Positions 1 to 64,000 of a stretch of 64,000 nt of DNA are shown here, piece by piece. Every line of letters starts with the position of its first letter. Positions within the stretch are counted from its first letter, which is position 1. Source of the stretch: Minisyncoccota bacterium (lineage in GTDB: Bacteria > Patescibacteriota > Minisyncoccia > Phycocordibacterales > Phycocordibacteraceae); NCBI GenBank assembly GCA_035531495.1, contig DATKSU010000006.1, positions 1,821 through 65,820 of the forward strand, written 5' to 3'. The notes beneath the pieces are model-generated. The model saw only the letters and a list, made by a program, of their open reading frames with translations, was not told where the DNA came from and made no database searches. The position numbers were made by a program, and so were the translations under genes.

Positions 1-2
1 CA

Positions 3-80
3 GTGGAGGGCTTCGATGCGGCCGTGCTTCCCGATCAGTACGACAAGCCGCGCGTCATCACGGTCCGCTGAAAGCGGACG
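3..80 (+). CDS. 3' end of an upstream gene (partial, C-terminal 25 codons ...DQYDKPRVITVR*)
   Basis: Open frame entering from the window edge with host-like GC3-rich codons, ending in TGA at 78-80. A CCGCTGAAAGCGG hairpin overlaps the stop. Confidence 0.3.
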
Positions 81-105
81 ACGGTATCTGCTACAATCGG
101 CGTAT

Positions 106-1374
106 ATGTCCGAGCCGCTCTCGACCGACCCGTACAAGGGCGTCCGTGATTTCTATCCCGCCGATTGGGGGCGGCTCGAGGCCATGTTCGGCCGCATCCG
201 CGCGACGCTCCTCGCTTGGGGCTACGAGGGATACAACGCCTCTCCGCTCGAGCGAGCGGAGCTCTACGAGGCCAAGACGTCCGAGGAGATAGTCAACGAG
301 CAGACCTATACCTTCACCGACCGCGGCGCTCGAAGGGTCACCTTGCGCCCCGAGATGACGCCGACCCTCGCCCGCATGGTTGCGGAAAAGCGCCGCGAGC
401 TCGCCTTCCCGCTCCGCTGGTTTTCTATCGGCAACCGCTTCCGCTACGAGCGCCCGCAGAAGGGGCGCCTGCGCGAGTTCTATCAGGCGGACATCGACCT
501 CGTCGGCCTGCCCGAGGGCGAAGCCGACCTCGAAGTCGTGCGGCTCGCCGCCGCCATCCTGAAAGGATTCGGCGCCCCCGACGGCGATTTCGTCATCCGG
601 ATGAACTCCCGCCCGCTCCTCGACGCCGCGTGCGCTGCCGCCGGCCTCTCAGGAGGCGACGCGCGCCGTTACCTGCGTCTCCTCGACAAGAAGGACAAGA
701 TGAGCGCGGAGGATTTCGCGGCCGAGTCGAAGAAGATCGCCGCGAAGGACCCGCTCGCCGTCATCGAGGACGCGGGTTCCGACCCGCAGGTCGCGGCCGA
801 GAAGGAGAAGGTTCTCGAACGCATCAAGGCGCTCGCGGCGCGCGGCGTCGCGAACGCCGTCTTCGACGCGACGGTCACGCGCGGCTTCGACTACTACACG
901 GGCATGGTCTTCGAGGTGTATGACACGGACCCGGCGAACGCCCGCGCCCTCTTCGGCGGCGGCCGCTACGACCGCCTCGTCGCCCTCTTCAGTGGAGACC
1001 CGGTCCCGGCCGTCGGCTTCGCGACGGGCGACGTGACGCTCGCCGACTTCCTCGAGACGCATGGCCTCGCCCCCGACGGCGCGAATGGCCGGCCGCAGCT
1101 CTACCTCGGCACGCCGTCGCCCGCCGACATCCCGGCCGCGCAGGCCTTCGCGGATACGCTGCGGGAGAAGGGCTGCCGCATCTTCGTGAACCTCACCGAC
1201 CGGTCGCTCGGCGACCAGGTGCGCGAAGCCGTGAAGCGCGGCATCCCGCTCTTCATCGCCTACGGCGCGAATGAGATTGCGAATAACGCGGTGCGCATGA
1301 AGATACTCGCGACCGGCGAGGAATCCGGCCTCCCGGTCTCGGAGCTTCCCGCACGGCTCAAAGCCGGAAGCTAG
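106..1374 (+). CDS. hisS: histidyl-tRNA synthetase
   Basis: The translation has class II aaRS HisRS motifs (FRYERPQKGRLREFYQ, GGGRYD) and a C-terminal anticodon-binding domain. The start at M31 of the track ORF is preceded by TACAAT 8 nt upstream. Confidence 0.9.
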   Translation: MSEPLSTDPYKGVRDFYPADWGRLEAMFGRIRATLLAWGYEGYNASPLERAELYEAKTSEEIVNEQTYTFTDRGARRVTLRPEMTPTLARMVAEKRRELAFPLRWFSIGNRFRYERPQKGRLREFYQADIDLVGLPEGEADLEVVRLAAAILKGFGAPDGDFVIRMNSRPLLDAACAAAGLSGGDARRYLRLLDKKDKMSAEDFAAESKKIAAKDPLAVIEDAGSDPQVAAEKEKVLERIKALAARGVANAVFDATVTRGFDYYTGMVFEVYDTDPANARALFGGGRYDRLVALFSGDPVPAVGFATGDVTLADFLETHGLAPDGANGRPQLYLGTPSPADIPAAQAFADTLREKGCRIFVNLTDRSLGDQVREAVKRGIPLFIAYGANEIANNAVRMKILATGEESGLPVSELPARLKAGS

Positions 1375-1376
1375 CC

Positions 1377-1955
1377 ATGCGCTACCTCGTCTTCGACATC
1401 GAGACCGCCAATACCTTTCCGGGCCTCGCGCGCGCGGACCTCGACCGCCTCGAGCTTGCCCTCGTCGGCGTCTACGATTCCGGGACCGACGCCTATTCCT
1501 CGTACGTGAAAGAGGAGCTGCCGAAGCTCTGGCCGCTCATCGAGCGCACCGACCTCCTCATCGGCTTCAATTCCGATACCTTCGATATCCCGCTCTTGAA
1601 CCGCTACTACCCGGGCGACCTCACGCATGTGCGCTCCCTCGACCTCCTCGCCGAAGTGCAGAAAGCGCTCGGCCGGCGCATCCGGCTCCAGTCGCTCGCG
1701 GAAGCGACGCTCGGCAAGGGGAAGAAAGGCGACGGTCTGAAAGCCGTCGAGTGGTGGCGCGCGGGCGAAGTCGAGAAGGTCCGCGAGTACTGCCTCGAGG
1801 ACGTGCGCCTCACGAAGGAACTCTATGAATACGCCCGTACGAAGGGCTCCCTCAAATACAAGGACCTCCGCGACGTGCGCGACCTCAAGCTCGATACCTC
1901 CCGCTGGGGGAAAGCTATCGCGGCGCCATCCTTGACCCACGCGCTCCCGTTATGA
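1377..1955 (+). CDS. DEDD-family 3'-5' exonuclease (DnaQ/RNase T-like)
   Basis: N-terminal LVFDIETAN exo I motif typical of DEDD exonucleases. Its start is 3 nt after the hisS stop and its stop overlaps the next start (ATGA). Confidence 0.75.
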   Translation: MRYLVFDIETANTFPGLARADLDRLELALVGVYDSGTDAYSSYVKEELPKLWPLIERTDLLIGFNSDTFDIPLLNRYYPGDLTHVRSLDLLAEVQKALGRRIRLQSLAEATLGKGKKGDGLKAVEWWRAGEVEKVREYCLEDVRLTKELYEYARTKGSLKYKDLRDVRDLKLDTSRWGKAIAAPSLTHALPL

Positions 1956-2644
1956 GACCGGCTGCGACAATCCCTATCGCCATCGTCGCCGCCGGAATCA
2001 TCATCGCGGCCGCCGTCTACGTCACCGTCTCGAAGAATCACGGGGCTGCGGCCGTGGCGGATAATCCGGGCCTCATCCGCCCCGTGGAATCCTCCGACCA
2101 CATCTTCGGCAATCCTGCCGCGCCGGTGAAAATCATCGAGTACTCGGACTTCGACTGCGCGTACTGCAAGGGCTTCAACGATACGCTGCACGAGGTCATC
2201 GCGACGGAAGGCGCGAACGGCTCGGTCGCGTGGGTCTTCCGCGAATTCCCGCTCACCCAGGTCCACCCGGCCTCGCTCAAGCTCGCCGAGGCGGCGGAAT
2301 GCGCGGCAACGGTCGGCGGCAACGGCGCCTTCTGGAAATTCGCCGATACCCTCTTCGCGAACCAGCCGGTATCGCCGTCCGATTTCGGCGCCCTCGCCGC
2401 CGCGGTCGGCCTATCCGGCAGCGCCTTCGCATCCTGCTACGCGAACGCGTCGTCGACCGTCGACGCGCGTATCAAGGCGGATAGCAGCAACGCGCTCTCG
2501 ATGGGCGCGCACGGCACGCCTTACTCGATCATTCTCGCGCCGGACCAGCCGCCGGTCGTCATGGACGGCGCGTATTCCTACGACGCCGTGAGACAGCTCG
2601 TGGACGCGGCGCTCGCCGCCATCGCTTCCTCGACGGCGCCTTAA
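1952..2644 (+). CDS. DsbA-like thioredoxin-fold protein with N-terminal TM anchor
   Basis: CAYC (CxxC) active-site motif in FDCAYCKGF, a hydrophobic N-terminus, and the thioredoxin-like fold pattern. Confidence 0.75.
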   Translation: MRPAATIPIAIVAAGIIIAAAVYVTVSKNHGAAAVADNPGLIRPVESSDHIFGNPAAPVKIIEYSDFDCAYCKGFNDTLHEVIATEGANGSVAWVFREFPLTQVHPASLKLAEAAECAATVGGNGAFWKFADTLFANQPVSPSDFGALAAAVGLSGSAFASCYANASSTVDARIKADSSNALSMGAHGTPYSIILAPDQPPVVMDGAYSYDAVRQLVDAALAAIASSTAP

Positions 2645-3546
2645 GAGAGGCCGAGCCGGTAGATATCGAACGAGTTCTCGCCCTCGAACATGTCGGAAGG
2701 GTTCGGGAGGAAGAGCCGCGGACGGGCGAGCTCCGCGGTCGCGTCGTTCACGAGCCGCCGGAAGACCTCGAAAGATTCCGCGTGCGCGGCGTAATCGAGC
2801 ACGTAGCGGCGCAGCTGCGCCCCGCCATCCGCGTTCCGGCGCTTCTTGCATTCGTAGACGATGAAGCGGCGTACAGGCTTGCCGAAACGGTCGCGCACCG
2901 TGAAGTAATTGAAAAGGGCCTGGATGACGAAGAGCGGCTTCGCCGGCCCGAGCGAGCTGAACGAGTCCACGAACTTGTGATCGATGACGTCGACGGCGTC
3001 CGGATCCTCGCGCGAGACGACGACAAGATCCGACACGGCTTTGAGCGGGAGCGCGAAGCCTTCGACCGCAGCGACGGCGGCGACCTCGACGCCGAGCACG
3101 TCGTGCCGCGGCGCCCGCGCCAGATAGAAACCGATGGCCTGCAGGTACTCGCGTTCCATCGAGGCGCGCTTGGCCTTCTGCGCGGCGCGCGTCGCCGCTT
3201 TCCCGAAATTAAGCTCGAAGTCAGGCACGGCGCGCAGGTACTCGAGGCCGAGCGCGGTCGCCGTCGCCTTGTCCGCGCCGCTATAACACTTTCTCAAAAG
3301 TGCTTCCGAGGAAGCGGTGCCTCCAGCGTTCGCATAGCGCTCGCTCACCTGGAGGTAGAAATGCTCGAGCGCCTTGTGCCCCGCGCTCCCGACGACGGCC
3401 GACGGCGAGCGCGGCGCGTCGTATATCTTCTCGACGTAGCGCTTGTGCCAGGCAAGCGGGTTCCGGAGGAACGCCATGAGCGATGAATGGCTCCAGTGCT
3501 CGATAGGCAGGACCTTCCTCCGTGCGGACTTACGCGCCTTCTTCAT
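2641..3546 (-). CDS. PD-(D/E)XK superfamily nuclease
   Basis: VDVIDHKF and IVYECKK motifs match a D...D/ExK nuclease core. The start is taken at the first internal ATG (M24), which has a TACAAT box 6 nt upstream and no SD, so it looks leaderless. Confidence 0.65.
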   Translation of the reverse strand: MKKARKSARRKVLPIEHWSHSSLMAFLRNPLAWHKRYVEKIYDAPRSPSAVVGSAGHKALEHFYLQVSERYANAGGTASSEALLRKCYSGADKATATALGLEYLRAVPDFELNFGKAATRAAQKAKRASMEREYLQAIGFYLARAPRHDVLGVEVAAVAAVEGFALPLKAVSDLVVVSREDPDAVDVIDHKFVDSFSSLGPAKPLFVIQALFNYFTVRDRFGKPVRRFIVYECKKRRNADGGAQLRRYVLDYAAHAESFEVFRRLVNDATAELARPRLFLPNPSDMFEGENSFDIYRLGLS

Positions 3547-3704
3547 GCGGGCATTGTACCCCAACACTTCATAGCGCCCGCGCCCGGCGTTAGGGCACGA
3601 GGTAGCCCGCCGCAACGATGGCAGAAAAATTCGTCTTGAACAACCGTAACCGAGGAAGAAAAGCGAAACGGCGGGGAACCCCGCCGTTTTTTATCTGCTT
3701 AATA

Positions 3705-4946
<1,242 letters not shown>

Positions 4947-4963
4947 GGTAAGTAAATAAGATT

Positions 4964-6652
4964 TTAGTGATGTTCGCCGACGCGCGCGAGCCGTGCCGAG
5001 AGCGTCGCGCACTCGGCCTGCGCACGTCCAGCCGCGGCCGCATCGCCTGCGGCCTCGGCTCTTCGGAGTGAGTTCACTGCTTCTTGATACGCCTCGCGGA
5101 TCACCGCTTCTTCAAAGGCGCGGAGAAGTTCATCCGCAGCGTCCTCCGAGGGCTCCTCGCCAAGCATCTCTTCCGCTTTGAAGAGCGCGGCTTCCGGGAG
5201 CGCATCCGAGGGCAGCTGGTGAGCTTCGGTGATACGAGTGTACTCCCCTCGCACGCGCTCGGCAAGCGGCGTCCCGGGATAGGCCTGGATAACGGCGAGG
5301 AGCTGCTCGCTCCGCATCTCCCGCGGGGATCGCGCGGCGGCCGGCGCCTTCGCCGACGCTGTGGCCGGCGCCTCTTCCCTGATGACGGGTGATTTCGGCA
5401 CCGAACCGCGTACGGCTTCGTCGGAGAGTCCGAGCGCGCGGGCCGTGACATGCACGAAGTGCTCGCGCTCCATGGGGCTCGGGATGGCCGCAATCAAGGG
5501 GAGCACGATGCGCTCGGCAGCGCGCAGGAGCCGGTGCGGATCCGTCTCGCGCTCGGCGAGCGACGCGAGGAAGAACTCGACGACGGGCTTCGCCTCCTTG
5601 ATGCGGAGCGAGAACTCCTTCGGGTCTTCGAGCACGAGGTCCGCCGGGTCCTTGCCGGCCGGCAGTCGCGCCGCCTTCACCCGCAGACCCTGCGTGAGCG
5701 CGAGCGCGGCCGACTTCGCGGTTGCGGTGAGGCCGGCCGGATCCGCGTCGAGCGCGAGCATGAGGTTCTCGCTGTAGCGCTTCATGAGCGCGAGGTGCGC
5801 GGCAGTGAGCGCGGTTCCGGAGAGAGCGACGGCGTTTCCGAACCCCGCCTGGTGCGCGAGGAGGACGTCCATCTGCCCTTCGACAAGGAGCGTGAAGCCG
5901 CGGGTGCGGATGGCGTCTTTCGCGCGGTCGAGGCCGAAGAGGATGTCAGATTTATGGTAGAGCTCGGTCTCGGGGCTATTCAGATACTTGGCCGGCTCGT
6001 CGACCGCGAGCGCGCGACCCGTGAAGGCGACGACGCGGCCGGCGACGTCGCGTATCGGGAAGATGAGGCGATTCCGGAACCGGTCGTAGTAGGTGCCGGG
6101 CTTGCCGTCCGCTTCCTTCACGAGGCCGGCCGCCGCGAGCTCGCTCGCCGAGAAACCTTCGGCCGCGAGCGTCTCAAGGAGAGCCCGCCAGCCGTCCGGC
6201 GCATAGCCGAGCCGCCAGGCCGCCACCGTCTCGTCGGCGAGCCCGCGCTTCTTCGCATACGCCGCGGCCGGGCTGTCCGCGAGCGTGCGGGCGTACCATT
6301 CGGTCGCGCGCATCATCGCCTCGCGCAGCCGTTCCGTGCGGCTCGCGCGCTCTTTCGAACGCGAGTCGTAGACGAGCTCGACGCCCGCCTTTTCGGCGAG
6401 GATCTTCAGAGCGCCCTTAAAATCGACGCCCTCCACCTTCTCGACGAAGGAGAACAGGTCGCCACCGAGACCGCAGCCGAAGCAGTGCCACGTCCCGCGC
6501 TCGAGCGAGACGTGGAAGGACGACGTCTTCTCCTTGTGGAACGGGCAGAGGCCGACGAGCGACTTCCCTGCCCGCTTCAGCTTCACGTACGGGCTGATGA
6601 CGTCATTGATGGAGAGACGGTCCTTGATCTCGGCGACCGTATCCCGCGCCAT
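4964..6652 (-). CDS. dnaG: DNA primase
   Basis: Zinc-binding [13 protein letters not shown]...WHCFGCG motif and a TOPRIM region (LVEGQMD). Start at M33 ([13 protein letters not shown]), 4 nt after the rpoC stop. Confidence 0.9.
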
Positions 6653-6656
6653 ATTT

Positions 6657-10379
<3,723 letters not shown>

Positions 10380-10400
10380 AGGATTCGAAATTAATCGCGT

Positions 10401-13577
<3,177 letters not shown>

Positions 13578-13728
13578 GTAGCGTGTCGGTGAAGCGGCTT
13601 GGTAAAAAATATATAAATGCGAACGCACGGACAGCTGTCCGCTCTCGCTCTGCGTTTATTCTTTCGCCCGTATGGTGCCCTCTGTTCCCCGCCCCCGGAA
13701 CTCATTCGTATCTTGTGTCCCTAAGGTA

Positions 13729-13762
13729 CCAGACCACCCCCGCCTCGCGCAAGGGGGTCTGG
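13729..13762 (-). terminator. hairpin immediately downstream of the trmD stop (weak terminator candidate, no U-tract)
   Basis: CCAGACC(A)CCCC/GGGGGTCTGG imperfect stem 10 nt after the trmD stop, at the head of a ~190-nt AT-richer rpoB leader that contains TATATAT. Confidence 0.3.
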
Positions 13763-13771
13763 GGATAATGG

Positions 13772-14422
13772 TCAGCGCCCGCGGCGCCACACATCAATTT
13801 TCGCATGGTGGCCCGTACGCAGGATCTTCGGAACACGGTAGCTCTTCTTTTTATAGGAAATGGTTTCGGGGCGGGTGTAGACCGCGCGGCTCGCGACGCG
13901 GCGCTCCTCGACCGATACGTCCTTGCCGAGCACCCCCGGGATGCGGCGGGTAACGGCGTCGACGACGGCGAGGGCCGGCACTTCTCCGCCCGTATACACA
14001 GCCTCGCCGACTGAGTATTCCTTCACGGGTGCGAGCGCCTTCAGCATCTTCTTCGCCCGCTCGTCGATGCCTTCGTATCGGCCGCAGACGAGAACGACAT
14101 CGTCGTATTTGCGGAGCGCGTCGGCGTTCTTGTTCGTGAATTGCCTGGCACCGGGACGCAGCCACACGACGACCTTCTTCCCCCTTCTCGCACCAATCGC
14201 CTTCTCTGCCGCTTTCACCACTGGCAAGGCCTGCATCACCATGCCGGGGCCGCCGCCGTAGGGACGCTCGTCCACCTTCCCCCATTTGTTCTCCACGAAA
14301 TCGCGCGGGTTGCGGTACGCTACGGAAATCTTCTTCTCTTTGCGCGCGCGGCCGACGATGGACGCGGACAGGTACGCGCCGCACGCGTCTTCGAAGAGGG
14401 TGATGAGGTGGAAATTAAGCAT
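13772..14422 (-). CDS. trmD: tRNA (guanine37-N1)-methyltransferase
   Basis: LITLFED...YDDVVLVCGRYEGIDERA...GGE TrmD signature. The start is chosen at MLNFHLITLF (M59 of the track ORF) on homology grounds. Confidence 0.85.
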   Translation of the reverse strand: MLNFHLITLFEDACGAYLSASIVGRARKEKKISVAYRNPRDFVENKWGKVDERPYGGGPGMVMQALPVVKAAEKAIGARRGKKVVVWLRPGARQFTNKNADALRKYDDVVLVCGRYEGIDERAKKMLKALAPVKEYSVGEAVYTGGEVPALAVVDAVTRRIPGVLGKDVSVEERRVASRAVYTRPETISYKKKSYRVPKILRTGHHAKIDVWRRGR

Positions 14423-14461
14423 AGCTCGTAGCAGATGGCTTATAGCATATAGTACGGAGAC

Positions 14462-14600
14462 GGAGCTAGCGACATGCGGTATTGGTGGCTCTCGCAGGCG
14501 AAGCAGCACGGCAATCTCTGCGCCGAAGAGAAACTGCATAAAAATTTGCGGGCCGAGAGCGAGCGCGCCGCCCGCTGGGACGGCGACTGCGTACACCGAA
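14462..14600 (+). ncRNA. copy 1 of a two-copy ~135-145 nt structured intergenic element (putative novel ncRNA or repeat)
   Basis: About 80% identical to 47473-47622, including shared GGCTCTCG...AAATTTGCG(R)GCCGAGAGCGAGCGCGCC blocks. A 13-bp closing stem (UGCGGUAUUGGUG/CACCGAAACCGCA) covaries with the 18-bp stem of copy 2. The G-U wobbles are compatible only with a plus-strand transcript. Confidence 0.5.
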
Positions 14601-14626
14601 ACCGCACGCCCGAACGAAGACCAGGC

Positions 14627-14944
14627 CTAAAGTTCGTCGACGACGTCGTCGATGGTCTTCGTCTTCGGCTCGTCCGCGACTTCCGGCGCGCGCTTGCCAC
14701 CGACCGGCTCGTTGATTTTGAGATTCGCGCGGGCGTTGCCTTTCATCCCCACGACCCGCAGGAGGATGCGAAGCGCCTCGGCCGTCTTGCCGCTCTTGCC
14801 GATAATCTTGCCCATATCATCCGGGTGGACGGTGAGCGTGAGGAGGACGCCCATCTGGTCGATGGTGCGCGTAGTGACGACGGCGTCGGGACGGTCGACG
14901 AGCGCCTTCACGACATATTCGAGAAACGCCTGATCCGGTTCCAT
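14627..14944 (-). CDS. KH-domain RNA-binding protein (YlqC/UPF0109-like)
   Basis: GKIIGKSGKTAEALR KH motif, and the conserved position between rpsP and trmD. Start at M85 of the track ORF (MEPDQAFLEY). Confidence 0.8.
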   Translation of the reverse strand: MEPDQAFLEYVVKALVDRPDAVVTTRTIDQMGVLLTLTVHPDDMGKIIGKSGKTAEALRILLRVVGMKGNARANLKINEPVGGKRAPEVADEPKTKTIDDVVDEL

Positions 14945-14993
14945 AGTAGTGCGCAGTATAGCATCGCGGCCCGCGAAGCGGGCCGGCGCCGGG

Positions 14994-15476
14994 TTACGCC
15001 GCTGGCGTCTCGGCAGGGGCTTCCTCGGCCTTCTCTTCGGGCTCCGCGGGCGCTTCGGGCGCCTTCTCTTCCGTCGGCGCGGGTTCCGCCTCCGCAGCCA
15101 CTTCTGCCTCGGTCGGCGCCGCAGGCACCGCGCCTTCCGCCGCGGGAGCCGCTGCCGCCGCTTCCTCGCCCTCCTTCCCCGCCTCCGGCGTGGCAAGCTT
15201 CTGGACGGTCCGGTGCGGCAGCGCGTTCACCTTCTTCCCTTCCATGACGCCTTTGGTGATGAAGAGGTTGCGGATGGAGTCGGTCGGCTGAGCGCCGTTC
15301 GCGAGCCAGATCTTCGCGCGCTCCGCATCGAGCGTGAGCGCCTTGCTCTTCGGGTTGTAGGTGCCGAGCTGCTCGATGGTCGCGCCGGACTTCGCCGCGC
15401 GCTCCTTCTCGAGCACCACGATGCGGAACGCCGGGTCATTCGTCCGGCCGATGCGCTGGAATCGGATCATCAACAT
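14994..15476 (-). CDS. rpsP: 30S ribosomal protein S16 with Ala/Glu/Pro-rich acidic C-terminal extension
   Basis: MIRFQRIGRTNDPAFRIVV...YNPK S16 core followed by an ~70-aa low-complexity AEP-rich tail. Start at MLMIRF. Confidence 0.85.
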   Translation of the reverse strand: MLMIRFQRIGRTNDPAFRIVVLEKERAAKSGATIEQLGTYNPKSKALTLDAERAKIWLANGAQPTDSIRNLFITKGVMEGKKVNALPHRTVQKLATPEAGKEGEEAAAAAPAAEGAVPAAPTEAEVAAEAEPAPTEEKAPEAPAEPEEKAEEAPAETPAA

Positions 15477-15516
15477 GTGGGCCGCACTATAGCAGAAGAC
15501 GCTTGATATTGCTAGA

Positions 15517-17484
15517 GTGGCAGAAATGGCCGCCGAGGAGCAGTACGAGGGACCCATCGTCATCACCCGCAAAGGCTTCGGGTTCTTCCCGATGGGCGAC
15601 GACGCGGAGGACCTCCTCATCCCGCCCGAGTGGACGAACCACGCGCTCGCGGGCGATGTCGTGCAGGTCGTTCCGGCCGGCACCTACTGCGACCCCTCGG
15701 GGCGCATGCCGCCGCGCGCGGCCGGTAAGGTGGTGGTCGTCGTCTCGCGCGCCCGCGAGATATTCGTCGGGACGCTCGTCGAGACGGACGGGCGCGTTCT
15801 CCTCGAGCCGGACTACAAGCGGATGCACATCCCGATCCTCGTGCGCGATACGAAGGGCGCGGACTTCGGCTACAAGGTCCTCGTGCGCCTGAGAGGCTGG
15901 GAGGACGGCGCCGAGTACCCGTGGGGCGTCGTCGAGGAAGTCATCGGCAAGGCCGGTGTGCACGAGACCGAGATGCGCGCGCTCGTCCTCGGCCAGGGAT
16001 TCTCGACCGAGTTCCCGCCGGGCGTCGGCGCCGAGATAAAGAACCTGCAGGAGCACGGCCGCGCGCTCATCGCGGCGGAAGCGGCGCGCATGGGCGACGG
16101 AAGCCCGCGCAAGGACTTTCGCGCGGCGCCGACTTGCACTATCGACCCCTTCGACGCGAAGGACTTCGACGACGCGCTCTCGGTGCGGATGCTCGAGGGC
16201 GGGAAGGTGGAGGTCGGCGTCCACATCGCGGACGTCTCCTTCTTCGTCGTACCCGGAACCGCTCTCGACAAGGAGGCGCTCGAGCGCGCGACGTCCGTCT
16301 ACCTCGTCGATCGAACCATCCCGATGCTCCCCGAGATCCTCTCGAACAACCTCTGCTCGCTGAATCCCGACCAGGACCGACTCGCCGTCTCCGCCGTCTT
16401 CACGCTCGACGAGAATGCGAACGTCCTTAGCGAGTGGTTCGGCGAGACGGTCATCCATTCCGACAAGCGCTTCACGTACGAGGAGGCGCAGACTGTCCTC
16501 GAGACGGGCACGGGCGCGATGCACGCGGAGCTCACGACGCTCCGCGACCTCGCGCAGAAGATACGCCGGAGCCGCCAAGCGAGAGGCGCCGTGGAATTCG
16601 ATACCGCGGAGGTCAAGGTGAAGCTCGACGCCGAGGGCAACCCAATCGGCATCGTGCTCAAGGAACGCAAGGATACGAACCTTCTTATCGAGGACTTCAT
16701 GCTCCTCGCCAACGAAGCGGTCGCGAAACATCTCGCAAAGCTCACCGAGAACGGCGGCCCGCATTTCGCGTCCCTCTACCGCGTGCACGATACGCCGGAC
16801 GCCGACCGCATCGAGAACCTCGCCAACCTCCTGCGCATCCTCGGCTACGATCTGAAGATGCACGCCGGCCGCGTGACCGGTACGGAGCTCAACCGTCTCC
16901 TCGACGCCGTGAAGGGCCGGCCGGAAGAATACCTCGTGAAGACCGCGACCCTGCGCTCGATGGCGAAGGCCGTCTACACGACGAAGAATATCGGCCACTT
17001 CGGCCTCGGTTTCGATTTCTATACGCACTTCACCTCGCCCATCCGCCGCTACCCGGACCTCGTCATCCATCGGCTCGTGAAAGCCCACGCGGGCGGCGCG
17101 CCGGTCACGCGGGCGGAGATGGAGGAATTCGACACGATCGCGCTGCATGCCTCCGAGCGCGAAGTCGCGGCGGCCGATGCCGAGCGCGACTCCGTCAAGA
17201 TGAAGCAAGTGCAGTACCTCGCCTCTCGCATCGGTGATGAGTTCGACGCCGTCATCTCGGGCGTCACCGACCGCGGCCTCTACGTCGAAGAGCGGACGAC
17301 GCATGCTGACGGCATGATCCGCATCAAGGACGTCGGCGACGATTATTTCGAATACGACGAGAAGCATTATCGCCTCGTCGGCCGCCGCACGAAGAAGGTC
17401 TTCCAGCTCGGCGACCCCGTCCGCGTCCGGCTCGTTGCCGCGCGCATCCACGAGCGCGAGCTCGACTTCGTACCTGTCTCCTGA
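15517..17484 (+). CDS. rnr: RNase R / RNase II family 3'-5' exoribonuclease
   Basis: RNB catalytic domain motifs (DPFDAKDFDDALSV, HFGLGFDFYTHFTSPIRRYPDL), an N-terminal cold-shock-like region and a C-terminal S1-like region. Confidence 0.9.
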   Translation: MAEMAAEEQYEGPIVITRKGFGFFPMGDDAEDLLIPPEWTNHALAGDVVQVVPAGTYCDPSGRMPPRAAGKVVVVVSRAREIFVGTLVETDGRVLLEPDYKRMHIPILVRDTKGADFGYKVLVRLRGWEDGAEYPWGVVEEVIGKAGVHETEMRALVLGQGFSTEFPPGVGAEIKNLQEHGRALIAAEAARMGDGSPRKDFRAAPTCTIDPFDAKDFDDALSVRMLEGGKVEVGVHIADVSFFVVPGTALDKEALERATSVYLVDRTIPMLPEILSNNLCSLNPDQDRLAVSAVFTLDENANVLSEWFGETVIHSDKRFTYEEAQTVLETGTGAMHAELTTLRDLAQKIRRSRQARGAVEFDTAEVKVKLDAEGNPIGIVLKERKDTNLLIEDFMLLANEAVAKHLAKLTENGGPHFASLYRVHDTPDADRIENLANLLRILGYDLKMHAGRVTGTELNRLLDAVKGRPEEYLVKTATLRSMAKAVYTTKNIGHFGLGFDFYTHFTSPIRRYPDLVIHRLVKAHAGGAPVTRAEMEEFDTIALHASEREVAAADAERDSVKMKQVQYLASRIGDEFDAVISGVTDRGLYVEERTTHADGMIRIKDVGDDYFEYDEKHYRLVGRRTKKVFQLGDPVRVRLVAARIHERELDFVPVS

Positions 17485-17501
17485 CACGACGGATAAAAAG
17501 A

Positions 17502-17518
17502 GCCGGCCCAAGGCCGGC
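17502..17518. terminator. bidirectional hairpin terminator between convergent rnr and small ORF
   Basis: GCCGGCC-CAA-GGCCGGC stem. It is followed by UCUUUUUAUCC on the minus strand and preceded by an A-run on the plus strand. Confidence 0.45.
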
Positions 17519-17533
17519 ATCGGGATTCGGTAT

Positions 17534-17803
17534 TCAGAATCGCTGTAAACGGTTTTCGAGAAAGCAGATGCCGGTGGTCGCGTACGCCAAGCCGCGTTCC
17601 GTTACCCGATAGATAGGCCCGTCATAGACCCATTGCTTGCGCGTGAGGCCTTCCGGCTTCACCCATCGACGCTTCACGATGAGAAGATACCGCGACGACG
17701 GCAACTCATCCGCCGATGCCTCGTCGCGGACTTTCACGAGCGTGCAAGTATCGAATTTCGGTTTCGGACGAGCGAACGGGAGAAGCGATGCGAGAAAGAG
17801 CAT
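17534..17803 (-). CDS. hypothetical small protein (89 aa)
   Basis: Complete ORF with host-like codon usage immediately downstream of smc. No recognisable motif. Confidence 0.4.
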   Translation of the reverse strand: MLFLASLLPFARPKPKFDTCTLVKVRDEASADELPSSRYLLIVKRRWVKPEGLTRKQWVYDGPIYRVTERGLAYATTGICFLENRLQRF

Positions 17804-17849
17804 GAACCCTCCGTGAGAACAGGGTGCGCGTACCCTAACATCATGGGAG

Positions 17850-20054
17850 TCATTTCGCCACCTGCACCGCCTCCTCGAACTTCACGGAGAGGAGTTTCGA
17901 GACCCCGTCGCCGCCCATAGTGACGCCGTAGAGGATGCCGGCGCGGCTCATGGTCTCGCGATTGTGCGTGATGACGATGAGCTGCGACTTCTTCGCGAGG
18001 TTCTCTATCATATCGCCGTAGCGGCGGCTATTCGCTTCGTCCAAGGCCGCGTCGGTCTCGTCGAGTATGAGGAACGGCGGCGGGTTCACTTGACTCATCG
18101 CGAAAATGAGCGCGATGGAAGTCAGCGCGCGCTCGCCGCCCGACAGCTGCATGAGGGAACGTATTTTCTTCTTTGGCAGGTTGACGGAGATCTCGATGCC
18201 GGGACGCTGCGTCGCTTCCGGCGTCTCTGGCGTTTCCTCCTCGCCTTCGTCCTCTTCTGCATCCTCCGGCTCCTCGAGCACGAGGCGGGCGCCGCCGCCG
18301 CCGAACATGAGCGCGAAATATTCGCTGAAGGTCGCGTTCACCTTCGCGAGTCCGTCGGCGAAATGCCGGGCGAGCTCGGTATTCAAATCCTCGATGAGGG
18401 CGCGCAGGCTCGCCGCCGACTTCGCGAGGTCGTCAAGTTCGGCGGCGAGGAAGAGGTCGCGCTCCGACGACTCCTTATATTCGTGCCGGATATCCTCGCC
18501 CGTGCCGCCGGCCTCCTCGAGACGAATCTTCGTGCGCTCGAGCGTACGCCGGCGCTCTTCCTGTACGCGGCGTTCTTCCTGCGGCAGCGCGGCGAGCGCG
18601 TCGTACGACACGGCCTCGGCGCCGCCGACCGTGAGCGTCTCGGCCTTGTCGCGGTCGAGCGCCTCGGCCAACAGGATGAGCTCGTGCTCACGCGCTTCGA
18701 GCTTCGCGACTTCCCCCTCCTCGTGCGCCTTCGACTGCGCGAGATCGAGAATGCGCCGGCGCGCTTCGCGGCCGGTCTCCTCGAAGGCGAGCATCGCCTC
18801 GCGGGCGCGGGCGCGGGCCGACTCCGCCTTCTCGAGCGCCGCGGACATGGCCGAGTACTTCTCCGCAAGCGCCGTCTTCTCCGCATTCAAGCGGTACGCG
18901 GCATCCTCTTCGTCGGAGAGGTACGCATCGCCCGGCGCGCCGTGGCGCGAGAAGAATGTCTCGATGGCGGTGCGGATGGCGGCGAGCGCGGCGCGCAGCG
19001 CTTCGACGCTATCGCCGGCGCCCGTCGTCTGCTTTTTCACCTCCTCGTGGAGCGCCGAGAGCTCCTCGCGCGGCACCTTCGCGTACGGCTCGCGCGCGGC
19101 CGCTTTCGCGCGGCGCTCCACTTCCGAGAGCGCGCCTTCGACGCGCCCCATCTCGCGTGAGAGCGTGGCGCGCTCGCTCGCTCGCGCGGAGACCCCGTTT
19201 TCGGCGGCGCGCAGCGCTTCGGTGAGCTTCGCCGTCTCGCCATCGCCGGAGGCCGCATCGGCGACGCGGTCGAGTTCGGCGCTCGCAGTGGCGAGGCGCT
19301 CCGCGGCGCGCCGCTTCTCCGCGGCCGTCGCGCGCGTCTCATGGGCGAGGTACGCGTCCTCGATCGAGAAATACGCCCGCGCGAGCGCGACGAGCTCGCG
19401 GCGCAGCTCGTCGGCGCGCTCGAGCTTCTCCACCTGCTTCTCGAGGAAGCGTAGGTGCGGCGCGAGCTCGCGGCGCAATGATTGCACCTGGGCGATATTC
19501 TCCTCGGTCTTCACGAGCTTACGCTCCGCCTCTTGCTTCTTGAACTCGTAGAGCTTGAGTCCGAGCGCGTCCTCGAGCGTCGCGCGGCGCTCGCGCGCGT
19601 TCGAGAGCAGGATGCGGTCCGCCTCGCCTTGCGAAATGATGTGGTGGCCCGTCTCGCCGATGTTCGCGCTCGCGAGGAGCTCAGCGACGTCGCGCAGCCG
19701 CACGCGCGAGCCGTTGATGGAGTATTCGCTCGTCCCGTCGCGCAGCACGACGCGCTCGATGACAACCTCGTCGAAATCGACCTTGAACACGCGGTGTGAG
19801 TTGTCGAAGACGATGGAGACGCCCGCGCGGTTCGCGCGCGGTACGGAGTGCGAGCCGCCCCAGATGAGGTCTTCAGCGCGCTTGCCGCGCATGCTCTTAA
19901 TCGACTGCTCGCCGAGCGCGAAGCGGAACGCCTCGGCGACGTTCGATTTACCGGAGCCGTTCGGCCCCACGATGGCAGTCGTCGCGTTCGAGAAGTCCAA
20001 GACGGTCTTCTTGGCGAACGACTTGAAGCCAGCGATTTCAAGGCGCTTCAGCAT
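17850..20054 (-). CDS. smc: SMC-family chromosome segregation ATPase (short, 734 aa)
   Basis: N-terminal Walker A FKSFAKKTVLDFSNATTAIVGPNGSGKSN, coiled-coil middle region, C-terminal signature LSGGERALTSIALIFA and Walker B FLILDETDAALD. Confidence 0.85.
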   Translation of the reverse strand: MLKRLEIAGFKSFAKKTVLDFSNATTAIVGPNGSGKSNVAEAFRFALGEQSIKSMRGKRAEDLIWGGSHSVPRANRAGVSIVFDNSHRVFKVDFDEVVIERVVLRDGTSEYSINGSRVRLRDVAELLASANIGETGHHIISQGEADRILLSNARERRATLEDALGLKLYEFKKQEAERKLVKTEENIAQVQSLRRELAPHLRFLEKQVEKLERADELRRELVALARAYFSIEDAYLAHETRATAAEKRRAAERLATASAELDRVADAASGDGETAKLTEALRAAENGVSARASERATLSREMGRVEGALSEVERRAKAAAREPYAKVPREELSALHEEVKKQTTGAGDSVEALRAALAAIRTAIETFFSRHGAPGDAYLSDEEDAAYRLNAEKTALAEKYSAMSAALEKAESARARAREAMLAFEETGREARRRILDLAQSKAHEEGEVAKLEAREHELILLAEALDRDKAETLTVGGAEAVSYDALAALPQEERRVQEERRRTLERTKIRLEEAGGTGEDIRHEYKESSERDLFLAAELDDLAKSAASLRALIEDLNTELARHFADGLAKVNATFSEYFALMFGGGGARLVLEEPEDAEEDEGEEETPETPEATQRPGIEISVNLPKKKIRSLMQLSGGERALTSIALIFAMSQVNPPPFLILDETDAALDEANSRRYGDMIENLAKKSQLIVITHNRETMSRAGILYGVTMGGDGVSKLLSVKFEEAVQVAK

Positions 20055-20112
20055 TTATCACAGTATACAGGGCGCCCGCCCGCCGGGCAGGCGGTCTGTT
20101 GTGCATGCTCCC

Positions 20113-20451
20113 CTAGGCCGGCTCTACGGTGACCGCCGTACCGTATGCAAGCACCTCCGTCACGCCATTCGCCACGTCGTTCGCGTCATAGCGCGCGCCG
20201 ATGACCGCGTTCGCCCCCTTGTCCGCGGCATGGTCGAGCATCTTCTCGAACGCCTCGGTGCGCGTGCGCTCGCAGAGGTTCGTGTATGCCGTGATGTTGC
20301 CGCCCACGAGCGTCTGGAGACTCGCGCCGATATTCACGATGAGATTGCGCGAACGCACGATGATGCCGCGCACGACGCCGTGGTTCACGACGATGCGGTA
20401 ACCCGGCAGTTCGAACGCTTGCGTGACCATCTCTTCGGGAATCTTCGCCAT
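20113..20451 (-). CDS. YbjQ/UPF0145-family protein
   Basis: LPGYRIV...GANAVIGARYD pattern of the UPF0145 family. Start at M10, which has TATACT 9 nt upstream lying inside the rnc 3' end. Confidence 0.65.
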   Translation of the reverse strand: MAKIPEEMVTQAFELPGYRIVVNHGVVRGIIVRSRNLIVNIGASLQTLVGGNITAYTNLCERTRTEAFEKMLDHAADKGANAVIGARYDANDVANGVTEVLAYGTAVTVEPA

Positions 20452-20471
20452 ATGCCGGCAGTATACCCCGT

Positions 20472-21161
20472 TCACCATCCTGTCGCATCGAGCGCGGACT
20501 GCGCAGCCGCCTGTTCCGCCTCTTGTTTGCTCCTCCCCTCACCGCGCGCGATCTCCTCGCGCCCGATGAAGACGCCAACAGTGAATCGCTTGTCGTGATC
20601 GGGTCCGACTTGCGCCAAGGTCTCGTACGACGGCGTCACACCCCGCTTCTCTTGCGCCGTTTCCTGGAAGCGGCTCTTCGCGTCCTGATAGGCGCGCTTC
20701 GCGATGACGTCATCGATCTTGCTCGAGAGGTGCGCCCTGATGAACGCATCCGCAGCTGCATACCCCTGGTCGAGATAGATAGCGCCGATGATGGCTTCGA
20801 ACGCATCGGCGAGGATGACGTCGCGCGCGCGGCCCGTGTCCTTCGCTTCGCCTTTGGAGAGGAGAAGATACTCATTCACGCCGAGCGCCTGCGCGCTCTC
20901 GGACAGCGATCTCGTGTTCACGAGCGCGGCGCGGTAGCTCGTGAGTTCGCCTTCGGGCTTCGCCGGGAATTTCCGGAAGAGGAAATCGGTCACCGCGAGC
21001 TCGAGCACGGCGTCACCGAGAAACTCGAGCCGCTCGTTATGGCTACCCGCGTACTCGCGGTGCTCGTTCAGGTAGGAACGATGCGTGAGCGCCTCGGTGA
21101 GGAGGTCGGGGTCTGAGAACGATATCCCGAGCGCCGAAGCGAGTGAGGCGAAATCAGGCAT
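20472..21161 (-). CDS. rnc: ribonuclease III
   Basis: RNase III signature ERLEFLGDAVLELAV and a C-terminal dsRBD. Confidence 0.9.
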   Translation of the reverse strand: MPDFASLASALGISFSDPDLLTEALTHRSYLNEHREYAGSHNERLEFLGDAVLELAVTDFLFRKFPAKPEGELTSYRAALVNTRSLSESAQALGVNEYLLLSKGEAKDTGRARDVILADAFEAIIGAIYLDQGYAAADAFIRAHLSSKIDDVIAKRAYQDAKSRFQETAQEKRGVTPSYETLAQVGPDHDKRFTVGVFIGREEIARGEGRSKQEAEQAAAQSALDATGW

Positions 21162-21217
21162 AGTGGAATCATTCGCAGTATGCCGCAGGCGGCAAGAAAA
21201 TCAAACGGCGGCGCGGC

Positions 21218-22117
21218 TTACGGCGTCGGCCCGCTCTTATCGAGCAGCTTCTGCACGGCCGCCGTGACGATGGGCAGCATGTCGTCATAGAAATTGAGGT
21301 CGATGATGTCCTGGAGCCTGAACCACTTGGCGTCGTCGAGTCCGCCGCTCTTCTTGAGCGTCAAGGGCTCGAACGCGGAAGACGCGAGGAAGAACCAGAC
21401 ATGCTTCCTGACGCGCCCTTTCTCCGGATGCGAGGCGACATACTCGTTCTCACCTACCTGACCTTCAACCGCCGCCGTGAGCCCGAGCTCCTCCTTGATG
21501 ATGCGCACGACGCCCTCCTGCGGCGTCGGATCGGCCTCGATGTGGCCTTTCGAGAGCGTCCAGTGGCCGAAGACGTCATGGACGAGTGCGAGATAATACT
21601 GGCCGTCGTGCTTGGCGTAGACGATGGCGCCGCCCATCTTCTCGAGCGGCAGCTCTTCGCGCCGCACTTTCTTCTTCCCCTGCTCGTCCTTGCCGGGTTC
21701 GCCGAGTTCCTTATAGACGGCGCCGAGGACGCCGTTGACGAAGCGGCCGGAGGATTCCCCGCCGAAGGTCTTGGCGAGCTCGATGGCCTCGTTGATGGCG
21801 ACTTTCGCCGGCACCTGCGTCCGGTCGGCGAAGAGGAGCTCGTAGAGGCCGAGTCGCAGGATGTTGCGGTCGACGGGCGCGATGCGGTCTAAGGGCCACT
21901 CGGGCGCAGCCTTCTCGATGACGAGGTCGAGGTCGGCGTGCTTCGCAAGCACGCCGGAAAGGAGTTGTTCCATGAACGGCTGGTCGGTGCTGTCGCCCGC
22001 GAATTCCTCGATGTTGCGGGCGAGGACGCCGGCCGCGTCTTCCTCGGACAGGTGCGTCGTATCCCACTCAAAGAGCGTCTGCAGTACGACCGAACGCGCT
22101 AAGTGCCGATTCGCCAT
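21218..22117 (-). CDS. nusB: NusB antitermination factor fused to a C-terminal NUDIX hydrolase domain
   Basis: An N-terminal ~140 aa NusB fold (SVVLQTLFEWD...AINEAIELAKTFGG) joined to a C-terminal Nudix box GHWTLSKGHIEADPTPQEGVVRIIKEELGL in one ORF. Confidence 0.75.
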   Translation of the reverse strand: MANRHLARSVVLQTLFEWDTTHLSEEDAAGVLARNIEEFAGDSTDQPFMEQLLSGVLAKHADLDLVIEKAAPEWPLDRIAPVDRNILRLGLYELLFADRTQVPAKVAINEAIELAKTFGGESSGRFVNGVLGAVYKELGEPGKDEQGKKKVRREELPLEKMGGAIVYAKHDGQYYLALVHDVFGHWTLSKGHIEADPTPQEGVVRIIKEELGLTAAVEGQVGENEYVASHPEKGRVRKHVWFFLASSAFEPLTLKKSGGLDDAKWFRLQDIIDLNFYDDMLPIVTAAVQKLLDKSGPTP

Positions 22118-22142
22118 GGAAAGATCCTGCGCTCATGATATC

Positions 22143-22175
22143 GCAAAAACGAGACCCGCGCACGCGGCGCGGGTC
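22143..22175 (-). terminator. intrinsic terminator downstream of rpmF
   Basis: Perfect GACCCGCGC/GCGCGGGTC 9-bp stem followed by UCGUUUUUGCG on the minus strand. A TATCAT -10 box for the nusB fusion follows. Confidence 0.6.
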
Positions 22176-22200
22176 CGTCTCTGTGGATTCTCGCGATGCG

Positions 22201-22560
22201 TTACGACGCCTGCCCGCCCATGCCGCTTCTTGCTTTCGGACGGCTGCCGGCCGCAAGCTTGCCGAGGAAACCCTTCGACGTCTTCGCTGCGGCGTTCACG
22301 TGCTCCGCGTGCGCATGCTCATGCGCGTGCGCCGACACGGGTTCCGTGTCCGGACCCTTCTTCGCCTTCGGCGCGCGCGCCTGCTTCCCTTTCGGCGCGA
22401 AAATCTGCTTCCCGCGGTACATGCCCGTCGTCTCGTCGACGCGGTGCGGGAGGACGAGCGTGCCGCTCGCCGCGTCCTTCACAGCGCGGATGCCCGTGAG
22501 TGCGTGGTGCGACCGGCGGTTGCCGGTGTGACCCCTCGTATGGCGCATGCGGATTGACAT
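22201..22560 (-). CDS. rpmF: 50S ribosomal protein L32 with ~60-aa basic/His-rich C-terminal extension
   Basis: N-terminal RRSHHALT...YRGK bL32 motif, an AAGGTG SD 7 nt upstream, and a tail containing AHAHEHAHAEH. Confidence 0.8.
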   Translation of the reverse strand: MSIRMRHTRGHTGNRRSHHALTGIRAVKDAASGTLVLPHRVDETTGMYRGKQIFAPKGKQARAPKAKKGPDTEPVSAHAHEHAHAEHVNAAAKTSKGFLGKLAAGSRPKARSGMGGQAS

Positions 22561-22589
22561 GAGCGCACCTTATCACGGAGAGAATGAAA

Positions 22590-22625
22590 AGCAAAGCGGT
22601 CCTCGTCGAGGACCGCGATGGCGAA
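22590..22625 (-). terminator. hairpin plus U-rich tract between small ORF and rpmF (terminator/attenuator candidate)
   Basis: GCGGUCCUCG/CGAGGACCGC stem followed by UUUGCUUUUCAUUCUCUCC on the minus strand. Confidence 0.4.
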
Positions 22626-22649
22626 AGATCGGTACAGCTTGTTGTGGCG

Positions 22650-23033
22650 TCAGCGTTGCGATTCACGCATCGCTATGACCTCTTTGACGAACGGGTGCGG
22701 GCCCTTCCGTCGTTTCCGATTCCGGACCATAGGGAGCGGCGAGCTGCCGTCGCATGCCTGAACTTGGACGATCGTCACGTACGTCGCGACTTGCCCCGTA
22801 TGCCCGCAGAGCATCTCGCACCTGCCGTCGACTTCCCTCGTCCTGCCGGAGCACCCGTTACAGCTGGCACAACGCTCGAACCCCGTGCCAGCGAGCTGTC
22901 GCGCATGCTTCTCGATGAGGGCGCGATCCGTGCGGCTCGACACCCGTGATGGGGAGTTCTGTTTATTCAGCACTGGTAATTTCCTTCTCGTTGAGGACTG
23001 CGCTTGCCTGAGCCCCATGCCCGAGGCAGCCAT
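22650..23033 (-). CDS. hypothetical small Cys-containing protein (possible very divergent YceD/DUF177-like, upstream of rpmF)
   Basis: ORF taken from the internal ATG (M32) just after repeat element A. It has CASCNGC and CEMLC cysteine pairs and a C-terminal PHPF. Its position before rpmF matches the yceD-rpmF arrangement. The codon usage of the N-terminal third is atypical. Confidence 0.35.
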   Translation of the reverse strand: MAASGMGLRQAQSSTRRKLPVLNKQNSPSRVSSRTDRALIEKHARQLAGTGFERCASCNGCSGRTREVDGRCEMLCGHTGQVATYVTIVQVQACDGSSPLPMVRNRKRRKGPHPFVKEVIAMRESQR

Positions 23034-23037
23034 AGTT

Positions 23038-23095
23038 TTAATCCCATTCAGAGCCGAAATCAAGGCGTGAAAACGGCCGGCGGTGGATAAAGAGG
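23038..23095 (-). promoter_or_regulatory. conserved upstream element copy A (promoter-like hexamers TTGATT-N17-TAAAAC plus TATCCACCGCCGGCCGTTTT motif)
   Basis: About 55 nt sharing TATCCACCGCCGGYCGTTTT...CCTTG.AT...GGGATTA with copy B at 23461-23518. Both copies lie directly upstream of a small ORF. Confidence 0.45.
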
Positions 23096-23132
23096 CGGGC
23101 GCTGCTCGTTGAGCGGCGCCCGGCACCGGGCC

Positions 23133-23423
23133 TCATCGGCCATCGGGGAGTTCATCGGATGACCAATAGGGACAGCCGATCGTCTCCTCAGGGACTTTCA
23201 GTTGATCGAGGATCTCGCACTTCACGACCGTGGATCTGCCTCCGCCGTCCGGGTCGTGTGGCGGGAAGTACCAGTTGGCGCCGCTGCATTTCCGGTAGAC
23301 GCCGTCCGCTTCTCGCACGCAGTCGAATTTTGCATCTCTGAGTTTCTTGACGGTCGCGAGGAGCGCGCCGTCATAATGAGCGCTTCTTGGGTGGGAAAGG
23401 GTCTCGCTCAAGGGAATCTCCAT
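23133..23423 (-). CDS. hypothetical small Cys-containing protein (97 aa)
   Basis: ORF from MEIPLSE with four Cys and host-like codon usage. It is preceded by element B, an AGGAGG, and a 4-codon mini-ORF inside a CCGGGC/GCCCGG hairpin. Confidence 0.45.
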   Translation of the reverse strand: MEIPLSETLSHPRSAHYDGALLATVKKLRDAKFDCVREADGVYRKCSGANWYFPPHDPDGGGRSTVVKCEILDQLKVPEETIGCPYWSSDELPDGR

Positions 23424-23460
23424 AAAGGTCAAACCGGGCGCATGCCCGGCTCTCCTCCTT

Positions 23461-23518
23461 CTAATCCCGTGCGCGACGGGATGCAAGGTGCAAAAACGAC
23501 CGGCGGTGGATAGCGCAC
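23461..23518 (-). promoter_or_regulatory. conserved upstream element copy B (TTGCAT-N17-TAGAAG plus TATCCACCGCCGGTCGTTTTT motif), overlapping the rnhB 3' end
   Basis: Sequence repeat of element A, with an ATCCCGT-CGCGC-ACGGGAT hairpin inside the spacer. Confidence 0.45.
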
Positions 23519-24060
23519 GGACCATGCACAGCAAGCGCCGCATAGTGCGCCTTCGTCCCGTACCCTTTGTGCCGCTCGAAGCCGTACGCCGGATGCTCGA
23601 GCGCGAGGCGCTGCATGAGGCGGTCGCGCGTCACTTTCGCCGCGATGGACGCGAGCGAGATGAGCGGGACGAGCTCGTCGCCGTCGATGATGGTCCGCTG
23701 CACGTATTCGGCGGGCGCGCGTAGCGCGCCGTCGAGCTCGACCGTGGCGAGCGCCGCGTCCGGCGCGAGCGCGTTCACGCCGCGCGCGACCGCGCGGCGC
23801 ACGACGGTCGCGATGCCCTCCGCATCGATGGCCGCCGCGCTCTCGAGCTCGACAACGAAGCGCGCGTCGCCCTGCGCAGCGCGGCGCTCGAGAAGCGCGA
23901 AGAGCGCCTCTCGTTTCTTCCCCGACAGCTGCTTCGAGTCGCGGACGCCGGAGAATTCCCGCGCGACGTCGAATCCCTCGGGCACTGCGACGACGCCGAC
24001 CGCTACCGGACCGGCCAAGGGCCCGCGCCCTGCCTCATCGACGCCGAGCACGAATCGCAT
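23461..24060 (-). CDS. rnhB: ribonuclease HII
   Basis: GVDEAGRGPLAGPV active-site N-terminus and HRRSF C-terminal motif. The start is uncertain: M18 gives 24060, while M10 at 24084 gives the typical N-terminal length but overlaps the dnaE start head-to-head. Confidence 0.8.
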   Translation of the reverse strand: MRFVLGVDEAGRGPLAGPVAVGVVAVPEGFDVAREFSGVRDSKQLSGKKREALFALLERRAAQGDARFVVELESAAAIDAEGIATVVRRAVARGVNALAPDAALATVELDGALRAPAEYVQRTIIDGDELVPLISLASIAAKVTRDRLMQRLALEHPAYGFERHKGYGTKAHYAALAVHGPCAIHRRSFLHLASRRARD

Positions 24061-24082
24061 CCAGAAAGTATACTGGAAGGGC

Positions 24083-27000
24083 ATGGCGAGCCGGTTCATC
24101 CACCTCCACACCCATAGCCACTACAGCTTCCTCCAGGCGCTGCCGAAAGTGGATGAGCTCGTCGAGAAAACCAAGGCCGAGGGGATGGACGCGCTCGCGC
24201 TCACCGACGCCGGCAACATGCACGGCGCCATCGAATTCTATAAAGCGGCCATGAAGGCGGGCGTGAAGCCCATCCTCGGCGTCGACACCTATCTCGCGCC
24301 GCGCTCACGGCACGAGAAGGACCGCGTGCTCGACGCGAAGCGCTCGCGCATCGTGCTCCTCGCGGAGAACGACGCCGGCTACAAGAACCTCCTCGTCCTC
24401 GTGACGAAGTCGTGGACTGAGGGCTTCTTCGAGCGGCCGCGCGTCGACAAGGAGCTCCTGCGGGAGCACGCGGACGGCATCATCGCCATCCTCCCGTCCT
24501 TCTCGGGCGACGTCGCGCAGCTCCTGCGCGCCGGCGACCCAGACGGCGCCGCGGCGGCCGCCGCGGAATTCACGGACATCTTCCCCGCCGATGGCGGGGC
24601 GAGCGGCCGCGAACCCCGGCTATTCCTCGAGGTCACACACCACCCGCGCGTGCGCGGGCACGAGGCGCTCATGCAGAAGATTGTCGCGCTCTCGCGCGAG
24701 AGCGCGACGCCGCTCGTCGCCCAGCACGACGTCTACCACCTCGAGCCCGACGATCGCGTTGCGACCGAGATCATGCGCCGCATCCGCCAGGGCGAGCGCG
24801 GCCGGAACGAAGAAGAGGATTTCTCTTTCATCAGCGAGAAGATGGCGATCGCGTACTTCAAGGACCTCCCTGACGCGATTGGAAACACGCGCGCCATCGC
24901 CGACCGCTGCTCGGTCGAATTCACGCTCGGGAAGTGGACCTTCCCCGCCGTACCGGTCTCGCCGGGCTTCGCGAATCACGATGAGGAGCTGCGCGCGAAA
25001 GCGTATGCGGGCATCACGGCGCGCGGGCTCGCGGAGACGCCCGCCATCATCGAGCGGGTCGAGTACGAGCTCAAGATTATCATCGACAAAGGCTTCGCCG
25101 TGTACTACCTCATCGTCGCCGACCTCCTCGCTTTCGCGAAGAGCGCCGGCATCCTCACGACGACGCGCGGCTCGGCGGGCGGCTCTCTCGTCGCCTATCT
25201 CGTCGGCATCACGAATGTCGATCCGCTTTTCTATAAGCTGCCGTTCGAGCGCTTCCTCAACCCCGAACGCCCGAAGGCCCCCGACATCGACATGGACATG
25301 GCTGACAACCGCCGTGACGAGATGATCGCGTATGCGAAGCGCACGTACGGCGACGACCACGTCGCGCAGATCGGCACGTTCGGTACGATGATGGCGCGCG
25401 CGGCCGTGCGCGACGTGGCGCGCGCGCTCGGCCATTCCTACACGACCGGCGACCGCATCGCGAAGCTCATCCCCATCGGCTCGCAGGGCTTCCCGATGAC
25501 CATCGAGCACGCGCTCGAGCTCGAGCCGGATCTGAAGGCCATTTACGACGAGGATGAGGACGCGCACGAGATTATTGACCTCGCCCGCCGCATTGAGGGC
25601 TGCGTGCGACACGTCGGCGTGCACGCAGCGGGCGTCGTCGTCGCACCGACGCCCTTGGTCGAGTGGACGCCCATCCAGCCGGACCCGAAAGGCACCGGCA
25701 AGCTCATCACGCAGTACGATATGTACTCGATTACCGACGAGTACGGCGGGGTCGGCCTCCTCAAGTTCGACTTCCTCGGCATCAAGAACCTCTCCATCCT
25801 CGCCGACGCGGTCGCGCGCGTCGCGGCGACGCGCGGCATCGCCGTCGACATCGAGAATGTCCCGCTTGACGACGCGAAGACGTTCGCGATGCTCGCGAAG
25901 GGCGACACCGAGGGCGTCTTTCAGCTGAACGGCTCCGGCATGACCCGCTGGCTCAAAGAGCTCAAGCCCTCGACCATCCACGACATCAACGCCATGGTCG
26001 CCCTCTACCGCCCGGGCCCGATGGAGACCATCCCCGGCTATATCGAGCGCAAGCGCAATCCGCGCATGATCCGCTTCGAGGACGAGCGTATGAAGGAATA
26101 TCTCGACGCCTCCTACGGCCTCCTCGTCTACCAGGACGACGTGCTCCTCACCGCTATCACGCTCGCCGGCTACTCCTGGCTCGAGGCCGACGCCTTGCGC
26201 AAGGCGATGGGCAAGAAGATACCGGAGGAGATGGCCGCGCAGAAAGAAAAGCTCATGAAAGGGTTCATGGAGCACGGCAAGCTTTCTCGGGAGAAGTCCG
26301 AGCGGCTCTGGAAGCTCATCGAGCCCTTCGCCGCCTACGGTTTCAACAAGGCGCACGCCGCGAGCTACGGCAAGGTCGCCTACCAGACCGCCTACATGAA
26401 GGCGAACTATCCCGTCGAATACCTGGCCGCTCTCCTCACGGCGGATTCGGGCGATACCGACCGCATCGCCGTCCTCGTCGCGGAAGCGAAACGCATGGGC
26501 ATCCCGGTCCTGCCGCCGGACGCGAACGAGAGCTCTTCGGACTTCACGGTCGTCGGCGAGAAGAAGGACGCCATCCGCTTCGGCCTCTCTTCCATCAAGA
26601 ACTTCGGCGAAGGCGTCGCGGGCGCAATCCTCGCGGAGCGCGAGGCGCACGGTCCGTTTGCTTCGCTCGCGAACTTTCTCTCCCGCGTCGGCTCGAAGAA
26701 CTTGAACCGCAAGTCGCTCGAGGCGCTCATTAAGTGCGGCGCGCTCGATTCGCTCGGCGACCGGAGCGCGCTCCTCGGCGGCATCGAGACCCTGCTCGAA
26801 TTCCATCGCGAGGCGACGGCCGAAGCGCCGCAGGATTCCCTCTTCGGCGCGCTCATGGCGCCGCCGCCCTTGGAGCTCGCGCCCGGCGCGCCGATATCGC
26901 TCACCGACAAGCTTGCCTGGGAGAAGGAGCTCCTCGGCATCTACGTCTCCGGCCATCCGCTCGACGCGCATCCGGCGACGATGGCGAAGGTGAAGGTGTC

Positions 27001-27280
27001 GCTCGCGAAGCTCAAGGAAGAACCGCAGCCAGGCCTCTCGGTCATCATGCCGGCTCTCGTGAGCGACGTCCGGACTATCCTCACCAAGAGCGGCGAGAAG
27101 ATGGCCTTCCTGAAGCTCGAGGACAAGACCGGCTCGCTCGAAGCCGTCGTGTTCCCGAAGCTCTTCAAGAAGCACAATGGCGCCCTCGCGCCCGGCGCCT
27201 GCATCATCGCCAAGGGCAAAGTCACAGTGAGGAACGGCGAGCCCTCGATCGCCATCGACGACCTGAAGCTCCTCGGTTAG
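24083..27280 (+). CDS. dnaE: DNA polymerase III alpha subunit
   Basis: PHP domain start MASRFIHLHTHSHYSFLQA, polymerase core motifs (LLKFDFLGIKNL, GYSWLEADALRKAMGKK) and an OB fold at the C-terminus. TATACT sits 8 nt upstream of the ATG. Confidence 0.95.
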   Translation: MASRFIHLHTHSHYSFLQALPKVDELVEKTKAEGMDALALTDAGNMHGAIEFYKAAMKAGVKPILGVDTYLAPRSRHEKDRVLDAKRSRIVLLAENDAGYKNLLVLVTKSWTEGFFERPRVDKELLREHADGIIAILPSFSGDVAQLLRAGDPDGAAAAAAEFTDIFPADGGASGREPRLFLEVTHHPRVRGHEALMQKIVALSRESATPLVAQHDVYHLEPDDRVATEIMRRIRQGERGRNEEEDFSFISEKMAIAYFKDLPDAIGNTRAIADRCSVEFTLGKWTFPAVPVSPGFANHDEELRAKAYAGITARGLAETPAIIERVEYELKIIIDKGFAVYYLIVADLLAFAKSAGILTTTRGSAGGSLVAYLVGITNVDPLFYKLPFERFLNPERPKAPDIDMDMADNRRDEMIAYAKRTYGDDHVAQIGTFGTMMARAAVRDVARALGHSYTTGDRIAKLIPIGSQGFPMTIEHALELEPDLKAIYDEDEDAHEIIDLARRIEGCVRHVGVHAAGVVVAPTPLVEWTPIQPDPKGTGKLITQYDMYSITDEYGGVGLLKFDFLGIKNLSILADAVARVAATRGIAVDIENVPLDDAKTFAMLAKGDTEGVFQLNGSGMTRWLKELKPSTIHDINAMVALYRPGPMETIPGYIERKRNPRMIRFEDERMKEYLDASYGLLVYQDDVLLTAITLAGYSWLEADALRKAMGKKIPEEMAAQKEKLMKGFMEHGKLSREKSERLWKLIEPFAAYGFNKAHAASYGKVAYQTAYMKANYPVEYLAALLTADSGDTDRIAVLVAEAKRMGIPVLPPDANESSSDFTVVGEKKDAIRFGLSSIKNFGEGVAGAILAEREAHGPFASLANFLSRVGSKNLNRKSLEALIKCGALDSLGDRSALLGGIETLLEFHREATAEAPQDSLFGALMAPPPLELAPGAPISLTDKLAWEKELLGIYVSGHPLDAHPATMAKVKVSLAKLKEEPQPGLSVIMPALVSDVRTILTKSGEKMAFLKLEDKTGSLEAVVFPKLFKKHNGALAPGACIIAKGKVTVRNGEPSIAIDDLKLLG

Positions 27281-27301
27281 GTTTGTGGTATTCTCTGCCC
27301 C

Positions 27302-28531
27302 ATGAGCGATCAGCCGGATAAGGAGCGTGATCACAAGAAGCTCGGACGAGAGCTCGATTTGTTCACGTTCTCTGAATTGGTCGGCGCTGGCCTCCCGCTC
27401 TGGACACCGAAGGGGACGCTGGTTCGACAGGAGCTCGATGCGTTCGTATGGGAGCTTCGTTCGAAGTATGGCTATCAGCGCGTCACCATCCCACATATCA
27501 CGAAACGCAACCTCTATGAGACCTCTGGCCATTGGCAAAAATTCGCCGAAGACCTCTTCAAGGTGACTTCGCGCGATGAGCGCGAATACGCCATCAAGCC
27601 GATGAACTGCCCGCATCACACGCAGATATTCGCGCGCCGGCCGCACTCGTATCGCGAGATGCCTCAGCGCTATGCGGAGACGACGATGGTGTACCGCGAT
27701 GAACAGTCGGGAGAATTGAACGGCCTCACGCGCGTCCTCTCGATAACCCAGGACGACAGCCACGTTTTCTGCCGCACGTCTCAGATCAAGGAAGAGTTCC
27801 TCAAGATTTGGAACATCATCGATACGTTCTACACGCAATTTGGATTTGCCGACCTTAAGGTGCGCCTCTCGTTCCATGATCCGAAGACGCCGGAAAAATA
27901 TCTCGGCACGCCGGAAATCTGGAAGCATGCCGAGGACTCATTGCGGGAAATCGCCCATGAGCGCGGTGCCGCTTCCTTCGAAGCGCCCGGAGAAGCTGCG
28001 CTTTATGGGCCGAAACTCGATTTCATCGCAAGCGACTCCATCGGTCGCCAGCATCAAGTCGCGACTATTCAGCTTGATCTCAACCTTCCCGAACGTTTCG
28101 ACCTTTGCTGCATCAACGAAAAGGGTGAGCGCGAGAGAATCGTCATGATTCATTCGGCAATCATGGGCTCGATTGAACGGTTCACCGCTGTCCTGCTCGA
28201 ACACACCGCGGGCATGCTGCCGCTCTGGCTCGCGCCGGTGCAGGCGCGCGTGCTCTCGGTATCGGAGAAGCAGACGGCCTATGCGCGCGAGGTCTTCGAA
28301 GCACTTAAAACCGCCGGCATCCGCGCCGAGCTCGACGATTCGGATGAATCGCTCGGCAAGAAGATACGGAACGGGAAAGCCGAGAAGATCCCCTACCTGC
28401 TCGTCGTCGGTGATAAGGAGGCCGAGGCGAAGACAGTGACGGCCGAAAGCCGCGACCACGGGAAGCTCGACGCCCTCCCACTCTCCGACTTCATCGCGCG
28501 CGCCCGCGAAGAGATTTCAGTACGAAAATAG
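27302..28531 (+). CDS. thrS: threonyl-tRNA synthetase, short form lacking N-terminal TGS/editing domains
   Basis: Class II catalytic core (NCPHHTQIF, RVLSITQDDSHVFC) and a C-terminal anticodon-binding domain. It is only 409 aa. TATTCT sits 7 nt upstream of the ATG. Confidence 0.85.
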   Translation: MSDQPDKERDHKKLGRELDLFTFSELVGAGLPLWTPKGTLVRQELDAFVWELRSKYGYQRVTIPHITKRNLYETSGHWQKFAEDLFKVTSRDEREYAIKPMNCPHHTQIFARRPHSYREMPQRYAETTMVYRDEQSGELNGLTRVLSITQDDSHVFCRTSQIKEEFLKIWNIIDTFYTQFGFADLKVRLSFHDPKTPEKYLGTPEIWKHAEDSLREIAHERGAASFEAPGEAALYGPKLDFIASDSIGRQHQVATIQLDLNLPERFDLCCINEKGERERIVMIHSAIMGSIERFTAVLLEHTAGMLPLWLAPVQARVLSVSEKQTAYAREVFEALKTAGIRAELDDSDESLGKKIRNGKAEKIPYLLVVGDKEAEAKTVTAESRDHGKLDALPLSDFIARAREEISVRK

Positions 28532-28545
28532 CCGCGAGCGCGTAG

Positions 28546-31500
28546 TTACGCGCCGATGGCTGCGAACGCGCGGGTGAGCGCGAGCTTCGCGCCGGTCACA
28601 CTCGCCGTGTAGCTCGAGTCGATAGCGGTGGTGAGGGAGGAGACGAGCTTCTCGAGGGTCGGCGTGTCGAAGCGCGCCGTCATGCGCACGACGTCGGGGT
28701 CGCACGGCGTGCCCTCGATGCGGGCGCGGTAGGCGTCGTCGAGCATGCAAACGGCATCCGTGAGCATCTTCTCCGGGGATTCCCCGCCGCGCGCTTGCTG
28801 GCGGATAGCCGCGAAGACCGCGCTCCGGTCGCCCTCGATGAGCGCCGCGAGGAAGCCGCGCACGTGCGCCGGCGGCAACGCCGCGCCGGCGGCGGCAGGG
28901 ACCGCTTCGAACGACTCGACGTGTTCGAACACGGGTTCGACGTGCTCATAGACCGGCTCCGTCTGCGGCGCGGGCGCCGGGCGCTCCGCGCGGCGAGCTG
29001 CCGACGGCTCGCGCTCGCGCGTGAGGCCCTTTACAATGTCGTCGACGGAGAGCGCGCCGGTGGCGTGACTGAACGACTTGAACCCTTCGAAGGGCGAATA
29101 GCCGCGCGGTGCGTCGACGGGCGCCTCGGCATGCAGCGCGGCAGGCGCGGGCTGTGGCGCCAGCTCATGCGCCGGCTCCTGTTCGGCGTTCAGAGCATCC
29201 GAAAGGCGCAGACCGAACGAGTGTCCGGAGCGGACGACGAACGGCACCGCGCTGAAGAGCACGAAGTATGCGAGAGCGAGCGAAAGGCCTATGAGGACGA
29301 GCCAGTACACTGTCGTTCCGACCGGACCGAGGTCGAGGCCGGTGTACGGAATCTGCGAAAGGTAGAGGTACGCGAGCGGCGCCGTGCTCACGTGCGGGAG
29401 CGCCGCGAGCGTGATGGTCGGAGGAGGCGTTCCGCCGCCTCCGCCTCCACCACCACCGCCTCCGCCGCCTCCGCCGCCTCCGCTCGTGACGTCGAGAGTC
29501 GCCGTGCAGATGAGGGTTTGGCCGGTATCCGTGTGGAACGTGCCCGTGTACGTATGGCTGCCGATGCTCGTCGGGGATACGCTCGCCGAGCCTGAGACCG
29601 CCGTCGTCGTGCCGACGCCGTTATCGATGAAAACTCCCGTGATGCCGAGGCCGCCCCAACTCAAGGTCGCCGCATTGCCGGAGACGACGCTCGTCGGGCT
29701 GACAGCGAGCGTGCAGGACGGACCGCCGCCTCCCCCGCCGCCGCCGACCGTGACGCTTGCGGTGCAGGTGCCGACCCTACCCATCGGGCTCACGACCGTC
29801 CCAGTGAAGACGGTGTCGGCCGTGATGGCCTTCGAGGTCGTCGTCCCGCTTACAGCTGGCGCGACGCTGCCGATGCCCTGGTCGATGGAGAACGTATCGG
29901 CATCGGTCGTCGCCCAGGCGAGGATCGTGGTGTCGCCCGTCGTGACTGACGCGGGCGTCGCCGTGAGCGTGCAGGTCGGCGTCGCGGGCGGCGGCGTCGA
30001 GACGGTGATGGTCACCGCACAGTGGGCCGTACCGCCGGCGCCGATAGCCGTTGCCGTATACGTCGTCGTCGTGATCGGCGAGACGGATGTAGAGCCGCTC
30101 GCGACCGGGGTCGACGTCCCGACGCCGTTATCGATCGTGAAGGACGTCGCGTTCGCCGACGTCCACGAGAGCGTCGCCGAACTGCCGCTCGTGATGGATG
30201 CGGGATTCGCGGAAAGCGTGCAGGAGACGGCAGGAGGAGGAGACGTCGTCACCTTGACCTTCGCCGTGCAGTGAACCGTGCCGCCGGAACCGGTCGCCGT
30301 GCCGGTATACGTCGTGGTCACGATCGGCGATGTCGTCGCCGAGCCGCTCGCAACGGGCGTCACGGAGCCGACGCCGTTATCTATGGAAAAGGAAGCGGCG
30401 TTCGAGGTCGTCCAGGAGAGCGTCGCGGTATCACCGGGTGCGATGGACGACGGGCTTGCCGAAAGCGAGCACATGGGTGCCGCGGGCGGGGGCGGCGATA
30501 TCACCTGCTGGTTCTTGAAGACGACAGCTGCGCAGACAGGACCGACCGGCACGTCGACCTTCCCGTCCGCCGGCGTGACGGACAGGAGCTTCCAGGTGCT
30601 CCCGGCCGGCACTTCGGTGACCTGATGCATGCCGACGGAGACTCCACTGAACGATGCGTTGCCATTCGCGTCATTCTGCGTCGTCAGTCCGCCATCAAGC
30701 GTGAAGGTGAATTGCGCAACCGGCTTCAGTTCGTTGCCGTTCGGATCGAAGGTCTCTTTCAGTATAGAGATGCAGCCTTTCGCGGGCGGGGGCGTCGTGA
30801 CGATCACTTTCGCCGTGCAGTGAACCGTGCCGCCGGAACCCGTCGCCGTGCCGGTATACGTCGTCGTCGCGGTCGGGGAAACCGAGGTCGAGCCGCTCGC
30901 AACGGGCGTCACGGAGCCGACGCCGTTATCTATGGAAAAGGAAGCGGCATTCGAGGTCGTCCAGGAGAGCGTCGCGGAACCGCCGTTCTGGATGGACGGA
31001 GGGCTTGCCGAAAGCGAGCACGTGGGTGCCGCGGGCGGCGGGGGCGTCGTGACGGTCACGGTCGTCGTACAGTGCACGGTCTTGCCGTCCGACCCCGTCG
31101 CCGTACCCGTATACGTCGTCGTCACGGCCGGCGAGACCGTCACCGAGCCGCCGGACGCGGGCGAGACGGAACCGACGCCGTTATTGATGGAGAAGGACGC
31201 CGCGTTCTTCACGGACCAGGTAAGCGTCGTCGAGTCGCCCTTCGCGATGGATGCCGGACTCGCGGAGAGTGTGCAGGAGCACGGGCCGGGCGGCGGGGAC
31301 GTCGTGACAGTGATTGTAATCGAGCAGTGGGCCGTCGCCGTCGCGCTCGAGACCGTACCGGTGTACGTCGTCGTCACAGCTGGCGAGACCGTGACAGAAC
31401 CGTGCGCGACCGGCGTCACGGGACCGATACCGTTGTCGATTGTGAACGACGTCGCGTTCGCCGTCGCCCACGAGATGACGGTCACGGAACCGCCGTTGAT

Positions 31501-31716
31501 GCTCGTCGCGCTCGCGGAGAGCGAGCACGAGGCCGCGGCGTAGGATGAACTCAAGGAGCCGCCGGTCAGGTCGTGCGCGAACACCTGCGCCGGGGTAATC
31601 GCACCGGTCGCCAGTGCGACGACAGCGCCAAGAAGAAGCGTCGCGGATATTGCAAGGACGCCGATGAGCATCGGACGGCGGATCGTATGGGAAATGAGGT
31701 CGTGGTCGGTATGCAT
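28546..31716 (-). CDS. giant cell-surface protein (~1056 aa from M28; track ORF 1083 aa): signal/TM, at least 8 tandem Ig-like repeats, poly-Gly linkers, IPYTG motif, TM segment, ~250-aa cytoplasmic tail
   Basis: Repeats of the form CSLSASP..I..G..ATLSWTTSNAASFSIDNGVGSVTPVASGS..SP..TTTYTGTATGSGGTVHC, runs of GGGGGGGG and G17, and LSQIPYTGLDLG followed by the hydrophobic VYWLVLIGLSLALAYFVLFSAV. The sortase gene is adjacent. Confidence 0.8.
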   Translation of the reverse strand: MHTDHDLISHTIRRPMLIGVLAISATLLLGAVVALATGAITPAQVFAHDLTGGSLSSSYAAASCSLSASATSINGGSVTVISWATANATSFTIDNGIGPVTPVAHGSVTVSPAVTTTYTGTVSSATATAHCSITITVTTSPPPGPCSCTLSASPASIAKGDSTTLTWSVKNAASFSINNGVGSVSPASGGSVTVSPAVTTTYTGTATGSDGKTVHCTTTVTVTTPPPPAAPTCSLSASPPSIQNGGSATLSWTTSNAASFSIDNGVGSVTPVASGSTSVSPTATTTYTGTATGSGGTVHCTAKVIVTTPPPAKGCISILKETFDPNGNELKPVAQFTFTLDGGLTTQNDANGNASFSGVSVGMHQVTEVPAGSTWKLLSVTPADGKVDVPVGPVCAAVVFKNQQVISPPPPAAPMCSLSASPSSIAPGDTATLSWTTSNAASFSIDNGVGSVTPVASGSATTSPIVTTTYTGTATGSGGTVHCTAKVKVTTSPPPAVSCTLSANPASITSGSSATLSWTSANATSFTIDNGVGTSTPVASGSTSVSPITTTTYTATAIGAGGTAHCAVTITVSTPPPATPTCTLTATPASVTTGDTTILAWATTDADTFSIDQGIGSVAPAVSGTTTSKAITADTVFTGTVVSPMGRVGTCTASVTVGGGGGGGGPSCTLAVSPTSVVSGNAATLSWGGLGITGVFIDNGVGTTTAVSGSASVSPTSIGSHTYTGTFHTDTGQTLICTATLDVTSGGGGGGGGGGGGGGGGGTPPPTITLAALPHVSTAPLAYLYLSQIPYTGLDLGPVGTTVYWLVLIGLSLALAYFVLFSAVPFVVRSGHSFGLRLSDALNAEQEPAHELAPQPAPAALHAEAPVDAPRGYSPFEGFKSFSHATGALSVDDIVKGLTREREPSAARRAERPAPAPQTEPVYEHVEPVFEHVESFEAVPAAAGAALPPAHVRGFLAALIEGDRSAVFAAIRQQARGGESPEKMLTDAVCMLDDAYRARIEGTPCDPDVVRMTARFDTPTLEKLVSSLTTAIDSSYTASVTGAKLALTRAFAAIGA
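29700..31560. repeat. near-identical tandem DNA repeats (~270-280 bp unit) encoding the Ig-like domains
   Basis: Stretches such as 30255-30440 and 30800-30985 are almost identical at the nucleotide level. Confidence 0.7.
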
Positions 31717-31796
31717 GTGATTACGCCCTGAAACGGCAGCCGGCCTTCGGCTGCGCAGATGCCCTGCCCCCTTGCGGAGAGCCATCCGACTCCACA

Positions 31797-32474
31797 CTAC
31801 CCGGGAATCGGATGACTTTCAACAAAGTCGGCGACAACGACGAAACGGTCGGATTTCGAGGCGAACGAGTCACAGGTCGAGAGGGTGAGGACGCGACCTG
31901 TGACCGACAGCGGAATAGCGGCATCGTTCGCACTCTCCTTCGTCATGCTCACGACCGCATAGACGTACGCCATGTCAGCGGAGTCCACCTCAATGGAGTC
32001 GCCGCTCTCGAGCTTCTGGATGCCGTCGAAGGTCTTATAGGCCTGGTTCAGCACGATCGGCAGATAGCTCGAGTGGCCGAAGAGGACGACGTTGCCCGGC
32101 TCCCCGAGCTCCGCGGAGGTCGGGTAGCGCACGGCGCCTTTGAGGAGCAGCTGGTCGAGCGCATCGATATTCGTCGTGTCCGGATTCGCGATGGCCGCCG
32201 AGAGCGCGATTGACGGGATTGATATCTTTACCGGGAACTCGGCGCCCGCTGCGGGCGCGGGCGCCCTCGTGCCCGCTGCGACGAGGACGTCCGACGAGAG
32301 CGCCACCGCCGGCGCGGCCGGCGCGGCCGGATCCGGCAGGAGGTCGAGCCGCGCGAGGACGGCGACGCCCGCGCCGAAGACGAATACGGAAATGACGAGG
32401 AAGCTCCACTTCCTCCCATAGGCCCGCTTCCCGGCCCGGATGAGCCGCGCGACGATGCGAATGACGCTTACCAT
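31797..32474 (-). CDS. sortase family transpeptidase
   Basis: N-terminal TM anchor, catalytic His in VVLFGHSS and the TLSTCD Cys motif characteristic of sortases. Confidence 0.75.
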   Translation of the reverse strand: MVSVIRIVARLIRAGKRAYGRKWSFLVISVFVFGAGVAVLARLDLLPDPAAPAAPAVALSSDVLVAAGTRAPAPAAGAEFPVKISIPSIALSAAIANPDTTNIDALDQLLLKGAVRYPTSAELGEPGNVVLFGHSSYLPIVLNQAYKTFDGIQKLESGDSIEVDSADMAYVYAVVSMTKESANDAAIPLSVTGRVLTLSTCDSFASKSDRFVVVADFVESHPIPG

Positions 32475-32502
32475 GATTGTCTCGCCCATACATACGCCGA
32501 GT

Positions 32503-32519
32503 TGTCAATTATGTCAATC
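32503..32519. promoter_or_regulatory. tandem TGTCAAT direct repeat (operator-like) in the divergent sortase/CARDB intergenic region
   Basis: TTGTCAATTATGTCAATCG lies immediately upstream of the CARDB promoter. Confidence 0.3.
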
Positions 32520-32528
32520 GAGGCGGAT

Positions 32529-32557
32529 TTGACACGCCCCGAGGATAGTGGTATCTA
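32529..32557 (+). promoter_or_regulatory. sigma70-like promoter TTGACA-N17-TATCTA for the CARDB gene
   Basis: Consensus -35 hexamer, a 17-nt spacer and a -10 box 11 nt upstream of the ATG at 32569. Confidence 0.5.
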
Positions 32558-32568
32558 GAACCCGTCCT

Positions 32569-33333
32569 ATGCGCATCTTCAATACCGTCTCTCCGGGCCG
32601 CCAGGCAGCCGTGAATTCCCTCGCGGCGGTCGGCTTCGTCGCGCTCGTCGCGGGCGGAATGTGGCTCGCGGTCTATTCCGCGCGCTACGTCCCGACCGCC
32701 ATCGGCAACCTCGGCACGGCCGCGGTGTCGCTCTCGAGCATCTTCGCGTCGAGGGGTGCTCCGGCGGGCCTCTCGGTCGTACCGGCCGCGACGACGACGC
32801 TTCCCTTCTCGAGCGCGAGCTCGACGATGGTGTCGACGGCGGAGCCCGCGCCCGTAAAGACCGCATCGCCTGCCCCCTCGCCGACGCCGGCGACCGGCAA
32901 GGAAACGACGCGCACCATCCAGGTCGGCGGCGCGACGACGCCCGCGCTCTATGGCCTCCCTGACTTCACCGTCACCATCGACGCGACGGGCTACCTCGCG
33001 ACGACCTCCGCGACCTCCTTCGTCGCGACGTCGACCGTCCCGGCCGGCAGCCGCCCGGCGGTCAAGTTCACCATCAAGAACATCGGTACGAACGCGACCG
33101 GCCCCTGGCGCTTCAGTGCGTCCATCCCGACGCAGACCGCGTATATCTACCAGTCCCTGCCGCAACAGTCGCTTAATCCGGGCGATAGCATCGAGTACAC
33201 GCTCGGCTTCACCGAGGCGAACTCGGGCGCGAACCAGACCGTCTCCATCACCGCGAACTTCGACCATGCGGTTGCGGAATCGAACGCGAACAACGACAGC
33301 GCGTCCGCGCAGCTGACCATCCTCGGACGGTAA
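32569..33333 (+). CDS. secreted CARDB-like (cell-adhesion-related) domain protein
   Basis: N-terminal hydrophobic signal or anchor, a Thr/Pro/Ala-rich linker, and a C-terminal beta-rich domain with a NPGDS motif and NANNDSAS. Confidence 0.6.
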   Translation: MRIFNTVSPGRQAAVNSLAAVGFVALVAGGMWLAVYSARYVPTAIGNLGTAAVSLSSIFASRGAPAGLSVVPAATTTLPFSSASSTMVSTAEPAPVKTASPAPSPTPATGKETTRTIQVGGATTPALYGLPDFTVTIDATGYLATTSATSFVATSTVPAGSRPAVKFTIKNIGTNATGPWRFSASIPTQTAYIYQSLPQQSLNPGDSIEYTLGFTEANSGANQTVSITANFDHAVAESNANNDSASAQLTILGR

Positions 33334-33358
33334 TCCCGCTCCCCGCGTTTCCGCGAAT

Positions 33359-33385
33359 GAAGAGACCGCCCTCGAGGCGGTCTTC
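33359..33385. terminator. bidirectional hairpin between convergent CARDB gene and gyrB
   Basis: GAAGAGACCGCC-CUCGA-GGCGGUCUUC stem-loop in the 77-nt convergent gap. Confidence 0.45.
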
Positions 33386-33410
33386 GCATTCCGGCTGCGC
33401 AGGCTCGGCT

Positions 33411-35504
<2,094 letters not shown>

Positions 35505-35569
35505 ACAATCAGCGGTATTTCGTGCCTTTAGTATAGCACGAAGCGCTCGATTTTGCCTCCCTGGAGGCG

Positions 35570-35917
35570 CTACCGGACTCGGGTGATAGTGACCCCCGGG
35601 ATGGCATCCGGCCAGACCGCGTTCTTCTTGATGGAAACCGTGACTTCCTCGGCGCGCGCATCAGCGAGAGCGCCGCGGGCGATGTCCTCGGCAAGCGCCT
35701 CGACGAGGTAGTACTTCGTGCGCGCGAAGGCGTCGGTCACGCACTTTTTCAGGAAATCGAAGTCGATCGTGTCCGGCAGGTCGTCCGACGACGCGGCAGC
35801 GCGCAGGTCGCAGCGCACCTTGAGCGACACCTCGAACTCCTGCTCGATGCGCCGCTCGCGCGCATTATGCCCGTGCGTGCCGCGAATCTTGAAGGCGTCG
35901 AGCGTAACGTAATCCAT
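35570..35917 (-). CDS. folB: dihydroneopterin aldolase family protein
   Basis: 115-aa FolB-like sequence with RGTHGHNARER...EFEVSL...DTIDF. Confidence 0.6.
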   Translation of the reverse strand: MDYVTLDAFKIRGTHGHNARERRIEQEFEVSLKVRCDLRAAASSDDLPDTIDFDFLKKCVTDAFARTKYYLVEALAEDIARGALADARAEEVTVSIKKNAVWPDAIPGVTITRVR

Positions 35918-35919
35918 GA

Positions 35920-37755
35920 CTAGCGTATCTCGTATCCCTTCTCCTTGAGCGCGGCGTAAACCTTCTCCATGATGGCGTTAACTTCATCATCGGTAAGCGT
36001 GCGCTCGAACGACTGGAAGACGAGCCGGAACGCGTACGACGTCCTTCCCTCTTTCTCGAACGTATCGAATCGATCCAGCCGGACAGCGAGGTCGCCGGCA
36101 TGCTTGCGGATGAGTTCCCCGACCGACGCTTCGTCGGTATCGGCCGGCACCCAACAGGCGACGTCGCGCACGATGAACGGATATTGCGAGAACGGCTTGT
36201 ACATACCGAGCTTGTAGCGCTTCGGCTCGTAGTCCTTGCCGTAATCCTCGAGCTTCGCCTTGGAGAGATTGTCGTGCGCAGGAACGCCTTTCCACGCAGT
36301 CTCTGTCATCCGCAGTTCGAGGTACTCGCCTTCTTTCGGGAAGACGCTTCCGACCTCGAAGAGCTTCGGCTTCGCGTTCGGCGGAAGCACGAGCGGCGCA
36401 TACTCCCGCGCCTTTGTGAGCGCGTCGGCGAGCCCGTCCTCGAGCGAGGTGCGCAGCATGGACTTGGTCTTATCGAGCGGATTGGCGAGCATGACGTCGC
36501 CCTTCGGCGCGAAGGATTGGGTCGACACCTCCGTGAAGCCCTGCTCGATGAGCTGGTCCTTCATCCGCTCGATGCCGCGGAAGCGGGCTTGGTCGGGCTC
36601 GCCCATGGGCGGCAACTCGACCGAGGGGATGCTGTCGTAGCCGAGTATGCGGCCGACTTCCTCGACGAGGTCTTCGGGAATCGCGAGATCGGTGCGCTCA
36701 AAGGGCGGCGTCACGATGATCGTTTCTCCGGCAGCCACGCAGTAAAAGCCGAAGCGGCGGCTAAAAACGTCGGTAACCGGAGCCATTCCCTCGAGTCTGC
36801 GGCCAAGGAGACCGTTTATGCGCGCGAGCGAGACCCTCACCGGCGGATACGCGGGAGCGGGAGCGGGATATTCGTCCACGACGCCAATCACTTCCCCGCC
36901 CGTGATGTCCGTGATGAGGGCGAGGACATCGCGCATACCGTAGGCGGCGAGCCCGGGCGACGGCTTATTCTGGAAGCGCGTCGACGCTTCCGTGAAGAGC
37001 GCGAGCGCCTGCGCCGTACGGCGGATTGAGGGGCCGTCGAAGTTCGCCGACTCGATGACGAGGTCCGTTGTCGCCTCCGTCACCTCCGCCGCTTTCCCTC
37101 CCTTGATGCCGGCAATGCCGATCGGCAGATTGCGCTGCGCGTCCGTGATGAGGAGCGCGCCTTCCGGAAGCGCGTACTCCTCGCCCGAGAGGGTCGTGAA
37201 CTTCTCGCCCTTCGTCGCGCCGCGCACGCCGATGGCGTACCGGCCCTCCTTGCCGGCGAGCTTAGCCGCGTCGAAGGCGTGGAGTGGCTGGCCGATGTCG
37301 AGCATCACGTAATTCGTCGCGTCGACGACGTTGTTGATGGAGCGCTGCCCGACCGCTTCGAGCGCTTCTCGAAGCCAGCTGGGCGACGGGCCGACGGTGA
37401 CGCCCTTCACGACGGCGCTGATGTAGCGCGGGCACTTCGTCGGGTCCTCTATCTCCACCGTGAGCGCGTTCGCCCTCGGGAACGACGGCACGGGCTCCCG
37501 CAAGGGGTCTCTCTTGAGCGGGATGCCGCGTATGGCCGAGAGTTCTTTGGCGAGCCCGCGGTGCGAGAGGCAGTCGGCAGCGCGGTTCGGCAGCACCTTC
37601 ACGTCGAGTAGGTCGTCCGTATATCCCTCAACCTCGAATGCATGAAAGGTGAAGTCATCGGCGAGCCGTTCCGCGTCCGACCCATTGCCGAGATCGTCTT
37701 CCAGCGACTGCTTGTCGAGGTACTTCTTCAGCAACCATGCTCGGGAGATTTTCAT
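35920..37755 (-). CDS. pheT: phenylalanyl-tRNA synthetase beta subunit
   Basis: B3/B4 and B5 domain similarity and a C-terminal FDV-like anticodon-binding region. Start at M74 (MKISRAWLLKKYL). Its start overlaps the pheS stop. Confidence 0.85.
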   Translation of the reverse strand: MKISRAWLLKKYLDKQSLEDDLGNGSDAERLADDFTFHAFEVEGYTDDLLDVKVLPNRAADCLSHRGLAKELSAIRGIPLKRDPLREPVPSFPRANALTVEIEDPTKCPRYISAVVKGVTVGPSPSWLREALEAVGQRSINNVVDATNYVMLDIGQPLHAFDAAKLAGKEGRYAIGVRGATKGEKFTTLSGEEYALPEGALLITDAQRNLPIGIAGIKGGKAAEVTEATTDLVIESANFDGPSIRRTAQALALFTEASTRFQNKPSPGLAAYGMRDVLALITDITGGEVIGVVDEYPAPAPAYPPVRVSLARINGLLGRRLEGMAPVTDVFSRRFGFYCVAAGETIIVTPPFERTDLAIPEDLVEEVGRILGYDSIPSVELPPMGEPDQARFRGIERMKDQLIEQGFTEVSTQSFAPKGDVMLANPLDKTKSMLRTSLEDGLADALTKAREYAPLVLPPNAKPKLFEVGSVFPKEGEYLELRMTETAWKGVPAHDNLSKAKLEDYGKDYEPKRYKLGMYKPFSQYPFIVRDVACWVPADTDEASVGELIRKHAGDLAVRLDRFDTFEKEGRTSYAFRLVFQSFERTLTDDEVNAIMEKVYAALKEKGYEIR

Positions 37756-38537
37756 AGCGGTTTCTCGTCGAAGCCGTAGACGAACCGGATGTCGCCCGAA
37801 TGGAAGAGGCGCGCGTCCGGAACGCCGTACTTGATCATCATGAGGCGCTCGATGCCGGCGCCGAAGGCGAACCCCTGGTACTTCGCCGGGTCGACCTTCG
37901 CGTTCTCGAGCACCTTCGGGTGCACCATCCCGGCGCCCATGACCTCGAGCCACTTCCCTTGCGCCGGGAACCACATGTCGACCTCGACCGAGGGTTCGGT
38001 GAACGGGAAATAGCTCGGGCGGAAGCGCAGCTTCGCGCTCGCATCAAAATATTCGCGCACGAACCGGTCGAGCGTCCCTTTGAGGTGCGCGAGCGTGATG
38101 CCCTCGCCGACGGCGAGCCCTTCGAGCTGGTAGAACTGCGCCTCGTGCGTCGCGTCCGTCGCTTCGTTCCGGAACACCTTGCCCGGCGCGATGATGCGTA
38201 TCGGCGCGCCATGCTTCTCGAGGGCGCGTATCTGCACGGGCGACGTGTGGGTTCGCAGGAGCTTCCGCTCCTCGCCCGGCGCGGTCTTCACGCTGTCGTT
38301 ACTGCCGCCTGACGGCGGCCTCCCACGTTCTGGATCCTTTATCCAGAACGTGTCCCACATGTCGCGCGACGGATGGTCGGGCGCGATGTTCAAAGCGTCG
38401 AAGTTGTACCACTCGGTCTCGAGCTCGGGACCGTACGCGACGCCGAACCCCATGCGGCCGAAGATATCCGCGAAATCGCGCAGCGCGAGCGTGACGGGAT
38501 GCAAACGCCCTTCGGGGACGGGCGGCGTGTCTGACAT
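37752..38537 (-). CDS. pheS: phenylalanyl-tRNA synthetase alpha subunit (catalytic core only)
   Basis: Class II motifs (RTHTSPVQIRAL, FRNEATDATHEAQFYQLEGL, GAGMVHPKVL...GFAFGAGIERL). Start at MSDTPP, with an alternative upstream start at 38609. Confidence 0.85.
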   Translation of the reverse strand: MSDTPPVPEGRLHPVTLALRDFADIFGRMGFGVAYGPELETEWYNFDALNIAPDHPSRDMWDTFWIKDPERGRPPSGGSNDSVKTAPGEERKLLRTHTSPVQIRALEKHGAPIRIIAPGKVFRNEATDATHEAQFYQLEGLAVGEGITLAHLKGTLDRFVREYFDASAKLRFRPSYFPFTEPSVEVDMWFPAQGKWLEVMGAGMVHPKVLENAKVDPAKYQGFAFGAGIERLMMIKYGVPDARLFHSGDIRFVYGFDEKPL

Positions 38538-38559
38538 GGAAAAAGGATAACAAAGTGTT

Positions 38560-39816
38560 ATGCTCTGCGCTATGAGCCCGGAATCGGTAGCGTATCCTTT
38601 CCTCTTCATCGCGATCTACTTCGAAGTGTTCATCCTCGTGACGCTCCTCTCGAAGCCCGCGCGCGAGGCGCGTCGGCGCGCCCCGCACGCCCTCGGCACG
38701 GCGACCCCCTCGGTCGCCGTCATCGTCCCCTGCTACAACGAGGAAGCCACCGTCGCCCGGACCGCCGAATCGCTCCTCGCCCTCGACTATCCCGCGGACA
38801 AGCTCGAGGTTATCCTCGTCGACGATGGCTCGACCGATGGCACGCCTGCCGCGATGGCGCGCTATGCGCAGCATCCGCAGGTGCGCGTCATCCGTAAAGA
38901 GAACGGCGGCAAACACACGGCGCTCAATGCCGGCATCGCCATGACACACGCCGATTTCATCGGCTGCCTCGACGCCGACTCGTTCGTCGAGCCCGACGCC
39001 TTGCGCGAGATCATGCCGTCGTTCACGGACGGCCGCGTCGCGGCCACGACGGCCGCGATGTCAGTATACGAACCGAAGAAGCTCATCGAGCACATGCAGC
39101 ACGCCGAGTACGTCTTCGGCATCACGTTCCGCCACGCCATCGCATCGGTCAACGGCATCTACGTCACGCCGGGTCCGTTCTCCTTCTACCGCCGGAGCGT
39201 CCTCGAGGAGCTTGGCGGCTTCCGCTACGGCTACCAGACGGAGGACATGGAGATGGCGCTGCGCATCCAGCAGGCGGGGTACCGCATCGAGAACGCCCCG
39301 CATGCGCGCGTCTACACGAAGGTGCCGGATACGGTCGGGAAGCTCATTAAGCAGCGGGTCCGCTGGACGACCGGCTTCCTGCGCAACATCTCGAACGAGT
39401 ATCGCGGCCTCGTCGGCAGCCGCCGCCACGGCGCGCTCGGCGTCCTCGTCCTCCCCACGGCGCTCCTTGCCATCGGGAGCGGCATCCTCCTCTTCTTCCT
39501 CATGCTGTTCCAGCTCACGCAGGGAGCGATCACGACGTTCCAGCTGAATGCGGGCATCCCACTCGCCTACTCGCTCACCCCGCGCGGTTCGCTCGACTGG
39601 TTCTACCTCCCGGCGACGTTCTATACGCTCCTCGGCATCGCAGCGCTCATCGCCGCCCTCTCGCTCATCCTCGTGGGCCGCCGGCTTTCGCGGACGCCGG
39701 GTACGATTGCGCTCGGCCTCGTTTCCTACACGCTCTTCTATGGTTTCGTCGTGCCGTTGTGGCTCGTGGGCGCGACCGCCGACGTCGCCTTCGGCAAGCG
39801 CCGCTCGTGGCGCTAG
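38560..39816 (+). CDS. family 2 glycosyltransferase, processive synthase-like with C-terminal TM helices
   Basis: VIVPCYNEE...ILVDDGSTDGT...LDADS DxD-containing GT-A core, a QRVRW motif (KQRVRWTTG) and four predicted TM helices. Confidence 0.8.
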   Translation: MLCAMSPESVAYPFLFIAIYFEVFILVTLLSKPAREARRRAPHALGTATPSVAVIVPCYNEEATVARTAESLLALDYPADKLEVILVDDGSTDGTPAAMARYAQHPQVRVIRKENGGKHTALNAGIAMTHADFIGCLDADSFVEPDALREIMPSFTDGRVAATTAAMSVYEPKKLIEHMQHAEYVFGITFRHAIASVNGIYVTPGPFSFYRRSVLEELGGFRYGYQTEDMEMALRIQQAGYRIENAPHARVYTKVPDTVGKLIKQRVRWTTGFLRNISNEYRGLVGSRRHGALGVLVLPTALLAIGSGILLFFLMLFQLTQGAITTFQLNAGIPLAYSLTPRGSLDWFYLPATFYTLLGIAALIAALSLILVGRRLSRTPGTIALGLVSYTLFYGFVVPLWLVGATADVAFGKRRSWR

Positions 39817-39825
39817 CGTCCCGCC

Positions 39826-40497
39826 ATGTCGATCGTCAAGCGCAATGCGCTCATCGCCCTCGCCATCACGGCGGTCCTCGCCGGAACCGTCGCCTTCGCT
39901 ATTAATTACCTGAATAACGCGCGCGTCGGCGAACTCTCGACCATCGAGGATCAGCTGTCCATCGACACGCTCTCGCTCGATACGCAGTTCTCGCTCCTCG
40001 AGGCGGCGCCGTGCGACAGCGCCGCCTCCTCGACCGCGCTCACGGGCGAGCTCGCGGACCTCGGCAGCCGCCTCGCATACGCCGAAGATCAGCTCGGCAG
40101 CACGAATCCGCAGGTCATACGGCTGAAGGAGCAGTATTCCCTGCTCGAGATACGCGACTACCTCATCACGAAGCAGCTCGCCGCAGCCTGCGGCACGAAG
40201 CCGGTCACGGTGCTCTATTTCTATAGCAATGCCGGCGACTGCAGCGACTGCGACAAGGCCGGCTACGCGCTCTCGTACCTGCGCAATACGTATCCGTCCC
40301 TGCGCGTCTACTCGTTCGACTACAACCTCGACCTCGGCGCGCTCACGACGCTCATCTCGCTCACGAAAGTGAAGGATACGCTGCCGGCCTTCGTCATCGA
40401 CGGCAAGACGTACTACGGCTTCACGTCGCTCGCCGACCTCGAGTCGCACTTCCCGAAAGGCGCGCTCGCGACGAGCACGGCCGCGAGCGGCAGCTGA
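39826..40497 (+). CDS. membrane-anchored hypothetical protein co-transcribed with the GT2 synthase
   Basis: Starts 10 nt after the synthase stop and has an N-terminal TM. The Cys pairs CDSAAS and CSDCDK are suggestive of a redox-fold protein. Confidence 0.55.
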   Translation: MSIVKRNALIALAITAVLAGTVAFAINYLNNARVGELSTIEDQLSIDTLSLDTQFSLLEAAPCDSAASSTALTGELADLGSRLAYAEDQLGSTNPQVIRLKEQYSLLEIRDYLITKQLAAACGTKPVTVLYFYSNAGDCSDCDKAGYALSYLRNTYPSLRVYSFDYNLDLGALTTLISLTKVKDTLPAFVIDGKTYYGFTSLADLESHFPKGALATSTAASGS

Positions 40498-40506
40498 CTA
40501 CCGATG

Positions 40507-40580
40507 AGCCGGGGGTGAGATTCGAACTCACGACCTGCTGTTTACAAAACAGCTGCTCTGACCAACTGAGCTACCCCGGC
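40507..40580 (-). tRNA. tRNA-Thr (anticodon UGU)
   Basis: Folds as a cloverleaf: acceptor GCCGGGG/CCCCGGC, D-arm GCTC...GAGC, anticodon stem GCTGT/ACAGC with loop TTTGTAA, T-arm GTGAG-TTCGAAT-CTCAC. CCA is not encoded. Confidence 0.85.
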
Positions 40581-40592
40581 CGAGTGAGCGAA

Positions 40593-40660
40593 CAGAAGCA
40601 AAAGTAGCATACTTTTGCTTCTGTGAACGAACGAGGTCAGGGTATGTACTCATACCCCGG
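40593..40660 (-). terminator. two hairpins between upstream ORF and tRNA-Thr (terminator/processing signals)
   Basis: A 13-bp perfect stem CAGAAGCAAAAGT/ACTTTTGCTTCTG plus GGGTATG/CATACCC. Confidence 0.35.
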
Positions 40661-40677
40661 CGAGGGGCGGAACGGGA

Positions 40678-41094
40678 TTATTCTCCCGCACTGAGGTCGG
40701 GGATGTCGGGCTGTGTTGCCTTGAGTCCCGTCTTGAAATCGGACAAGGTCCGAACGAATTCCCGCGCATGCTCGCGCGAGCCCGCGTTTATATCATGATG
40801 CGTGCGGAAATAGCGCACGATGCGCGTGAGGAGCCGCTCGACGAAGCGGACCGCCTGCAGCGAGAATTGCGCGACGTCATGCCCGACGCGGCCTGCCATG
40901 CGGCGCAGCTCATCCCGGACGAACGCGCCGAGATCGACATGCGTTGCGATGAACGCGAGCCGTTCGACGCGCCGATCGAATTCGGCGCGCGGCGCTGCGA
41001 AGAGCCGCAGGCCGCGGCGCGCCTCGTAGGCGGTGAGCGCGAGGAAGCCCGTGAGGAGCGCGAGCGCGATGAGGATGGGAGCGGCGTAGGTCAC
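40678..41094 (-). CDS. hypothetical membrane protein (138 aa)
   Basis: Host-like GC3-rich codon usage, an N-terminal TM helix, and a start 6 nt after the tsf stop. Confidence 0.5.
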   Translation of the reverse strand: MTYAAPILIALALLTGFLALTAYEARRGLRLFAAPRAEFDRRVERLAFIATHVDLGAFVRDELRRMAGRVGHDVAQFSLQAVRFVERLLTRIVRYFRTHHDINAGSREHAREFVRTLSDFKTGLKATQPDIPDLSAGE

Positions 41095-41099
41095 GGCGG

Positions 41100-41681
41100 T
41101 TAGCGCGCGGAGAAGCGCGCGAAGCGGCTCACCTCGACGCGTTCGCCGAATTTCTGCGTCGCCTCGTTCAGGAGATTGCGCACGGTCTTCGCGTCATCTT
41201 TGATATACGGCTGCTCGAGGAGCACCTGATCGCGGAAATAGCTCGCGAGCTTCCCGTCGAGTATCTTCGCGCGCATCTCCGCCGGCTTGCCCTCGACCTC
41301 CTTCTCGAAGACGGCGGTGGCGGCCTGCATCGCGTCCTCCGGGATATCGCTCATCGCGGCGTACGTCGGGCCGGTCGCCGCGACCTGCATCGCGATCTCG
41401 CGCGCGAGCGCGGCGAACTCGGGATTCTTCGCGACGAAGTCCGTCTCGCACGAGAGGAGTACCATCGCGCCGATGGCGCCGTCATGCACGTAGCTGCCGA
41501 TGGCGCCGGCGCCGAGCGCGCGGTCGGCCTTCTTCTCGGCCGACGCCGCGGAGCGCTTGCGCAGGATGACCTCGGCCTTCGCAAGGTCGCCGCCCGCTTC
41601 CTCGAGCGCCTTCTTGCACTGCATGACGGAGACGCCGGTCGCGTCGCGCAGTGCCTTGATGCGGTCAGTCGTGAGTTCCAT
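41100..41681 (-). CDS. tsf: elongation factor Ts (short form)
   Basis: UBA-like N-terminus (IKALRDATGVSVMQCKKALEEAGGDLAKA) and a single core domain. Confidence 0.85.
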   Translation of the reverse strand: MELTTDRIKALRDATGVSVMQCKKALEEAGGDLAKAEVILRKRSAASAEKKADRALGAGAIGSYVHDGAIGAMVLLSCETDFVAKNPEFAALAREIAMQVAATGPTYAAMSDIPEDAMQAATAVFEKEVEGKPAEMRAKILDGKLASYFRDQVLLEQPYIKDDAKTVRNLLNEATQKFGERVEVSRFARFSAR

Positions 41682-41760
41682 GTGGAGGAATGGGCTTGAT
41701 TCTAGCCGAAGGAGCGGGCGCGCGCAACCGCGTTCTCGAGCGGTGCTATACTCTGCCGGT

Positions 41761-42552
41761 ATGCCGATTGAGAGAATCGTGCATGAGAGCGATGCATCCG
41801 ATTTCTATCGAACCGCCGTCTGGAAGGATACGCCCGCGGGTACGCCGCTCGAGCGTCTCCCGCCGTTCACGCGGGCACAGTATGCTCGCGCACCATTCCT
41901 CACCCGCCTCTACCGCACGCACGGACTCTTCACGAAAGTCGCGTACCACGAAGGGGATCCTTTCCTCATCGGACGCCATCTCGATGATATTGCCGGAGAG
42001 TCCTACGGAGACCCGGGCGACCGCCCGCTCGTCGCTTTCTCGAGCTTGCATGAAGGAATCGAGAAATCGCTGTGGTGCTATAGCAAGAACGTGCTGCCGC
42101 TTATCGCCGATGGTGATCGCGATATCACGGCGATGCTCGCCGAGCGCTACGAGATTGATGCACTCTTGACCGACTCCGCCGAGCTCGCGACGCTGCTCCC
42201 CGCGCTCGCGAGCCGCTTCCCGCTCAACCGCATCCGTCACGTGAGCGTTATTGGCATATCGTTCAACGTGCCTTTCATAGTGCGGATGTTCCCCGGGACG
42301 GCGCTTACTCTCGTGCTCGACCTTCCGGAGACCGGCAGCATCGCCGTCTCGTGCCCGACGGCGCTTGAGGCCGATCGCGCGGTCTTCCACGCAGCGCCGC
42401 ACCGCTTAATCGAACGCGGGCACGATCTGACGATCACTGACGGCCGGTTGCTGCCGACGCCGCTCGTGCGCTATCGAACCGGCATCGGAGTCCGTTTTCT
42501 CGAAAACACATGTGCATGCGATGCAGACGAGAGTTTCGAGTTCGCGGAATAA
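41761..42552 (+). CDS. PaaK/F390-synthetase-family paralog with degenerate adenylation motifs (possibly non-catalytic)
   Basis: Shares the LPPFTRAQ (PxxTK-like) motif and C-terminal PLVRYRTG.G...CACD with its neighbours. SSLHEG replaces the SSGTTG P-loop and GI replaces GD. TATACT sits 8 nt upstream of the ATG. Confidence 0.5.
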   Translation: MPIERIVHESDASDFYRTAVWKDTPAGTPLERLPPFTRAQYARAPFLTRLYRTHGLFTKVAYHEGDPFLIGRHLDDIAGESYGDPGDRPLVAFSSLHEGIEKSLWCYSKNVLPLIADGDRDITAMLAERYEIDALLTDSAELATLLPALASRFPLNRIRHVSVIGISFNVPFIVRMFPGTALTLVLDLPETGSIAVSCPTALEADRAVFHAAPHRLIERGHDLTITDGRLLPTPLVRYRTGIGVRFLENTCACDADESFEFAE

Positions 42553-42555
42553 TCC

Positions 42556-43704
42556 ATGCGTTACCTCACGAAAAAAGATCTCGGGAAGCGCGTATACGGT
42601 ATCGAGCGGTATCGGCCGCGAGACCCCTCAACGCGCGATCTACATCTTACCGCTTCGAGCGGAACGACGACGGGACTTCCCACGTTCCTCGTCATGTTTT
42701 GGCCGTTGCTAAGCCGCGATAGCACGTATCGGGAATGGTTCGCTTCCCTACACAGCACTGTACGAATCTCGCACAACCACCGCAGAACGCTTCGGTTTTT
42801 CTACTGCGCGCTTATGACCGGAGCGGCGAATCGCATCATTGTGCTCGATAAGCGCGATCTCATTCCTAAGAACCTTTCTCGCATCATGAACGACTATGAG
42901 CCCGTGGTGGTCAATGGTGTGCCGTCACAAGTACTCGCCTGGGCGCAAGCTGTCCGTGATTTCGGCGGAGAGACGCTGTGCCAGCGGATACGATCGGTCC
43001 ATCTCTCCGGAGAGCAATTGGTTGCGTCCCACCAGAAACTCATGCGCGCATTGCTCCCGAATGCAACGCTCCGCAACTATTATTCTCTTTCGGAATCGGC
43101 TTTCCCGACCGCTAATTGCCCCGCGACCGATGAAAACAGATACCACGTGTTTAAAGACTCGCCGACGACTCTCTCCATTGCTGATCCCGACGAGAATGGC
43201 ATCGGAGAAATCATCGTAACGACACATGAGTTCGAGAATTATCGGACCGGAGATCTGGGAAAGCTGGACGTTGTTCCGTGCCCGTGCGGGGAGCATCCGA
43301 CGCTCGTGCTCTACGGGCGGAAGAACTTCGATATATTCAAAGTCTTGGGGGCGCTATTCATAAAGAGCGAGATCGAGCGCGCGCTCGAGCCCTTCGCGGA
43401 TCGCCTCGCCGACTACCAGCTGCGCGTCGGCGAGGCAGAGCGGGGAGAGAAGCTTGTCGGCACGGCGACGCTCGACTTCGTCCCGAAGGACGGCGCGACC
43501 GTGCTCGAGACCGAGCTCGCAGCGCACCTCGCCCGCACGCTCTTCGTGACGAAGACGCGTACGCTCGCGCAGGTTATCGAGGCGGGGATCTTCGAACCGA
43601 TGCGCGCGCAACGTGTCGTAGCGATTGCGCGCGGCAAAAAGACCGCCCACCTGAAACGAGAGATGAGCGAGATGACGGCTAATCCAAGTAACCGGCGCAG
43701 CTGA
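42556..43704 (+). CDS. PaaK/CapK/F390-synthetase-like adenylate-forming enzyme (ANL superfamily)
   Basis: SSGTTTGLP P-loop, YYSLSE, YRTGDLGKL and a CPCG motif. Starts 3 nt after the preceding paralog. Confidence 0.6.
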   Translation: MRYLTKKDLGKRVYGIERYRPRDPSTRDLHLTASSGTTTGLPTFLVMFWPLLSRDSTYREWFASLHSTVRISHNHRRTLRFFYCALMTGAANRIIVLDKRDLIPKNLSRIMNDYEPVVVNGVPSQVLAWAQAVRDFGGETLCQRIRSVHLSGEQLVASHQKLMRALLPNATLRNYYSLSESAFPTANCPATDENRYHVFKDSPTTLSIADPDENGIGEIIVTTHEFENYRTGDLGKLDVVPCPCGEHPTLVLYGRKNFDIFKVLGALFIKSEIERALEPFADRLADYQLRVGEAERGEKLVGTATLDFVPKDGATVLETELAAHLARTLFVTKTRTLAQVIEAGIFEPMRAQRVVAIARGKKTAHLKREMSEMTANPSNRRS

Positions 43705-43903
43705 TGTAGAGCTGCTTGTGCTCGTTCACGACCGGCCCGCCGACGGGAACCGTGCATGATGCCGCTGCCTGGAGGCTCGTTTGCGGATGCGCGAAAGGAG
43801 CAGCCATTCGTTCGTAGAGGAACGCGCCGAGAGCGAACACGACTGCGCCAATCGCGAACGCCATGAGCGCAATCGGGGCTGGCAATCGGATGAATCGTGG
43901 CAT
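43679..43903 (-). CDS. small membrane peptide (74 aa) convergent with the adenylating enzyme gene
   Basis: TM helix PAPIALMAFAIGAVVFALGAF and a C-terminal CTVPVGGP...ISCAGYLD. Plausible codon usage. Confidence 0.35.
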   Translation of the reverse strand: MPRFIRLPAPIALMAFAIGAVVFALGAFLYERMAAPFAHPQTSLQAAASCTVPVGGPVVNEHKQLYISCAGYLD

Positions 43904-43943
43904 ACCGAGCTAAATCTAGCTTGACTAGTGTAGTATAGGCGCT

Positions 43944-45707
43944 ATGTTCTCCGCGCGCCAATCACTTATCCACATGCCTAGCGGGCGCGGATGGGTTCTG
44001 TTTTTCATCGGAGGATTAGCGCTCGTAATCGGTGGCACAGCATTCTACTACAATGCCGAAATCGCCGACGTCGCGCAAGCGGACGCGCTCGGGCACGCGC
44101 TCCAGGATTATATCGTCCCGACCATCGGGAACGGAGAAGCGACGTATACGGTCGACAGCGGCGGAGTGCGGCGAGACGGCACGGTCGTCACGGGCGCGGC
44201 GGCGCTTCCCGTCCTGCGGCTCGCGTATTTCTCGGTCGCGAACCGCCTCGATCCCATCCTCGCGCTCGATGAGACGTCTACGACATCGCTCGCCGCATCG
44301 GTCGCGGCGCTCAAACATTCCCTTGACGCGCTTGCAGCGCCCTACGATGCACAGGGCAAAGCGCTGCTCGCGGACAGCTTCTACCCTGTGACGTTCCTTG
44401 AGACACTGCCCTCGCTTGAAGCCGAGCGGCGCGCTGTACTTGCGCATCCGACGTACGCGGATGCCATGCAGTACGGGACGGATCTCATCGCGGCGCTCAA
44501 GGCGTATCGTACCGCGCTTAGTAAGAGCTTCGACGCGTTCTCGAGCTTCAACGAGGCGACCTCGACAAATTTCGAATACGTGGTGCCCGGGGGCTCCACG
44601 TCGCCCTCGGCGAACCTTACAGGCCTCGCGTCGCTCGATGCCGACGCGGCGGCGGCTGAAGCGGAAGCGGCGGCACGGCTCGCATGCCTCGAAGGGAACG
44701 GTGATTGTGCGCCGCTCGCCGCGCTCGAGCCGCCCGCATATGTGCCGCCCCTTCCGTCGGCCGTGCCGCCTGTTGCGATGCACGTCCGGTCGCTCCTCGA
44801 CGCGTCCGGGTCGAAGCACGCTGCAGATCTCGGCGAGACGTTCCGTCAGCTCGGCATCGTGGTACTCGCGGGGAGCGCATGCGTACCGGATTTCTCACCG
44901 TTCTACGCATATCTCTGGGAGACGCAGGCTACGAGCAGTGTGCCGGAACTGCGGTACCTTCCCTTGAACGATCTGTATTTCTACGACCTGCGCGCGAAAG
45001 TCGACACCTCGCATTCGCCGTACTACGCGGCGCTCCTCAAAGCGAGCGGCATACGATACCTCAACTTCGGAGTATCGAATCTCTATGAATGCCCGGATTC
45101 CGGATTCGAAGCGATGCAGGTCGCGACGCTCTACGCGCTTGCGCAGGACGCGGCCACGCGGCCGCTCTTTGCGACGACGACCGTCGCAGACCCCGCCCTT
45201 ATGAAGGTCCAGGCGGATGAGCGCCGTATCGCACAGAGTCCGGTCATCCTCGAATCCGAGGTCGCACGCTATGTCGGGGACCTCGCCACCCTCGTGAATA
45301 CCGACGGCGAGACGGAATTGGCCGCGGAGACCTCGCCGGCCACCGTCTTCGAAGCCGAACGCCGTATCGCCCTCGCCCGCGAGCAATCGGCTTCCTTCGG
45401 CAAGGAGATCGCCACGGCCGTCGCGACGAACGCGGTCTCGCAAGCCATCAACCGCATGAAGGCGGGCCCCATACCGCTCTTCGGACTGTACTTCACCCGT
45501 TCGTATCCGTCTCTGTTCTACCTCGCCTGGAACGGGAGCATCGCGCCGGCGCCGGTGTCGTTCTTCGAAACGAAACGGCAGGAACCGCTCGCGAACTTCC
45601 AGATCGTCCCCTATACGCAACTACGCCGCACGTATTCCGACGCGGCCATCCTCCGCTTCATAGAGGCCTCGAATGAGGCGGATCAGGCCGCCGGCGTCCG
45701 TATCTGA
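43944..45707 (+). CDS. membrane-anchored extracytoplasmic hypothetical protein (587 aa)
   Basis: N-terminal TM, then a long soluble domain with no recognisable motif. Confidence 0.55.
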   Translation: MFSARQSLIHMPSGRGWVLFFIGGLALVIGGTAFYYNAEIADVAQADALGHALQDYIVPTIGNGEATYTVDSGGVRRDGTVVTGAAALPVLRLAYFSVANRLDPILALDETSTTSLAASVAALKHSLDALAAPYDAQGKALLADSFYPVTFLETLPSLEAERRAVLAHPTYADAMQYGTDLIAALKAYRTALSKSFDAFSSFNEATSTNFEYVVPGGSTSPSANLTGLASLDADAAAAEAEAAARLACLEGNGDCAPLAALEPPAYVPPLPSAVPPVAMHVRSLLDASGSKHAADLGETFRQLGIVVLAGSACVPDFSPFYAYLWETQATSSVPELRYLPLNDLYFYDLRAKVDTSHSPYYAALLKASGIRYLNFGVSNLYECPDSGFEAMQVATLYALAQDAATRPLFATTTVADPALMKVQADERRIAQSPVILESEVARYVGDLATLVNTDGETELAAETSPATVFEAERRIALAREQSASFGKEIATAVATNAVSQAINRMKAGPIPLFGLYFTRSYPSLFYLAWNGSIAPAPVSFFETKRQEPLANFQIVPYTQLRRTYSDAAILRFIEASNEADQAAGVRI

Positions 45708-45734
45708 GATCTTTCGGATGGTGCCGGGAGTGCG

Positions 45735-46433
45735 TTAGGAAGCGCGCCCCGACGCATAAGCGTCCGCGAGTTCCGAGAGGAGGAGGCCGACGGTCTCGCG
45801 CGAGGCATCGTTCGCGACGATTGGGAACGCCGCGTCGGCGAGGTCGCAGTCCGAGCTCATGATGGCGATGACGGGGATGCCGGCGTCCTTCGCTTCCTTC
45901 ACGGCATGCTTCTCGCGCTTCGTATCGACGACGAGGAGGGCATCCGGACGCTTCGCGAGCGTGACGATGCCGTCGAGGCGCGTCTCGAGGCGCCGCTTCT
46001 CGCGATCAAGGAGGACGAGCTCGAGCTTCGTGTGCTGCTTGGCGAGCGCGCCGGTCGCCGTCTTCTCCGTAAGCTCCGCGAGCCGGTCGATGCGCTTCTT
46101 TATCTCGGTCCAGTTGGAGATGGTGCCGCCGAGCCAGCGGGTCGCGACGTATGGTGCGCCGACATCCTCGGCCGCCTTCTTCACGAGCGCGGCGACCTCC
46201 GTCTTCCCGCCGACGAAGAGGACCGTCTTCCCTTCCTTCGCGAACGCCGCGAGCGCGGCCTTCGCGGCCGTGAGCTGCTCGGCCGTCTTCGTGAGGTCGA
46301 TTATCTCATGCCGCCCGCGCGCGCCGACGAGGAACGGCTTCATGGAGGGGTGGCGCCGGCTCTTCACCTGCGCGAAATGCGCCCCTGTGTCGAAGAGGCG
46401 CTGGAGCTCCTGCGTATCGGCTGCGGTCGTCAT
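45735..46433 (-). CDS. rpsB: 30S ribosomal protein S2
   Basis: GAHFAQVKSRRHPSMKPF...EIIDLTKT and IPVIAIMSSDCD motifs of uS2. Confidence 0.9.
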   Translation of the reverse strand: MTTAADTQELQRLFDTGAHFAQVKSRRHPSMKPFLVGARGRHEIIDLTKTAEQLTAAKAALAAFAKEGKTVLFVGGKTEVAALVKKAAEDVGAPYVATRWLGGTISNWTEIKKRIDRLAELTEKTATGALAKQHTKLELVLLDREKRRLETRLDGIVTLAKRPDALLVVDTKREKHAVKEAKDAGIPVIAIMSSDCDLADAAFPIVANDASRETVGLLLSELADAYASGRAS

Positions 46434-46483
46434 TACCCCGCCACTCTAGCCGGGAAAGGCCGCAAACGCAAGCTGGCGCGACG

Positions 46484-47434
46484 TCACGCCTCTTCTGCCG
46501 GCCCGACGCCGCCCGCAGCCGCGGCGGCATGGAGCGCGGCGATGATGTCGCCGATGCCCCCGGCCATGACCTTCGGCAGGTTATGCCAGGATTCCTTGAG
46601 CCGATGGTCAGTCACGCGGTCTTGGAGGTAGTTGTAGGTGCGGATCTTCTCCGAGCGGTCGCCCGTGCCGATCTGCGCCTTGCGCTCGGCCGCGTGCGCT
46701 TTCGCCTCCTTCTCTTCTTGGAGCTGCTCGAGCTTCGCCATGAGGATCTGCATTGCTTTCTCGCGGTTCGCCTGCTGGCTGCGCTCCGCTTGGCTCCTCA
46801 CCTCGATGCCAGTCGGCGTATGGACGAGGCGGACGGCCGTCTCGACCTTGTTCACGTTCTGGCCTCCCGCGCCGCCGGCTCGGGAGAACTCTATCTCGAT
46901 GTTAGCGGGATTGACGGCCACCGTCGATTTCGCGCGGATGGGCAGGATGGCGACGGACGCGGTGGAGGTGTGGATGCGCCCGGACTTCTCCGTCGCCGGG
47001 ACGCGCTGGACGCGATGAACGCCGGTCTCATACCGGAGCGCGTCGTAGGCGTCGGCGCCCGCGACTTCGAAGGTAAGGTCGTCGACGATGCGCGTCTTCC
47101 AGCCGCGCGACTCCGCGTATTTGAGATACATGTTCTCGAGGTCGCGCGCGAAGATGGCCGCTTCGTCGCCGCCCGCTCCGGCGCGCAGCTCCACCACGAC
47201 CGACGTCGGCCGCGCCTTTTCCTCTTTCTCGCGCGCGAGGATGCGCTCGATCTCCGCGAGGATGTCTCCCTGCCGCGTCCGGATGCGCGCGTCGTCCTCG
47301 GCAGCAATCCGCAGGAGTTCCGCGTCCGCGCCGGCCGCGGCGCGCGCGTCCGCCGCCTCATTCTCGAGGCGTTCATATTCTTCCGCGAGGTAGGCGGTCG
47401 CGAAGTTCTTTTTAAACTCTGGCGAATATTCCAT
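46484..47434 (-). CDS. prfA: peptide chain release factor 1
   Basis: PAT tripeptide in [17 protein letters not shown] and a GGQ motif ([13 protein letters not shown]). Start at MEYSPE with a GAGGGAG SD 6 nt upstream. Confidence 0.9.
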
Positions 47435-47472
47435 CGTGTTCTCCCTCACTCTATCACCCCCATCCTCTTCAG

Positions 47473-47622
47473 CGAGCCTGATGCGGATCGGGAGGCTCTC
47501 GGAAGCGAAACAGCATGGTAATTTCGGCGCCGAAGGGAGGCCGCGACGAAATTTGCGAGCCGAGAGCGAGCGCGCCTGCCCCAGCGGGCAGGCGACGCGT
47601 ACTCCCGATCCGTATCAGGCGA
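47473..47622 (+). ncRNA. copy 2 of the two-copy structured intergenic element (putative novel ncRNA or repeat)
   Basis: Closed by an 18-bp stem CCUGAUGCGGAUCGGGAG/CUCCCGAUCCGUAUCAGG with one G-U. It contains the internal hairpin GCCUGCCC-CAGC-GGGCAGGC. It occupies the same geometry as copy 1, about 50 nt upstream of the next minus-strand gene start. Confidence 0.5.
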
Positions 47623-47672
47623 GCGCCCTATTTCTTCCCAACACACGAAGACGTGTGGACGGGCTTCGGCAG

Positions 47673-47927
47673 CTACCGGCTGCCTCGCTTCGCGGCGCGC
47701 TGCTTGAAGCGCTCGACGCGGCCGGTCTTGTCGAGCATGCGGTCCTCTCCCGTGTAGAACGGGTGCGACTTGCTTGAGATCTCGACGGTCACCTTCGGAT
47801 ATTCCTTCCCCTCGTATTTTGTGGTCTCGGTCGCCCTGATGGTCGAGCCGATGAGAAATTTCTCGCCGGAGGCGAGATCCTCGAAGACGACGGGACGGTA
47901 CTCCGTCGGATGGATATCCTTCTTCAT
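47673..47927 (-). CDS. rpmE: 50S ribosomal protein L31
   Basis: [15 protein letters not shown]...HPFYTG bL31 signature. Confidence 0.9.
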
Positions 47928-47948
47928 GCGGGCGATACTAGCACACCC

Positions 47949-50036
47949 CTAGAATTCCTGGAAGGTCGGCACCGTGTTTACGGTTGTCTTCTGCGAGATC
48001 ATCGTGCCCTCGAAGGTCTGGCAAGAGATGGTGTAGACGGATTGGCTATTGATGGCGACGGTCTGCGAGCCGGAGAGTGCCGCGGAGGAGACGCCGGGGC
48101 CGGAGACCTTGCAGCTCTTGACGGCCTGCGAGGACCACGAGATGGTCGATTGGCTTCCCGTATGGACGCGCGCGGGACTCGCCGTGATGGTCGCGCCCGG
48201 CGGGATGACGGTAATCGTGATGGATGGGGACGGCGAAGAACCACCGGGGCCCGTGCAGGTGATGCCGTACGGCGTCGTCACCGCTGGGGTGACCGTCACG
48301 CTGCCGGACGTCGCGCCGCCTGTCGAGAAGCCGGAACCGGTGCAGGAAGTCGTGTTCGACGAGGTCCATGTGATAGTCGCGGACTGTCCCTGGTCGATCG
48401 TGTACGAGTCGGCGGAGAGCGTCACCGTCGGCGGCGGATTCGCGACCGTGAGGTAGAGCCACGGGCCGCAGTCGTCGCCCGTGTTCGTCTCGTTCACCGA
48501 GAGCTGCCACGAGGTATTGTGGTTCGCGCAAGCGCGCACCTCGTACGTGCCGGCGGAGGGGAACTGATAAGTCGCAGAGATGGTGGTGTTCGCGTTCACG
48601 GCGAGCGAAGCGACGGTGCCGCCATCGAGCAGCGCGACCGTCGTTGTCGCGCCTCCCACGCCAGAATGCTGCGCGATCTGGAAGAGGTTGTCGAAGTTAT
48701 AGGCAGTAGCGGTCCCGACGTTATACACGGGAGCGGACAATGTTTCGTTGACGGTTGCAACCACCGGCGTCGGCGTCACCGTCGTCGGGCCGGCGTAGAG
48801 GCCGGGCAGCGTGCAACGCGAGTCGGGCGGCGCTGTTGCAGAACACGTGACACCGTCGCATTCTATCGTGCCGGTATTCGACTGCCCGCAGGCGTTCGTC
48901 GCGGTGCAGGTCTGGCCGAAATTGGCAGGCACGGGCGGCGGCGAAAGCGGCGTCGGGGTGCCGCAGGCGACCCACTGGATGCCGGTATTTTGACTGGTCG
49001 TATCCCACCCTTGACCGGCGACGAAATTTCCCCAGCCGCCATAGTTCGTGCTACCGCCATAGGCAGAGCCCCCACCGTTATGTCGAGATTCCGCGTAGTA
49101 ACTGAGTACACAAGATTGCCCTTGCAAGGGCGGGCAGGTGGTGCAGCTGCCGGAGTAGGAATCACAAACGGGGGTGCAGGAGATGTACGTTGGACTGCAA
49201 GAGTAGGTAAAACCGCCATATCCATCGGATGTTCCGGATAGATAACCATACGTATTCTGGTCCGGGGCAGGAGCATAGTCGGTGTATTCAGTAGCGCCGA
49301 GTGGAGCGGGCTTCCCCGCGAGCTGACAGACCATCGATTCGGCCGTATAGACGCTTTGACCGCTGTAGTTGCCGCGGAAGTCGTCGTAAGTCCCGAGCCA
49401 GTGGCCGGAAGGCGTTATCGTGTTCGTGTATACGTAGTTGGATGGCGGATTCGAGGTGCAGATGCCGCCGACGACGACACCAGTCGCGGTCTGCCCGCAG
49501 GCGTTCGTCGCTGAACAGGTCGTGCAGTACGGCATCGTGAAGCTGTTCGTGGAGATGACGTCAGTCGTCGATGTGAGCAAATAGCCGCCGTAGCTGTAAA
49601 AGATTGAATACGTATAGCTCTGTCCGGATGACCCGCCATTCCAGGTATAGGTGCCGTTGCAGTGCTGACTGGTCGCGACGACCGTGCCGTTCATGGAGAT
49701 GGAAACGGGCGTCGCCGTGGTGCATGCCGAGCCGGGCGCAGCCGTCCATTGGAGAGAGACGACCGGGCTGCCGTTATTGCACGTCGGTCCGGACGTTATG
49801 CTCGACGACCCGCAGGCGGGCGCGACGATGCCGGAGCCGACCTGCGTGAGCCAGGAGGTTCCGCCCGACGCCGGCGTGCTCGTCGCGGCGGCGATGATGG
49901 CGGAGCCGAACTGCGTGAGTCCGGAGGTGTCGAGCGCCGCGGGAAGGCTGGCGGCAGCCGCGACGGTCGGGATGGTAGCAGCGCAGGCAGCACTAACAAA
50001 GACGAGTATCGCGAATAGGCCCCTCGAATGCCGCAT
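47949..50036 (-). CDS. secreted Cys/Thr/Ser/Gly-rich protein with C-terminal Ig-like repeats
   Basis: Signal peptide MRHSRGLFAILVFVSAACAA, many Cys pairs, a duplicated C(S/T)ATNACGQ motif and C-terminal TVTLSADSYTIDQGQSATITWTSSNTTSC Ig-like modules. The start has TATACT 7 nt upstream. Confidence 0.7.
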   Translation of the reverse strand: MRHSRGLFAILVFVSAACAATIPTVAAAASLPAALDTSGLTQFGSAIIAAATSTPASGGTSWLTQVGSGIVAPACGSSSITSGPTCNNGSPVVSLQWTAAPGSACTTATPVSISMNGTVVATSQHCNGTYTWNGGSSGQSYTYSIFYSYGGYLLTSTTDVISTNSFTMPYCTTCSATNACGQTATGVVVGGICTSNPPSNYVYTNTITPSGHWLGTYDDFRGNYSGQSVYTAESMVCQLAGKPAPLGATEYTDYAPAPDQNTYGYLSGTSDGYGGFTYSCSPTYISCTPVCDSYSGSCTTCPPLQGQSCVLSYYAESRHNGGGSAYGGSTNYGGWGNFVAGQGWDTTSQNTGIQWVACGTPTPLSPPPVPANFGQTCTATNACGQSNTGTIECDGVTCSATAPPDSRCTLPGLYAGPTTVTPTPVVATVNETLSAPVYNVGTATAYNFDNLFQIAQHSGVGGATTTVALLDGGTVASLAVNANTTISATYQFPSAGTYEVRACANHNTSWQLSVNETNTGDDCGPWLYLTVANPPPTVTLSADSYTIDQGQSATITWTSSNTTSCTGSGFSTGGATSGSVTVTPAVTTPYGITCTGPGGSSPSPSITITVIPPGATITASPARVHTGSQSTISWSSQAVKSCKVSGPGVSSAALSGSQTVAINSQSVYTISCQTFEGTMISQKTTVNTVPTFQEF

Positions 50037-50092
50037 ACTTAGAAGTATACCGTGGCCGCGCTTTGCATGAGCGCTATCCACACGCGGGATGG

Positions 50093-50959
50093 CTACAGGC
50101 CGCTCACGCGCGCGCGGGCGAGGTTCACGGCTATCGCGTCCTGAAAGGACTTGATGCCCGCAGCGCTCATCGCCGGGTCGTTGCCGGGATACGCGGCGAC
50201 CCAGGATGCTTCCGTGAGGCCCGCCGCAAGCGTCTGCGCCCGTTCGAAGGCGTTCGCGGCAACCGCGAATTCGTTCAGATTGAGCTCCTGAACGCCGAGG
50301 TTGTTCCAGAGCCATGGATTCTCTTCGCCTCCCGTCGCCATCGTGACGCCGCGCTCGAGGAGCGTCTTCGCTTCGGCGTATTTCCCTTCCTGCCCGAGCA
50401 CCCAGGCGAGGTCATTGTAGCCCGCCCATTCGGTCGGCGCCCACGAGACGAACGTCGTGAAATCGCTCTCGGCACCGGCGAGGTCACCGCGGTAGGCGCG
50501 TATGAGCCCGCGAACATAGTAGGTGCGGAAATTGTCGGGATGATACGAAAGCTCCCCGTCCGCCGCGGCTTCAGCTTCGGGGAGCCGGTTTTCGACGAGG
50601 AGGATGCGTGCGAGCTCGTAGTGGCCCCAGAGCATGCTCGGGTCTATGGCGACGACTCTGCGAAAGGCATGTTCGGCGAGCGGCAAGTCGTAGGCGCCGA
50701 GACCGAAGGCATAGCTGCCGACGTCGAAGGCAAGCTGTGCGTCGCGTTCATCAAGCACGAGGATGAGCGGCGCTGCGCTGGTGTCATTATTCCGCCAGAG
50801 ATACTCGGCGGCGGCCGTCGACAGCGGCGTGCAAAAGACGATGACTATGACGAGGTCGAGTGCGGTAACGAGGGCGAGGACGGCGAAGCACACGAATTGG
50901 ATTGCGCGTTTGCACGACGGACGTTCCCGAGGAATCGTTCCCGTGCTCGTCCCGTCCAT
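50093..50959 (-). CDS. TPR-repeat protein with N-terminal TM anchor
   Basis: Tetratricopeptide-like helical repeats (AEHAFRRVVAIDP, YYVRGLIRAYRGDLAGAESDF). Start taken at M21, which has TATAGT 9 nt upstream. Confidence 0.6.
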   Translation of the reverse strand: MDGTSTGTIPRERPSCKRAIQFVCFAVLALVTALDLVIVIVFCTPLSTAAAEYLWRNNDTSAAPLILVLDERDAQLAFDVGSYAFGLGAYDLPLAEHAFRRVVAIDPSMLWGHYELARILLVENRLPEAEAAADGELSYHPDNFRTYYVRGLIRAYRGDLAGAESDFTTFVSWAPTEWAGYNDLAWVLGQEGKYAEAKTLLERGVTMATGGEENPWLWNNLGVQELNLNEFAVAANAFERAQTLAAGLTEASWVAAYPGNDPAMSAAGIKSFQDAIAVNLARARVSGL

Positions 50960-50997
50960 ACGCGATACACTATAGCATCGACCTTTCGACCAGCCGT

Positions 50998-51792
50998 ATG
51001 TTGCCGCTACGCCGCGCACGAACCGCCCCTCGCCTGTCGTATATCGTCTGCAGCGATCGCCGTACTGGCGGTACGCTCCTGTGCGAAGCGCTGCGGCGTA
51101 CGAGCATCGCCGGCAGGCCGGGGGAATATTTCAACCCGCTTCTCGACACGCCGGCGTTCCGGAAAGACCATCTCGGCATCACGGCGGATGCCGAATACCT
51201 GCCGCGCGTCGTCGAGCTCTCGACGACGCCGAACGGCGTCTTCGGCATGAAGATACACTTCGGCCAGCTGCCGCTTCTCCTCGAACGCATCGGGGCGGAG
51301 GGGCGCGCCGCGGGCGCATCGCCGGCGGCGGCGTTCGCGGCGCGCTTCCCCGGCTTGCGGTACGTGTGGCTGCGCCGCAGAGACGAAGTACGGCAAGCGA
51401 TATCCCTTTACCGGGCGCAGAAGACGAATATCTGGTGGGAGTTCCCTGACGAAGAACCGCCACTCTACGCCTACCAGCCCCCCGAGCGTGAGACGGCCGA
51501 AGATGTGTTCGACTTCGAAGCCATCAGCCGCTGCCTCGCGGATGTACAGTCGACTGCCGGACGATGGGAGCAGTTCTTTTCAGAGAACGATATCGTGCCG
51601 CTGCGGCTCACCTACGAAGAGCTCGATGCGGCGTATGAGGAGACGGTCGCGCGCGTCTTGCGATTCCTCGAACTCACCGTTCCGGAGCACATTCCGCCGA
51701 AGAACATGGCGCGCCAAGCGGATGGCCGGACGGATGCCTGGGTTGAGGAATTCCGGCAGCGGAGTCGCGGCCTGCGCGACGCACCCGGCTGA
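50998..51792 (+). CDS. Stf0-type sulfotransferase family protein
   Basis: N-terminal SYIVCSDRRTGGTLLCEAL PAPS-binding loop typical of the Stf0 sulfotransferase family. Confidence 0.55.
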   Translation: MLPLRRARTAPRLSYIVCSDRRTGGTLLCEALRRTSIAGRPGEYFNPLLDTPAFRKDHLGITADAEYLPRVVELSTTPNGVFGMKIHFGQLPLLLERIGAEGRAAGASPAAAFAARFPGLRYVWLRRRDEVRQAISLYRAQKTNIWWEFPDEEPPLYAYQPPERETAEDVFDFEAISRCLADVQSTAGRWEQFFSENDIVPLRLTYEELDAAYEETVARVLRFLELTVPEHIPPKNMARQADGRTDAWVEEFRQRSRGLRDAPG

Positions 51793-51889
51793 CGAAGCGC
51801 TGTCGGAATTTGCTTAACGCTTCCATCCGTGTCATCCTGGCGCCGGAAACGCCCGGGAGGGCGCCACACGAACGGAAACGGAGGTTCCT

Positions 51890-52510
51890 ATGAAAAGCGC
51901 CATCCTGTTGTCGTTGTCGCTCATGCTCGGCGCATGCGCGGCCATCGAAGCGCCGCAGACGCCGCCGCCCGGCGTACGGCTTGTCGAGGAGCCGGACGTG
52001 CGGCCCGGCGACTGGTGGATTGAGCGGAACGGCGGCTCTGTCTGGAAGGTAACGGTGACATCCGTCGACGGCGATCTCGTGCGGACGACGGTCGGCGACC
52101 CGTTCGGCCTCATGAAGCCGCACACAGTCGTCTTCCGTAAGGGCGGCGCGCTCGTGGAAGGTCCGGGCGGCCTCATGGGCCGCGCGACTCACTGGACGAA
52201 CTGGTATCCGAGCTACGAGCCGCTCTCGTTCCCACTCTGGGCAGGAAAGGAGTGGAGCGGATGGGTCACCTGGACGGCAACCGGAATATCGGGAAGTTAT
52301 CATGTCTCGGCGATCGCCGGTCCTTGGCAGTCATGGTACGTCGGCGAACGGAAATTCGATGCGCTGAAGATCACGTACCGTCTCGATCGCCTGGAAGCGG
52401 CGCCGGTCACCGATACGTGCTGGTATGTACCGGCGGCGAAGTGGCTCGGCTCCTGTGACCGGTATTGGACCTGGGATGATTACCGCGTCACCGCGTTCGG
52501 CGGCAACTAG
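51890..52510 (+). CDS. lipoprotein, paralog of 57906-58550
   Basis: Lipobox LMLGAC, a GGAGG SD, and a shared GDxW..KV / PL..GK.W pattern with the other paralog. Confidence 0.6.
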   Translation: MKSAILLSLSLMLGACAAIEAPQTPPPGVRLVEEPDVRPGDWWIERNGGSVWKVTVTSVDGDLVRTTVGDPFGLMKPHTVVFRKGGALVEGPGGLMGRATHWTNWYPSYEPLSFPLWAGKEWSGWVTWTATGISGSYHVSAIAGPWQSWYVGERKFDALKITYRLDRLEAAPVTDTCWYVPAAKWLGSCDRYWTWDDYRVTAFGGN

Positions 52511-52511
52511 C

Positions 52512-52550
52512 CGCGCGCCCGCTCTCTCGAGCGGGCGCGTTTTCTTTTAT
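52512..52550 (+). terminator. rho-independent terminator
   Basis: GCGCGCCCGCTC-TCTCGA-GAGCGGGCGCG followed by TTTTCTTTTAT. Confidence 0.7.
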
Positions 52551-52600
52551 CTGGGCACATCGCCTCTCTGGTATCATGGCGGCATCCGCATTGCGGCATC

Positions 52601-54055
52601 ATGCGTTCCGCGAGCTTCATCGATGACGTGCGCGCCCGCTGGTACCGGTTCCGGCTGGATCGCAGCGTCCGCGCCTTGCCGCTTGAGCTCGTCGCGGACT
52701 CCGGAGCGCGAGCCGACAAAGAGAGCTCGGCATTCCGCCGCTACGCGCGGGAGCTTGAGCGGTACATCGCCGTCCTCGAGGACATCCGCCGGCGCGGGCC
52801 GTCGTTCGTCGGGCGATTCCAGGAACTGCGACTCGAGAAGTTGCTCCGCCGCGCGGCTGCGAGCGCGTACTGGCGGAGCGTCTTCGAGCGCTCCGGCGTC
52901 AATCCCGGCGACATTCGACGGCTCGCGGATCTCGCGCGCATCCCGCCCGTCGGCCGCACGGGCCTCATCGACGTGCCGCGCGACGCTTCCGCGACGGAGA
53001 AGCTGCCGGACAATGCCGTCTACTGGATGCGTTCCTCCGGCAGCACGACTGGCACGCCGTTCATCTGGGGTTCGTACGCATGGGACTGGCCGCTTGCGGT
53101 GTGGTCGTATCACCTGCGGGAGCTCGACGCGCGGGGCTTCTCGCTTGCGACGAGCGCGCACCGCGATTTCCTCTTCCAGATAAATTACGGCGGCGGCAAC
53201 GCGGTCTTCCAGATGTTCTTCATAGAGAACTTCCGGCTCCGGCCGCGCGGAGACGCCGCTGAAGAAGACGCGCGCGCTATCGTCGCCGCAATCGAAGAGG
53301 TCGGCCCGTCGGTGCTCCTATGCAACCCGACCGAACTCGCCTCGTTCCTGCACGCGCTCGATGCACTCGGCCGGCAACCTCCCATGACGGGCTGCCTCCT
53401 CGTGGGTCAGCCGATTGAAGAGGCATTCCAAGAGCACGCCGAACGCCTCCTCGGCTGTCCCGTTATCCCCTACTACAGCACGATGGAGACCGCGGCTATC
53501 GGCGCCGGATGCCGCCATGCGCCGGGCAGGTATCACACGTATGCCGAGCGGGTCATCGTCGAGATACTCGACGACGCGGGAAGGCAGGTCGCCGACGGCG
53601 AGCGCGGCAATATCACCGTAACCTGCCTCGATAACCTCTTCATGCCGCTCATCCGCTACCAGCCGGGCGACGTCGGCACGCTGCGGCATCGCGTCTCCTG
53701 CCCGTGCGGGAACCCGAATCCGCTCCTCGAAGTCGAGGGTCGGTCGGTCGACGTCATCCGATTCGCGGATGGTTCCGCCGAATCAGTCCGCCGCGTCTTC
53801 AAGCTGCTTGCCGCCGATCCCTTCCTCACGCGCATCCGCCGGATGCAAGTGCGGCAGGAAGAGCTCGGCACGCTCCGCATACTCCTCGAGCCGCGCGACG
53901 CGATACTCGGTCCCGCCGTCATCCGCGAACTCAAGAAGCGGATTGACGTGCTTTACGAGGGCAAGATTCGCGTCACCGTCGAAGAGGTGAGGGAGATAGA
54001 CCCCGGTACGAAGAAATTCAAAGCATTCGTCCCGCTTGCGCCGCGTACGCGCTAG
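52601..54055 (+). CDS. PaaK/CapK/F390-synthetase-like adenylate-forming enzyme
   Basis: SSGSTTGTPF P-loop, YYSTMETAAIG, RYQPGDVGTL and VSCPCGNP motifs. A TATCAT -10 lies 24 nt upstream. Confidence 0.65.
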   Translation: MRSASFIDDVRARWYRFRLDRSVRALPLELVADSGARADKESSAFRRYARELERYIAVLEDIRRRGPSFVGRFQELRLEKLLRRAAASAYWRSVFERSGVNPGDIRRLADLARIPPVGRTGLIDVPRDASATEKLPDNAVYWMRSSGSTTGTPFIWGSYAWDWPLAVWSYHLRELDARGFSLATSAHRDFLFQINYGGGNAVFQMFFIENFRLRPRGDAAEEDARAIVAAIEEVGPSVLLCNPTELASFLHALDALGRQPPMTGCLLVGQPIEEAFQEHAERLLGCPVIPYYSTMETAAIGAGCRHAPGRYHTYAERVIVEILDDAGRQVADGERGNITVTCLDNLFMPLIRYQPGDVGTLRHRVSCPCGNPNPLLEVEGRSVDVIRFADGSAESVRRVFKLLAADPFLTRIRRMQVRQEELGTLRILLEPRDAILGPAVIRELKKRIDVLYEGKIRVTVEEVREIDPGTKKFKAFVPLAPRTR

Positions 54056-55233
54056 CTTGGCGGATACGCTTTTTGCGCCTCAGCGACCGTCTTCCCGAAT
54101 GCGGGAATATCGCGCGCGACCCGCATGATGCCGCTGCCGAGAATGGTGCCTGACGATATCTGTTTGGAAAGCCAGTACTCGAAGGACGGCAGGGTTCCCT
54201 TGGCCTCAACGGGAACGAGGAGCATCGCGGTCTGCGTCACGCCGCCCTGTCCGTACCGTCGTATGATGGATATCGCGTAGCTGACGCGGATGATGAAATT
54301 ATACGTCGTAACCTTGTCGACGATGGCGGAAGGAGCGGCGGACGGATCGCTATACGTGACGGCTGACTGGTAGAGGGAATCTATCTGCGCATCAGCGGAG
54401 GTGCCGAGGAGCTGCGTCTCGAGGCTCAAGGCGAGCGCATTAAGATACATCAAGCGCGCGAGGTACATCCGTCCGGGATAGCTCGTGGGACTCGAGGGTA
54501 CGAGCTTCGTATTCGGTGCCGGCAGCGCATCGCCCTCGGCGAGCAGCTTTTGTATGTCCTGGCCATATGCGGTCGCCTCCGTCGTCGTAGACAGCGAACC
54601 GCGTAAGAGCGAATACTCCTGCGCGTACGTCATCGCGAGCTCGACCTTCGACCCGCGCGTCGGATAGAGGGTGTCGGCGACCTCGTAGAGCGAACGGATG
54701 CCGCGGAGCACGGAGAGCGCATACGGGTCGGCGCTCGTCGCGCTCTCGAGCGCAGGGTCGTAATAGCGCGAATAGGGACTCTGCGAGAAGACGAGCGTGC
54801 GGAAGGACGCCGCATCGAAATACGAAAGCTCGTAGGCGTAGCCGATCGAGGCGAGCGCCGCGGAACGTATCCAGGCGCCCACCTGGGCGTCAGAGCCGAT
54901 GCTCATGTAAGTCGCGAGTGCCTGCTCGAGCGCCGGCTTCGTACTCGGGTCTGCCGGGCTGTAGTTATCCAGGATCGTGTTCGCGAGGAGGAATTGCGCT
55001 TGCGCCTTCAGGTCAGCGTTCAGGATGTTCTCGGCAAGGAGCGTGTGCAGCTCCGCTGCGGCGCCCGAGATATCGCCGGCAGCGTATGACGCGCGTGCGG
55101 CCTGGAACTGCGCCTCCTGCGCAGTGAGCGTCGCCGCCTGCTTCTCTTGCCACAGGAAGACCGCCATGACGACAATCATAACGCCGAACGCGATGAGTGC
55201 TACCGAGCGGAGTATCTGGTTCGTGTTTTGCAT
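54052..55233 (-). CDS. membrane-anchored protein co-transcribed downstream of the Cys/Gly-rich precursor-like ORF
   Basis: Start at MQNTNQ (M22 of the track ORF) 11 nt after the precursor stop. It has an N-terminal TM and a large extracytoplasmic domain of unknown function. Confidence 0.55.
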   Translation of the reverse strand: MQNTNQILRSVALIAFGVMIVVMAVFLWQEKQAATLTAQEAQFQAARASYAAGDISGAAAELHTLLAENILNADLKAQAQFLLANTILDNYSPADPSTKPALEQALATYMSIGSDAQVGAWIRSAALASIGYAYELSYFDAASFRTLVFSQSPYSRYYDPALESATSADPYALSVLRGIRSLYEVADTLYPTRGSKVELAMTYAQEYSLLRGSLSTTTEATAYGQDIQKLLAEGDALPAPNTKLVPSSPTSYPGRMYLARLMYLNALALSLETQLLGTSADAQIDSLYQSAVTYSDPSAAPSAIVDKVTTYNFIIRVSYAISIIRRYGQGGVTQTAMLLVPVEAKGTLPSFEYWLSKQISSGTILGSGIMRVARDIPAFGKTVAEAQKAYPPS

Positions 55234-55244
55234 ACGCCGGAGAG

Positions 55245-55550
55245 TCAGCAACAGGCACCACCACCGCCACCACCGCCACCACCGCCGCCCGAGCAATCGC
55301 CGTCAGAACAGCTGCATGTACCGCAACAGGAGGAGCATCCGCCACCTGTGCTGGCAGGCGCAGCGACGTCAGCATGCGCGATGTCTGGGGAGAAAATGCT
55401 TCGCGAGAGGTTCTGGTTCATTTTCCCCGGGGTCCAGAGCTTTGTCGTCCCGTAGAAGAATACGGAGAGGAAGCCGAGCGGGATGGAAAGCGCGACAATG
55501 GCGCCTCGTATGAAGCTCCTCAAGCCGTTCGGGGTGCGCATCGTTGCCAT
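55245..55550 (-). CDS. candidate RiPP precursor peptide with microcin-B17-like Gly/Cys/Ser-rich C-terminal core (alternative start M44 at 55421)
   Basis: C-terminus GGGCSSCCGTCSCSDGDCSGGGGGGGGGGGACC. Located next to YcaO and SagB-like genes, with a TAGTAT -10 box 11 nt upstream. The poly-Gly run is encoded by a perfect (GGC GGT GGT) repeat. Confidence 0.6.
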   Translation of the reverse strand: MATMRTPNGLRSFIRGAIVALSIPLGFLSVFFYGTTKLWTPGKMNQNLSRSIFSPDIAHADVAAPASTGGGCSSCCGTCSCSDGDCSGGGGGGGGGGGACC

Positions 55551-55624
55551 AAGCTCTTGTCATACTATCGCGCCCGCCTGCGGTATCCGTCGAGCGCTGT
55601 GGATAAGCGAGCGTTTTCGCTGTT

Positions 55625-57094
55625 ATGATGGCTCCGATGCTGAAGGACATCATGCCGTTCGACCACGTATGGCCGCGCCTGCACGGGAAGTCGCGCTCCG
55701 GGCAAGCGACGGCGGCGTTCATCCGATTCCTTGAAGGCAAGCTTGGCGCCTCCGTCACCTACGACGCTGCGCGCATCGGATACGAATCGCCCGACCTCAT
55801 CGATCTGTTCGAGCTCGCCGAGCGGCTGCGGGCGGCGAACGTCGTCCAGCAGTACGCGAGAACGCGAAGCCTTCCCGACGAGCCGCGGCTCTCGCGCTGG
55901 CAGGCGCGACTCCTCATCCAGGGAGGACGGCGCGAGATGGCGAGCGGCGCATCGGCGGACGACGACCGGCACGCGCTCACCGTGACGCTCGCCGAGGCGC
56001 TTGAGCGCTACGTATGGCTCGGCTCTCTCGACGCGTTCCCGACGCTGCGCGTTGCGCGACTCGAGGACATGACAACCGACGCGTTCATCGACCCGAGACG
56101 CTTCGCCGGCTTCAGCGATGCGCAGTTGGACGAGCATCCGTCGCTGCGCATCGAGCCAGGAAGCTCGTTCAACTTGGTCTCGGGGCATTCGTGGACGCGC
56201 GGACGGGCGGTCTGGATACCCGCGCAGGCAGTAAGCGGGCACGCGACGCTTTTGCCGCGCGAGCAGAAGCACGTCGAACCGACCATCCGCCTCGCGATTA
56301 CGACCGGCCTCGCGACGCATCCGCAGCGCGCGAAAGCGCTCCTTTCGGGCGCGCTCGAGATTATCGAGCGCGACGCTTATATCATCACGTGGTTCAATCA
56401 GCTCTCGCCGCCGCGGATAGACGTCGATGAGCTCACCGGGAAACGGGAATCGCTCGCACGGCTCGTCGAGCGCTGCCGGCGGTATCGGCTAGAACCGCAC
56501 ATGCTCCGCTTCCCGACCGATGCGCCCGCGTATGCGCTCGGCGTCGTGCTCGAAGACGCGTCTGGCTCGCTGCCCCGCTTCACGCTCGGCTGTAAGGCCG
56601 ACCGCGATGCGGCGCACGCGGCGGAGGGCGCGCTCCTCGAGGCCATGCGGGCGCGCTCGAACACGCGCGAACTTGCGGTTTCGCTCAAGGACGACTGGGA
56701 TTCCGAGCGCAAGGCCGCCGATGTGGGGCACCTCGACCGTTGGCTCTACTGGGCGGAACCGGGCCGCGCGGAGCGCCTCGGTTTCCTCGTCAAGGGTCTC
56801 GTCCGGCCGCTCGCGCAGGAAGCGTGGGAGCGCGATTCGGACGAGGAGCATTTCCAGCGCATAACGGATTGGTGCCGGGAGCGCGGGTACGAGCTCGCAT
56901 CGGTGAGCTTAACGAAAGCAGCCGCGAACCTGCCGGGCTGGCACATCGAAATGGTCGTCATTCCAGAATTGCAGCCGATCAATCATTTCGAGAAGCTGCC
57001 GCCTGTCGGCGGAGCGCGCCTTACGGATATCCCGCGCCGGTTCGGATTCGAGCCGCGCGCGCCGTATCTCGCGGATCCGCATCCGTTCGCGTGA
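55625..57094 (+). CDS. YcaO-domain protein (azoline-forming cyclodehydratase-like)
   Basis: LAEALERY and GALEIIERDAYIITWFNQ motifs match the YcaO ATP-binding and catalytic blocks. C-terminal PHPF. Confidence 0.7.
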   Translation: MMAPMLKDIMPFDHVWPRLHGKSRSGQATAAFIRFLEGKLGASVTYDAARIGYESPDLIDLFELAERLRAANVVQQYARTRSLPDEPRLSRWQARLLIQGGRREMASGASADDDRHALTVTLAEALERYVWLGSLDAFPTLRVARLEDMTTDAFIDPRRFAGFSDAQLDEHPSLRIEPGSSFNLVSGHSWTRGRAVWIPAQAVSGHATLLPREQKHVEPTIRLAITTGLATHPQRAKALLSGALEIIERDAYIITWFNQLSPPRIDVDELTGKRESLARLVERCRRYRLEPHMLRFPTDAPAYALGVVLEDASGSLPRFTLGCKADRDAAHAAEGALLEAMRARSNTRELAVSLKDDWDSERKAADVGHLDRWLYWAEPGRAERLGFLVKGLVRPLAQEAWERDSDEEHFQRITDWCRERGYELASVSLTKAAANLPGWHIEMVVIPELQPINHFEKLPPVGGARLTDIPRRFGFEPRAPYLADPHPFA

Positions 57095-57104
57095 GTCGCT
57101 CTGT

Positions 57105-57860
57105 ATGGCCACATTCATCTCCCGCATCCATGCATACCTCCGGCGCGCGCGGGCGCCGCACGATACGCCCGCAAAGCAGCACTCCTCGCCGGCGAGCGCG
57201 GCGAAAGCATATCGCCGCATGCCGCGCATCGCGCTCCCCGCGCCCGGGGCGCTCTCCGTGCCGCTCCACCAGGCGCTCGGCGAGCGTGCATCGTTCTTCG
57301 AGTGCGCGGGCGGGCGGGCGCTCACGCGAGCGGAGCTCGGCACGCTGCTTGGCAACGCGCTCGGCATGCGCGACGGCGAGCGGCGGCGCTACCCGTCGGG
57401 CGGCGGGCTCTTCCCCATAGAGACGTATCTCATCGGGACCGTCCTCGAAGGGCATCCGCCCGGCGCCTTCCACTACCAGCCGAACGCGCACGAGCTTGAA
57501 TTCCTCTGGGAAACGCCCGCCGCGTTCGCGTCTTCCGATCTCATGCGTACGGAAGATGCGCCGCGCGCGCCGATTGTCATCGTCTTCACATCCGTCTGGG
57601 AACGCTCCGCAGTGAAGTACGGCGATTTCTCTTACCTGCTCGGCCTCCTCGAGGCCGGCCACATGGCGCAGAACCTCCTCCTCGCGGCGACGGCGCTCGG
57701 GTTCGGCAGCCGGCCGATGGCCGGTTTCGATGACGAGAGAATCGCGGCGCTCCTCGACCTCGATGAAAGCGTCGAGCAGCCCATCTATGCTGTCCTCCTG
57801 TGCCCGGGCGAGAACGGCGCTATGCGGAAGGCGCCGAAGCGGGAGACGAACGGCGAATAA
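57105..57860 (+). CDS. SagB/McbC-type FMN-dependent dehydrogenase (nitroreductase fold)
   Basis: RRRYPSGGGLFPIETY and C-terminal QNLLLAATALGFGSRPMAGFDDE motifs. Starts 10 nt after the YcaO stop, consistent with translational coupling. Confidence 0.7.
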   Translation: MATFISRIHAYLRRARAPHDTPAKQHSSPASAAKAYRRMPRIALPAPGALSVPLHQALGERASFFECAGGRALTRAELGTLLGNALGMRDGERRRYPSGGGLFPIETYLIGTVLEGHPPGAFHYQPNAHELEFLWETPAAFASSDLMRTEDAPRAPIVIVFTSVWERSAVKYGDFSYLLGLLEAGHMAQNLLLAATALGFGSRPMAGFDDERIAALLDLDESVEQPIYAVLLCPGENGAMRKAPKRETNGE

Positions 57861-57865
57861 AGAAA

Positions 57866-57888
57866 GGCCATGCGTCGCCGCATGGCCC
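57866..57888. terminator. bidirectional hairpin terminator
   Basis: GGCCATGCG-TCGCC-GCATGGCC perfect 9-bp stem in the convergent gap. Confidence 0.5.
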
Positions 57889-57905
57889 GGTCAAATCAAC
57901 CCGAT

Positions 57906-58550
57906 TCATTGCACGTGGTCGGACACGAGTTCTATGGTGAAGCGGTTATATAAGGTTCCGCCCCAGTTCGTGTCGTGGTATTCGAGCTTCACGTATGCCC
58001 TCGCCCGCGGCGAATACCAGATTGTCTCGTGCATCTGTCCGCTGCCGGACCTTGCGCCGAAACTCGACTGATAACCACCACCGTAGACGATTTTCAGCGC
58101 CTGGTAGCCGTTCACGGTCTCCCAGTCAATTACTTTCGCGGACAGGTCGTACGTGCCGCTCAGCACACTCCCGACCTTGTCGAACTTTGCCTTCGACTCC
58201 CACGTCTTGCCGACCGTGAGCGGGAACGCGAGGAGCTGGCTGTCGGGCGCGTACTTCATCGTCGATCCGGCGGCCGAGACGCCTGTGAGGGCGTTCAAGT
58301 CGGGTGTCTCCGTGACGTTCATCGTGCCGTGCTTCTCGGACTGGCGGACGAACGTGACGTTGGACCCGTCGATCTTCGAGACGGTCTGGGTGTAGGTGTC
58401 GACCGACGTATTACGCCAGTTGTCAATGACCTTGTACGTCCACGAATCGCCGACCTTTAAGACCGGCCGCTCCACTGCTGCAGGAGCGCCATCGGCACTG
58501 GCACAGAACATAGCTGAAACGAGTGCAAGAGCGAAAAGCTTCTGAGACAT
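57906..58550 (-). CDS. secreted protein, paralog of 51890-52510
   Basis: Signal peptide MSQKLFALALVSAMFCASA and a GAGGAGG SD 6 nt upstream, with a strong promoter further upstream. Confidence 0.6.
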   Translation of the reverse strand: MSQKLFALALVSAMFCASADGAPAAVERPVLKVGDSWTYKVIDNWRNTSVDTYTQTVSKIDGSNVTFVRQSEKHGTMNVTETPDLNALTGVSAAGSTMKYAPDSQLLAFPLTVGKTWESKAKFDKVGSVLSGTYDLSAKVIDWETVNGYQALKIVYGGGYQSSFGARSGSGQMHETIWYSPRARAYVKLEYHDTNWGGTLYNRFTIELVSDHVQ

Positions 58551-58603
58551 GACTGCCTCCTCATATTGGGGTTGCGGGCGCAAGGATTGCTCTCCCGGAT
58601 TAA

Positions 58604-58631
58604 GTTATACTTCAATAAGAAAAACTGTCAA
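58604..58631 (-). promoter_or_regulatory. sigma70-like promoter TTGACA-N16-TATAAC
   Basis: Perfect -35 and near-consensus -10 about 45 nt upstream of the SD-bearing start at 58550. Confidence 0.55.
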
Positions 58632-58644
58632 GGACGACGCTCGC

Positions 58645-60045
58645 CTACGAGGCGTTCAGCTGGTCGATATCCTGCTGGAACTGCGCGGCGAACTGCATCA
58701 CGCTATCGCCGTAGAACGCGAAGGCGGGATTGTTCGCTCCTGCCCATCCGGCGAAATAGCGCAGTGCGGCGAGCCGTTCGGCGGCGTAGGTCTGCGTACC
58801 GGCACCGTTGTCCGCCATGAGCATCGCGGTCGCCATGATGGCGTCCTGCGGGCTCCAGGGATTGCTCGGCGAAGAGCCGCTGGTGAGCGTGCGCACGCGG
58901 TCCTGGCTCGCCACGTACTGCCACGGCCCTTGCCAGAAGGCGCTGCCAGAGCCGGGGGGCGGCGTGCAGGTGCCGGTGTTCACGTTCACAAAGCCGCCGT
59001 AGCAGACCCAGGTCGACGGGATGAATTGCCCCGGACCCATCGCGCCGCCCCACCCGTAGGACGGGCGCCTCGAGACCGGCATCTTGTCGGGGTCGAAGCC
59101 GAGCGTCTTCGTGATGTAGACGAAGACCGGCTGGTCGCGCGTCGGATTCATGTCGACGCGCCACGTCCCCGTGCCGAGGTTCTGGCCGAGATTCGTCTCC
59201 TGCTTTAGGACCGCGAGGGTGAGCGCGGCGCGCGTGCCGGTCGCTTTCTCGGCCGCTTGCGCATAAGTCAGCGCCGTGCCGAACGGGATGGCGGCCGTGT
59301 CGCGCAGCTGGAAGAGCTCGGAGCGGATCTGTGCCGCCGTCTTTTGGTTTACGGCGATGAGCTTCTGGTAGTTCGCTTCGACGCCCTTTGTCTCCGCGAG
59401 GAGCTGCTGCTTTTCCGCTTCCTGCGATTGCACGGACTGCTTGGCGAGCTGGGCGACCGTGCGCAGCTGTTCCTCTTCCGCGAGCCGCGCCTGGAGCGCT
59501 TCCTTCTCGGCCTCGGTCGAGGAGCTCGTCTGTTGTATCTGATTGAAGGAATCCGCGAGCGCGCTCTTGATGGACGTGAAGGCGTCGAGGTCGCTGAAGA
59601 AGCCGGAGACATCCTGCGATCCGAGCGCGACCGAGACGACGGAGTAGCTGTCGAGCACCTGCGTCTGCCGCAATATCTGCGCGAGCGACTCCTTCTCCGC
59701 GGCGAGCTGCGACGAGAGCGAGGAGAGCGTCTGGTTATGCTGCCCGATGTTGTCGGAGAGCTGCGCGATGGTGATGGTGATGGCCTGGATCTGCAGCTGC
59801 GTCTTCTTGATCTCGGCGTCGAAGGCGTCGATCTGGCTCTGGAGCGTCTGGTGCTGGCTCTGGGCCTTGTCGAGGAGCGTCTGTTGGGTCGCAATCTGGC
59901 TCTCGACCTGGTCGAGCTGATTCTGGAGCTCCTGCTGGCGCTGCGCCACCTGGTCGGACACGCTCGTCGCCTGCGCGAGCGCCGCGAGCGGCGCGACGAG
60001 TATCAGGATGACGAAACAAGCGGCGACCGCGCGCACGTTCTGCAT
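58645..60045 (-). CDS. coiled-coil protein with C-terminal lytic transglycosylase-like domain
   Basis: Signal/TM N-terminus, about 200 aa of Gln-rich coiled coil, and a C-terminal GAMGPGQFIPSTW motif typical of MltB/Slt-like transglycosylases. TATACT sits 8 nt upstream of the ATG. Confidence 0.65.
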   Translation of the reverse strand: MQNVRAVAACFVILILVAPLAALAQATSVSDQVAQRQQELQNQLDQVESQIATQQTLLDKAQSQHQTLQSQIDAFDAEIKKTQLQIQAITITIAQLSDNIGQHNQTLSSLSSQLAAEKESLAQILRQTQVLDSYSVVSVALGSQDVSGFFSDLDAFTSIKSALADSFNQIQQTSSSTEAEKEALQARLAEEEQLRTVAQLAKQSVQSQEAEKQQLLAETKGVEANYQKLIAVNQKTAAQIRSELFQLRDTAAIPFGTALTYAQAAEKATGTRAALTLAVLKQETNLGQNLGTGTWRVDMNPTRDQPVFVYITKTLGFDPDKMPVSRRPSYGWGGAMGPGQFIPSTWVCYGGFVNVNTGTCTPPPGSGSAFWQGPWQYVASQDRVRTLTSGSSPSNPWSPQDAIMATAMLMADNGAGTQTYAAERLAALRYFAGWAGANNPAFAFYGDSVMQFAAQFQQDIDQLNAS

Positions 60046-60060
60046 GAACTAGCAGTATAG

Positions 60061-60088
60061 CAAACGAAAAACCCGCTCGCGCGGGCTC
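60061..60088 (-). terminator. intrinsic terminator downstream of rplY
   Basis: CCCGC-GCGA-GCGGG stem followed by UUUUUCGUUUG on the minus strand, then a TATACT box. Confidence 0.65.
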
Positions 60089-60107
60089 GTATCGCGTGAC
60101 GCGGAAC

Positions 60108-60767
60108 CTACGCGGTTTCGGCGGCGGGCGCTTCTCCTTCCTCGGCGGCCTTCTCCTTACCCTTCTCCTCGACTTCGATAGTCGAGAGATCCGCCGGCGC
60201 CGCTTCCTCTTCCTTCTCCTCGACGACTTCCTGCACGAGCACGATGACTTCCTCCGGTTCCGTGATGAGCGCGACACCCGCGGGGAGCATGAGGTCGCGC
60301 GCGTGTATCTGATCGCCAATCGCGGCGAGCGACGAGAGGTCGACCGTGATGTCGTGCGGGAGATTCATCGGGTCCGCCTCGACCAGGAGCTCGTAGAGCA
60401 CTTTCACGAGGTTCGCACCCGCCTCGACCGCCGGCGACTCGCCGACGAACTCGAGCGGGATGGCGACCTCGACCTTCTGGCCCTTCGTGACGGCGTAGAA
60501 GTCCACGTGGCGCGGCTGGTGCGAGATGGGGTCGAGATCGACCTCATGGATGAGCGTCGGGACGTCTCCCGCGCCGAGACCCGTCAAGGAGACGATGGTC
60601 GACTCGCCGGCCTCGGTGAGGACCTTCGCGAAGGCGCGCGCGTCGACGGCAATCGGCGTCGCTTCCTGGTTTCGACCGTAGACGACGCCCGGCAATTTCC
60701 CAGCGCGACGAAGCGCCGGCGCCTTCGCGCCGGCAGCCGCGCGCTTCTCGATAGCAAGCGTAGGCAT
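60108..60767 (-). CDS. rplY: 50S ribosomal protein L25 / general stress protein Ctc
   Basis: bL25 N-terminal domain RRAGKLPGVVYG plus a Ctc-type C-terminal domain and an acidic tail. Confidence 0.85.
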   Translation of the reverse strand: MPTLAIEKRAAAGAKAPALRRAGKLPGVVYGRNQEATPIAVDARAFAKVLTEAGESTIVSLTGLGAGDVPTLIHEVDLDPISHQPRHVDFYAVTKGQKVEVAIPLEFVGESPAVEAGANLVKVLYELLVEADPMNLPHDITVDLSSLAAIGDQIHARDLMLPAGVALITEPEEVIVLVQEVVEEKEEEAAPADLSTIEVEEKGKEKAAEEGEAPAAETA

Positions 60768-60804
60768 GATGAGCGACTATACGGGAACGGCACCCGAAAT
60801 GCAA

Positions 60805-61800
60805 TCAGGCCGCGAGTGCCGCGGAGACTTTCGCGAGCCGCGCGAGGAACGCATCGCGCGCCGCCGGCACGTTCTCCTCCTTCCCTTTCCAGAGCGCGAG
60901 CGCCTCCTCCTGGAGCGCGCGAGCATACGAGAACGTGAGCGGCCATGGCGCCCTTTTCCCCTTCGCCGCACGCGTGATGGCGGCGAGGTTTTCGGTCGCC
61001 TCGTCCGGCGTCTGGCCGCCCGAGAGGAAGACGATGCCTGGCACCGCGCGCGGGATGCACTTCATGAGCGCCGCGACAGTATCTTCCGCGACCTCCTCCG
61101 GCGCATCCTTGCGCGGGCTCTCGCTTCCCGAGAGCGCCATCGCGGTCTTCAGGATGACGCCTGACGGATCGACCGAGTGCTCTTCGAGCATTGAAAAGAG
61201 CGTGCTGAGCGTCGTTTCGATGACGGCGCGGGCGCGTTGGCGCGAGTGCTTCCCGTCGAGGAGCACTTCCGGTTCGAGAATCGGCACGAGGCCGGCGGCC
61301 TGCGCGTCTTTGGCGTAGCCGGCGAGCCGCGTCGCGTTCTCATGGATGGCCTGCGCCGAGGGCAGCCGGTCGCCGTCGATGCGGATGACCGCGCGCCACT
61401 TCGTGAAGACCGCGCCCTGCTTCTTGAAAGCCGCAAGTCGTTCGGGCAATCCGAAAAGGCCTTTCGTGATGAGCTCGTCCGGACTCTCGGGAAACGGCTC
61501 GGTTCCCTGATCGACCTTGATGCCGGGCATGACGCCGCGCGCGGCAAGCGATACCGGGAAAAGCTTCTTGTCACCGCCTTTCTGCGCGAGCGTCTCCTCG
61601 AAGAGGATGACGCCCGAGAGGTGCTCCTCGATACCGGGGGCGCCGAGGAAGAGGTCGCGGTACTGCCGGCGCATCTCCTCACTCGTCGCGATGCCGTACG
61701 AGGACAGGCGCTTGGTCGCCGTGTGAGTGCTCTCGTCAGTCGCGAGGAGCCCCTTGCCCGGTGCGACGAGCGCTCGGGCGATAGCGTTCAGGTCGGTCAT
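60805..61800 (-). CDS. class I fructose-bisphosphate aldolase
   Basis: LLATDESTHTATKRL and a Schiff-base lysine region (GIKVDQG). Start at MTDLNAIARAL (M30). Confidence 0.75.
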   Translation of the reverse strand: MTDLNAIARALVAPGKGLLATDESTHTATKRLSSYGIATSEEMRRQYRDLFLGAPGIEEHLSGVILFEETLAQKGGDKKLFPVSLAARGVMPGIKVDQGTEPFPESPDELITKGLFGLPERLAAFKKQGAVFTKWRAVIRIDGDRLPSAQAIHENATRLAGYAKDAQAAGLVPILEPEVLLDGKHSRQRARAVIETTLSTLFSMLEEHSVDPSGVILKTAMALSGSESPRKDAPEEVAEDTVAALMKCIPRAVPGIVFLSGGQTPDEATENLAAITRAAKGKRAPWPLTFSYARALQEEALALWKGKEENVPAARDAFLARLAKVSAALAA

Positions 61801-61880
61801 GAATCCATCGTAGCACGCGCACTCCGGCGCTTTCTCGCCGGTGGAGAAGGGACAGGAGCGCGTGCTACACTCGGCATCAT

Positions 61881-62873
61881 ATGGCACAGATGGATTTCGT
61901 CGCGATTGGCGACACGACGGTCGATGAATTTATCAAGCTCGAGAATGCGCAGGTGCACTGCGCTATCGACCACGAGGCGTGCACCATCTCGATGAACTGG
62001 GGCGACAAGATACCCTACGAGTTCTCGGTGCTCGTGCCGGGCGTGGGGAACGCGGCGAACGCGGCGGTCGCGGCGGCGCGCCTCGGCCTCGCAAGCGGCT
62101 TCGTCTCGAACGTGGGCTCGGACCGTTTCGGCGACGAGGTGCTCGCCGCCTTCGAGCGCGAGGGTGTGGACCGGCGCTACATCACGGTCAACGACGGCAT
62201 ACCGACGAACCATCATTACGTGCTCTTGTTCAATGCGGAACGAACCATCCTCATCCGGCACGAAGCGTACTCCTATAAGCTCCCGGACGGATTTGAGCCG
62301 CCGAAGTGGATTTACCTCTCCTCGGCAGGCGAGCAGTCGGAGGTTTTCCACGGCGAACTCGCCTCGTGGGTCGCCGCGCACCCGGAGACCAAGCTCGCCT
62401 TCCAGCCGGGCACGTTCCAAATGGAGATGGGCAAGGACAAGCTCGCGCCGCTCTACCGGGCGACCGAGCTCGTCGCCTGCAACAAGGAAGAGGCCGAGCG
62501 CATCCTCGAGATCGGCGAGACCGACGTGAAGGAGCTTCTCGACAAAATGCATAGCCTCGGCCCGAAGCTCGTCCTCATCACCGACGGCCCGAACGGCGCC
62601 TACGCCTCCGACGGTTCGCAGAAGCTCAAGGTGCCGATGTACCCGGATCCGAAACCGCCCGTGGATCGTACGGGCGCGGGCGACGCGTCTACCTCGACCG
62701 TCGTTGTCGCGCTCGCCCTCGGCAAACCGCTTGAGGAAGCGCTTCTCTGGGGTCCCGTGAATTCGATGTCCGTCGTGCAGGAGATCGGCGCACAGAAAGG
62801 GCTCCTCTCGCGCGAGGCGATCGAGAAGTATCTCGCCGAGGCGCCGGCGTCCTACGCGGTCGAACCGCTCTAG
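61881..62873 (+). CDS. PfkB-family carbohydrate kinase
   Basis: N-terminal GG-like motif IGDTTVDEF and C-terminal DRTGAGDA anion-hole motif. TACACT sits 9 nt upstream of the ATG. Confidence 0.8.
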   Translation: MAQMDFVAIGDTTVDEFIKLENAQVHCAIDHEACTISMNWGDKIPYEFSVLVPGVGNAANAAVAAARLGLASGFVSNVGSDRFGDEVLAAFEREGVDRRYITVNDGIPTNHHYVLLFNAERTILIRHEAYSYKLPDGFEPPKWIYLSSAGEQSEVFHGELASWVAAHPETKLAFQPGTFQMEMGKDKLAPLYRATELVACNKEEAERILEIGETDVKELLDKMHSLGPKLVLITDGPNGAYASDGSQKLKVPMYPDPKPPVDRTGAGDASTSTVVVALALGKPLEEALLWGPVNSMSVVQEIGAQKGLLSREAIEKYLAEAPASYAVEPL

Positions 62874-62879
62874 GGAGCG

Positions 62880-63032
62880 CTATTGGCCGAGAGAGGCGTA
62901 TTGCCCTGCCTCGCTGCCGAACGTGAGGGCGGTGACATTCGCGTTCGCGGTATGGATGATGATGAGCGACGCGCCGGCGCCGGCGACGGTGATGATGAGT
63001 ATGGCGAAATACGTGTTTATCTTCTCTTTCAT
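62880..63032 (-). CDS. small hydrophobic peptide (50 aa) immediately downstream of the transketolase subunit gene
   Basis: Its ATG is 3 nt after the tkt stop. MKEKINTYFAILIITVAGAGASLIIIH is a TM helix. The ORF is below the track cutoff. Confidence 0.3.
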   Translation of the reverse strand: MKEKINTYFAILIITVAGAGASLIIIHTANANVTALTFGSEAGQYASLGQ

Positions 63033-63035
63033 ATG

Positions 63036-63989
63036 TTATGCATTATGCACGAGCGCGCGGGCGGCTTCCGCGATGTGCGCCGCGTCGAGCCCGTAGTGCG
63101 CGACGAGCTCGTCGGGATCGCCAGACTGCCCGAACCGGTCCTGCACGCCGACGCGTGTGAGAGGAACCGGGTGGCGCGCGCTCAAGAATTCCGCGATAGC
63201 GCCGCCGAAACCGCCGGCCGCCTGGTGCTCTTCGACGGTGACGACGCGCCCGGCGCGCCCGGCTGCGGCGAGCACGGCGGCTTCATCGAGCGGCTTTACG
63301 GTCGGCACATGGAGGACGACCGTCTCGAGACCTTCGTCCGCGAGCGCCTTCGCGGCGCGCAGCGCTTCGTATGAAAGCGATCCGGTCGAGAGGATTGCGA
63401 CCTGCGGATTTTCCGAATCCCAGAGCGTGAGCGCCTTCCCGATGGAAAACGGCGTATCGGGCGTCGTGAAGACCGGTGTCGCCGAACGCCCGAAGCGCAG
63501 GTAGATCGGGCCACCGTGCTTCGCGGCCGCGACGACCGCCTTCCGCGCCTCCTCCGCGTCGCCCGGTGCGATGACGATCATGTTCGGCAGCATCCGCATG
63601 AGGCCGATATCCTCGAGCATCTGGTGCGTCGCGCCGTCGGGGCCGACCGAGACGCCGGCGTGCATGCCGCAGACCTTCACATTCGACTCGTTGAGCGCGA
63701 TAGTCGTGCGGATATGCTCGTAATTCCTCCCGGGGTTGAAGGCGGCATAACTCGCGATGAAGGGCACCTTGCCGGCGGCCGCGAAGCCCGCGCCAAGCGC
63801 GGCCATGTTCTGCTCGGCGACGCCGACTTCGATGAAGCGTTCCGGGAACTCCTTCTCGAACCATTCCGCGCGCGTCGACTCGGAGAGGTCGGCGCAGAGC
63901 ACCACGACGTTCGCGTCCGCCTTCCCGGCTTCCACCGATCCGTGTCCGAAGCCGTCGCGCGTCGGCGCCGTCTCGACGCCGTCAGTCAA
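63036..63989 (-). CDS. transketolase C-terminal subunit (pyrimidine-binding plus C-terminal domains)
   Basis: FIEVGVAEQNMAALGAGFA and GATHQMLEDIGLMRMLPNM motifs. The N-terminal subunit gene presumably lies beyond the window. Confidence 0.8.
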   Translation of the reverse strand: MTDGVETAPTRDGFGHGSVEAGKADANVVVLCADLSESTRAEWFEKEFPERFIEVGVAEQNMAALGAGFAAAGKVPFIASYAAFNPGRNYEHIRTTIALNESNVKVCGMHAGVSVGPDGATHQMLEDIGLMRMLPNMIVIAPGDAEEARKAVVAAAKHGGPIYLRFGRSATPVFTTPDTPFSIGKALTLWDSENPQVAILSTGSLSYEALRAAKALADEGLETVVLHVPTVKPLDEAAVLAAAGRAGRVVTVEEHQAAGGFGGAIAEFLSARHPVPLTRVGVQDRFGQSGDPDELVAHYGLDAAHIAEAARALVHNA

Positions 63990-64000
63990 TACTTTCTCCG

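Follow-up and report, generated by a model that had tools for sequence, protein, structure and literature searches.

Two intergenic stretches in a 64-kb length of DNA (hereafter the window, meaning the whole 64,000 nucleotides analysed) from a 65%-GC Candidatus Paceibacterota (CPR/Patescibacteria) MAG resemble each other closely, and the question they raise is whether they are copies of an RNA gene or of some other kind of repeated element. An initial annotation, made from the letters of the window, had described a two-copy element with a covarying closing stem and had proposed a novel structured noncoding RNA, antisense to the surrounding operons. The observation itself is confirmed, and part of the interpretation is supported: this is a genuine structured element that is absent from RNA databases, although the evidence does not favour an antisense sRNA gene. 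Our preferred reading, to which we assign a probability of about 55%, is that the two stretches are copies of a new low-copy foldback intergenic repeat that is non-autonomous, MITE/ERIC-like and mobile.

The first copy (w1, positions 14462-14619) and the second (w2, 47469-47627) share 78% mean column identity over ~200 columns of a MAFFT alignment, close to the figure of about 80% given at the outset. The window contains exactly two instances of a 28-nt block (AAATTTGCGRGCCGAGAGCGAGCGCGCC) and exactly two of a 29-nt 5' block, compared with an expectation of 0 from 100 shuffles, and the pair was recovered independently by a repeat search of the window (repeat D8), in which the closing stem of w2 also appeared as an inverted repeat (I16; 19 nt, 95% complementary). 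The gene context had been read correctly as well. w1 fills most of the 204-nt gap between the stop of a KH-protein gene (14627) and the start of trmD (14422), and w2 most of the 238-nt gap between the stop of rpmE (L31; 47673) and the start of prfA (47434), with all four genes on the minus strand. Across the family the element is 135-165 bp long and folds into long stem-loops. A protein-coding reading was rejected: the similarity of overlapping reading frames seen earlier is real, but in a further copy, L017, two 1-nt indels interrupt the peptide frame common to the copies.

Further copies are few and confined to relatives. When 185,579 species were scanned, each represented by one genome, 52 pattern matches came up, three of them genuine: L033 and L017, both in MAG SKS1.bin80, and L018, the L017 orthologue in WY2.bin144. 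Loci around trmD and prfA in the closest relatives were additionally fetched by protein look-up (22 loci, with TrmD and PrfA ~80-84% identical to those of the window), and R1, a covariance model derived from four copies, was searched against ~250 kb of relatives' DNA, where it found only one full copy (L100, 131.7 bits) and a short variant (L101/L102); the variant is 111 nt long, lacks one arm of the fold (P2b, below) and sits at the rpmE-prfA junction, as w2 does. The same model scores w2 at 170.8 bits and w1 at 135.6 bits, compared with 170-174 bits for the best copies; w1 is visibly the more decayed copy. Relatives thus add three further independent full copies and the 111-nt variant, all in Paceibacteria MAGs, and the family totals five full copies (w1, w2, L033, L017 and L100) plus the short variant, or six distinct sequences. 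Copy number is low (2 per 64 kb in the window; ~6 distinct copies among the 185,579 species genomes and the 22 relatives' loci), and the family was found in a small clade of high-GC Candidatus Paceibacterota (CPR).

Searches of wider collections gave nothing more. A gapped-pattern scan of JGI metagenome contigs returned 34 loci, all chance matches, from a collection that missed even a JGI contig known to carry copy 2; three scans of viral contigs, a covariance-model check included, found no true copy; phage and plasmid collections held no match to the element; and the concatenated six-frame translation of four copies matched nothing at E<=1 in a database of 5.8 billion proteins. With Rfam 15 at gathering score, the sole match in the window is a tRNA elsewhere, and at E<=10 the best sub-threshold matches of the two copies have E=0.82-9.9, far under their gathering scores. 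The covariance models for 6S, SRP, tmRNA, RNase P, Y RNA, self-cleaving ribozymes and retron msr do not match, in agreement with the initial annotation, which had not recognised the element as RNase P, tmRNA, SRP or 6S RNA.

All copies adopt a three-way junction composed of a closing stem (P1), a P2/P2b arm and a P3 hairpin; a ~105-nt core of two hairpins (P2/P2b with its asymmetric loop, and P3) is closed by the inverted repeat P1. P1 differs in every copy and spans 13 bp in w1, 19 in w2, 20 in L100, 23 in L033 and 25 in L017. P2 (GGCUCUCG/CGAGAGCC) is almost invariant, the arm that it begins carries a conserved asymmetric internal loop of 16-17 nt (5' strand AGGCGAAGCAGCAYGG), P2b (AAUUNCNGCGC/GCGNNGNAAUU) shows U-A<->G-C exchanges at two positions, and the GC-rich hairpin P3 covaries in its distal half. 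For w1, the 5' arm of P1 (ATGCGGTATTGGTG, 14474-14487) pairs with the 3' arm at 14594-14606, and the closing stem (TGCGGTATTGGTG/CACCGAAACCGCA) includes one A.A and one U.G; the near-invariant P2 5' arm (GCTCTCG, 14488-14495) pairs with 14553-14560 (CCGAGAGC); the conserved internal loop (AGGCGAAGCAGCACGG) lies at 14496-14511, a degenerate P2b hairpin with three C.A cells and one G.U at 14512-14548, and P3 (GCGCGCCGCCC/GGACGGCGACTGC) at 14563-14590. For w2, the P1 5' arm (GCCTGATGCGGATCGGGAG, 47476-47494) forms 19 bp, one of them G.U, with the 3' arm (CTCCCGATCCGTATCAGGC, 47602-47620); the P2 5' arm (47495-47502) pairs with 47560-47567; and the internal loop (AAGCGAAACAGCATGG, 47503-47518) is followed by a P2b hairpin with a 12-nt loop (AATTTCGGCGC/GCGACGAAATT, 47519-47555) and by P3 (GCGCGCCTGCC/GGCAGGCGACGC, 47570-47598). 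The original description of closing stems that differ between copies and yet pair, and of an internal GC hairpin (P3) that covaries, therefore stands. A hammerhead or other self-cleaving ribozyme was considered and rejected, since the junction strands of 0, 2 and 3 nt do not fit and Rfam gives no match; a retron, an integron attC site and an IS110 bridge RNA were likewise set aside, with no associated enzyme gene and their defining motifs absent.

Support for the pairing now extends beyond two copies. In an alignment of seven rows (A4; an earlier version had four), 93.0% of cells are paired, compared with 34.7-42.5% when partners are slid by 1-3 columns, double changes occur at 30 pairs compared with 6-15 in the slid controls, and the observed pairing values were reached by none of 500 shuffles. 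From these three results together we conclude that the base-pairing potential is real and maintained. Pairing in the best copies is also strikingly regular: Watson-Crick pairs account for 53 of 53 in L017, 52 of 53 in L033 and 48 of 50 in L100, and values of 52-53 of 53 are typical of a DNA palindrome. Covariation supporting the fold is thus present in A4, but in long inverted repeats it is also attainable by DNA template switching (PMC8794818).

Constraint on sequence, as distinct from pairing, falls on the core. Identity between copies is 72-83% for the core and 83-92% for P2 with the internal loop, compared with 28-61% for P1, and the segment GCGAGCCGAGAGCGAG reaches 79-100%. Copies within a genome are no closer to each other than copies in different genomes (w1-w2 77%, L017-L033 79%, w2-L100 83%). 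Between the same genomes, prfA and rpsB are 55-65% identical at third codon positions, a level that is essentially saturated, and core identity at the level observed despite saturated synonymous sites (about 56%) indicates that the core sequence is constrained. By Jukes-Cantor distance (core ~0.23 vs P1 ~1.0), the core, its unpaired loops included, appears to evolve at least ~4 times more slowly than P1. Judged from these comparisons, P1 and the distal half of P3 need solely to pair, and this applies regardless of whether the constraint on the core benefits the host or the element's own propagation.

The initial annotation had claimed that wobbles are tolerated on the plus strand only; this is not confirmed. 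Copy 1 has 4-6 C.A/A.C cells, which would be G.U on the minus strand, compared with 2 G.U on the plus strand, and the former include C.A cells, three of them in P2b and one in P3, for which pairing would be possible on the minus strand only. Taking all six distinct copies, there are ~4 G.U cells on the model strand and ~5 A.C cells (equivalent to G.U on the opposite strand), that is, no strand bias. Functional RNAs are usually several-fold richer in G.U, with these pairs confined to one strand. Neither a sigma-70-type promoter consensus nor an intrinsic-terminator consensus flanks either window copy on either strand, although CPR promoters may differ, and comparison of the flanks of the copies gave no common motif. 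Orientation with respect to co-directional neighbours is antisense at three loci (w1, w2/L101 and L017) and sense in L100, and the L033 copy sits between divergent genes. Since L100 transcribes the opposite strand and the L033 neighbours diverge, the family has no one RNA strand that is always transcribed.

These data bear directly on the proposal that the copies are a family of genes for a trans-acting structured sRNA, each with its own plus-strand promoter, antisense to the operons and acting through its loop or junction on a protein or on targets. Such a family would be new, given the lack of an Rfam match, and it would account for a three-way junction in which P1, P2b and P3 show compensatory changes and for an unpaired loop and junction that are 83-100% conserved despite saturated synonymous sites. 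An alternative helix available on the plus strand only, GCGAA/UUUGC, tolerates two one-sided changes (G.U to G-C and A-U to G.U), and an AT-rich TATAGT can be read from the sequence ~20 nt upstream of copy 1. Folding energy also favours the model (plus) strand by 1.4-8.6 kcal/mol in the four best-preserved copies; however, the common ancestry and core of these copies make this essentially one observation, and the two degenerate copies fold 1.5-2.5 kcal/mol better on the opposite strand. Against such a gene stand the missing promoter and terminator consensus, the near-perfect Watson-Crick pairing with wobbles lacking strand bias, the variable orientation, the close relatives whose orthologous sites have no copy, and the decay of copy 1 (135.6 vs 170.8 bits), whose mismatches favour the opposite strand. 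We consider an sRNA gene family quite improbable. What survives of the antisense-RNA proposal is an element that is real, non-coding and structured, that shows compensatory changes and that has no Rfam match; what does not is the independent plus-strand transcript, given the unbiased wobbles, the lack of promoter and terminator consensus and the sense orientation in L100.

The distribution of the element among relatives points instead to mobility. Five junctions are occupied, all in conserved operons: S16-KH/trmD, L31/prfA, GT2/223-aa gene, NRAMP/SDR and recJ<>HIT. The gap between the KH-protein gene and trmD is at most 2 nt in three relatives (L091, L093 and L098) and 82 nt in L099, and another gene is present at this junction in L092 and L097. 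At the rpmE-prfA junction L100 has a gap of 54 nt and L103 one of 85 nt, in each case with only a simple, perfect, GC-rich hairpin of 14-15 bp. Conversely, the GT2/223-aa junction holds a full copy in L100 and measures 12 nt in L101 and 9 nt in the window, where the empty site lies at 39817-39825 (plus strand). The occupied junctions are, in close relatives, otherwise 0-12 nt long or filled by a plain hairpin. Because the same junctions are empty in relatives, the element has been gained, or precisely lost, at different junctions in each genome. This pattern of presence and absence is the behaviour of interspersed mobile repeats and is unlike that of a conserved RNA gene. The alternative that the initial annotation had itself named, a MITE, is largely borne out by dispersed copies at non-orthologous junctions that are empty in relatives; the low copy number and the inconsistent target-site duplications do not accord with it.

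Other foldback sequences occur in the same genomes. Long perfect inverted repeats with arms of at least 15 bp are general in them, at 0-5 per locus compared with ~0 in shuffles, and the KH-trmD junction of L090 and L099 holds long hairpin elements unrelated to the present one. L099 and L090 also harbour a second, unrelated family built to the same design, in which a conserved 25-nt loop (GCGTTTCGNGGACTGCACTAAGC), found in both orientations, sits on stems that are unrelated duplexes of 20-23 bp, perfect in L099.

The ends of the element differ from those of classical TIR-type MITEs, in that the tips are less conserved than the interior. Each copy has a terminal inverted repeat of 13-25 bp, the sequence of which is only 28-61% identical between copies. 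A semi-conserved tip motif, GATGYG, is found at P1 positions -15 to -10, in the same register, in 4 of the 6 copies, which makes the inner 15 bp of P1 part of the element. An origin of P1 by insertion into pre-existing terminator loops is rejected for these inner 15 bp on the same grounds; it is possible solely for the outer 4-10 bp, which lie outside GATGYG and consist of perfectly palindromic sequence unique to each copy (GCCT/AGGC, CGCCG/CGGCG, GTCCGAC/GTCGGAC and GCAAGGCAGC/GCTGCCTTGC). For w2, a candidate 6-bp target-site duplication, GCGAGC, can be read at 47470-47475, with a second occurrence at ~47621-47626, offset by a 2-nt extension of the inverted repeat. Matching is 6/6 in w2 and 6/7 in L100 (GCGGAGC/GTGGAGC, that is, GYGGAGC), no duplication was found in L017, L033, L101 or w1, and the distance from the tip motif to the duplication varies between copies.

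No transposase gene adjoins any copy, and no autonomous partner element with common TIRs was found among phage, plasmids and viral contigs or in the neighbours of the copies. One relative, L090, does carry a Y1_Tnp gene (PF01797) beside other hairpin elements; the window holds no homologue of the Y1 or IS110 transposases of that relative. A specific version of the mobile-repeat reading is conceivable, in which an HUH/Y1 transposase moves the element as a single-stranded DNA hairpin, much as with REP/REPIN-RAYT or IS200/IS605 PATEs, and recognises the folded core. Conservation of the core as a folded unit on stems that merely keep pairing would be expected of such a hairpin, target-site duplications that are mostly absent fit Y1 transposition, and the gene in L090 also speaks for this version. 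However, Y1 genes are absent from the window and from the immediate vicinity of every copy, the element is 4-5 times the length of a REP and is without GTAG/CGTC tags (PMC3733652), and its ends pair with each other, unlike the distinct left-end and right-end hairpins of IS200/IS605. We regard this specific version as very improbable.

For the foldback repeat that we prefer, the mechanism that we propose operates at the DNA level. The complementarity of the arms and the 4-10 bp extensions would be kept or created in DNA, probably by template switching during replication (quasipalindrome correction), possibly together with selection for the hairpin. Template switching can create perfect stems and repair existing ones with multi-base 'compensatory' changes (PMC8794818). 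It is also described as homogenising and extending the arms of inverted repeats (PMC13100816) and as able to invert the spacer between them (PMC8604942). A process of this kind would yield complementarity that is wobble-free and strand-symmetric, palindromic extensions and possibly flips of orientation, and upkeep of the arms in DNA would explain why the 'covariation' comes with neither wobbles nor strand bias. The core sequence, in turn, would be needed for propagation or for some function. Since the minus-strand operons around w1 and w2 are contiguous in relatives, both copies are probably co-transcribed with those operons, passively, as parts of the mRNAs, in which each would form a double-stranded-like hairpin, closed by 13-19 bp, between cistrons. 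By analogy with other intergenic repeats, an intercistronic hairpin of this kind could be a processing site for RNase III (which the organism encodes), a stability element or an attenuator.

A stronger form of the last idea is that the host has selected the element as a cis-acting part of the minus-strand operon mRNA, serving as an RNase III/RNase E site, a stabiliser or a partial terminator that uncouples the KH-protein gene from trmD and L31 from prfA. Its location in operons that are tightly packed in relatives, the perfect closing duplexes of 19-25 bp, which have the length of RNase III substrates in an organism that encodes the enzyme, the simple perfect hairpins at the rpmE-prfA junction of relatives and the precedent of ERIC and Correia elements (PMC3184786) all lend themselves to this idea. 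However, the opposite strand is transcribed in L100 and the neighbours are divergent in L033, and a 105-nt core with conserved unpaired loops, where a plain hairpin might do, is left unexplained. Additionally, the genes downstream of the copies (trmD, prfA, SDR, HIT or recJ, and a 221-aa gene of no assigned function) are functionally unrelated. Selection by the host for a cis-acting role is, in our judgement, unlikely.

The element was compared with known repeats and RNA families. In size, non-coding character, foldback structure and dispersed, polymorphic copies it is MITE-like; of the marks of an sRNA gene it has covariation alone, which is ambiguous in long palindromes, and neither a promoter or terminator consensus nor strand-specific G.U pairs. 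MITEs and ERIC sequences, all under 200 bp, are co-transcribed, fold as RNA into long stem-loops and influence the stability of mRNA (PMC3184786). One parallel is with ERIC/IRU, the 127-bp MITE-like imperfect palindromes of Enterobacteriaceae, which are similar in size (about 130-160 bp), lie in intergenic regions within transcription units, form a long stem-loop, occur in either orientation, differ in location between related species and can influence mRNA decay (PMC3184786). There is, however, no sequence similarity, and ERIC is conserved along its whole length and has TIRs, target duplications and a flanking TA, whereas the present element is distinguished by a hypervariable closing stem, a conserved three-way-junction interior, inconsistent duplications and a very low copy number. 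Correia elements of Neisseria (CREE/NEMIS) and the MITEs RUP, Nezha and Chunjie are likewise non-coding inverted-repeat elements of 100-170 bp that are intergenic and co-transcribed, and the RNA hairpins of Correia-type elements are RNase III substrates. Correia elements differ in that they number in the hundreds and carry conserved 26-bp TIRs with a TA duplication, where the present element has few copies and no conserved TIR beyond a weak GATGYG.

REP/REPIN-RAYT sequences are also palindromic extragenic repeats between unidirectional genes and are thought to move as hairpins, and a gene of the Y1 family is present in a relative; yet REPs are 20-40 bp long, high in copy number and marked by an unpaired GTAG or CGTC tag (PMC3733652), compared with 135-165 bp and 2 copies in 64 kb here. 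A check for these tags found GUA/GTAC, not GTAG, in the junction, and CGTC on one strand only and in some copies. REPINs, moreover, have conserved flanking REPs around a variable spacer, and the element shows the reverse pattern. Structured multi-copy bacterial ncRNA motifs of the Rfam type (e.g. PMC5737381) share with it a multi-helix fold, compensatory changes, conserved loops and junctions and a narrow lineage; unlike them, the element is without strand-specific or transcription signals, is insertion-polymorphic, has almost no G.U and has no Rfam match. Finally, the ~150-nt msr-msd RNA of a retron resembles it in enclosing a short and a long hairpin within a variable inverted repeat (a1/a2), but none of the copies is followed by a reverse transcriptase gene and no Rfam retron model matches.

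Interspersed repeats and ncRNAs of CPR/Patescibacteria are almost uncharted. In genomes this small and tightly packed, insertions of 150-250 nt that split the translationally coupled housekeeping pairs KH/trmD and L31/prfA are conspicuous. The foldback repeat also carries a caution for ncRNA discovery: long inverted repeats can display textbook 'covariation' that has no strand signal, because DNA template switching can keep their arms complementary. A bolder reading, which we hold to be doubtful, is that the ~105-nt three-way-junction core is itself the functional agent and represents a new class of mobile structured RNA or ssDNA in CPR. The fold and loops would then be needed for the element to propagate itself, or the host would have put them to use as RNA, and the closing stem would merely have to pair; this would explain both the 72-92% identity despite saturated synonymous sites and the recurrence of the same design in the second, unrelated family (L090 and L099). 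If the core were a functional RNA or an enzyme-recognised hairpin, it would open, for a lineage that is uncultivated, a way into expression control or mobile-DNA mechanisms.

The junction between the KH-domain protein gene and trmD, where copy 1 of the element lies in the window, houses another family of hairpin elements in relatives (L099:8152-8222; L090:9925-9995, 9803-9907 and 1397-1479, the L090 locus being from GCA_023267775.1). The loop of these hairpins, GCGTTTCGNGGACTGCACTAAGC (about 25 nt), is conserved and lies in L099 in the orientation opposite to that in L090, whereas the stems that close it, of 20-28 bp, are unrelated to one another and perfect, except for mismatches in that at L090:9925-9995. 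The second family and the element studied here are alike in design, each combining a conserved centre with a free stem. Two transposase genes, one encoding a Y1 transposase (PF01797; L090:6380-7033) and the other an IS110-type transposase (PF02371, weak; L090:11973-13271), lie less than 4 kb from the L090 junction hairpins, and tblastn identified no homologue of either in the 64-kb window.

Relatives also carry numerous perfect palindromes of 15-21 bp at gene ends (L100:1376-1408, 2379-2423 and 6414-6461; L103:116-155; L091:7042-7085; L099:5428-5467), with loops of 3-6 nt and in far greater number than in shuffled sequence, where approximately none are expected. The pattern of A-tracts and T-tracts in these palindromes, several of which separate convergent genes, is typical of bidirectional terminators.

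Within the window, a long imperfect hairpin (40572-40644) directly adjoins a minus-strand tRNA gene (40507-40580); its 35-nt arms are 74% complementary, with a perfect inner stem of 15 bp, ACAGAAGCAAAAGTA. A 54-nt direct repeat is present in two copies of 72% identity (23036-23089 and 23459-23512) with the consensus TTYTAATCCC...CAAGGYG...AAAACGRCCGGCGGTGGATA. On the minus strand, each copy is apparently followed within a short distance by a candidate start codon (after the second copy come GGAGGAGAG and then a candidate ATG start), and the repeat looks like a promoter or leader motif common to both sites. Five tandem repeats with a unit of about 250 nt and 61-87% identity (29400-31600), inside which shorter repeats are nested, are probably part of a large repetitive surface-protein gene.

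Copy 2 is also present on a JGI contig (3300031671, Ga0307372_10023234), which was missing from the results of our pattern scan of the metagenome contig collection despite matching the pattern exactly; the collection therefore does not cover JGI data exhaustively, and a negative scan there constitutes weak evidence.

The stretch that separates copy 1 from the trmD start includes a patch, GGCTTATAGCATATAGTAC (14436-14453), whose AT-richness is conspicuous against a 65%-GC genome. Its minus-strand reading, TGCTATAAG, resembles an extended -10 motif, and its plus-strand reading contains TATAGT. Relatives have a Shine-Dalgarno sequence for trmD embedded in the last part of the KH gene; trmD in the window lacks this sequence, so a new promoter for trmD may have arrived with copy 1 or been created by its insertion.

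Follow-up and report, generated by a model that had tools for sequence, protein, structure and literature searches.

Two small genes, g1 and g2, stand in tandem between rnhB and rpmF in the DNA analysed here, and a similar element of about 55 bp precedes each of them. This arrangement raises the question of what the element is and how two such genes came to stand one behind the other. The explanation that we regard as probable is that the repeat is the 3′ end of rnhB with a promoter embedded in it, and that a relic copy of this end serves the second of two stacked cassettes. The window, by which we mean the whole stretch of 64,000 nucleotides, contains the parent gene and the two copies at the following positions.

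23461..24060, minus strand: rnhB, encoding RNase HII (199 aa), parent of the repeated segment (Pfam RNase_HII 1.4e-33; 199 aa also called in identical contigs)
23458..23512, minus strand: copy B, the last 17 codons and stop of rnhB (AIHRRSFLHLASRRARD, then stop), holding the candidate promoter P-g1 (from the repeat, the frame and a position equivalent to the conserved promoter of relatives)
23035..23089, minus strand: copy A, a non-coding relic of the rnhB 3′ end (FIHRRPFSRLDFGSEWD, then stop), holding the candidate promoter P-g2 (from alignment and stop register)

The duplication was found where the preliminary description had placed it, as an ungapped minus-strand element of 54-55 nt with 71-72% identity. 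A repeat search pairs 23036-23089 with 23459-23512 (54 nt, 72% identical, without gaps), and a direct count over 23035-23089 and 23458-23512 gives 39 identical positions out of 55. The spacing from copy to copy is 423 nt, or 141 codons. Copy B had been described as overlapping the end of rnhB and does more than that, as all of it lies inside the gene except 3 nt past the stop. What had been missed is that copy A retains the rnhB reading frame, with a stop codon in the same register. Since copy A reads FIHRRPFSRLDFGSEWD and a stop in this register, it is a remnant of the end of rnhB that no longer codes; its homology to the parent gene is well above chance, the local alignment of the rnhB tail with the downstream interval reaching z = 14 against shuffles.

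It had been proposed earlier that the TATCCACCGCCGGYCGTTTT block, whose core resembles a DnaA box, is a regulator site co-controlling both small genes, perhaps within a regulon. The block is far better kept between the copies than the rest of the repeat (1 mismatch in 20 positions versus 15 in 35; Fisher p 0.004), it is equidistant from both -35 hexamers, and TTATCCACC is a one-mismatch DnaA box. However, the block consists of the codons (A/F)-I-H-R-R-S/P-F of a conserved C-terminal motif of RNase HII, is equally kept in rnhB of relatives without a cassette, and has decayed or is missing upstream of the second cassette in the two-cassette loci L007 and L090. One-mismatch DnaA boxes are scattered and not clustered (6 versus 2.4 expected), and TATCCACCGCCGG simply represents the codons I-H-R-R of the motif, being neither a DnaA box nor an operator. 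The proposed regulon likewise found no footing, as a search with TATCCACCGCCGG returned exactly two copies in 64 kb and none elsewhere in the window, where the 13-mer core of the repeat also occurs only twice. We therefore consider a shared regulator site very unlikely. Taken alone, the repeat is an ordinary footprint of a duplicated gene-end piece with a promoter inside, and an operator or a regulon motif should therefore not be seen in it.

The uneven divergence would not be predicted by simple neutral decay of a relic, and needs either a crossover or gene-conversion tract in the block or a second role for it. One possible second role is in termination, since base pairing between the block and GGCCCGGUG at the g1 stop can close a compound terminator that is followed by GUUUUC. 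The length of the tail and its GGGATTAR end are common to both copies and absent from every sampled relative; these shared features may reflect a copy made within the lineage or an import from an unsampled close relative.

Sigma70-like hexamers are present at the places reported earlier, both with 17-nt spacers. P-g1 in copy B has the -35 TTGCAT at 23486-23481 and the -10 TAGAAG at 23463-23458, and P-g2 in copy A has the -35 TTGATT at 23063-23058 and the -10 TAAAAC at 23040-23035, all on the minus strand. Their match in the window is poor (7/12 in copy B, 8/12 in copy A, the last -10 position not being T), and a strict promoter scan found nothing. The comparison covered about 90 related Paceibacteria loci, with the promoters counted on 77 loci with a cassette and 17 without. 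Relatives score 9-11/12 at the same position, across the rnhB stop, and at least 9/12 with a 17-nt spacer is reached by 45% of the cassette-bearing loci, by none of the 17 cassette-less loci and by 1.3% of control windows. The earlier claim of a promoter before each small gene thus gains from the comparison with relatives and loses from the weak hexamers of the window itself. The assignment to the sigma-70 class draws on this positional conservation and on the cognate RpoD-type sigma factor encoded in the window (regions 1.1-4 at 3705-5012). A weak match of the family G2 HMM at 3546-3698 was discarded as a non-coding segment adjoining rpoD.

The rnhB tail of the relatives reads IHRRSF[ILV]HL[DA].., and the same DNA carries TTGAYT-17-TAYAVT across the stop. 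Loci with a cassette also have a longer RNase HII tail (median 7 aa, versus 3 aa without one; p 0.027). The last RNase HII codons (..I-H-R-R-S-F-x-H-L-D/A..stop) would double as the promoter of the next gene, with the -35 in the H-L-D/A codons and the -10 on or just past the rnhB stop. We infer that the hexamers of P-g1 and P-g2 fire. This would be a clean case of DNA serving as both codons and promoter, in which a coding relic survives because of the promoter. Internal promoters are present in the yceD-rpmF-plsX-fab cluster of E. coli (Tanaka 1989; Podkovyrov & Larson 1995, as cited in PMC5049393), and the likeness lies in sigma-70-type -35 and -10 elements that drive the next gene from within the end of the ORF before it, or from a position straddling that end, so that codons and promoter share the same DNA. 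The rnhB promoter differs in that it appears to have shaped the C-terminal extension of RNase HII, as suggested by the longer tail in the presence of a cassette, and in that a relic copy of the coding end is carried along for a second gene.

The window carries two tandem cassettes, g1 (family B) followed by g2 (family G2). In each cassette the transcript would start with a stem-loop, continue through a pyrimidine (CTTT) box and a Shine-Dalgarno sequence (SD), and end at a hairpin terminator; the product would be a small (80-110 aa) four-cysteine protein, probably zinc-binding, and rpmF would start afterwards from its own leaderless promoter. The order observed in the relatives, where a small gene separates rnhB from rpmF, is the rnhB-stop promoter, 5′ hairpin, CTTT box, SD, small four-cysteine gene, terminator and, finally, rpmF with its own leaderless promoter. 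The first cassette of the window comprises three features past copy B.

23431..23452, minus strand: 5′ leader hairpin of g1, GAGCCGGGC-AUGC-GCCCGGUUU (leader fold dG -23.1 kcal/mol, z -3.65)
23133..23423, minus strand: g1, small four-cysteine protein, divergent member of family B, 96 aa from ATG 23423 (family-B HMM; called as a gene in public contigs)
23096..23122, minus strand: terminator-like hairpin past g1, CGGGCGCCGCTC-AAC-GAGCAGCGCCCG, with a weak U-tract CCUCUUUAU (inverted repeat of 12 nt, 92% complementary; fold)

The four cysteines attributed to g1 were confirmed, and its length was corrected from 97 to 96 aa; TTG 23411, 6 nt past GGAG, is an alternative start. The family-B HMM matches g1 over positions 12-76 with 19.4 bits (E 1.2e-5), in itself a weak score; of 200 shuffles, the best reached 2.1 bits, and g1 is the top match among 857 six-frame segments of the window. 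The match spans the four-cysteine core, and all four cysteines align to the profile, which places g1 in family B. A single-sequence search of 5.8 G proteins returned only g1 itself, and an exhaustive phmmer search of 1.84 G representatives returned g1 and three repeat proteins. The latter were judged spurious, their scores being sums of many weak stretches.

The g1 leader hairpin begins at the predicted +1 (about 23451). AGGAGG (23459-23454), the mini-ORF ATGCGCCCGGTTTGA (23443-23429) and the hairpin (23452-23431) all exist as first reported, the mini-ORF lying inside the hairpin. The leader-peptide control suggested on this basis is not borne out, as the mini-ORF is not kept in the equivalent hairpins of most relatives and the predicted +1 falls downstream of AGGAGG. 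A search of Rfam with the window interval and five relatives gave no match. Across 23 cassettes a 5′ hairpin lies directly past the -10 (mean z -1.96, p 1e-7), and relatives show almost no variation in its 5′ arm CTTGTGTCC, a hint that the sequence itself may matter too. Among the fetched loci, CTTGTGTCCAG, a word of the leader, is found only at this locus, except for one match in L060, an unrelated contig. The 5′ UTR of ompA is an example of a 5′-terminal stabilising stem-loop of bacterial mRNA. The cassette hairpin resembles such stem-loops in its predicted position, within a few nt of the +1 and followed by a single-stranded region and SD, and differs from them in the near-invariance of its 5′ arm. 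The leader hairpin would act as a 5′ stabiliser and the hairpins past the genes as terminators. The strict terminator scan did not call the hairpin past g1, and since this hairpin is without a good U-tract, transcripts begun upstream could also extend into g2.

The second cassette and the right-hand boundary of the site contain five further features.

23002..23030, minus strand: 5′ leader hairpin of g2, GCUGCCU...AGGCAAGC, then pyrimidine box GUCCUC and SD GAAGGA (fold)
22650..22973, minus strand: g2, small zinc-ribbon-like protein of family G2, 107 aa from GTG 22973 (G2 HMM 108 bits; homologues; AF2 pLDDT 80)
22586..22616, minus strand: intrinsic terminator past g2, GCGGUCCUC-GAC-GAGGACCGC and UUUGCUUUUC (terminator scan; equivalent hairpin and T-run in relatives)
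22567..22575, minus strand: extended -10 of rpmF, TGATAAGGT (kept in relatives as TTTTTTATAC-N-TGnTAnnGT)
22201..22560, minus strand: rpmF (L32, 119 aa), right-hand boundary of the cassette site (Pfam Ribosomal_L32p)

The second gene had been given as 127 aa. An ORF of this length is indeed open from ATG 23033, but GTG 22973 is the likeliest start, as it has the SD GAAGGA and agrees with the start of the homologues; it gives a protein of 107 aa. Family G2 comprises 22 database homologues plus 7 loci, and all members are located between rnhB and rpmF. The invariant residues of the family (C35, C38, G40, C56, Q70, C74, G76 and P79) are all present in g2, which together with the locus assigns it to G2. 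A single-sequence search with g2 gave no match; no entry of Pfam, NCBIfam or PADLOC matched g1, g2 or the representatives taken from families B, C and G2, PDB sequences gave no match, and viral contigs held no G2 homologue. The idea, formed by eye, that g2 is a cysteine-containing paralogue of L32 was dropped, as there was no Ribosomal_L32p match. The extended -10 stops 6 nt before the rpmF ATG at 22560, and the rpmF mRNA would therefore be leaderless.

The position of g2 directly upstream of rpmF, where yceD lies in most bacteria (PMC5049393), had suggested that g2 is a very divergent DUF177/YceD protein, in which case the cassette would be an ordinary yceD-rpmF pair; the likeness extends to a small cysteine-containing protein with C-x2-C and a K-P-H-P-F tail loosely resembling KPNPF of E. 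coli YceD. However, 0 of 23 members of the G2 family match PF02620 at E<=1, and g1 and g2 give nothing, whereas the positive control, E. coli YceD, matches at 4.5e-21. An hhalign comparison of the G2 family profile with E. coli YceD gives a probability of 0.16% (E 0.37), and the PHPF tail belongs to the G2 family in its own right, as HKPHPIFRR. A DUF177 domain measures about 120-150 aa and contains a C-X2-C and a C-X3-C separated by about 95 residues (PMC5049393), whereas the conserved core of G2 measures about 60 aa, lacks C-X3-C and has C35-x2-C38, C56 and C74 within a stretch of about 40 residues, and the cassette genes are about half the size. Unlike in the yceD-rpmF operon, the predicted terminator (22616-22586) and the conserved leaderless rpmF promoter separate the cassette gene from rpmF, and some relatives are without any gene between rnhB and rpmF. 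Finally, few bacterial genes are as conserved as DUF177 (PMC5049393), whereas the cassette gene is hypervariable and replaceable. The identification of g2 as DUF177 is thus extremely improbable.

The preliminary description had spoken of two unknown proteins inserted between rnhB and rpmF. Comparison of this interval does not support that reading, as a small gene is present here in most relatives, and it is the presence of two that makes the window unusual. The flanking genes dnaE, rnhB, rpmF, nusB and rnc are found in all loci. Of the other two-cassette loci, L090 carries B+G2 and L007 carries B+B, and in both the second cassette is preceded by shorter remnants of the rnhB tail, among them a relic AAATAG stop. 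TTATCCACC in the L090 relic was considered as the I-H-R-R block and rejected, because the alignment puts this relic on the later F-I-H-L-D-F codons; its breakpoint therefore differs from that of the window.

A recent in-situ tandem duplication of the whole 423-nt unit (rnhB tail, gene and terminator), making g1 and g2 young paralogues, would account for a spacing that is a multiple of three, for the equal tail length and GGGATTAR end of both copies and for the CTCRACGAG centre in both terminator loops, and L007 does have two clear paralogues (E 2.5e-9). Against this, the g1 and g2 families differ and each is older than the lineage of the window, and their B+G2 order recurs in L090. BLASTP detects no similarity between g1 and g2, and outside the repeat the two units have a DNA similarity score of 13 versus a null of 11.1 +/- 1.4, that is, none; recent paralogy was rejected on these grounds. 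As similarity is absent outside the repeat, only the gene end was duplicated, and we consider duplication of the whole unit very unlikely. Stacking would instead have come about by recombination that used homology in or close to rnhB at one end and was illegitimate at the other. Because the cassette promoter lies inside rnhB, a cassette stacked downstream keeps its own promoter only behind a piece of the rnhB end. Copy A would be that piece, a full-length relic that has lost its coding role and may still provide the -35 and -10 before g2.

A particular form of this preferred explanation, not exclusive of it, is a Campbell-type or gene-conversion event, in which a related strain provided a circular or linear cassette that recombined via the conserved I-H-R-R-S-F block, leaving the block near-identical and one tail each from donor and resident. 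It accounts for the block-wise conservation, and orthologous rnhB tails show exactly such a pattern, L011 sharing 18/18 nt with copy B and then diverging. Sharp-edged cassette replacement is frequent among close relatives, and the GC3 of g1 (0.69) and g2 (0.75) is lower than that of their neighbours (0.78-0.90). However, donor-like sequence was not found, six independent assemblies have 0 SNPs and include no variant without g1, and a block of 20 nt offers little length for homologous recombination to be efficient. We regard this particular route as rather unlikely.

Close relatives with 80-100% identical flanks have unrelated cassettes between rnhB and rpmF, and the interval is therefore a cassette-replacement hot spot. 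We raise as a possibility, more doubtful than not, that in this Paceibacteria clade it is a dedicated cassette-exchange site, with a fixed expression platform on the left (rnhB-end promoter, 5′ hairpin and pyrimidine box) and a T-run and leaderless rpmF promoter on the right. Hyper-divergent alleles of one four-cysteine, basic-tailed small protein would be swapped there by recombination and sometimes stacked, as in the window, L007 and L090, implying diversifying or frequency-dependent selection. Integron arrays and idiomorph-like or pherotype-type loci have conserved flanks and unrelated interiors, which are sometimes stacked. The present site may be likened to such gene-cassette and allelic-replacement loci in its fixed position, conserved flanks, unrelated interiors in close relatives and occasional stacking. 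It differs from an integron in that its flanks are without an integrase and without attC-like inverted repeats, no cassette-bounding inverted repeat being found except the terminators, and in that each cassette has a platform promoter and leader instead of a single Pc. Cassette exchange here seems to proceed via ordinary flank homology.

Through the repeat, a hypervariable family of small Cys4 proteins that is locked to one locus came to light in Patescibacteria; it has a conserved expression platform, and its cassettes are clearly replaced between near-identical genomes. Replacement loci of this sort are usually a sign of conflict or recognition selection on the genes they contain. If the cassette-exchange pattern is true, it would imply a conflict or recognition function for a zinc-binding protein in episymbiotic bacteria. 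As a separate observation, the neighbourhood illustrates the compactness that CPR promoters can reach, with a bidirectional palindromic -10 and with rpmF, rnhB and dnaE predicted to be leaderless.

The repeat in front of g1 and g2, the two small Cys-protein ORFs between rnhB (RNase HII) and rpmF (L32), is by itself a commonplace footprint; more interesting are the dual-use end of rnhB and the hypervariable site around it, which is occupied by cassettes, i.e., units of promoter, 5′ hairpin, small four-Cys gene, and terminator. The contig (G+C content of 64.6%) comes from uncultured Patescibacteria (Paceibacteria/Kaiserbacteria-like). Identical contigs are present in ENA, JGI, and Logan assemblies, and the nearest genomes carry the labels Paceibacterota, Kaiserbacteria, or Minisyncoccota. 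The gene order is dnaE (divergent), rnhB, g1, g2, rpmF, nusB-NUDIX, and rnc, and those discussed here all lie on the minus strand.

24060-23461, minus strand, rnhB
23423-23133, minus strand, g1
22973-22650, minus strand, g2
22560-22201, minus strand, rpmF

A repeat search confirmed the duplication noted in the preliminary description: 23036-23089 (copy A, before g2) and 23459-23512 (copy B, at the rnhB end before g1) align ungapped over 54 nt with 72% identity at an offset of 423 nt, and the hexamers, AGGAGG, mini-ORF, and hairpin were all verified at their coordinates. Within the whole window there are exactly two occurrences of the 13-mer TATCCACCGCCGG, and local alignment of the rnhB tail with the downstream interval gives z = 14. 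Copy B comprises the final 17 rnhB codons and the stop (AIHRRSFLHLASRRARD-stop); copy A, 141 codons away, reads FIHRRPFSRLDFGSEWD-stop in the rnhB register, with its stop codon at the same position. Because HRRSF is a conserved C-terminal RNase HII motif in all relatives, TATCCACCGCCGG represents the codons I-H-R-R, and words of this block are also found in rnhB of relatives with or without a following gene. Copy A is accordingly a remnant of the 3′ end of rnhB rather than primarily a regulatory motif. An operator or DnaA box, as had been proposed, is thus not what the block represents; judging from the codons, its DnaA-box likeness is a by-product of (V/A/F)-I-H. One-mismatch DnaA boxes (TTATCCACA) number 6 in the whole window against 2.4 expected (6 reached in 3/100 shuffles), and are scattered (13760, 23082, 38339, 43966, 50074, and 55598) in a manner that is not origin-like. 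Both small ORFs also stay open upstream through their own repeat copies in the same relative frame (..LSTAGRF..; 23126-23033 and 23543-23424, minus strand), giving ORFs of 158 aa and 136 aa. The leader is likewise open in frame in relatives, and some database entries are annotated with such N-terminal extensions, which are probably gene-calling artefacts.

The comparison of the locus covered two sets of 80, genome loci with RnhB and metagenome loci with NusB-NUDIX. The order dnaE (divergent)-rnhB-gap-rpmF-nusB is conserved across the fetched loci, with a gap of 320-900 nt in most relatives and 28-100 nt in some. The long-gap loci share one architecture, in which the rnhB tail reads ...ATC CAC CGN CGN TCN TTY ATC CAY CTT GAT TTY AAG NNN AAA TAG, TTGATT sits within the H-L-D-F codons, and TACAGT, TATACT, or TACAAT follows 17 nt later, on or after the rnhB stop. 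Next comes a hairpin with a variable loop, starting at the predicted +1 (5′ arm CTTGTGTCC, 3′ arm GGRCACAA); after it lie an A-rich spacer, then a GATCTTT/GATCCTT box and, before the small ORF, the SD GGAG. A GC hairpin with a T-run closes the unit, and behind it stands TTTTTTATAC-N-TGnTAnnGT, which stops 6-7 nt before the rpmF ATG. A promoter straddling the rnhB stop (at least 9/12 hexamer matches and a 17-nt spacer) was found in 45% of 77 long-gap loci, compared to 0/17 short-gap loci and 1.3% of 1940 control windows, and the RNase HII tail past HRxxF has a median of 7 residues in cassette loci versus 3 (p 0.027). The 5′ hairpin occurs in 23 cassettes, with a mean z of -1.96 (p 1e-7), and the sequence of its stem varies in some, both window leaders among them. 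Among 171 fetched loci, the leader word CTTGTGTCCAG is limited to the rnhB-rpmF locus, save for a single occurrence on the unrelated contig L060.

The promoters proposed earlier are therefore supported by position, by comparison across relatives, and by the RpoD-type sigma-70 encoded in the window (complete with regions 1.1, 1.2, 2, 3, and 4; 3705-5012, minus strand), although the window's own hexamers are weak (TTGCAT/TAGAAG, 7/12; TTGATT/TAAAAC, 8/12) and a strict promoter scan of the window called neither of them; that both fire is inferred. With the -10 at 23463-23458, the transcript would start near 23451, at the base of the g1 hairpin, so that AGGAGG would lie outside the g1 transcript. 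The hairpin is real and conserved in position, but the mini-ORF is not conserved in relatives, which speaks against a leader peptide. The CTTT-n-GGAG-n6-9-start arrangement of relatives suggests TTG 23411, instead of ATG 23423, as a possible start of g1. The earlier interpretation was accordingly partly right, in its promoter, and mistaken about the operator/DnaA box, the leader peptide, and a DUF177 identity of g2.

Against the DUF177 identity, 0/23 members of family G2, to which g2 belongs, match PF02620 at E<=1 (E. coli YceD control, 4.5e-21), hhalign of the G2 profile with YceD gives a probability of 0.16%, and the C-X2-C/C-X3-C pair ~95 residues apart described for DUF177 (PMC5049393) is absent from G2. 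A terminator (22616-22596, terminator scan) and a separate promoter lie between g2 and rpmF. Neither g1 nor g2 matched Pfam, NCBIfam, or PADLOC, and BLASTP detected no similarity between them. Clustering groups the gap ORFs of relatives into families; g2, in family G2, has tblastn matches in the relative loci L016, L088, L090, L107, L118, L119, and L128, and a profile search added 22 further proteins, every one hypothetical and lacking Pfam domains. All three additional members looked up, which have long contigs, lie at rnhB-X-rpmF-nusB. Invariant in G2 are C35, C38, G40, C56, Q70, C74, G76, and P79, and the basic family tail, ..HKPHPIFRR, accounts for the 'PHPF' remarked on in g2. The most likely g2 start is GTG 22973, preferred for its SD GAAGGA and its match to the L016 homologue start; the alternative ATG 23033 lies just one base past the -10. 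The AlphaFold model of g2 (pLDDT 80; core >90) predicts a helix, a CxxC turn, a β-hairpin, a short strand and helix, a basic stretch that is disordered, and a helix at the C-terminus, for which Foldseek returned no significant match in PDB or BFVD.

The g1 protein matches the profile of family B over the entire four-Cys core (19.4 bits, E 1.2e-5; at most 2.1 bits in 200 shuffles) and is its top match among 857 six-frame window segments. Links between profiles are weak (B-G2, E 0.004; G2-D, E 0.001) and align GF..C, a central C, and [IV][ST]..[EQ]A..C, a layout also found in most unclassified cassettes; together these suggest that the families probably form one hyper-divergent superfamily. Given the invariant Cys4 and the basic tail, the favoured reading is that the proteins may bind zinc and associate with nucleic acids.

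As to the origin of the second copy, recent duplication of the whole unit is unlikely, because the two window units show no significant DNA similarity outside the repeat and g1 and g2 belong to different old families. As the -35 lies inside rnhB, a cassette stacked with its own promoter would place a piece of the rnhB end before the downstream gene. Two relatives, L090 (B+G2, as in the window) and L007 (B+B), carry such a relic before the second cassette (..TTATCCACCCCCCTTGATTTTATCCCCAAATAG|GACTATACT), which aligns to the F-I-H-L-D-F..K-stop part only; its left breakpoint differs from the window's, so the stacking events appear independent. Among the loci compared, only the window has a full-length relic. 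Mismatches between its two copies are unevenly spread, with 1/20 in the first block versus 15/35 in the rest (p 0.004), and the copies have in common a tail length and a GGGATTAR end, neither found in any relative. Of three possible accounts, one is a crossover or conversion tract located in the I-H-R-R-S-F block; orthologous rnhB tails show the same block pattern, L011 sharing 18/18 nt with copy B. Another is import from a close relative outside the sample. In the third, the first block would have a second role, supplying the 3′ arm as well as the U-tract of a compound terminator for g1. In the RNA fold, this block (CACCGCCGGCC in copy A) base-pairs with GGCCCGGUG, located at the stop codon of g1 (23060-23145, minus strand), enclosing the g1 terminator hairpin and followed by GUUUUC, with z only -2.0; such a terminator could possibly constrain the block.

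Cassette families are mosaic on the NusB tree, content differing in 68/96 genome pairs with NusB identity of at least 88%. In the close pairs examined (L114/L118, L117/L119, L123/L127 with NusB 98%, L116/L121, L010/L089, and the second cassette of L007/L090), flanks are 80-100% identical and cassette interiors 27-55%, and the edges are sharp, falling within the leader and at either the terminator or the T-run. The pattern is one of cassette replacement between conserved flanks; with such flanks, unrelated interiors, and sharp breakpoints, the rnhB-rpmF gap is a replacement hot spot. The GC3 of g1 (0.69) and g2 (0.75), lower than the 0.78-0.90 of neighbouring genes, is consistent with exchange.

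Gaps of 450-500 nt in L020 (5577-6074) and L022 (4666-5118) hold no convincing Cys-protein-type ORF and may be decayed cassettes or non-coding RNA; in the more distant relatives L029, L044, L049, L058, and L079, a free-standing NUDIX gene fills the gap. In the window, NusB and a C-terminal NUDIX domain form one fusion protein (21218-22117, minus strand, 299 aa; Pfam NusB and NUDIX), with 62-88% identity across the clade. The window L32 (22201-22560, minus strand) has 119 aa, ~2x the usual length, with a long basic/His-rich C-terminal extension and without zinc-ribbon cysteines. Within 22558-22575, rpmF has an extended -10 (TGATAAGGT) whose end lies 6 nt ahead of the ATG; the mRNA would be leaderless, and the element TTTTTTATAC-N-TGnTAnnGT is conserved in relatives; the small Cys genes, unlike rpmF, have structured 55-70-nt leaders with an SD. 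The start codons of dnaE (plus strand) and rnhB (minus strand) are 22 bp apart (24060-24083), and the spacer centre (24067-24074) is the palindrome AGTATACT, giving TATACT on either strand, 6 nt from the rnhB ATG and 8 nt from the dnaE ATG. This suggests a common bidirectional -10 serving two leaderless mRNAs, and ~25 relatives retain a 20-23-bp spacer with AGTATACT or AGTATATACT.

Follow-up and report, generated by a model that had tools for sequence, protein, structure and literature searches.

In the classical LPXTG/SrtA system, as in S. aureus protein A, the substrate carries an N-terminal signal, a repeat ectodomain, a Pro/Gly stalk, a pentapeptide, a hydrophobic segment and basic residues, and the signal stops some 5-10 residues past the hydrophobic segment. 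The enzyme, which is anchored at its N-terminus, has a His/Cys/Arg sortase fold. Class GN ('marine') sortases pair with an adjacent single target, one sortase gene lying next to one cognate substrate with a family-specific extended signal and the two being kept as a pair; to our knowledge the signals of these targets are of the usual short C-terminal kind, and a cytoplasmic domain is absent from all of them. More generally, we know of no sortase substrate with a long conserved cytoplasmic domain, and none was found described in the literature. Pilins polymerised by class C enzymes can depart from a leading Leu, and IPQTG and VPDTG are proven streptococcal pilin sorting signals (PMC5640630). 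What a sortase leaves behind in the membrane may itself have a biological role, as in S. gordonii, where, in the account cited in PMC11326707, a C-peptide of about 30 residues is sensed by the histidine kinase SGO_1180.

Here we describe a locus of an uncultured tiny bacterium (Paceibacteria, candidate phyla radiation) that shares the parts of the classical substrate and enzyme, but in which 228 conserved residues follow the hydrophobic segment, the motif flanks and transmembrane (TM) helix are strongly conserved, and a single substrate gene is coupled to a single sortase, which reaches no class cutoff. The window is the whole 64-kb stretch of DNA that was analysed. The pairing of a sortase with a long-tailed surface protein is widespread and undescribed, and the explanation we favour from the sequences, with about even confidence, is that of a dedicated sortase-substrate pair in which cleavage leaves a functional membrane remnant.

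Gene organization

The sortase gene (31797-32474) lies directly upstream of a large surface-protein gene (28546-31785), and both are on the minus strand. The former encodes 225 aa from its annotated ATG, within an ORF reaching 32489, and the product starting at 32474 is 100% identical to NCBI HUY62461.1 ('sortase [Candidatus Paceibacterota bacterium]', 225 aa). The large ORF (28546-31797, minus strand) has 1083 codons counted from the most upstream GTG (31797); its start is uncertain, the candidates being M5 (ATG at 31785, with GGAG before it) and M28 (ATG at 31716), and the product is about 1060-1080 aa long. The absence of any terminator-like site between the two genes is compatible with co-transcription, which is probable. 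The sole sigma-70-like promoter match in the region lies upstream of the sortase (32508-32535, minus strand) and is a consensus match only, with one found against 0.5 expected. Divergently transcribed is a gene (32548-33333, plus strand) for an N-terminally anchored CARDB-domain protein (Pfam CARDB, 28.2 bits), a conserved neighbour of the sortase that occupies the same position in related loci.

The sortase

A sequence-only reading of this DNA recognised the upstream gene as a sortase from its GHSS and TLSTC motifs, and this is confirmed by a score of 73.3 bits against Pfam Sortase PF04203 (gathering cutoff 26.6). The His motif GHSS (aa 138-141; 32067-32078), the Cys motif TLSTC (aa 202-206; 31872-31886) and the Arg motif DRFVV (aa 214-218; 31836-31850), all on the minus strand, are in register with those parts of B. 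anthracis SrtA 2kw8 that hold its His, Cys and Arg; the catalytic residues are invariant among 30 homologues, and a TM anchor is encoded at 32346-32408 (minus strand). None of the NCBIfam sortase classes A-F or GN reaches its cutoff, the scores being 50.3 bits for class E (cutoff 160), 31.8 for D, 25 for F, 21 for C and 16.5 for GN (TIGR03784, cutoff 158), so that the enzyme belongs to a different lineage from those of the class GN pairs. It has neither the lid motif nor the C-terminal TM helix of class C, and among solved structures a class A enzyme comes closest (E 9e-5). As judged from these comparisons it is an unclassified member of the sortase superfamily, with predicted transpeptidase activity.

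The ectodomain of the large surface protein

A hydrophobic segment near the N-terminus (aa 43-66; 31600-31671, minus strand), detected by hydropathy, is preceded by an Arg-rich stretch and followed by ...AQVFA|HD, and is a candidate signal peptide or signal anchor. Of 53 complete homologous ORFs, 45 have a counterpart of it. The ectodomain (29488-31527, minus strand) contains seven Ig-like modules (aa 91-164, 175-249, 260-333, 443-516, 526-599, 609-684 and 695-770), which are 74-77 aa long and recur with a period of about 83-85 aa including linkers, reflected in DNA tandem periods of 249/255 bp. Each module has a Cys at its start and another near its end, and the linkers between modules are Pro-rich. 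The sequence-only reading had counted at least eight near-identical modules of about 90 aa; the seven found here share 32-85% pairwise identity and are therefore not near-identical, and the eighth domain is of a different kind. An Ig-like module is predicted to be all-beta with six or seven strands (AF2, pLDDT 94.8), and its structure matches Ig, PKD, SoxY and intimin folds (TM-score 0.6-0.75). Pfam gives no hit on the modules, including none to a Big or PKD model, and their Ig-like character stands as a predicted beta-sandwich fold, with structure prediction as its one source of support.

The inserted, non-repeat eighth domain (aa 342-432; 30502-30774, minus strand) is weakly SpaA/prealbumin-like (Cna-B type), with a match to Pfam PF17802 (E 0.004) that is below the cutoff; relatives have clear SpaA, DUF11 and DUF7467 domains at this position. 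The SpaA, DUF11 and Ig-like domains in the ectodomains of relatives are typical of wall-anchored proteins and count in favour of a sortase substrate. The protein also has two polyglycine linkers, Gly8 (aa 685-692; 29722-29745) and Gly17 (aa 773-789; 29431-29481), both on the minus strand; the latter is encoded by a mix of GGA, GGC and GGT codons and directly precedes the conserved C-terminal module. In 79 of 85 loci, at least four consecutive Gly residues occur in the 60 aa that precede the motif. The ectodomain is hypervariable across the family, the ORFs ranging from 316 to 1497 aa.

The sorting-signal-like motif

The pentapeptide IPYTG (aa 816-820, within LSQIPYTG; 29338-29352) forms the centre of an extended motif, LAALPHVSTAPLAYLYLSQ-IPYTG-LDLGPVG (29317-29409), in which T819|G820 is the putative scissile bond. 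Eight residues past the pentapeptide a TM helix starts (aa 828-855), and R/K residues then follow in a basic cluster, RSGHSFGLR (aa 856-864), helix and cluster together spanning 29206-29316; all of these features are on the minus strand. The two genes lie at the coordinates first given for them, and both Gly linkers, the IPYTG and the hydrophobic helix are present as first reported. The description of IPxTG as non-canonical is not upheld, as IPQTG and VPDTG, which share Ile/Val at position 1, are established in pilins (PMC5640630). In all six frames of the window this is the sole [ILV]PxTG that is followed by a TM segment. Among 85 loci the P, T and G are invariant, with I/V/L/M at position 1 and Y/Q/R/H at position 3, where Y is present in about 86-98% of sequences; in a logo of 90 cluster representatives L, S, P, T and G each occur in 89-90 of 90, and Y in 88 of 90. 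As read from the alignment, this pattern of fixed P/T/G and variable position 3 is the constraint of a sortase pentapeptide.

A more complex picture emerges from the flanks, since conservation reaches far past the pentapeptide (YLSQ before it and GLDLGP.GT..YW after it) and could mark a structural juxtamembrane element instead of enzyme recognition. A possible alternative, to which we give a minority share of our confidence, is that the protein is an unprocessed bitopic type-I TM adhesin or receptor whose tail works with the ectodomain, for example in clustering or outside-in signalling; it is similarly possible, and no firmer, that LSQIPYTGLDLGP is a structural juxtamembrane motif and that the neighbouring sortase serves substrates encoded elsewhere. 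Such a protein would fit a motif that is far longer and better conserved than a generic LPXTG, and a TM helix, also predicted by AF2, with conserved aromatic and small residues (YW...W...AY..LF..P). It would also fit the finding that no curated sorting-signal HMM (Pfam, NCBIfam) matches either the whole protein or the isolated signal at E values up to 10. However, the invariant P/T/G and variable position 3 are predicted by sortase recognition and not obviously by a structural motif, and neither the window nor the related loci yielded another candidate substrate. The sequence-only reading had set against its own proposal a housekeeping-class sortase combined with canonical sorting signals elsewhere; the sortase reaches no class cutoff, and a scan of the rest of the window and of 1.2 Mb of related loci, which covers only a small fraction of any single genome, found no such signals.

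The conserved C-terminal module

Beyond the TM helix are 228 residues (263 after the motif), a little short of the 250 or so first estimated, and this long tail is not peculiar to one protein but is the family's most conserved part. It is always present, each of the 85 loci having 241-298 residues beyond the motif, as an unprocessed receptor would also have it, and in none of the 85 does the signal have the classical C-terminal placement, with few residues after the hydrophobic segment. Motif, TM helix and tail make up a conserved C-terminal module that is far better conserved than the ectodomain and, when grouped at 50% identity, forms 1046 clusters; every hit with a name is from Patescibacteria. 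No Pfam or NCBIfam model matches the module at threshold, and to that extent the tail lacks a recognisable domain, as had been noted; its last 105 or so residues nevertheless resemble domain III of clamp loaders.

The part of the tail encoded at 28906-29109 (minus strand) is predicted to be disordered (pLDDT <60) and yet is conserved in the alignment; within it are the segment PRGYSPFEGFKSF...LSVDDIVKGLTR (29017-29109, minus strand), seen in the alignment, and short tandem VEPxYE-type repeats (28906-28962, minus strand). Structure prediction of the C-terminus, which had been proposed as a check, gives a confident six-helix bundle (aa 977-1083; 28549-28869, minus strand; AF2 pLDDT >90), placed in the cytoplasm by the predicted topology. 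The top 46 or so Foldseek PDB hits of this bundle are all clamp-loader subunits (gamma/tau, delta, delta', B. subtilis delta, RFC and CTF18-RFC), with a best E of 7e-4 and alignments of 111-122 columns at an rmsd of about 3 A. The predicted fold thus resembles domain III of gamma/tau (DnaX), and is shared with delta and delta' over about 115 columns. There is also weak colinear sequence similarity, including FxxALxxGD...G..xE.fl at the start and GxKLALtRAl at the end. PF12169 is the most recurrent sub-threshold Pfam match, found in 6 of 31 family members (best E 0.015), with 13.2 bits for the window protein against a gathering score of 24.4. An hhalign comparison with DnaX domain III, for which the alignment is shallow (Neff 3.3), gives a probability of 23% (P 8.8e-4) over 103 colinear columns that span the whole domain. 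Because the bundle falls below the Pfam cutoff, homology to domain III is probable and not established. Unlike clamp-loader subunits, the protein is membrane-tethered and gives no hit to AAA+ domains before the bundle, a TM helix and a disordered linker preceding it instead.

Distribution of the pair

The architecture of N-terminal signal, variable ectodomain, poly-Gly and C-terminal module recurs in more than 50 independent assemblies, and a same-strand upstream sortase is present in 49 of 49 fetched loci that have more than about 1.6 kb of upstream DNA (45 GTDB species representatives and L001-L004). Divergent subfamilies also have the pairing (L085, L086, L087 and the JGI 3300056388 contig), and in L087 it is kept where the downstream genes differ; such strictness argues against an unprocessed protein. 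Synteny within the clade covers a much larger block (gyrB...thrS-dnaE-rnhB), so the adjacency is partly inherited and not independently maintained. In the explanation favoured here, the pair belongs to the core genes of a large Paceibacteria/Kaiserbacteria-like clade.

In one lineage there is a free-standing tail paralogue of 241-246 aa, next to a paralogue in which ectodomain, motif and TM helix are all retained. The free-standing protein starts with M-x-G-LDL, just where the profile has the G of PYT|G, and at the level of gene structure it shows a module apparently able to work without the ectodomain, again contrary to what an unprocessed receptor would suggest. Between the two possibilities first raised, a processed substrate and a protein merely located beside a sortase, the pairing, the motif pattern and this paralogue favour the former, cleavage itself being inferred.

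Proposed processing and its consequences

Sequence and comparison indicate that the substrate is exported via its N-terminal signal and that the TM helix with its basic cluster halts transfer across the membrane, so that the last 230 or so residues stay cytoplasmic, while a fast-evolving, presumably disulfide-containing Ig-repeat ectodomain is displayed on a Gly/Pro stalk. Under the favoured explanation, the membrane-anchored neighbouring sortase would recognise YLSQ-[IVLM]PxTG-LDLGP, eight residues outside the membrane, with YLSQIPYTGLDLG as its candidate peptide target, and would cut between T and G and move the ectodomain to peptidoglycan. The S. gordonii C-peptide offers, by analogy, a precedent for a functional membrane remnant; the biological role is only proposed here, and whereas the remnant there is short in the account cited in PMC11326707, a 263-residue protein with a folded domain would remain here.

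It is unlikely, in our view, that the sortase is instead the site-1 protease of a signalling or shedding device, with T|G cleavage either constitutive or triggered by host contact. No better are the prospects of the steps that would follow, in which the cut releases or wall-links the ectodomain and activates the remnant, and the bundle has its effect in the cytoplasm, perhaps once a further intramembrane proteolytic step has taken place. All evidence for cleavage counts equally here, the bundle resembles a clamp-loader protein-protein assembly domain, and sensing of the C-peptide in S. gordonii is a precedent; but nothing indicates regulated cleavage, the locus has neither a site-2 protease nor a regulator linked to the pair, and the domain III resemblance is at the level of fold, with a weak sequence signal.

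The outcome of transfer would be wall anchoring, not pilus assembly. A pilus system, in which the sortase would polymerise the Ig-repeat protein as a pilin, is very improbable: Gram-positive pilins typically have IPxTG-type motifs and Ig-like/SpaA-like domains, but the protein has no YPKN-type pilin Lys motif ([WYF]P[KR][NDHG]), the sortase scores only 21 bits for class C and lacks its lid and C-terminal anchor, the locus is a single sortase with a single substrate gene and not a pilus gene cluster, and a 1000-aa multi-repeat chain with a long tail is not a compact pilin. An artefact, whether a chimeric or mis-assembled ORF or opposite-strand coding within the repeats, is scarcely credible, for although other assemblies of the organism break inside the repeats, gene callers call antisense ORFs there and a GC3 filter likewise picked antisense frames, those frames are broken by stops, the open frame of 1083 codons has as its C-terminal part a module conserved across more than 1000 clusters, and the same architecture recurs in those more than 50 assemblies.

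If the favoured explanation is right, the remnant (G-LDLGP, the TM helix and the 230-aa tail) would be a conserved membrane protein and not a disposable peptide, and two products would therefore arise from the action of the sortase: on the wall, a variable protein that is a candidate for host attachment, and, in the membrane and cytoplasm, a conserved module whose clamp-loader-collar-like bundle would most likely serve oligomerisation or partner binding. The conservation of the remnant would then mean that the piece left over after cleavage may have a job of its own.

The sortase gene and its proposed substrate

The sortase ORF (31797-32474/32489, minus strand) matches the NCBI protein HUY62461.1 ('sortase [Candidatus Paceibacterota bacterium]') at 100% identity, and the 1083-codon ORF of the large protein (28546-31797, minus strand) lies downstream of it with a gap of no more than about 80 bp. 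In a site scan the one promoter-like site is upstream of the sortase, and the stretch between the two genes has no terminator-like site. Terminator-like hairpins at 30356-30375 and 30905-30924 (plus strand) are an identical pair, the same stretch of two Ig-module repeats, and were rejected as terminators. The G+C content of the window is about 65%, and the two genes sit among housekeeping genes (rnhB, dnaE, thrS, gyrB and pheT). The thrS gene (27302-28531, plus strand) codes for a threonyl-tRNA synthetase of only 409 aa, and a 413-aa orthologue has Pfam catalytic and anticodon-binding domains only. Two more distant loci with the same synteny, L085 and L086, encode 576-579-aa enzymes with a tRNA_SAD editing-type domain, which appears to have been lost in the window's clade. 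In nearly all related loci a gene for an N-terminally anchored CARDB-domain protein (32548-33333, plus strand, in the window) is transcribed divergently from the sortase; its product might, for instance, be a partner or acceptor in the sortase system.

The sortase matches Pfam Sortase with 73 bits and is anchored by an N-terminal transmembrane (TM) segment. Its motifs GHSS, TLSTC and DRFVV do not vary among homologues and line up with the catalytic regions in B. anthracis SrtA. Class placement, a check proposed in the sequence-only reading, gave no assignment: no NCBI class cutoff is reached, the best being class E with 50 bits against 160, and the class C lid and C-terminal anchor are absent from the window sortase. 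The family is well conserved, with 60-70% identity among the best 120 matches.

A same-strand sortase gene is found upstream of the large gene, at a distance of 4-2836 bp, in all 49 fetched homologous loci that extend more than about 1.6 kb upstream (L001-L004 and 45 loci from different GTDB species representatives); wherever a sortase is missing, the locus stops inside the ORF or less than 1.6 kb upstream. Divergent subfamilies keep the pairing, including locus L087, whose downstream neighbour is not thrS. In 32 related loci a gene for a secreted or lipoprotein-like protein of about 360 aa (for example L008:6735-7886) lies between sortase and substrate. This intervening protein is conserved and without a sorting signal, has no Pfam match, and has no homologue throughout the 64-kb window; Pfam likewise gave no matches to the accessory genes at this position in relatives. 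A search for other proteins with classical C-terminal sorting signals, also proposed from the sequence, found none credible, either in the window or among the six-frame ORFs of related loci (1.29 million residues), a scan that covered mostly the same genomic neighbourhood rather than whole genomes.

Architecture of the large protein

Hydropathy places two hydrophobic segments in the large protein, at aa 43-66 and aa 828-855. Between them are seven modules of 74-77 aa, each with a Cys at its start and another near its end, which share 32-85% pairwise identity and appear in the DNA as tandem periods of 249/255 bp. The overall description made from the sequence alone thus holds, except that it had counted at least eight modules and called them near-identical. 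A single-module alignment yields a predicted beta-sandwich (pLDDT 94.8) with structural matches to Ig, PKD, SoxY and intimin domains; against PDB sequences, searches with the module sequence or its profile returned noise only. Residues 342-432 form a separate domain, weakly SpaA-like. Toward the C-terminus follow Gly8 and Gly17 tracts, ...LAYLYLSQIPYTGLDLGPVG, the TM helix, RSGHSFGLR and a further 219 residues. Neither Pfam nor NCBIfam has a match above threshold to the whole protein, the tail, one module or the isolated signal.

A conserved C-terminal module

The last 294 residues, comprising motif, TM helix and tail, have more than 195 matches at 45-60% identity over their full length, and the alignment contains near-invariant blocks at the motif, the TM helix, GFKSF...IEDIVKGL, the VEPxYE repeats and the last ~105 residues. 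When 1.8 billion cluster representatives are searched with a profile, 1046 clusters with this module are recovered at E <= 1e-3, in proteins of up to 1378 aa, and in every match it is C-terminal. Named homologues are without exception Patescibacteria (Kaiserbacteria, Paceibacterota, Minisyncoccia). In 85 loci 241-298 residues follow the motif, and whole ORFs span 316-1497 aa. Full ORFs read from DNA consist of an N-terminal signal, a variable ectodomain, poly-Gly and the module; the ectodomain is built of Ig repeats, poly-Pro or Cys-containing mini-repeats, and relatives carry SpaA, DUF11, DUF7467 and Ig-like domains. No description of the family was found in literature on IPYTG/VPYTG or on sortases of CPR/Patescibacteria, and the family is large and apparently undescribed.

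Reading of the DNA shows that 250-300-aa 'homologues' resembling tail-only proteins are mostly truncated gene calls or contig ends, and that one such protein, P0375, is a frameshifted call; genuine tail-only genes are those of the P0371/P0382 type only. Contigs frequently end within the repeats. Antisense 'shadow' ORFs with high GC3 face the Ig repeats (29366-31540, plus strand, in the window; L089:4340-5035; L090:2034-2657), and in assemblies of the same organism with contigs broken inside the repeats these are called as genes. As a result, members of the family are often annotated publicly as truncated or split genes or on the wrong strand. One metagenome-assembled genome, JAJXUQ01 (BP5.bin105), carries two different copies of the gene on two contigs (L013 and L040), which would be explained by a second paralogue or by a bin that mixes strains.

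The disordered cytoplasmic linker contains VEPxYE-type repeats (28906-28962, aa 946-964; consensus VEPVYExVEPIYENVEP) that are conserved in the close family. These Glu-Pro-x-Tyr-Glu repeats resemble a short linear binding motif, perhaps one centred on Tyr. Divergent members have another helical insert (LExRAHAAGVL...PREDGW) in their place.

The motif and its proposed cleavage

The motif behaves in alignments like a sortase pentapeptide. Leucine at -3, serine at -2 and the three residues P, T and G each occur in 89-90 of 90 cluster representatives. Among 85 loci the pentapeptide is IPYTG in 73, IPQTG in seven, and VPYTG, LPYTG, MPYTG, IPRTG or IPHTG in one each. No locus departs from P, T or G, position 1 always carries a hydrophobic residue, and position 3 is free. 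For pneumococcal pilins, IPQTG and VPDTG have been proven to act as sorting signals (PMC5640630), and the motif is therefore within the known range.

We infer cleavage, wall linkage and a role for the tail, and regard the following scenario as the best supported, with about an even chance. Sortase and large protein would be a dedicated enzyme-substrate pair, with AYLYLSQIPYTGLDLGPV as the predicted cleavage stretch of a sortase-type signal; the sortase would cut at T819|G820 and anchor the hypervariable ectodomain to the wall, and the part C-terminal to the cut would stay behind as a conserved, functional membrane/cytoplasmic protein. The main rival, that the protein is uncleaved and bitopic, is possible though less probable. 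Conservation of the flanks (YLSQ, GLDLGP.GT..YW) and of the TM helix goes far beyond that of ordinary signals, and curated sorting-signal models in Pfam and NCBIfam do not match the window protein or its signal; both points count against a simple sorting-signal reading.

Bearing on this choice is a divergent lineage in which the order is sortase, two small genes, a 586-aa gene, a 241-aa gene and thrS. The 586-aa product combines Ig-like repeats with YLSQLPYTG and a TM helix, and its tail, though shortened, includes the helical domain. The 241-aa-type gene has a stop codon upstream that bounds it, and its product begins MHGLDLNAFG... or MADGLTLDPLG..., a start that corresponds to profile position 22, the G of PYT|G; the TM helix, the GFKSF/IEDIVKGL segment and the helical domain follow. 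The module thus occurs as a free-standing protein that begins where the cleaved product is predicted to begin, which shows that it can function with no ectodomain attached and that T|G marks a natural boundary.

A variant in which cleavage serves signalling or shedding is improbable. That the protein is a pilus component, or the locus an artefact, is less likely; both were weighed and rejected.

The tail domain

The tail had been described from the sequence as lacking a recognisable domain, which is true of Pfam and NCBIfam at threshold but not of the predicted structure. An AF2 model of the 294-residue module with its alignment shows a long TM helix, a low-confidence linker (model residues 82-187) and a six-helix bundle (model residues 188-292, aa 977-1081 of the ORF) with pLDDT >90. 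In a Foldseek comparison of the model with the PDB the top ~46 matches are all clamp-loader subunits (best E 7e-4, ~115 columns, rmsd ~3 A), including E. coli gamma/tau, delta and delta', B. subtilis delta, human RFC and CTF18-RFC, and the aligned part is the C-terminal collar domain III.

Among Pfam matches below threshold, PF12169 (gamma/tau domain III) recurs most often, in six of 31 members, and it matches the window protein in register (E 0.076). With hhalign the start of domain III is aligned to E. coli DnaX, and the whole domain is colinear (103 columns, P 8.8e-4, probability 23%) with a DnaX domain III alignment that is shallow because the PDB holds, by sequence, only the E. coli domain and the fetched loci contain no DnaX homologue. 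Sequence and profile searches of the tail domain against PDB sequences gave noise only. On the predicted model the domain has the fold of domain III; distant homology is probable but unproven. Domain III mediates subunit assembly in clamp loaders, and by analogy oligomerisation or partner binding is thus the most economical role to propose for the tail.

A more far-reaching version, which we regard as a long shot, makes cleavage a maturation step giving two proteins from one gene: a wall-bound, hypervariable host-attachment protein, and a conserved membrane protein with a true homologue of the clamp-loader collar as its cytoplasmic domain. The latter domain would form a ring or dock on clamp-loader subunits, and in these reduced episymbionts replication or the cell cycle would thereby be coupled to surface display or to contact with the host.

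Implications

What defines a sortase substrate is a C-terminal signal that is short and disposable. Here a conserved cytoplasmic module of 230 residues is joined to a sortase-type signal, in a family strictly paired with its own unclassified sortase amid core housekeeping genes of a major candidate-phyla-radiation clade. The family merits an annotation model of its own, as gene callers truncate it, split it or call the antisense strand. If cleavage occurs, the scope of the sorting signal would be widened, with the 'remnant' a functional protein; and, for organisms whose surface biology is nearly unknown, this core, fast-evolving surface protein would be a prime candidate for host attachment.

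Follow-up and report, generated by a model that had tools for sequence, protein, structure and literature searches.

Linear azol(in)e peptide systems (LAP/TOMM), among them those of microcin B17, streptolysin S and plantazolicin, are recognized by an adjacent precursor gene whose product joins a conserved leader to a core rich in Cys/Ser/Thr, a YcaO-domain ATP-dependent cyclodehydratase (D protein), an FMN-dependent azoline dehydrogenase with a Lys-Tyr motif (B protein) and an E1-like (C) or ThiF-like (F) partner, which may be separate or fused. In CPR bacteria, clusters composed of YcaO and a nitroreductase are already known. The antiSMASH survey by Sharrar et al. (2020, PMC7298704) gives 110 LAP clusters in 93 CPR genomes, including 51 Parcubacteria, with a nitroreductase adjoining YcaO in 89 of the 110 clusters; its published example from the Microgenomates comprises an 84-aa precursor and a peptidase. 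Bufferins (PMC11626156) are a precedent for Sec-signal precursors that are modified in the cytoplasm, and the lipoprotein-pathway peptides (PMC13056109) are other modified peptides with Sec-signal precursors. In these systems, heterocycles are installed in the cytoplasm, the product leaves the cell by the general pathway without a transporter of its own, and the precursor is cleaved at a signal-peptidase site. For bottromycin, YcaOs working without partner proteins have been reviewed (PMC7136475).

The locus analyzed here is part of a 64-kb stretch of DNA (the window) and has the enzyme pair and the superphylum in common with the CPR clusters of the 2020 survey (PMC7298704). It probably belongs to a type among those reported there and constitutes a further form, with a leader resembling a membrane signal. 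In the literature text searched, neither the signal-anchored leader and its A-H-A-D motif nor the family of the 393-aa protein or the neighbourhood of TPR, DsbA and rhodanese proteins is described. The features of the locus are as follows.

50093-51019, minus strand: membrane-anchored TPR protein, conserved neighbour (TPR Pfam matches)
52601-54055, plus strand: PaaK/acyl-adenylate-ligase-like protein, 484 aa, possible accessory gene (weak NCBIfam matches)
54052-55233, minus strand: 393-aa membrane-anchored TPR-like protein (fam370), partner of the precursor (family HMM)
55245-55550, minus strand: precursor peptide gene, 101 aa, full length from M1 (ORF, leader HMM and synteny)
55248-55370, minus strand: core peptide, residues 61-101, DVAAPASTGGGCSSCCGTCSCSDGDCSGGGGGGGGGGGACC (ORF translation)
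55368-55379, minus strand: A58-H59-A60 / D61 motif, candidate signal-peptidase-type site at the leader/core border (family alignment)
55452-55502, minus strand: hydrophobic helix of the leader, residues 17-33, AIVALSIPLGFLSVFFY (hydropathy scan)
55551-55624, no strand: intergenic region separating the divergent precursor and YcaO genes (sequence read)
55625-57094, plus strand: YcaO cyclodehydratase, 489-aa ORF, likely start M5 at 55637 (Pfam/TIGRFAM profiles)
55625-55960, plus strand: N-terminal extension of YcaO, residues 1-112 (~110 residues), outside the SagD/YcaO models (profile limits)
57105-57860, plus strand: SagB/McbC-type FMN dehydrogenase, 251 aa (TIGR03605, PF00881)

An ORF scan of the window bore out all ORF positions of the initial annotation. 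The 101-aa ORF, annotated in the source MAG as VMV50_01675, ends in ...GGGCSSCCGTCSCSDGDCSGGGGGGGGGGGACC. The 393-aa gene starts 11 nt downstream of it, as had been stated, with an ATG at 55233 that agrees with the NCBI model and makes a 414-aa TTG-started version of this ORF unneeded. At its other end, this gene is convergent with the 484-aa ORF, which it overlaps by 4 nt. On the plus strand, EALERY, ALEIIERDA and a C-terminal PHPFA are present in the 489-aa ORF, and the 251-aa ORF, which contains RRRYPSGGGLFPIE, begins 10 nt past it. The two enzyme genes, which had been described as translationally coupled, are closely spaced without overlap. To judge from the NCBI model of 485 aa and the MLKD consensus of the family, M5 is the likely true start of YcaO, and the divergent gap, originally given as 75 nt, measures 74 nt from the first ATG and 86 nt from M5. 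The TAGTAT hexamer that had been assigned to the small ORF as its own -10 box is present in the gap, but a promoter scan detected no -35/-10 pair above threshold on the minus strand; the single promoter-like site lies on the plus strand (55600-55629).

Profile searches confirmed the earlier identification of both enzymes. YcaO matched PF02624 with E=2.4e-42 and 145.9 bits (cut-off 25.7), so that by profile an ATP-dependent cyclodehydratase of the D type is present. With TIGR03604 (SagD family), model positions 3-377 of 377 were covered, but the score of 199.1 bits stayed below the cut-off of 219.25, and due to this near miss the enzyme is assigned to a divergent subfamily. The McrA-thioamidation model TIGR03266 reached 41 bits compared to a cut-off of 365, and TfuA, the partner in TfuA-YcaO thioamidation systems, was found neither in the window nor among the recurrent neighbours. 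The C-terminal PHPF is invariant among the relatives compared; a proline-rich C-terminus of this kind has been described for azoline-forming YcaOs. The dehydrogenase matched TIGR03605 (SagB) with 128.1 bits (cut-off 78.4) and also PF00881. Its K171-Y172 pair, corresponding to the Lys-Tyr motif of B proteins, is 97-100% conserved in 76 homologues, in which R94, P97, S98 and G100 are conserved, too. Sequence comparison revealed intact catalytic residues in both enzymes. SagB adjoins YcaO in nearly all related loci; two loci (L052 and L054) are without it. The Pfam and TIGRFAM models begin at YcaO residues 111-113. The extension preceding them is conserved across homologues, with D85-E86-P87 invariant, and has a confident predicted fold of alternating strands and helices; a sequence relative was not found in Pfam or PDB. 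Since residues ~85-112 including DEP can also be aligned with distant non-CPR relatives, only the first ~80 residues look clade-specific. We hypothesize that the extension might bind the leader. At 489 aa, the protein is too short for a C-D fusion, and its PDB matches span the YcaO domain only.

The small gene is part of a conserved arrangement. A leader-only HMM built from relatives scored the 101-aa ORF at E=1.7e-15, and with the leader profile, small ORFs of this type were recovered next to YcaO in some 40 related Paceibacterota/Kaiserbacteria loci. The initial annotation had named loss of the small ORF in relatives as evidence against its own reading; the search was run and the ORF type proved to be kept. 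In nearly all of those loci a homologue of the 393-aa protein follows immediately. The linkage was seen in both directions: a YcaO-seeded scan yielded the peptide and the 393-aa homologue in almost every CPR-clade locus with upstream DNA, while a reverse scan from the 393-aa family revealed YcaO upstream in 9/9 metagenome loci, a count comprising only loci with enough upstream DNA. The two loci without SagB carry YcaO, the peptide, the 393-aa homologue and the TPR gene head to tail on one strand. Duplicated precursors (L025a/b) have identical leaders and different cores. As far as sequences can tell, a conserved leader joined to a hypervariable Cys/Ser/Thr-rich core in about 40 loci is the usual signature of a modified ribosomal peptide. 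A Levybacteria locus (L056, Microgenomates), which encodes a 67-aa peptide with a soluble leader, may be of the published Microgenomates type (PMC7298704), though its neighbour is a nucleotidyltransferase-family protein and not a peptidase.

Precursors of the family comprise, in this order, a basic N-terminus, a hydrophobic helix, a spacer of 10-34 residues, the motif [V/T]-A-H-A|D-x-P and a hypervariable core rich in Gly, Cys, Ser and Asp. In the 101-aa precursor, the basic segment preceding the helix covers residues 1-16. The hydrophobic N-terminal part is the most conserved region and is aligned from residue 1, which contradicts the earlier suggestion of a start at M44 giving a 58-aa precursor; this start was excluded. 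The charges flanking the helix in 35 family members (+3.5/-0.3 on the N-side, +1.5/-1.4 on the C-side) predict by the positive-inside rule that the N-terminus is in and the C-terminus out. At the motif site of 47 unique family members, Ala occupies position -1 in all 47 and position -3 in 39 (V, S, T or G in the rest), Asp occurs at +1 in 42 and Pro at +3 in 34. The motif appears compatible with a signal-peptidase site, at which the precursor may be cleaved; the distance between helix and A-x-A (median 21 residues, range 10-34, 47 members) is long for signal peptidase. The 41-residue core of the window contains 8 Cys, 6 Ser, 2 Thr and a run of 11 Gly; the locus thus has the adjacent gene that combines a conserved leader with a core rich in Cys/Ser/Thr. 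Pooled over the family, cores consist of 29.5% G, 16% C, 15% S, 12% D, 10% A and 5% T. They are hypervariable in length and sequence and strongly acidic without basic residues. Since 8 of the 47 cores contain at most one Cys and two loci are without SagB, thiazole formation cannot apply to the whole family.

The 393-aa protein scored E=4e-25 with a family HMM from which the window sequence had been left out. The family occurs in about 35 loci, every copy directly downstream of a precursor gene, and some loci possess two to three such pairs. Its profile resembles TPR proteins only over profile positions ~50-135. The 393-aa protein has an N-terminal hydrophobic anchor, a single-sequence AF2 model is all-helical with low confidence, and the charge rule alone predicts its body outside the cell. 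By tblastn, about 35 related loci were found to have a homologue of the TPR protein encoded at 50093-51019 no more than 10 kb from YcaO; TPR families are the commonest neighbour class (15/17 loci). Recurrent neighbours in related loci are membrane-anchored TPR, DsbA-like and rhodanese-like proteins, together with beta-propeller genes. The cluster had been called compact but turned out to be embedded in this larger conserved neighbourhood. The recurrent membrane-anchored DsbA-like and rhodanese-like proteins fit an exported Cys-rich product, and the DsbA-like neighbours suggest that some Cys residues stay thiols or disulfides. The 484-aa protein showed weak matches to NCBIfam models of the PaaK/acyl-CoA-ligase type (up to 93 bits, far under the cut-offs) and none in Pfam. 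Relatives with 25-29% identity are located near YcaO in six other loci, in one of them (L021) directly after SagB on the same strand.

The initial annotation had noted that an E1-like partner, a pentapeptide-repeat immunity protein and an ABC exporter are lacking, which holds for the 64-kb window and 17 related loci. ThiF/E1-like proteins had no match among the 30 scanned window proteins and do not appear in the 25 commonest families of the neighbourhood, which were drawn from 127 ORFs of the 17 loci, so that a C or F partner, separate or fused, was not found. Profile searches detected no ABC-transporter, pentapeptide-repeat or peptidase family in the window, and no exporter, protease or pentapeptide-repeat family recurs among the neighbours in the 17 loci. 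Like LAP/TOMM clusters, the locus has YcaO and SagB/McbC-type genes side by side, near a small gene that joins a conserved leader to a hypervariable Cys/Ser/Thr/Gly-rich core. It differs from them by the lack of the E1-like or ThiF-like partner, ABC exporter, immunity protein and leader protease, by the signal/anchor helix and A-x-A site of the leader, by the ~110 extra N-terminal residues of YcaO, by the pairing of precursors with a membrane-anchored TPR protein and by the strongly acidic cores. The earlier comparison with microcin B17 is valid for the core composition but not for the remaining Mcb components: of McbBCD, the McbEF exporter and McbG, only D-like and C (dehydrogenase)-like proteins are present, while McbB-, McbE-, McbF- and McbG-like genes were found neither in the window nor among recurrent neighbours. 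With bufferins, the locus shares a Cys-containing precursor; a putative N-terminal export signal and export without a dedicated transporter would be further parallels. The signal-like features of the precursor are the basic N-terminus, the helix and an A-x-A with Ala throughout at -1 and a small residue at -3. By contrast, bufferins depend on an MNIO (multinuclear non-haem iron oxidative) enzyme and a DUF2063 partner, which give 5-thiooxazoles, instead of YcaO/SagB; neither MNIO (DUF692) nor DUF2063 was detected in the window or among recurrent neighbours. Furthermore, bufferins fold as small proteins whereas the cores of this family are of low complexity, and the predicted site is unusually far from the helix. 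As in bottromycin biosynthesis, no E1-like, ThiF-like or TfuA partner is presumably needed for YcaO to act. This likeness concerns partner independence, not close sequence relationship. The precursors of bottromycin carry a follower peptide but lack a signal sequence, and their clusters have no SagB-type partner so arranged.

On balance, the locus probably represents a LAP system of a Paceibacterota/Kaiserbacteria-type CPR form, with a leader that also serves as a Sec-type signal or anchor. The identity of the enzymes, the conserved precursor and the two-way linkage support the original reading of an azole-peptide cluster with YcaO and SagB at the level of sequence. The 101-aa product would be the precursor. 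In the cytoplasm, YcaO and ATP would turn Cys residues of the 41-residue core, and probably part of its Ser/Thr, into azolines by cyclodehydration; the adjacent SagB-type flavoprotein would then oxidise these to azoles. The 60-residue leader is not of the classical soluble type; its conserved basic N-terminal segment is a candidate enzyme-recognition element, and the N-terminal extension of YcaO a candidate substitute for the absent E1-like/ThiF-like docking protein. The helix may act as a Sec/YidC signal or anchor placing the C-terminus outside, followed by the spacer and the invariant A-x-A/D-x-P. Due to the signal-like leader and this site, it is conceivable that general secretion and type I signal peptidase replace the missing exporter and protease. 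For the 393-aa protein, which occurs 1:1 with precursor genes, and for the second TPR protein, an outward orientation is predicted; both might assist the exported peptide as chaperones or serve in its retention or in immunity. On the other hand, a signal-anchored peptide might be inserted before the enzymes act, which would count against this reading. The TIGR03604 score below its cut-off, the long stretch between helix and A-x-A, the Cys-poor cores, the loci without SagB, the DsbA-like neighbours and the low-confidence model of the 393-aa protein also speak against it.

A less likely alternative is that the product is an exported, membrane-anchored Cys/Asp/Gly-rich envelope peptide, metal-binding or disulfide-forming and handled outside by TPR, DsbA-like and rhodanese-like proteins, which YcaO modifies lightly or by a thioamide, amidine or unoxidised oxazoline. 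It would then be a surface or metal-homeostasis factor and not an azole antibiotic. The N-terminal anchors on all operon partners, the recurrence of DsbA-like and rhodanese-like neighbours, the acidic cores devoid of basic residues, the existence of cores without Cys and of loci without SagB are in line with this, as are the bufferins as Sec-exported metal-binding modified peptides and the wide conservation of the system across the clade, among housekeeping genes, unlike patchy bacteriocin clusters. However, a SagB with intact Lys-Tyr adjoining YcaO in the window and nearly all close relatives favours oxidation of azolines to azoles, TfuA is absent and the invariant PHPF is of a kind described for azoline-forming YcaOs. 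Moreover, the rhodanese is predicted outside the cell and therefore could not feed sulfur to a cytoplasmic YcaO.

It is quite improbable that the locus encodes a conventional cytoplasmic antibiotic of the microcin B17 type, in which the helix is an odd enzyme-bound leader or translation starts at M44, the transporter is unlinked and the 393-aa protein is a cytoplasm-facing docking scaffold. The Gly/Cys/Ser core and the 1:1 occurrence of precursors with a protein that has TPR repeats of a peptide-binding type and an orientation that is a prediction only would agree with such a system, but conservation from residue 1 excludes M44, the predicted charge distribution puts the core and the 393-aa body outside the cell, the invariant A-x-A/D motif would be left without a role and the four further Mcb genes were not found in the window or among recurrent neighbours. 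The 101-aa ORF might also be taken for a frame that is open by chance in GC-rich DNA with GGN repeats, the substrate of YcaO and SagB being encoded elsewhere; points in favour are its low-complexity tail, the overlapping ORFs in other frames, a protein search that gave a self match only and a codon-position GC atypical for this genome. This explanation is effectively refuted by the leader profile match and by about 40 syntenic homologues with conserved motifs in loci of 36-65% GC.

For the LAP reading with a signal-like leader, a more far-reaching version can be proposed, albeit tentatively: this may be the first YcaO-dependent modified-peptide family using the general secretion pathway, a lineage-wide system kept by many Paceibacterota/Kaiserbacteria, with a signal-anchor as leader, self-recognition by YcaO without E1/ThiF, housekeeping Sec and signal peptidase, and an acidic azole/thiol-rich product held or handled at the surface by its cognate TPR protein for metal binding or host attachment of these episymbionts and not as a classical antibiotic. 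If the proposed mechanism is true, one precursor and two enzymes would be enough for bacteria with very small genomes to produce azole peptides, and the roles of a dedicated docking protein, exporter and protease would fall to general secretion. So far, leaders with a Sec signal have been demonstrated for MNIO-modified peptides; the idea would then reach YcaO chemistry. The N-terminal segment of YcaO would be a candidate for a new kind of leader-recognition domain. Precursor finders tuned to short soluble leaders may overlook such precursors. For CPR biology, it would mean a conserved, surface-directed, Cys-rich modified peptide, which could matter for metal handling or host-cell contact.

All ORFs of the initial annotation were recovered with identical coordinates in this Candidatus Paceibacterota (CPR) metagenome-assembled genome, which has a GC content of approximately 65%. 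The remaining genes of the window are housekeeping genes (RpoB/C, sigma-70, tRNA synthetases, GyrB, PolIII alpha, S2, RF and others).

Genes of the YcaO cluster and its surroundings in the window
50093-51019, minus strand: second anchored TPR protein, with counterparts no more than 10 kb from YcaO in about 35 loci
52601-54055, plus strand: 484-aa convergent neighbour of the cluster, weakly PaaK/acyl-adenylate-ligase-like
54052-55233, minus strand: 393-aa membrane-anchored TPR-like protein (family fam370), ATG at 55233, 11 nt downstream of the small ORF; the NCBI model likewise has 393 aa
55245-55550, minus strand: precursor ORF, 101 aa, C-terminal end GGGCSSCCGTCSCSDGDCSGGGGGGGGGGGACC
55625-57094, plus strand: YcaO ORF, 489 aa; Pfam YcaO E=2.4e-42, 145.9 bits
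57105-57860, plus strand: SagB-type ORF, 251 aa, 10 nt after the YcaO ORF; TIGR03605 128.1 vs 78.4

The assignments of the two enzymes as YcaO and SagB-type dehydrogenase were confirmed by the Pfam match and by TIGR03605, which was passed. TIGR03604 (SagD family) matched the YcaO protein over its full length with 199.1 bits, just below the trusted cut-off of 219.25. About 120 YcaO homologues were detected, nearly all in Kaiserbacteria, Paceibacterota or Minisyncoccia genomes assembled from metagenomes. Invariant positions among 65 of them are E124, E127 and R128 of the EALER block, E245, E248 and R249 of LEIIERDA and, in the C-terminal PHPF, P485 and P487, with H486 and F488 almost invariant. 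Across 76 homologues, SagB retains both the Lys-Tyr motif (K171-Y172) and the segment R-x-x-P-S-x-G. The YcaO ORF contains an upstream ATG (55625); since the NCBI model has 485 aa and the family consensus begins with MLKD..., M5 at 55637 appears to be the real start. The gap between the precursor and YcaO harbors a single promoter-like site (55600-55629, plus strand), which overlaps the first ATG of the YcaO ORF. Between the convergent SagB gene and a 225-aa gene, a hairpin rich in GC and a subsequent T-run (57865-57888) resemble a minus-strand terminator.

Word-seeded protein database searches with the small ORF and with the 393-aa protein returned self hits only. Because both families diverge too fast for this approach, synteny and local jackhmmer/HMM searches were needed to find relatives, using the retrieved contexts of YcaO homologues plus 78 loci from species-representative genomes. 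Again and again, related loci contain a small ORF next to YcaO that is built like the one in the window. A profile made from the leader parts alone matched 46 ORFs in related YcaO loci (L001-L011, L013-L017, L019-L033, L037, L039-L041) and the ORF of the window with E=1.7e-15. Conservation in relatives, which the initial annotation had named as a check, is thereby borne out, and the comparative data exclude a spurious frame. As the leader alignment begins at residue 1, the formerly suggested alternative start at M44 is excluded too.

The leader opens with a basic segment, often MV[AV]x[QR][KR]xYxxGR, followed by a hydrophobic helix of approximately 19 residues and a Pro-Lys/Arg turn. Next come 10-34 spacer residues, the motif [V/T]-A-H-A-D-[A/V/T]-P and a low-complexity tail. 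Within 47 unique family sequences, the residue preceding the Asp position is always Ala (47/47), followed by Asp in 42 and with Pro at +3 in 34; two positions before this Ala, another Ala occurs in 39/47, otherwise V, S, T or G. Basic residues are all but absent from the pooled tails, which are made up mainly of G (29.5%), C (16%), S (15%), D (12%), A (10%) and T (5%). Their length varies freely (median 44 residues), as does the number of Cys (median 6, range 0-22), and in duplicated precursor genes the leader may be identical while the tail differs (L025). Modified ribosomal peptides are typically marked by such a combination of a conserved leader and a hypervariable core rich in Cys/Ser/Thr. 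Repeated GGY triplets (55254-55290, minus strand; GGCGGCGGTGGTGGCGGTGGTGGCGGTGGTGGT) underlie the 11-Gly run of the precursor in the window and likely make it a site of length variation by slippage.

The second constant element is fam370, a fast-evolving family found by local jackhmmer in about 35 loci, every member of which lies directly downstream of a precursor gene. An HMM made without the 393-aa protein detected this protein with E=4e-25. Loci with two or three precursors carry two or three fam370 copies (L014, L017, L019, L022). The proteins possess an N-terminal hydrophobic anchor and TPR repeats at approximately positions 50-135 of the profile, while family profile comparison gave no match for the remaining ca. 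230 residues; the single-sequence AF2 model of the 393-aa protein (pLDDT 47.6) was too poor to use. A reverse scan of metagenomes, seeded with a 7-sequence fam370 alignment since an alignment of 18 sequences was too divergent, yielded 15 loci. YcaO was located upstream in 9/9 of those with at least 650 nt of upstream DNA, which further supports the linkage of YcaO, peptide and fam370, and a leader-profile peptide lay directly upstream of fam370 in 7/9 evaluable loci.

Among 127 neighbouring ORFs of 17 loci, the recurrent families were TPR (15 loci), nitroreductase (12), PQQ/BamB-type beta-propeller (8), DsbA-like thioredoxin (7) and rhodanese (6). A common order is peptide, fam370, DsbA-like, rhodanese and TPR, divergent from YcaO, SagB and a beta-propeller gene; the window represents a reduced form, in which the last three accessory genes are missing at the locus. 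A membrane-anchored DsbA-like thioredoxin is encoded approximately 50 kb from the cluster (1952-2644, plus strand); in relatives, a DsbA-like gene sits inside the peptide operon. In most related loci (L001 7198-8847 and about 28 others) SagB is directly followed by a gene for a 549-aa cytoplasmic protein with a weakly phosphoribosyltransferase-like N-terminus and a PQQ/ACSF4-type beta-propeller. As the window lacks this gene, the core system can evidently do without it. ThiF/E1-like, ABC-transporter and peptidase families were not among the 25 most frequent families of the 17 loci, in agreement with the E1-like partner and the ABC exporter that had appeared to be missing. A minimal LAP cluster comprises a precursor, YcaO, a dehydrogenase and usually an E1-like/ThiF-like leader-recognition partner (PMC7136475); among these neighbour families partner, exporter and protease are absent. 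The PaaK-like gene, of which the position but only a weak likeness to PaaK was upheld, was considered as a stand-in for the missing E1-like protein. Having relatives in just 6 other loci, it cannot be a core component.

The YcaO family models start at residue ~111. According to the confident AF2 model (pLDDT 94.3), residues 1-110 are well folded; they are conserved among homologues, with D85-E86-P87 invariant, and Pfam and PDB sequence searches revealed no relative of this extension. Since distant non-CPR relatives align from residue ~73-122 onward, specificity for the CPR clade appears confined to the first ~80 residues. Two distant variant loci (L052 9866-13639 and L054 9896-13530) contain a YcaO of 432-441 aa with a short N-terminus, followed co-directionally by peptide, fam370 and TPR genes. 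They are devoid of SagB, and their G/D/S cores are Cys-free (ALADAP...GGGGDGGSGGGYSDGG...).

Probably, the core is cyclodehydrated and then oxidised in the cytoplasm, the conserved N-terminal leader segment and the YcaO extension being a candidate recognition pair. The hydrophobic helix would subsequently direct Sec/YidC insertion with the C-terminus outside, an orientation supported by the charge balance of the precursor (+3.5/-0.3 before the helix vs +1.5/-1.4 after it). General signal peptidase would then cut at the A-x-A|D site, and on the outer side the peptide would encounter the anchored TPR, DsbA-like and rhodanese-like proteins. A precedent for such a route is provided by bufferins, in which a Sec-signal precursor acquires heterocycles in the cytoplasm before it leaves the cell via general export (PMC11626156), and one for partner-free action by bottromycin YcaOs (PMC7136475).

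This proposal is weakened by the long spacing between helix and cleavage site (median 21 residues), by cores with few or no Cys and by the DsbA-like neighbours, which hint that some core thiols survive. The main rival, in which YcaO chemistry is limited or of another kind and the exported product serves mainly as a thiol/acid-rich envelope or metal-binding peptide, is improbable; the tight SagB linkage speaks against it as the sole story, but it may describe the biological role of the product. Still less probable is a classical cytoplasmic, microcin-B17-like system, which conflicts with the conserved signal-like leader. Thioamidation with the neighbouring rhodanese as sulfur donor was rejected as the main model, given the N-terminal membrane anchor of the rhodanese, the lack of TfuA and the tight linkage of SagB.

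Other features of the window were recorded as well. A Cys-rich repeat protein of 788 aa (47949-50315, minus strand) contains a CARDB domain and apparently an N-terminal anchor; since many loci have relatives at no more than 10 kb from their YcaO clusters, it may be part of this surface module. A Stf0-type sulfotransferase (50902-51792, plus strand; PF09037 E=5e-38), which could be a tailoring enzyme, has homologues near YcaO in L006, L008 and L020; L004 contains an arylsulfotransferase. The cluster is flanked by paralogous secreted or lipoprotein-like proteins of ~210 aa (57906-58583, minus strand; 51890-52510, plus strand) that share the motif RPD[IV]KxGDxW, have relatives beside YcaO in L001-L003 and gave no match in family searches. 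Farther away, an ORF with a 17-Pro run (29384-31543, plus strand) adjoins a sortase gene (31797-32489, minus strand). The nearly identical starts of two further ORFs at 30278 and 30827 (VPPEPVAVPVYVVV...) point to an internal DNA repeat, and these ORFs may represent the antisense strand of a gene for a large repeat protein beside the sortase.

LAP clusters with YcaO and nitroreductase are already known from CPR bacteria, as Sharrar et al. reported 110 clusters in 93 genomes, including 51 Parcubacteria, with a nitroreductase adjoining YcaO in 89 of the clusters (PMC7298704). By contrast, our literature search found no description of a signal-anchored leader with the A-H-A-D-x-P motif, of a 1:1 fam370 partner, of an exofacial TPR/DsbA/rhodanese neighbourhood or of a family-wide lack of the docking protein combined with a YcaO extension. 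Classical soluble-leader LAP-type precursors were detected in two other CPR loci (L055 1539-1760 and L056 9899-10099), one of them with a Lys-rich CGGxCKGG repeat. The 67-aa soluble-leader peptide of L056 (Levybacteria, Microgenomates) may be of the Microgenomates type illustrated in PMC7298704, even though it adjoins a nucleotidyltransferase-family protein, whereas the illustrated cluster combines a precursor of 84 aa with a peptidase. Hence, CPR genomes hold at least two distinct types of precursors.
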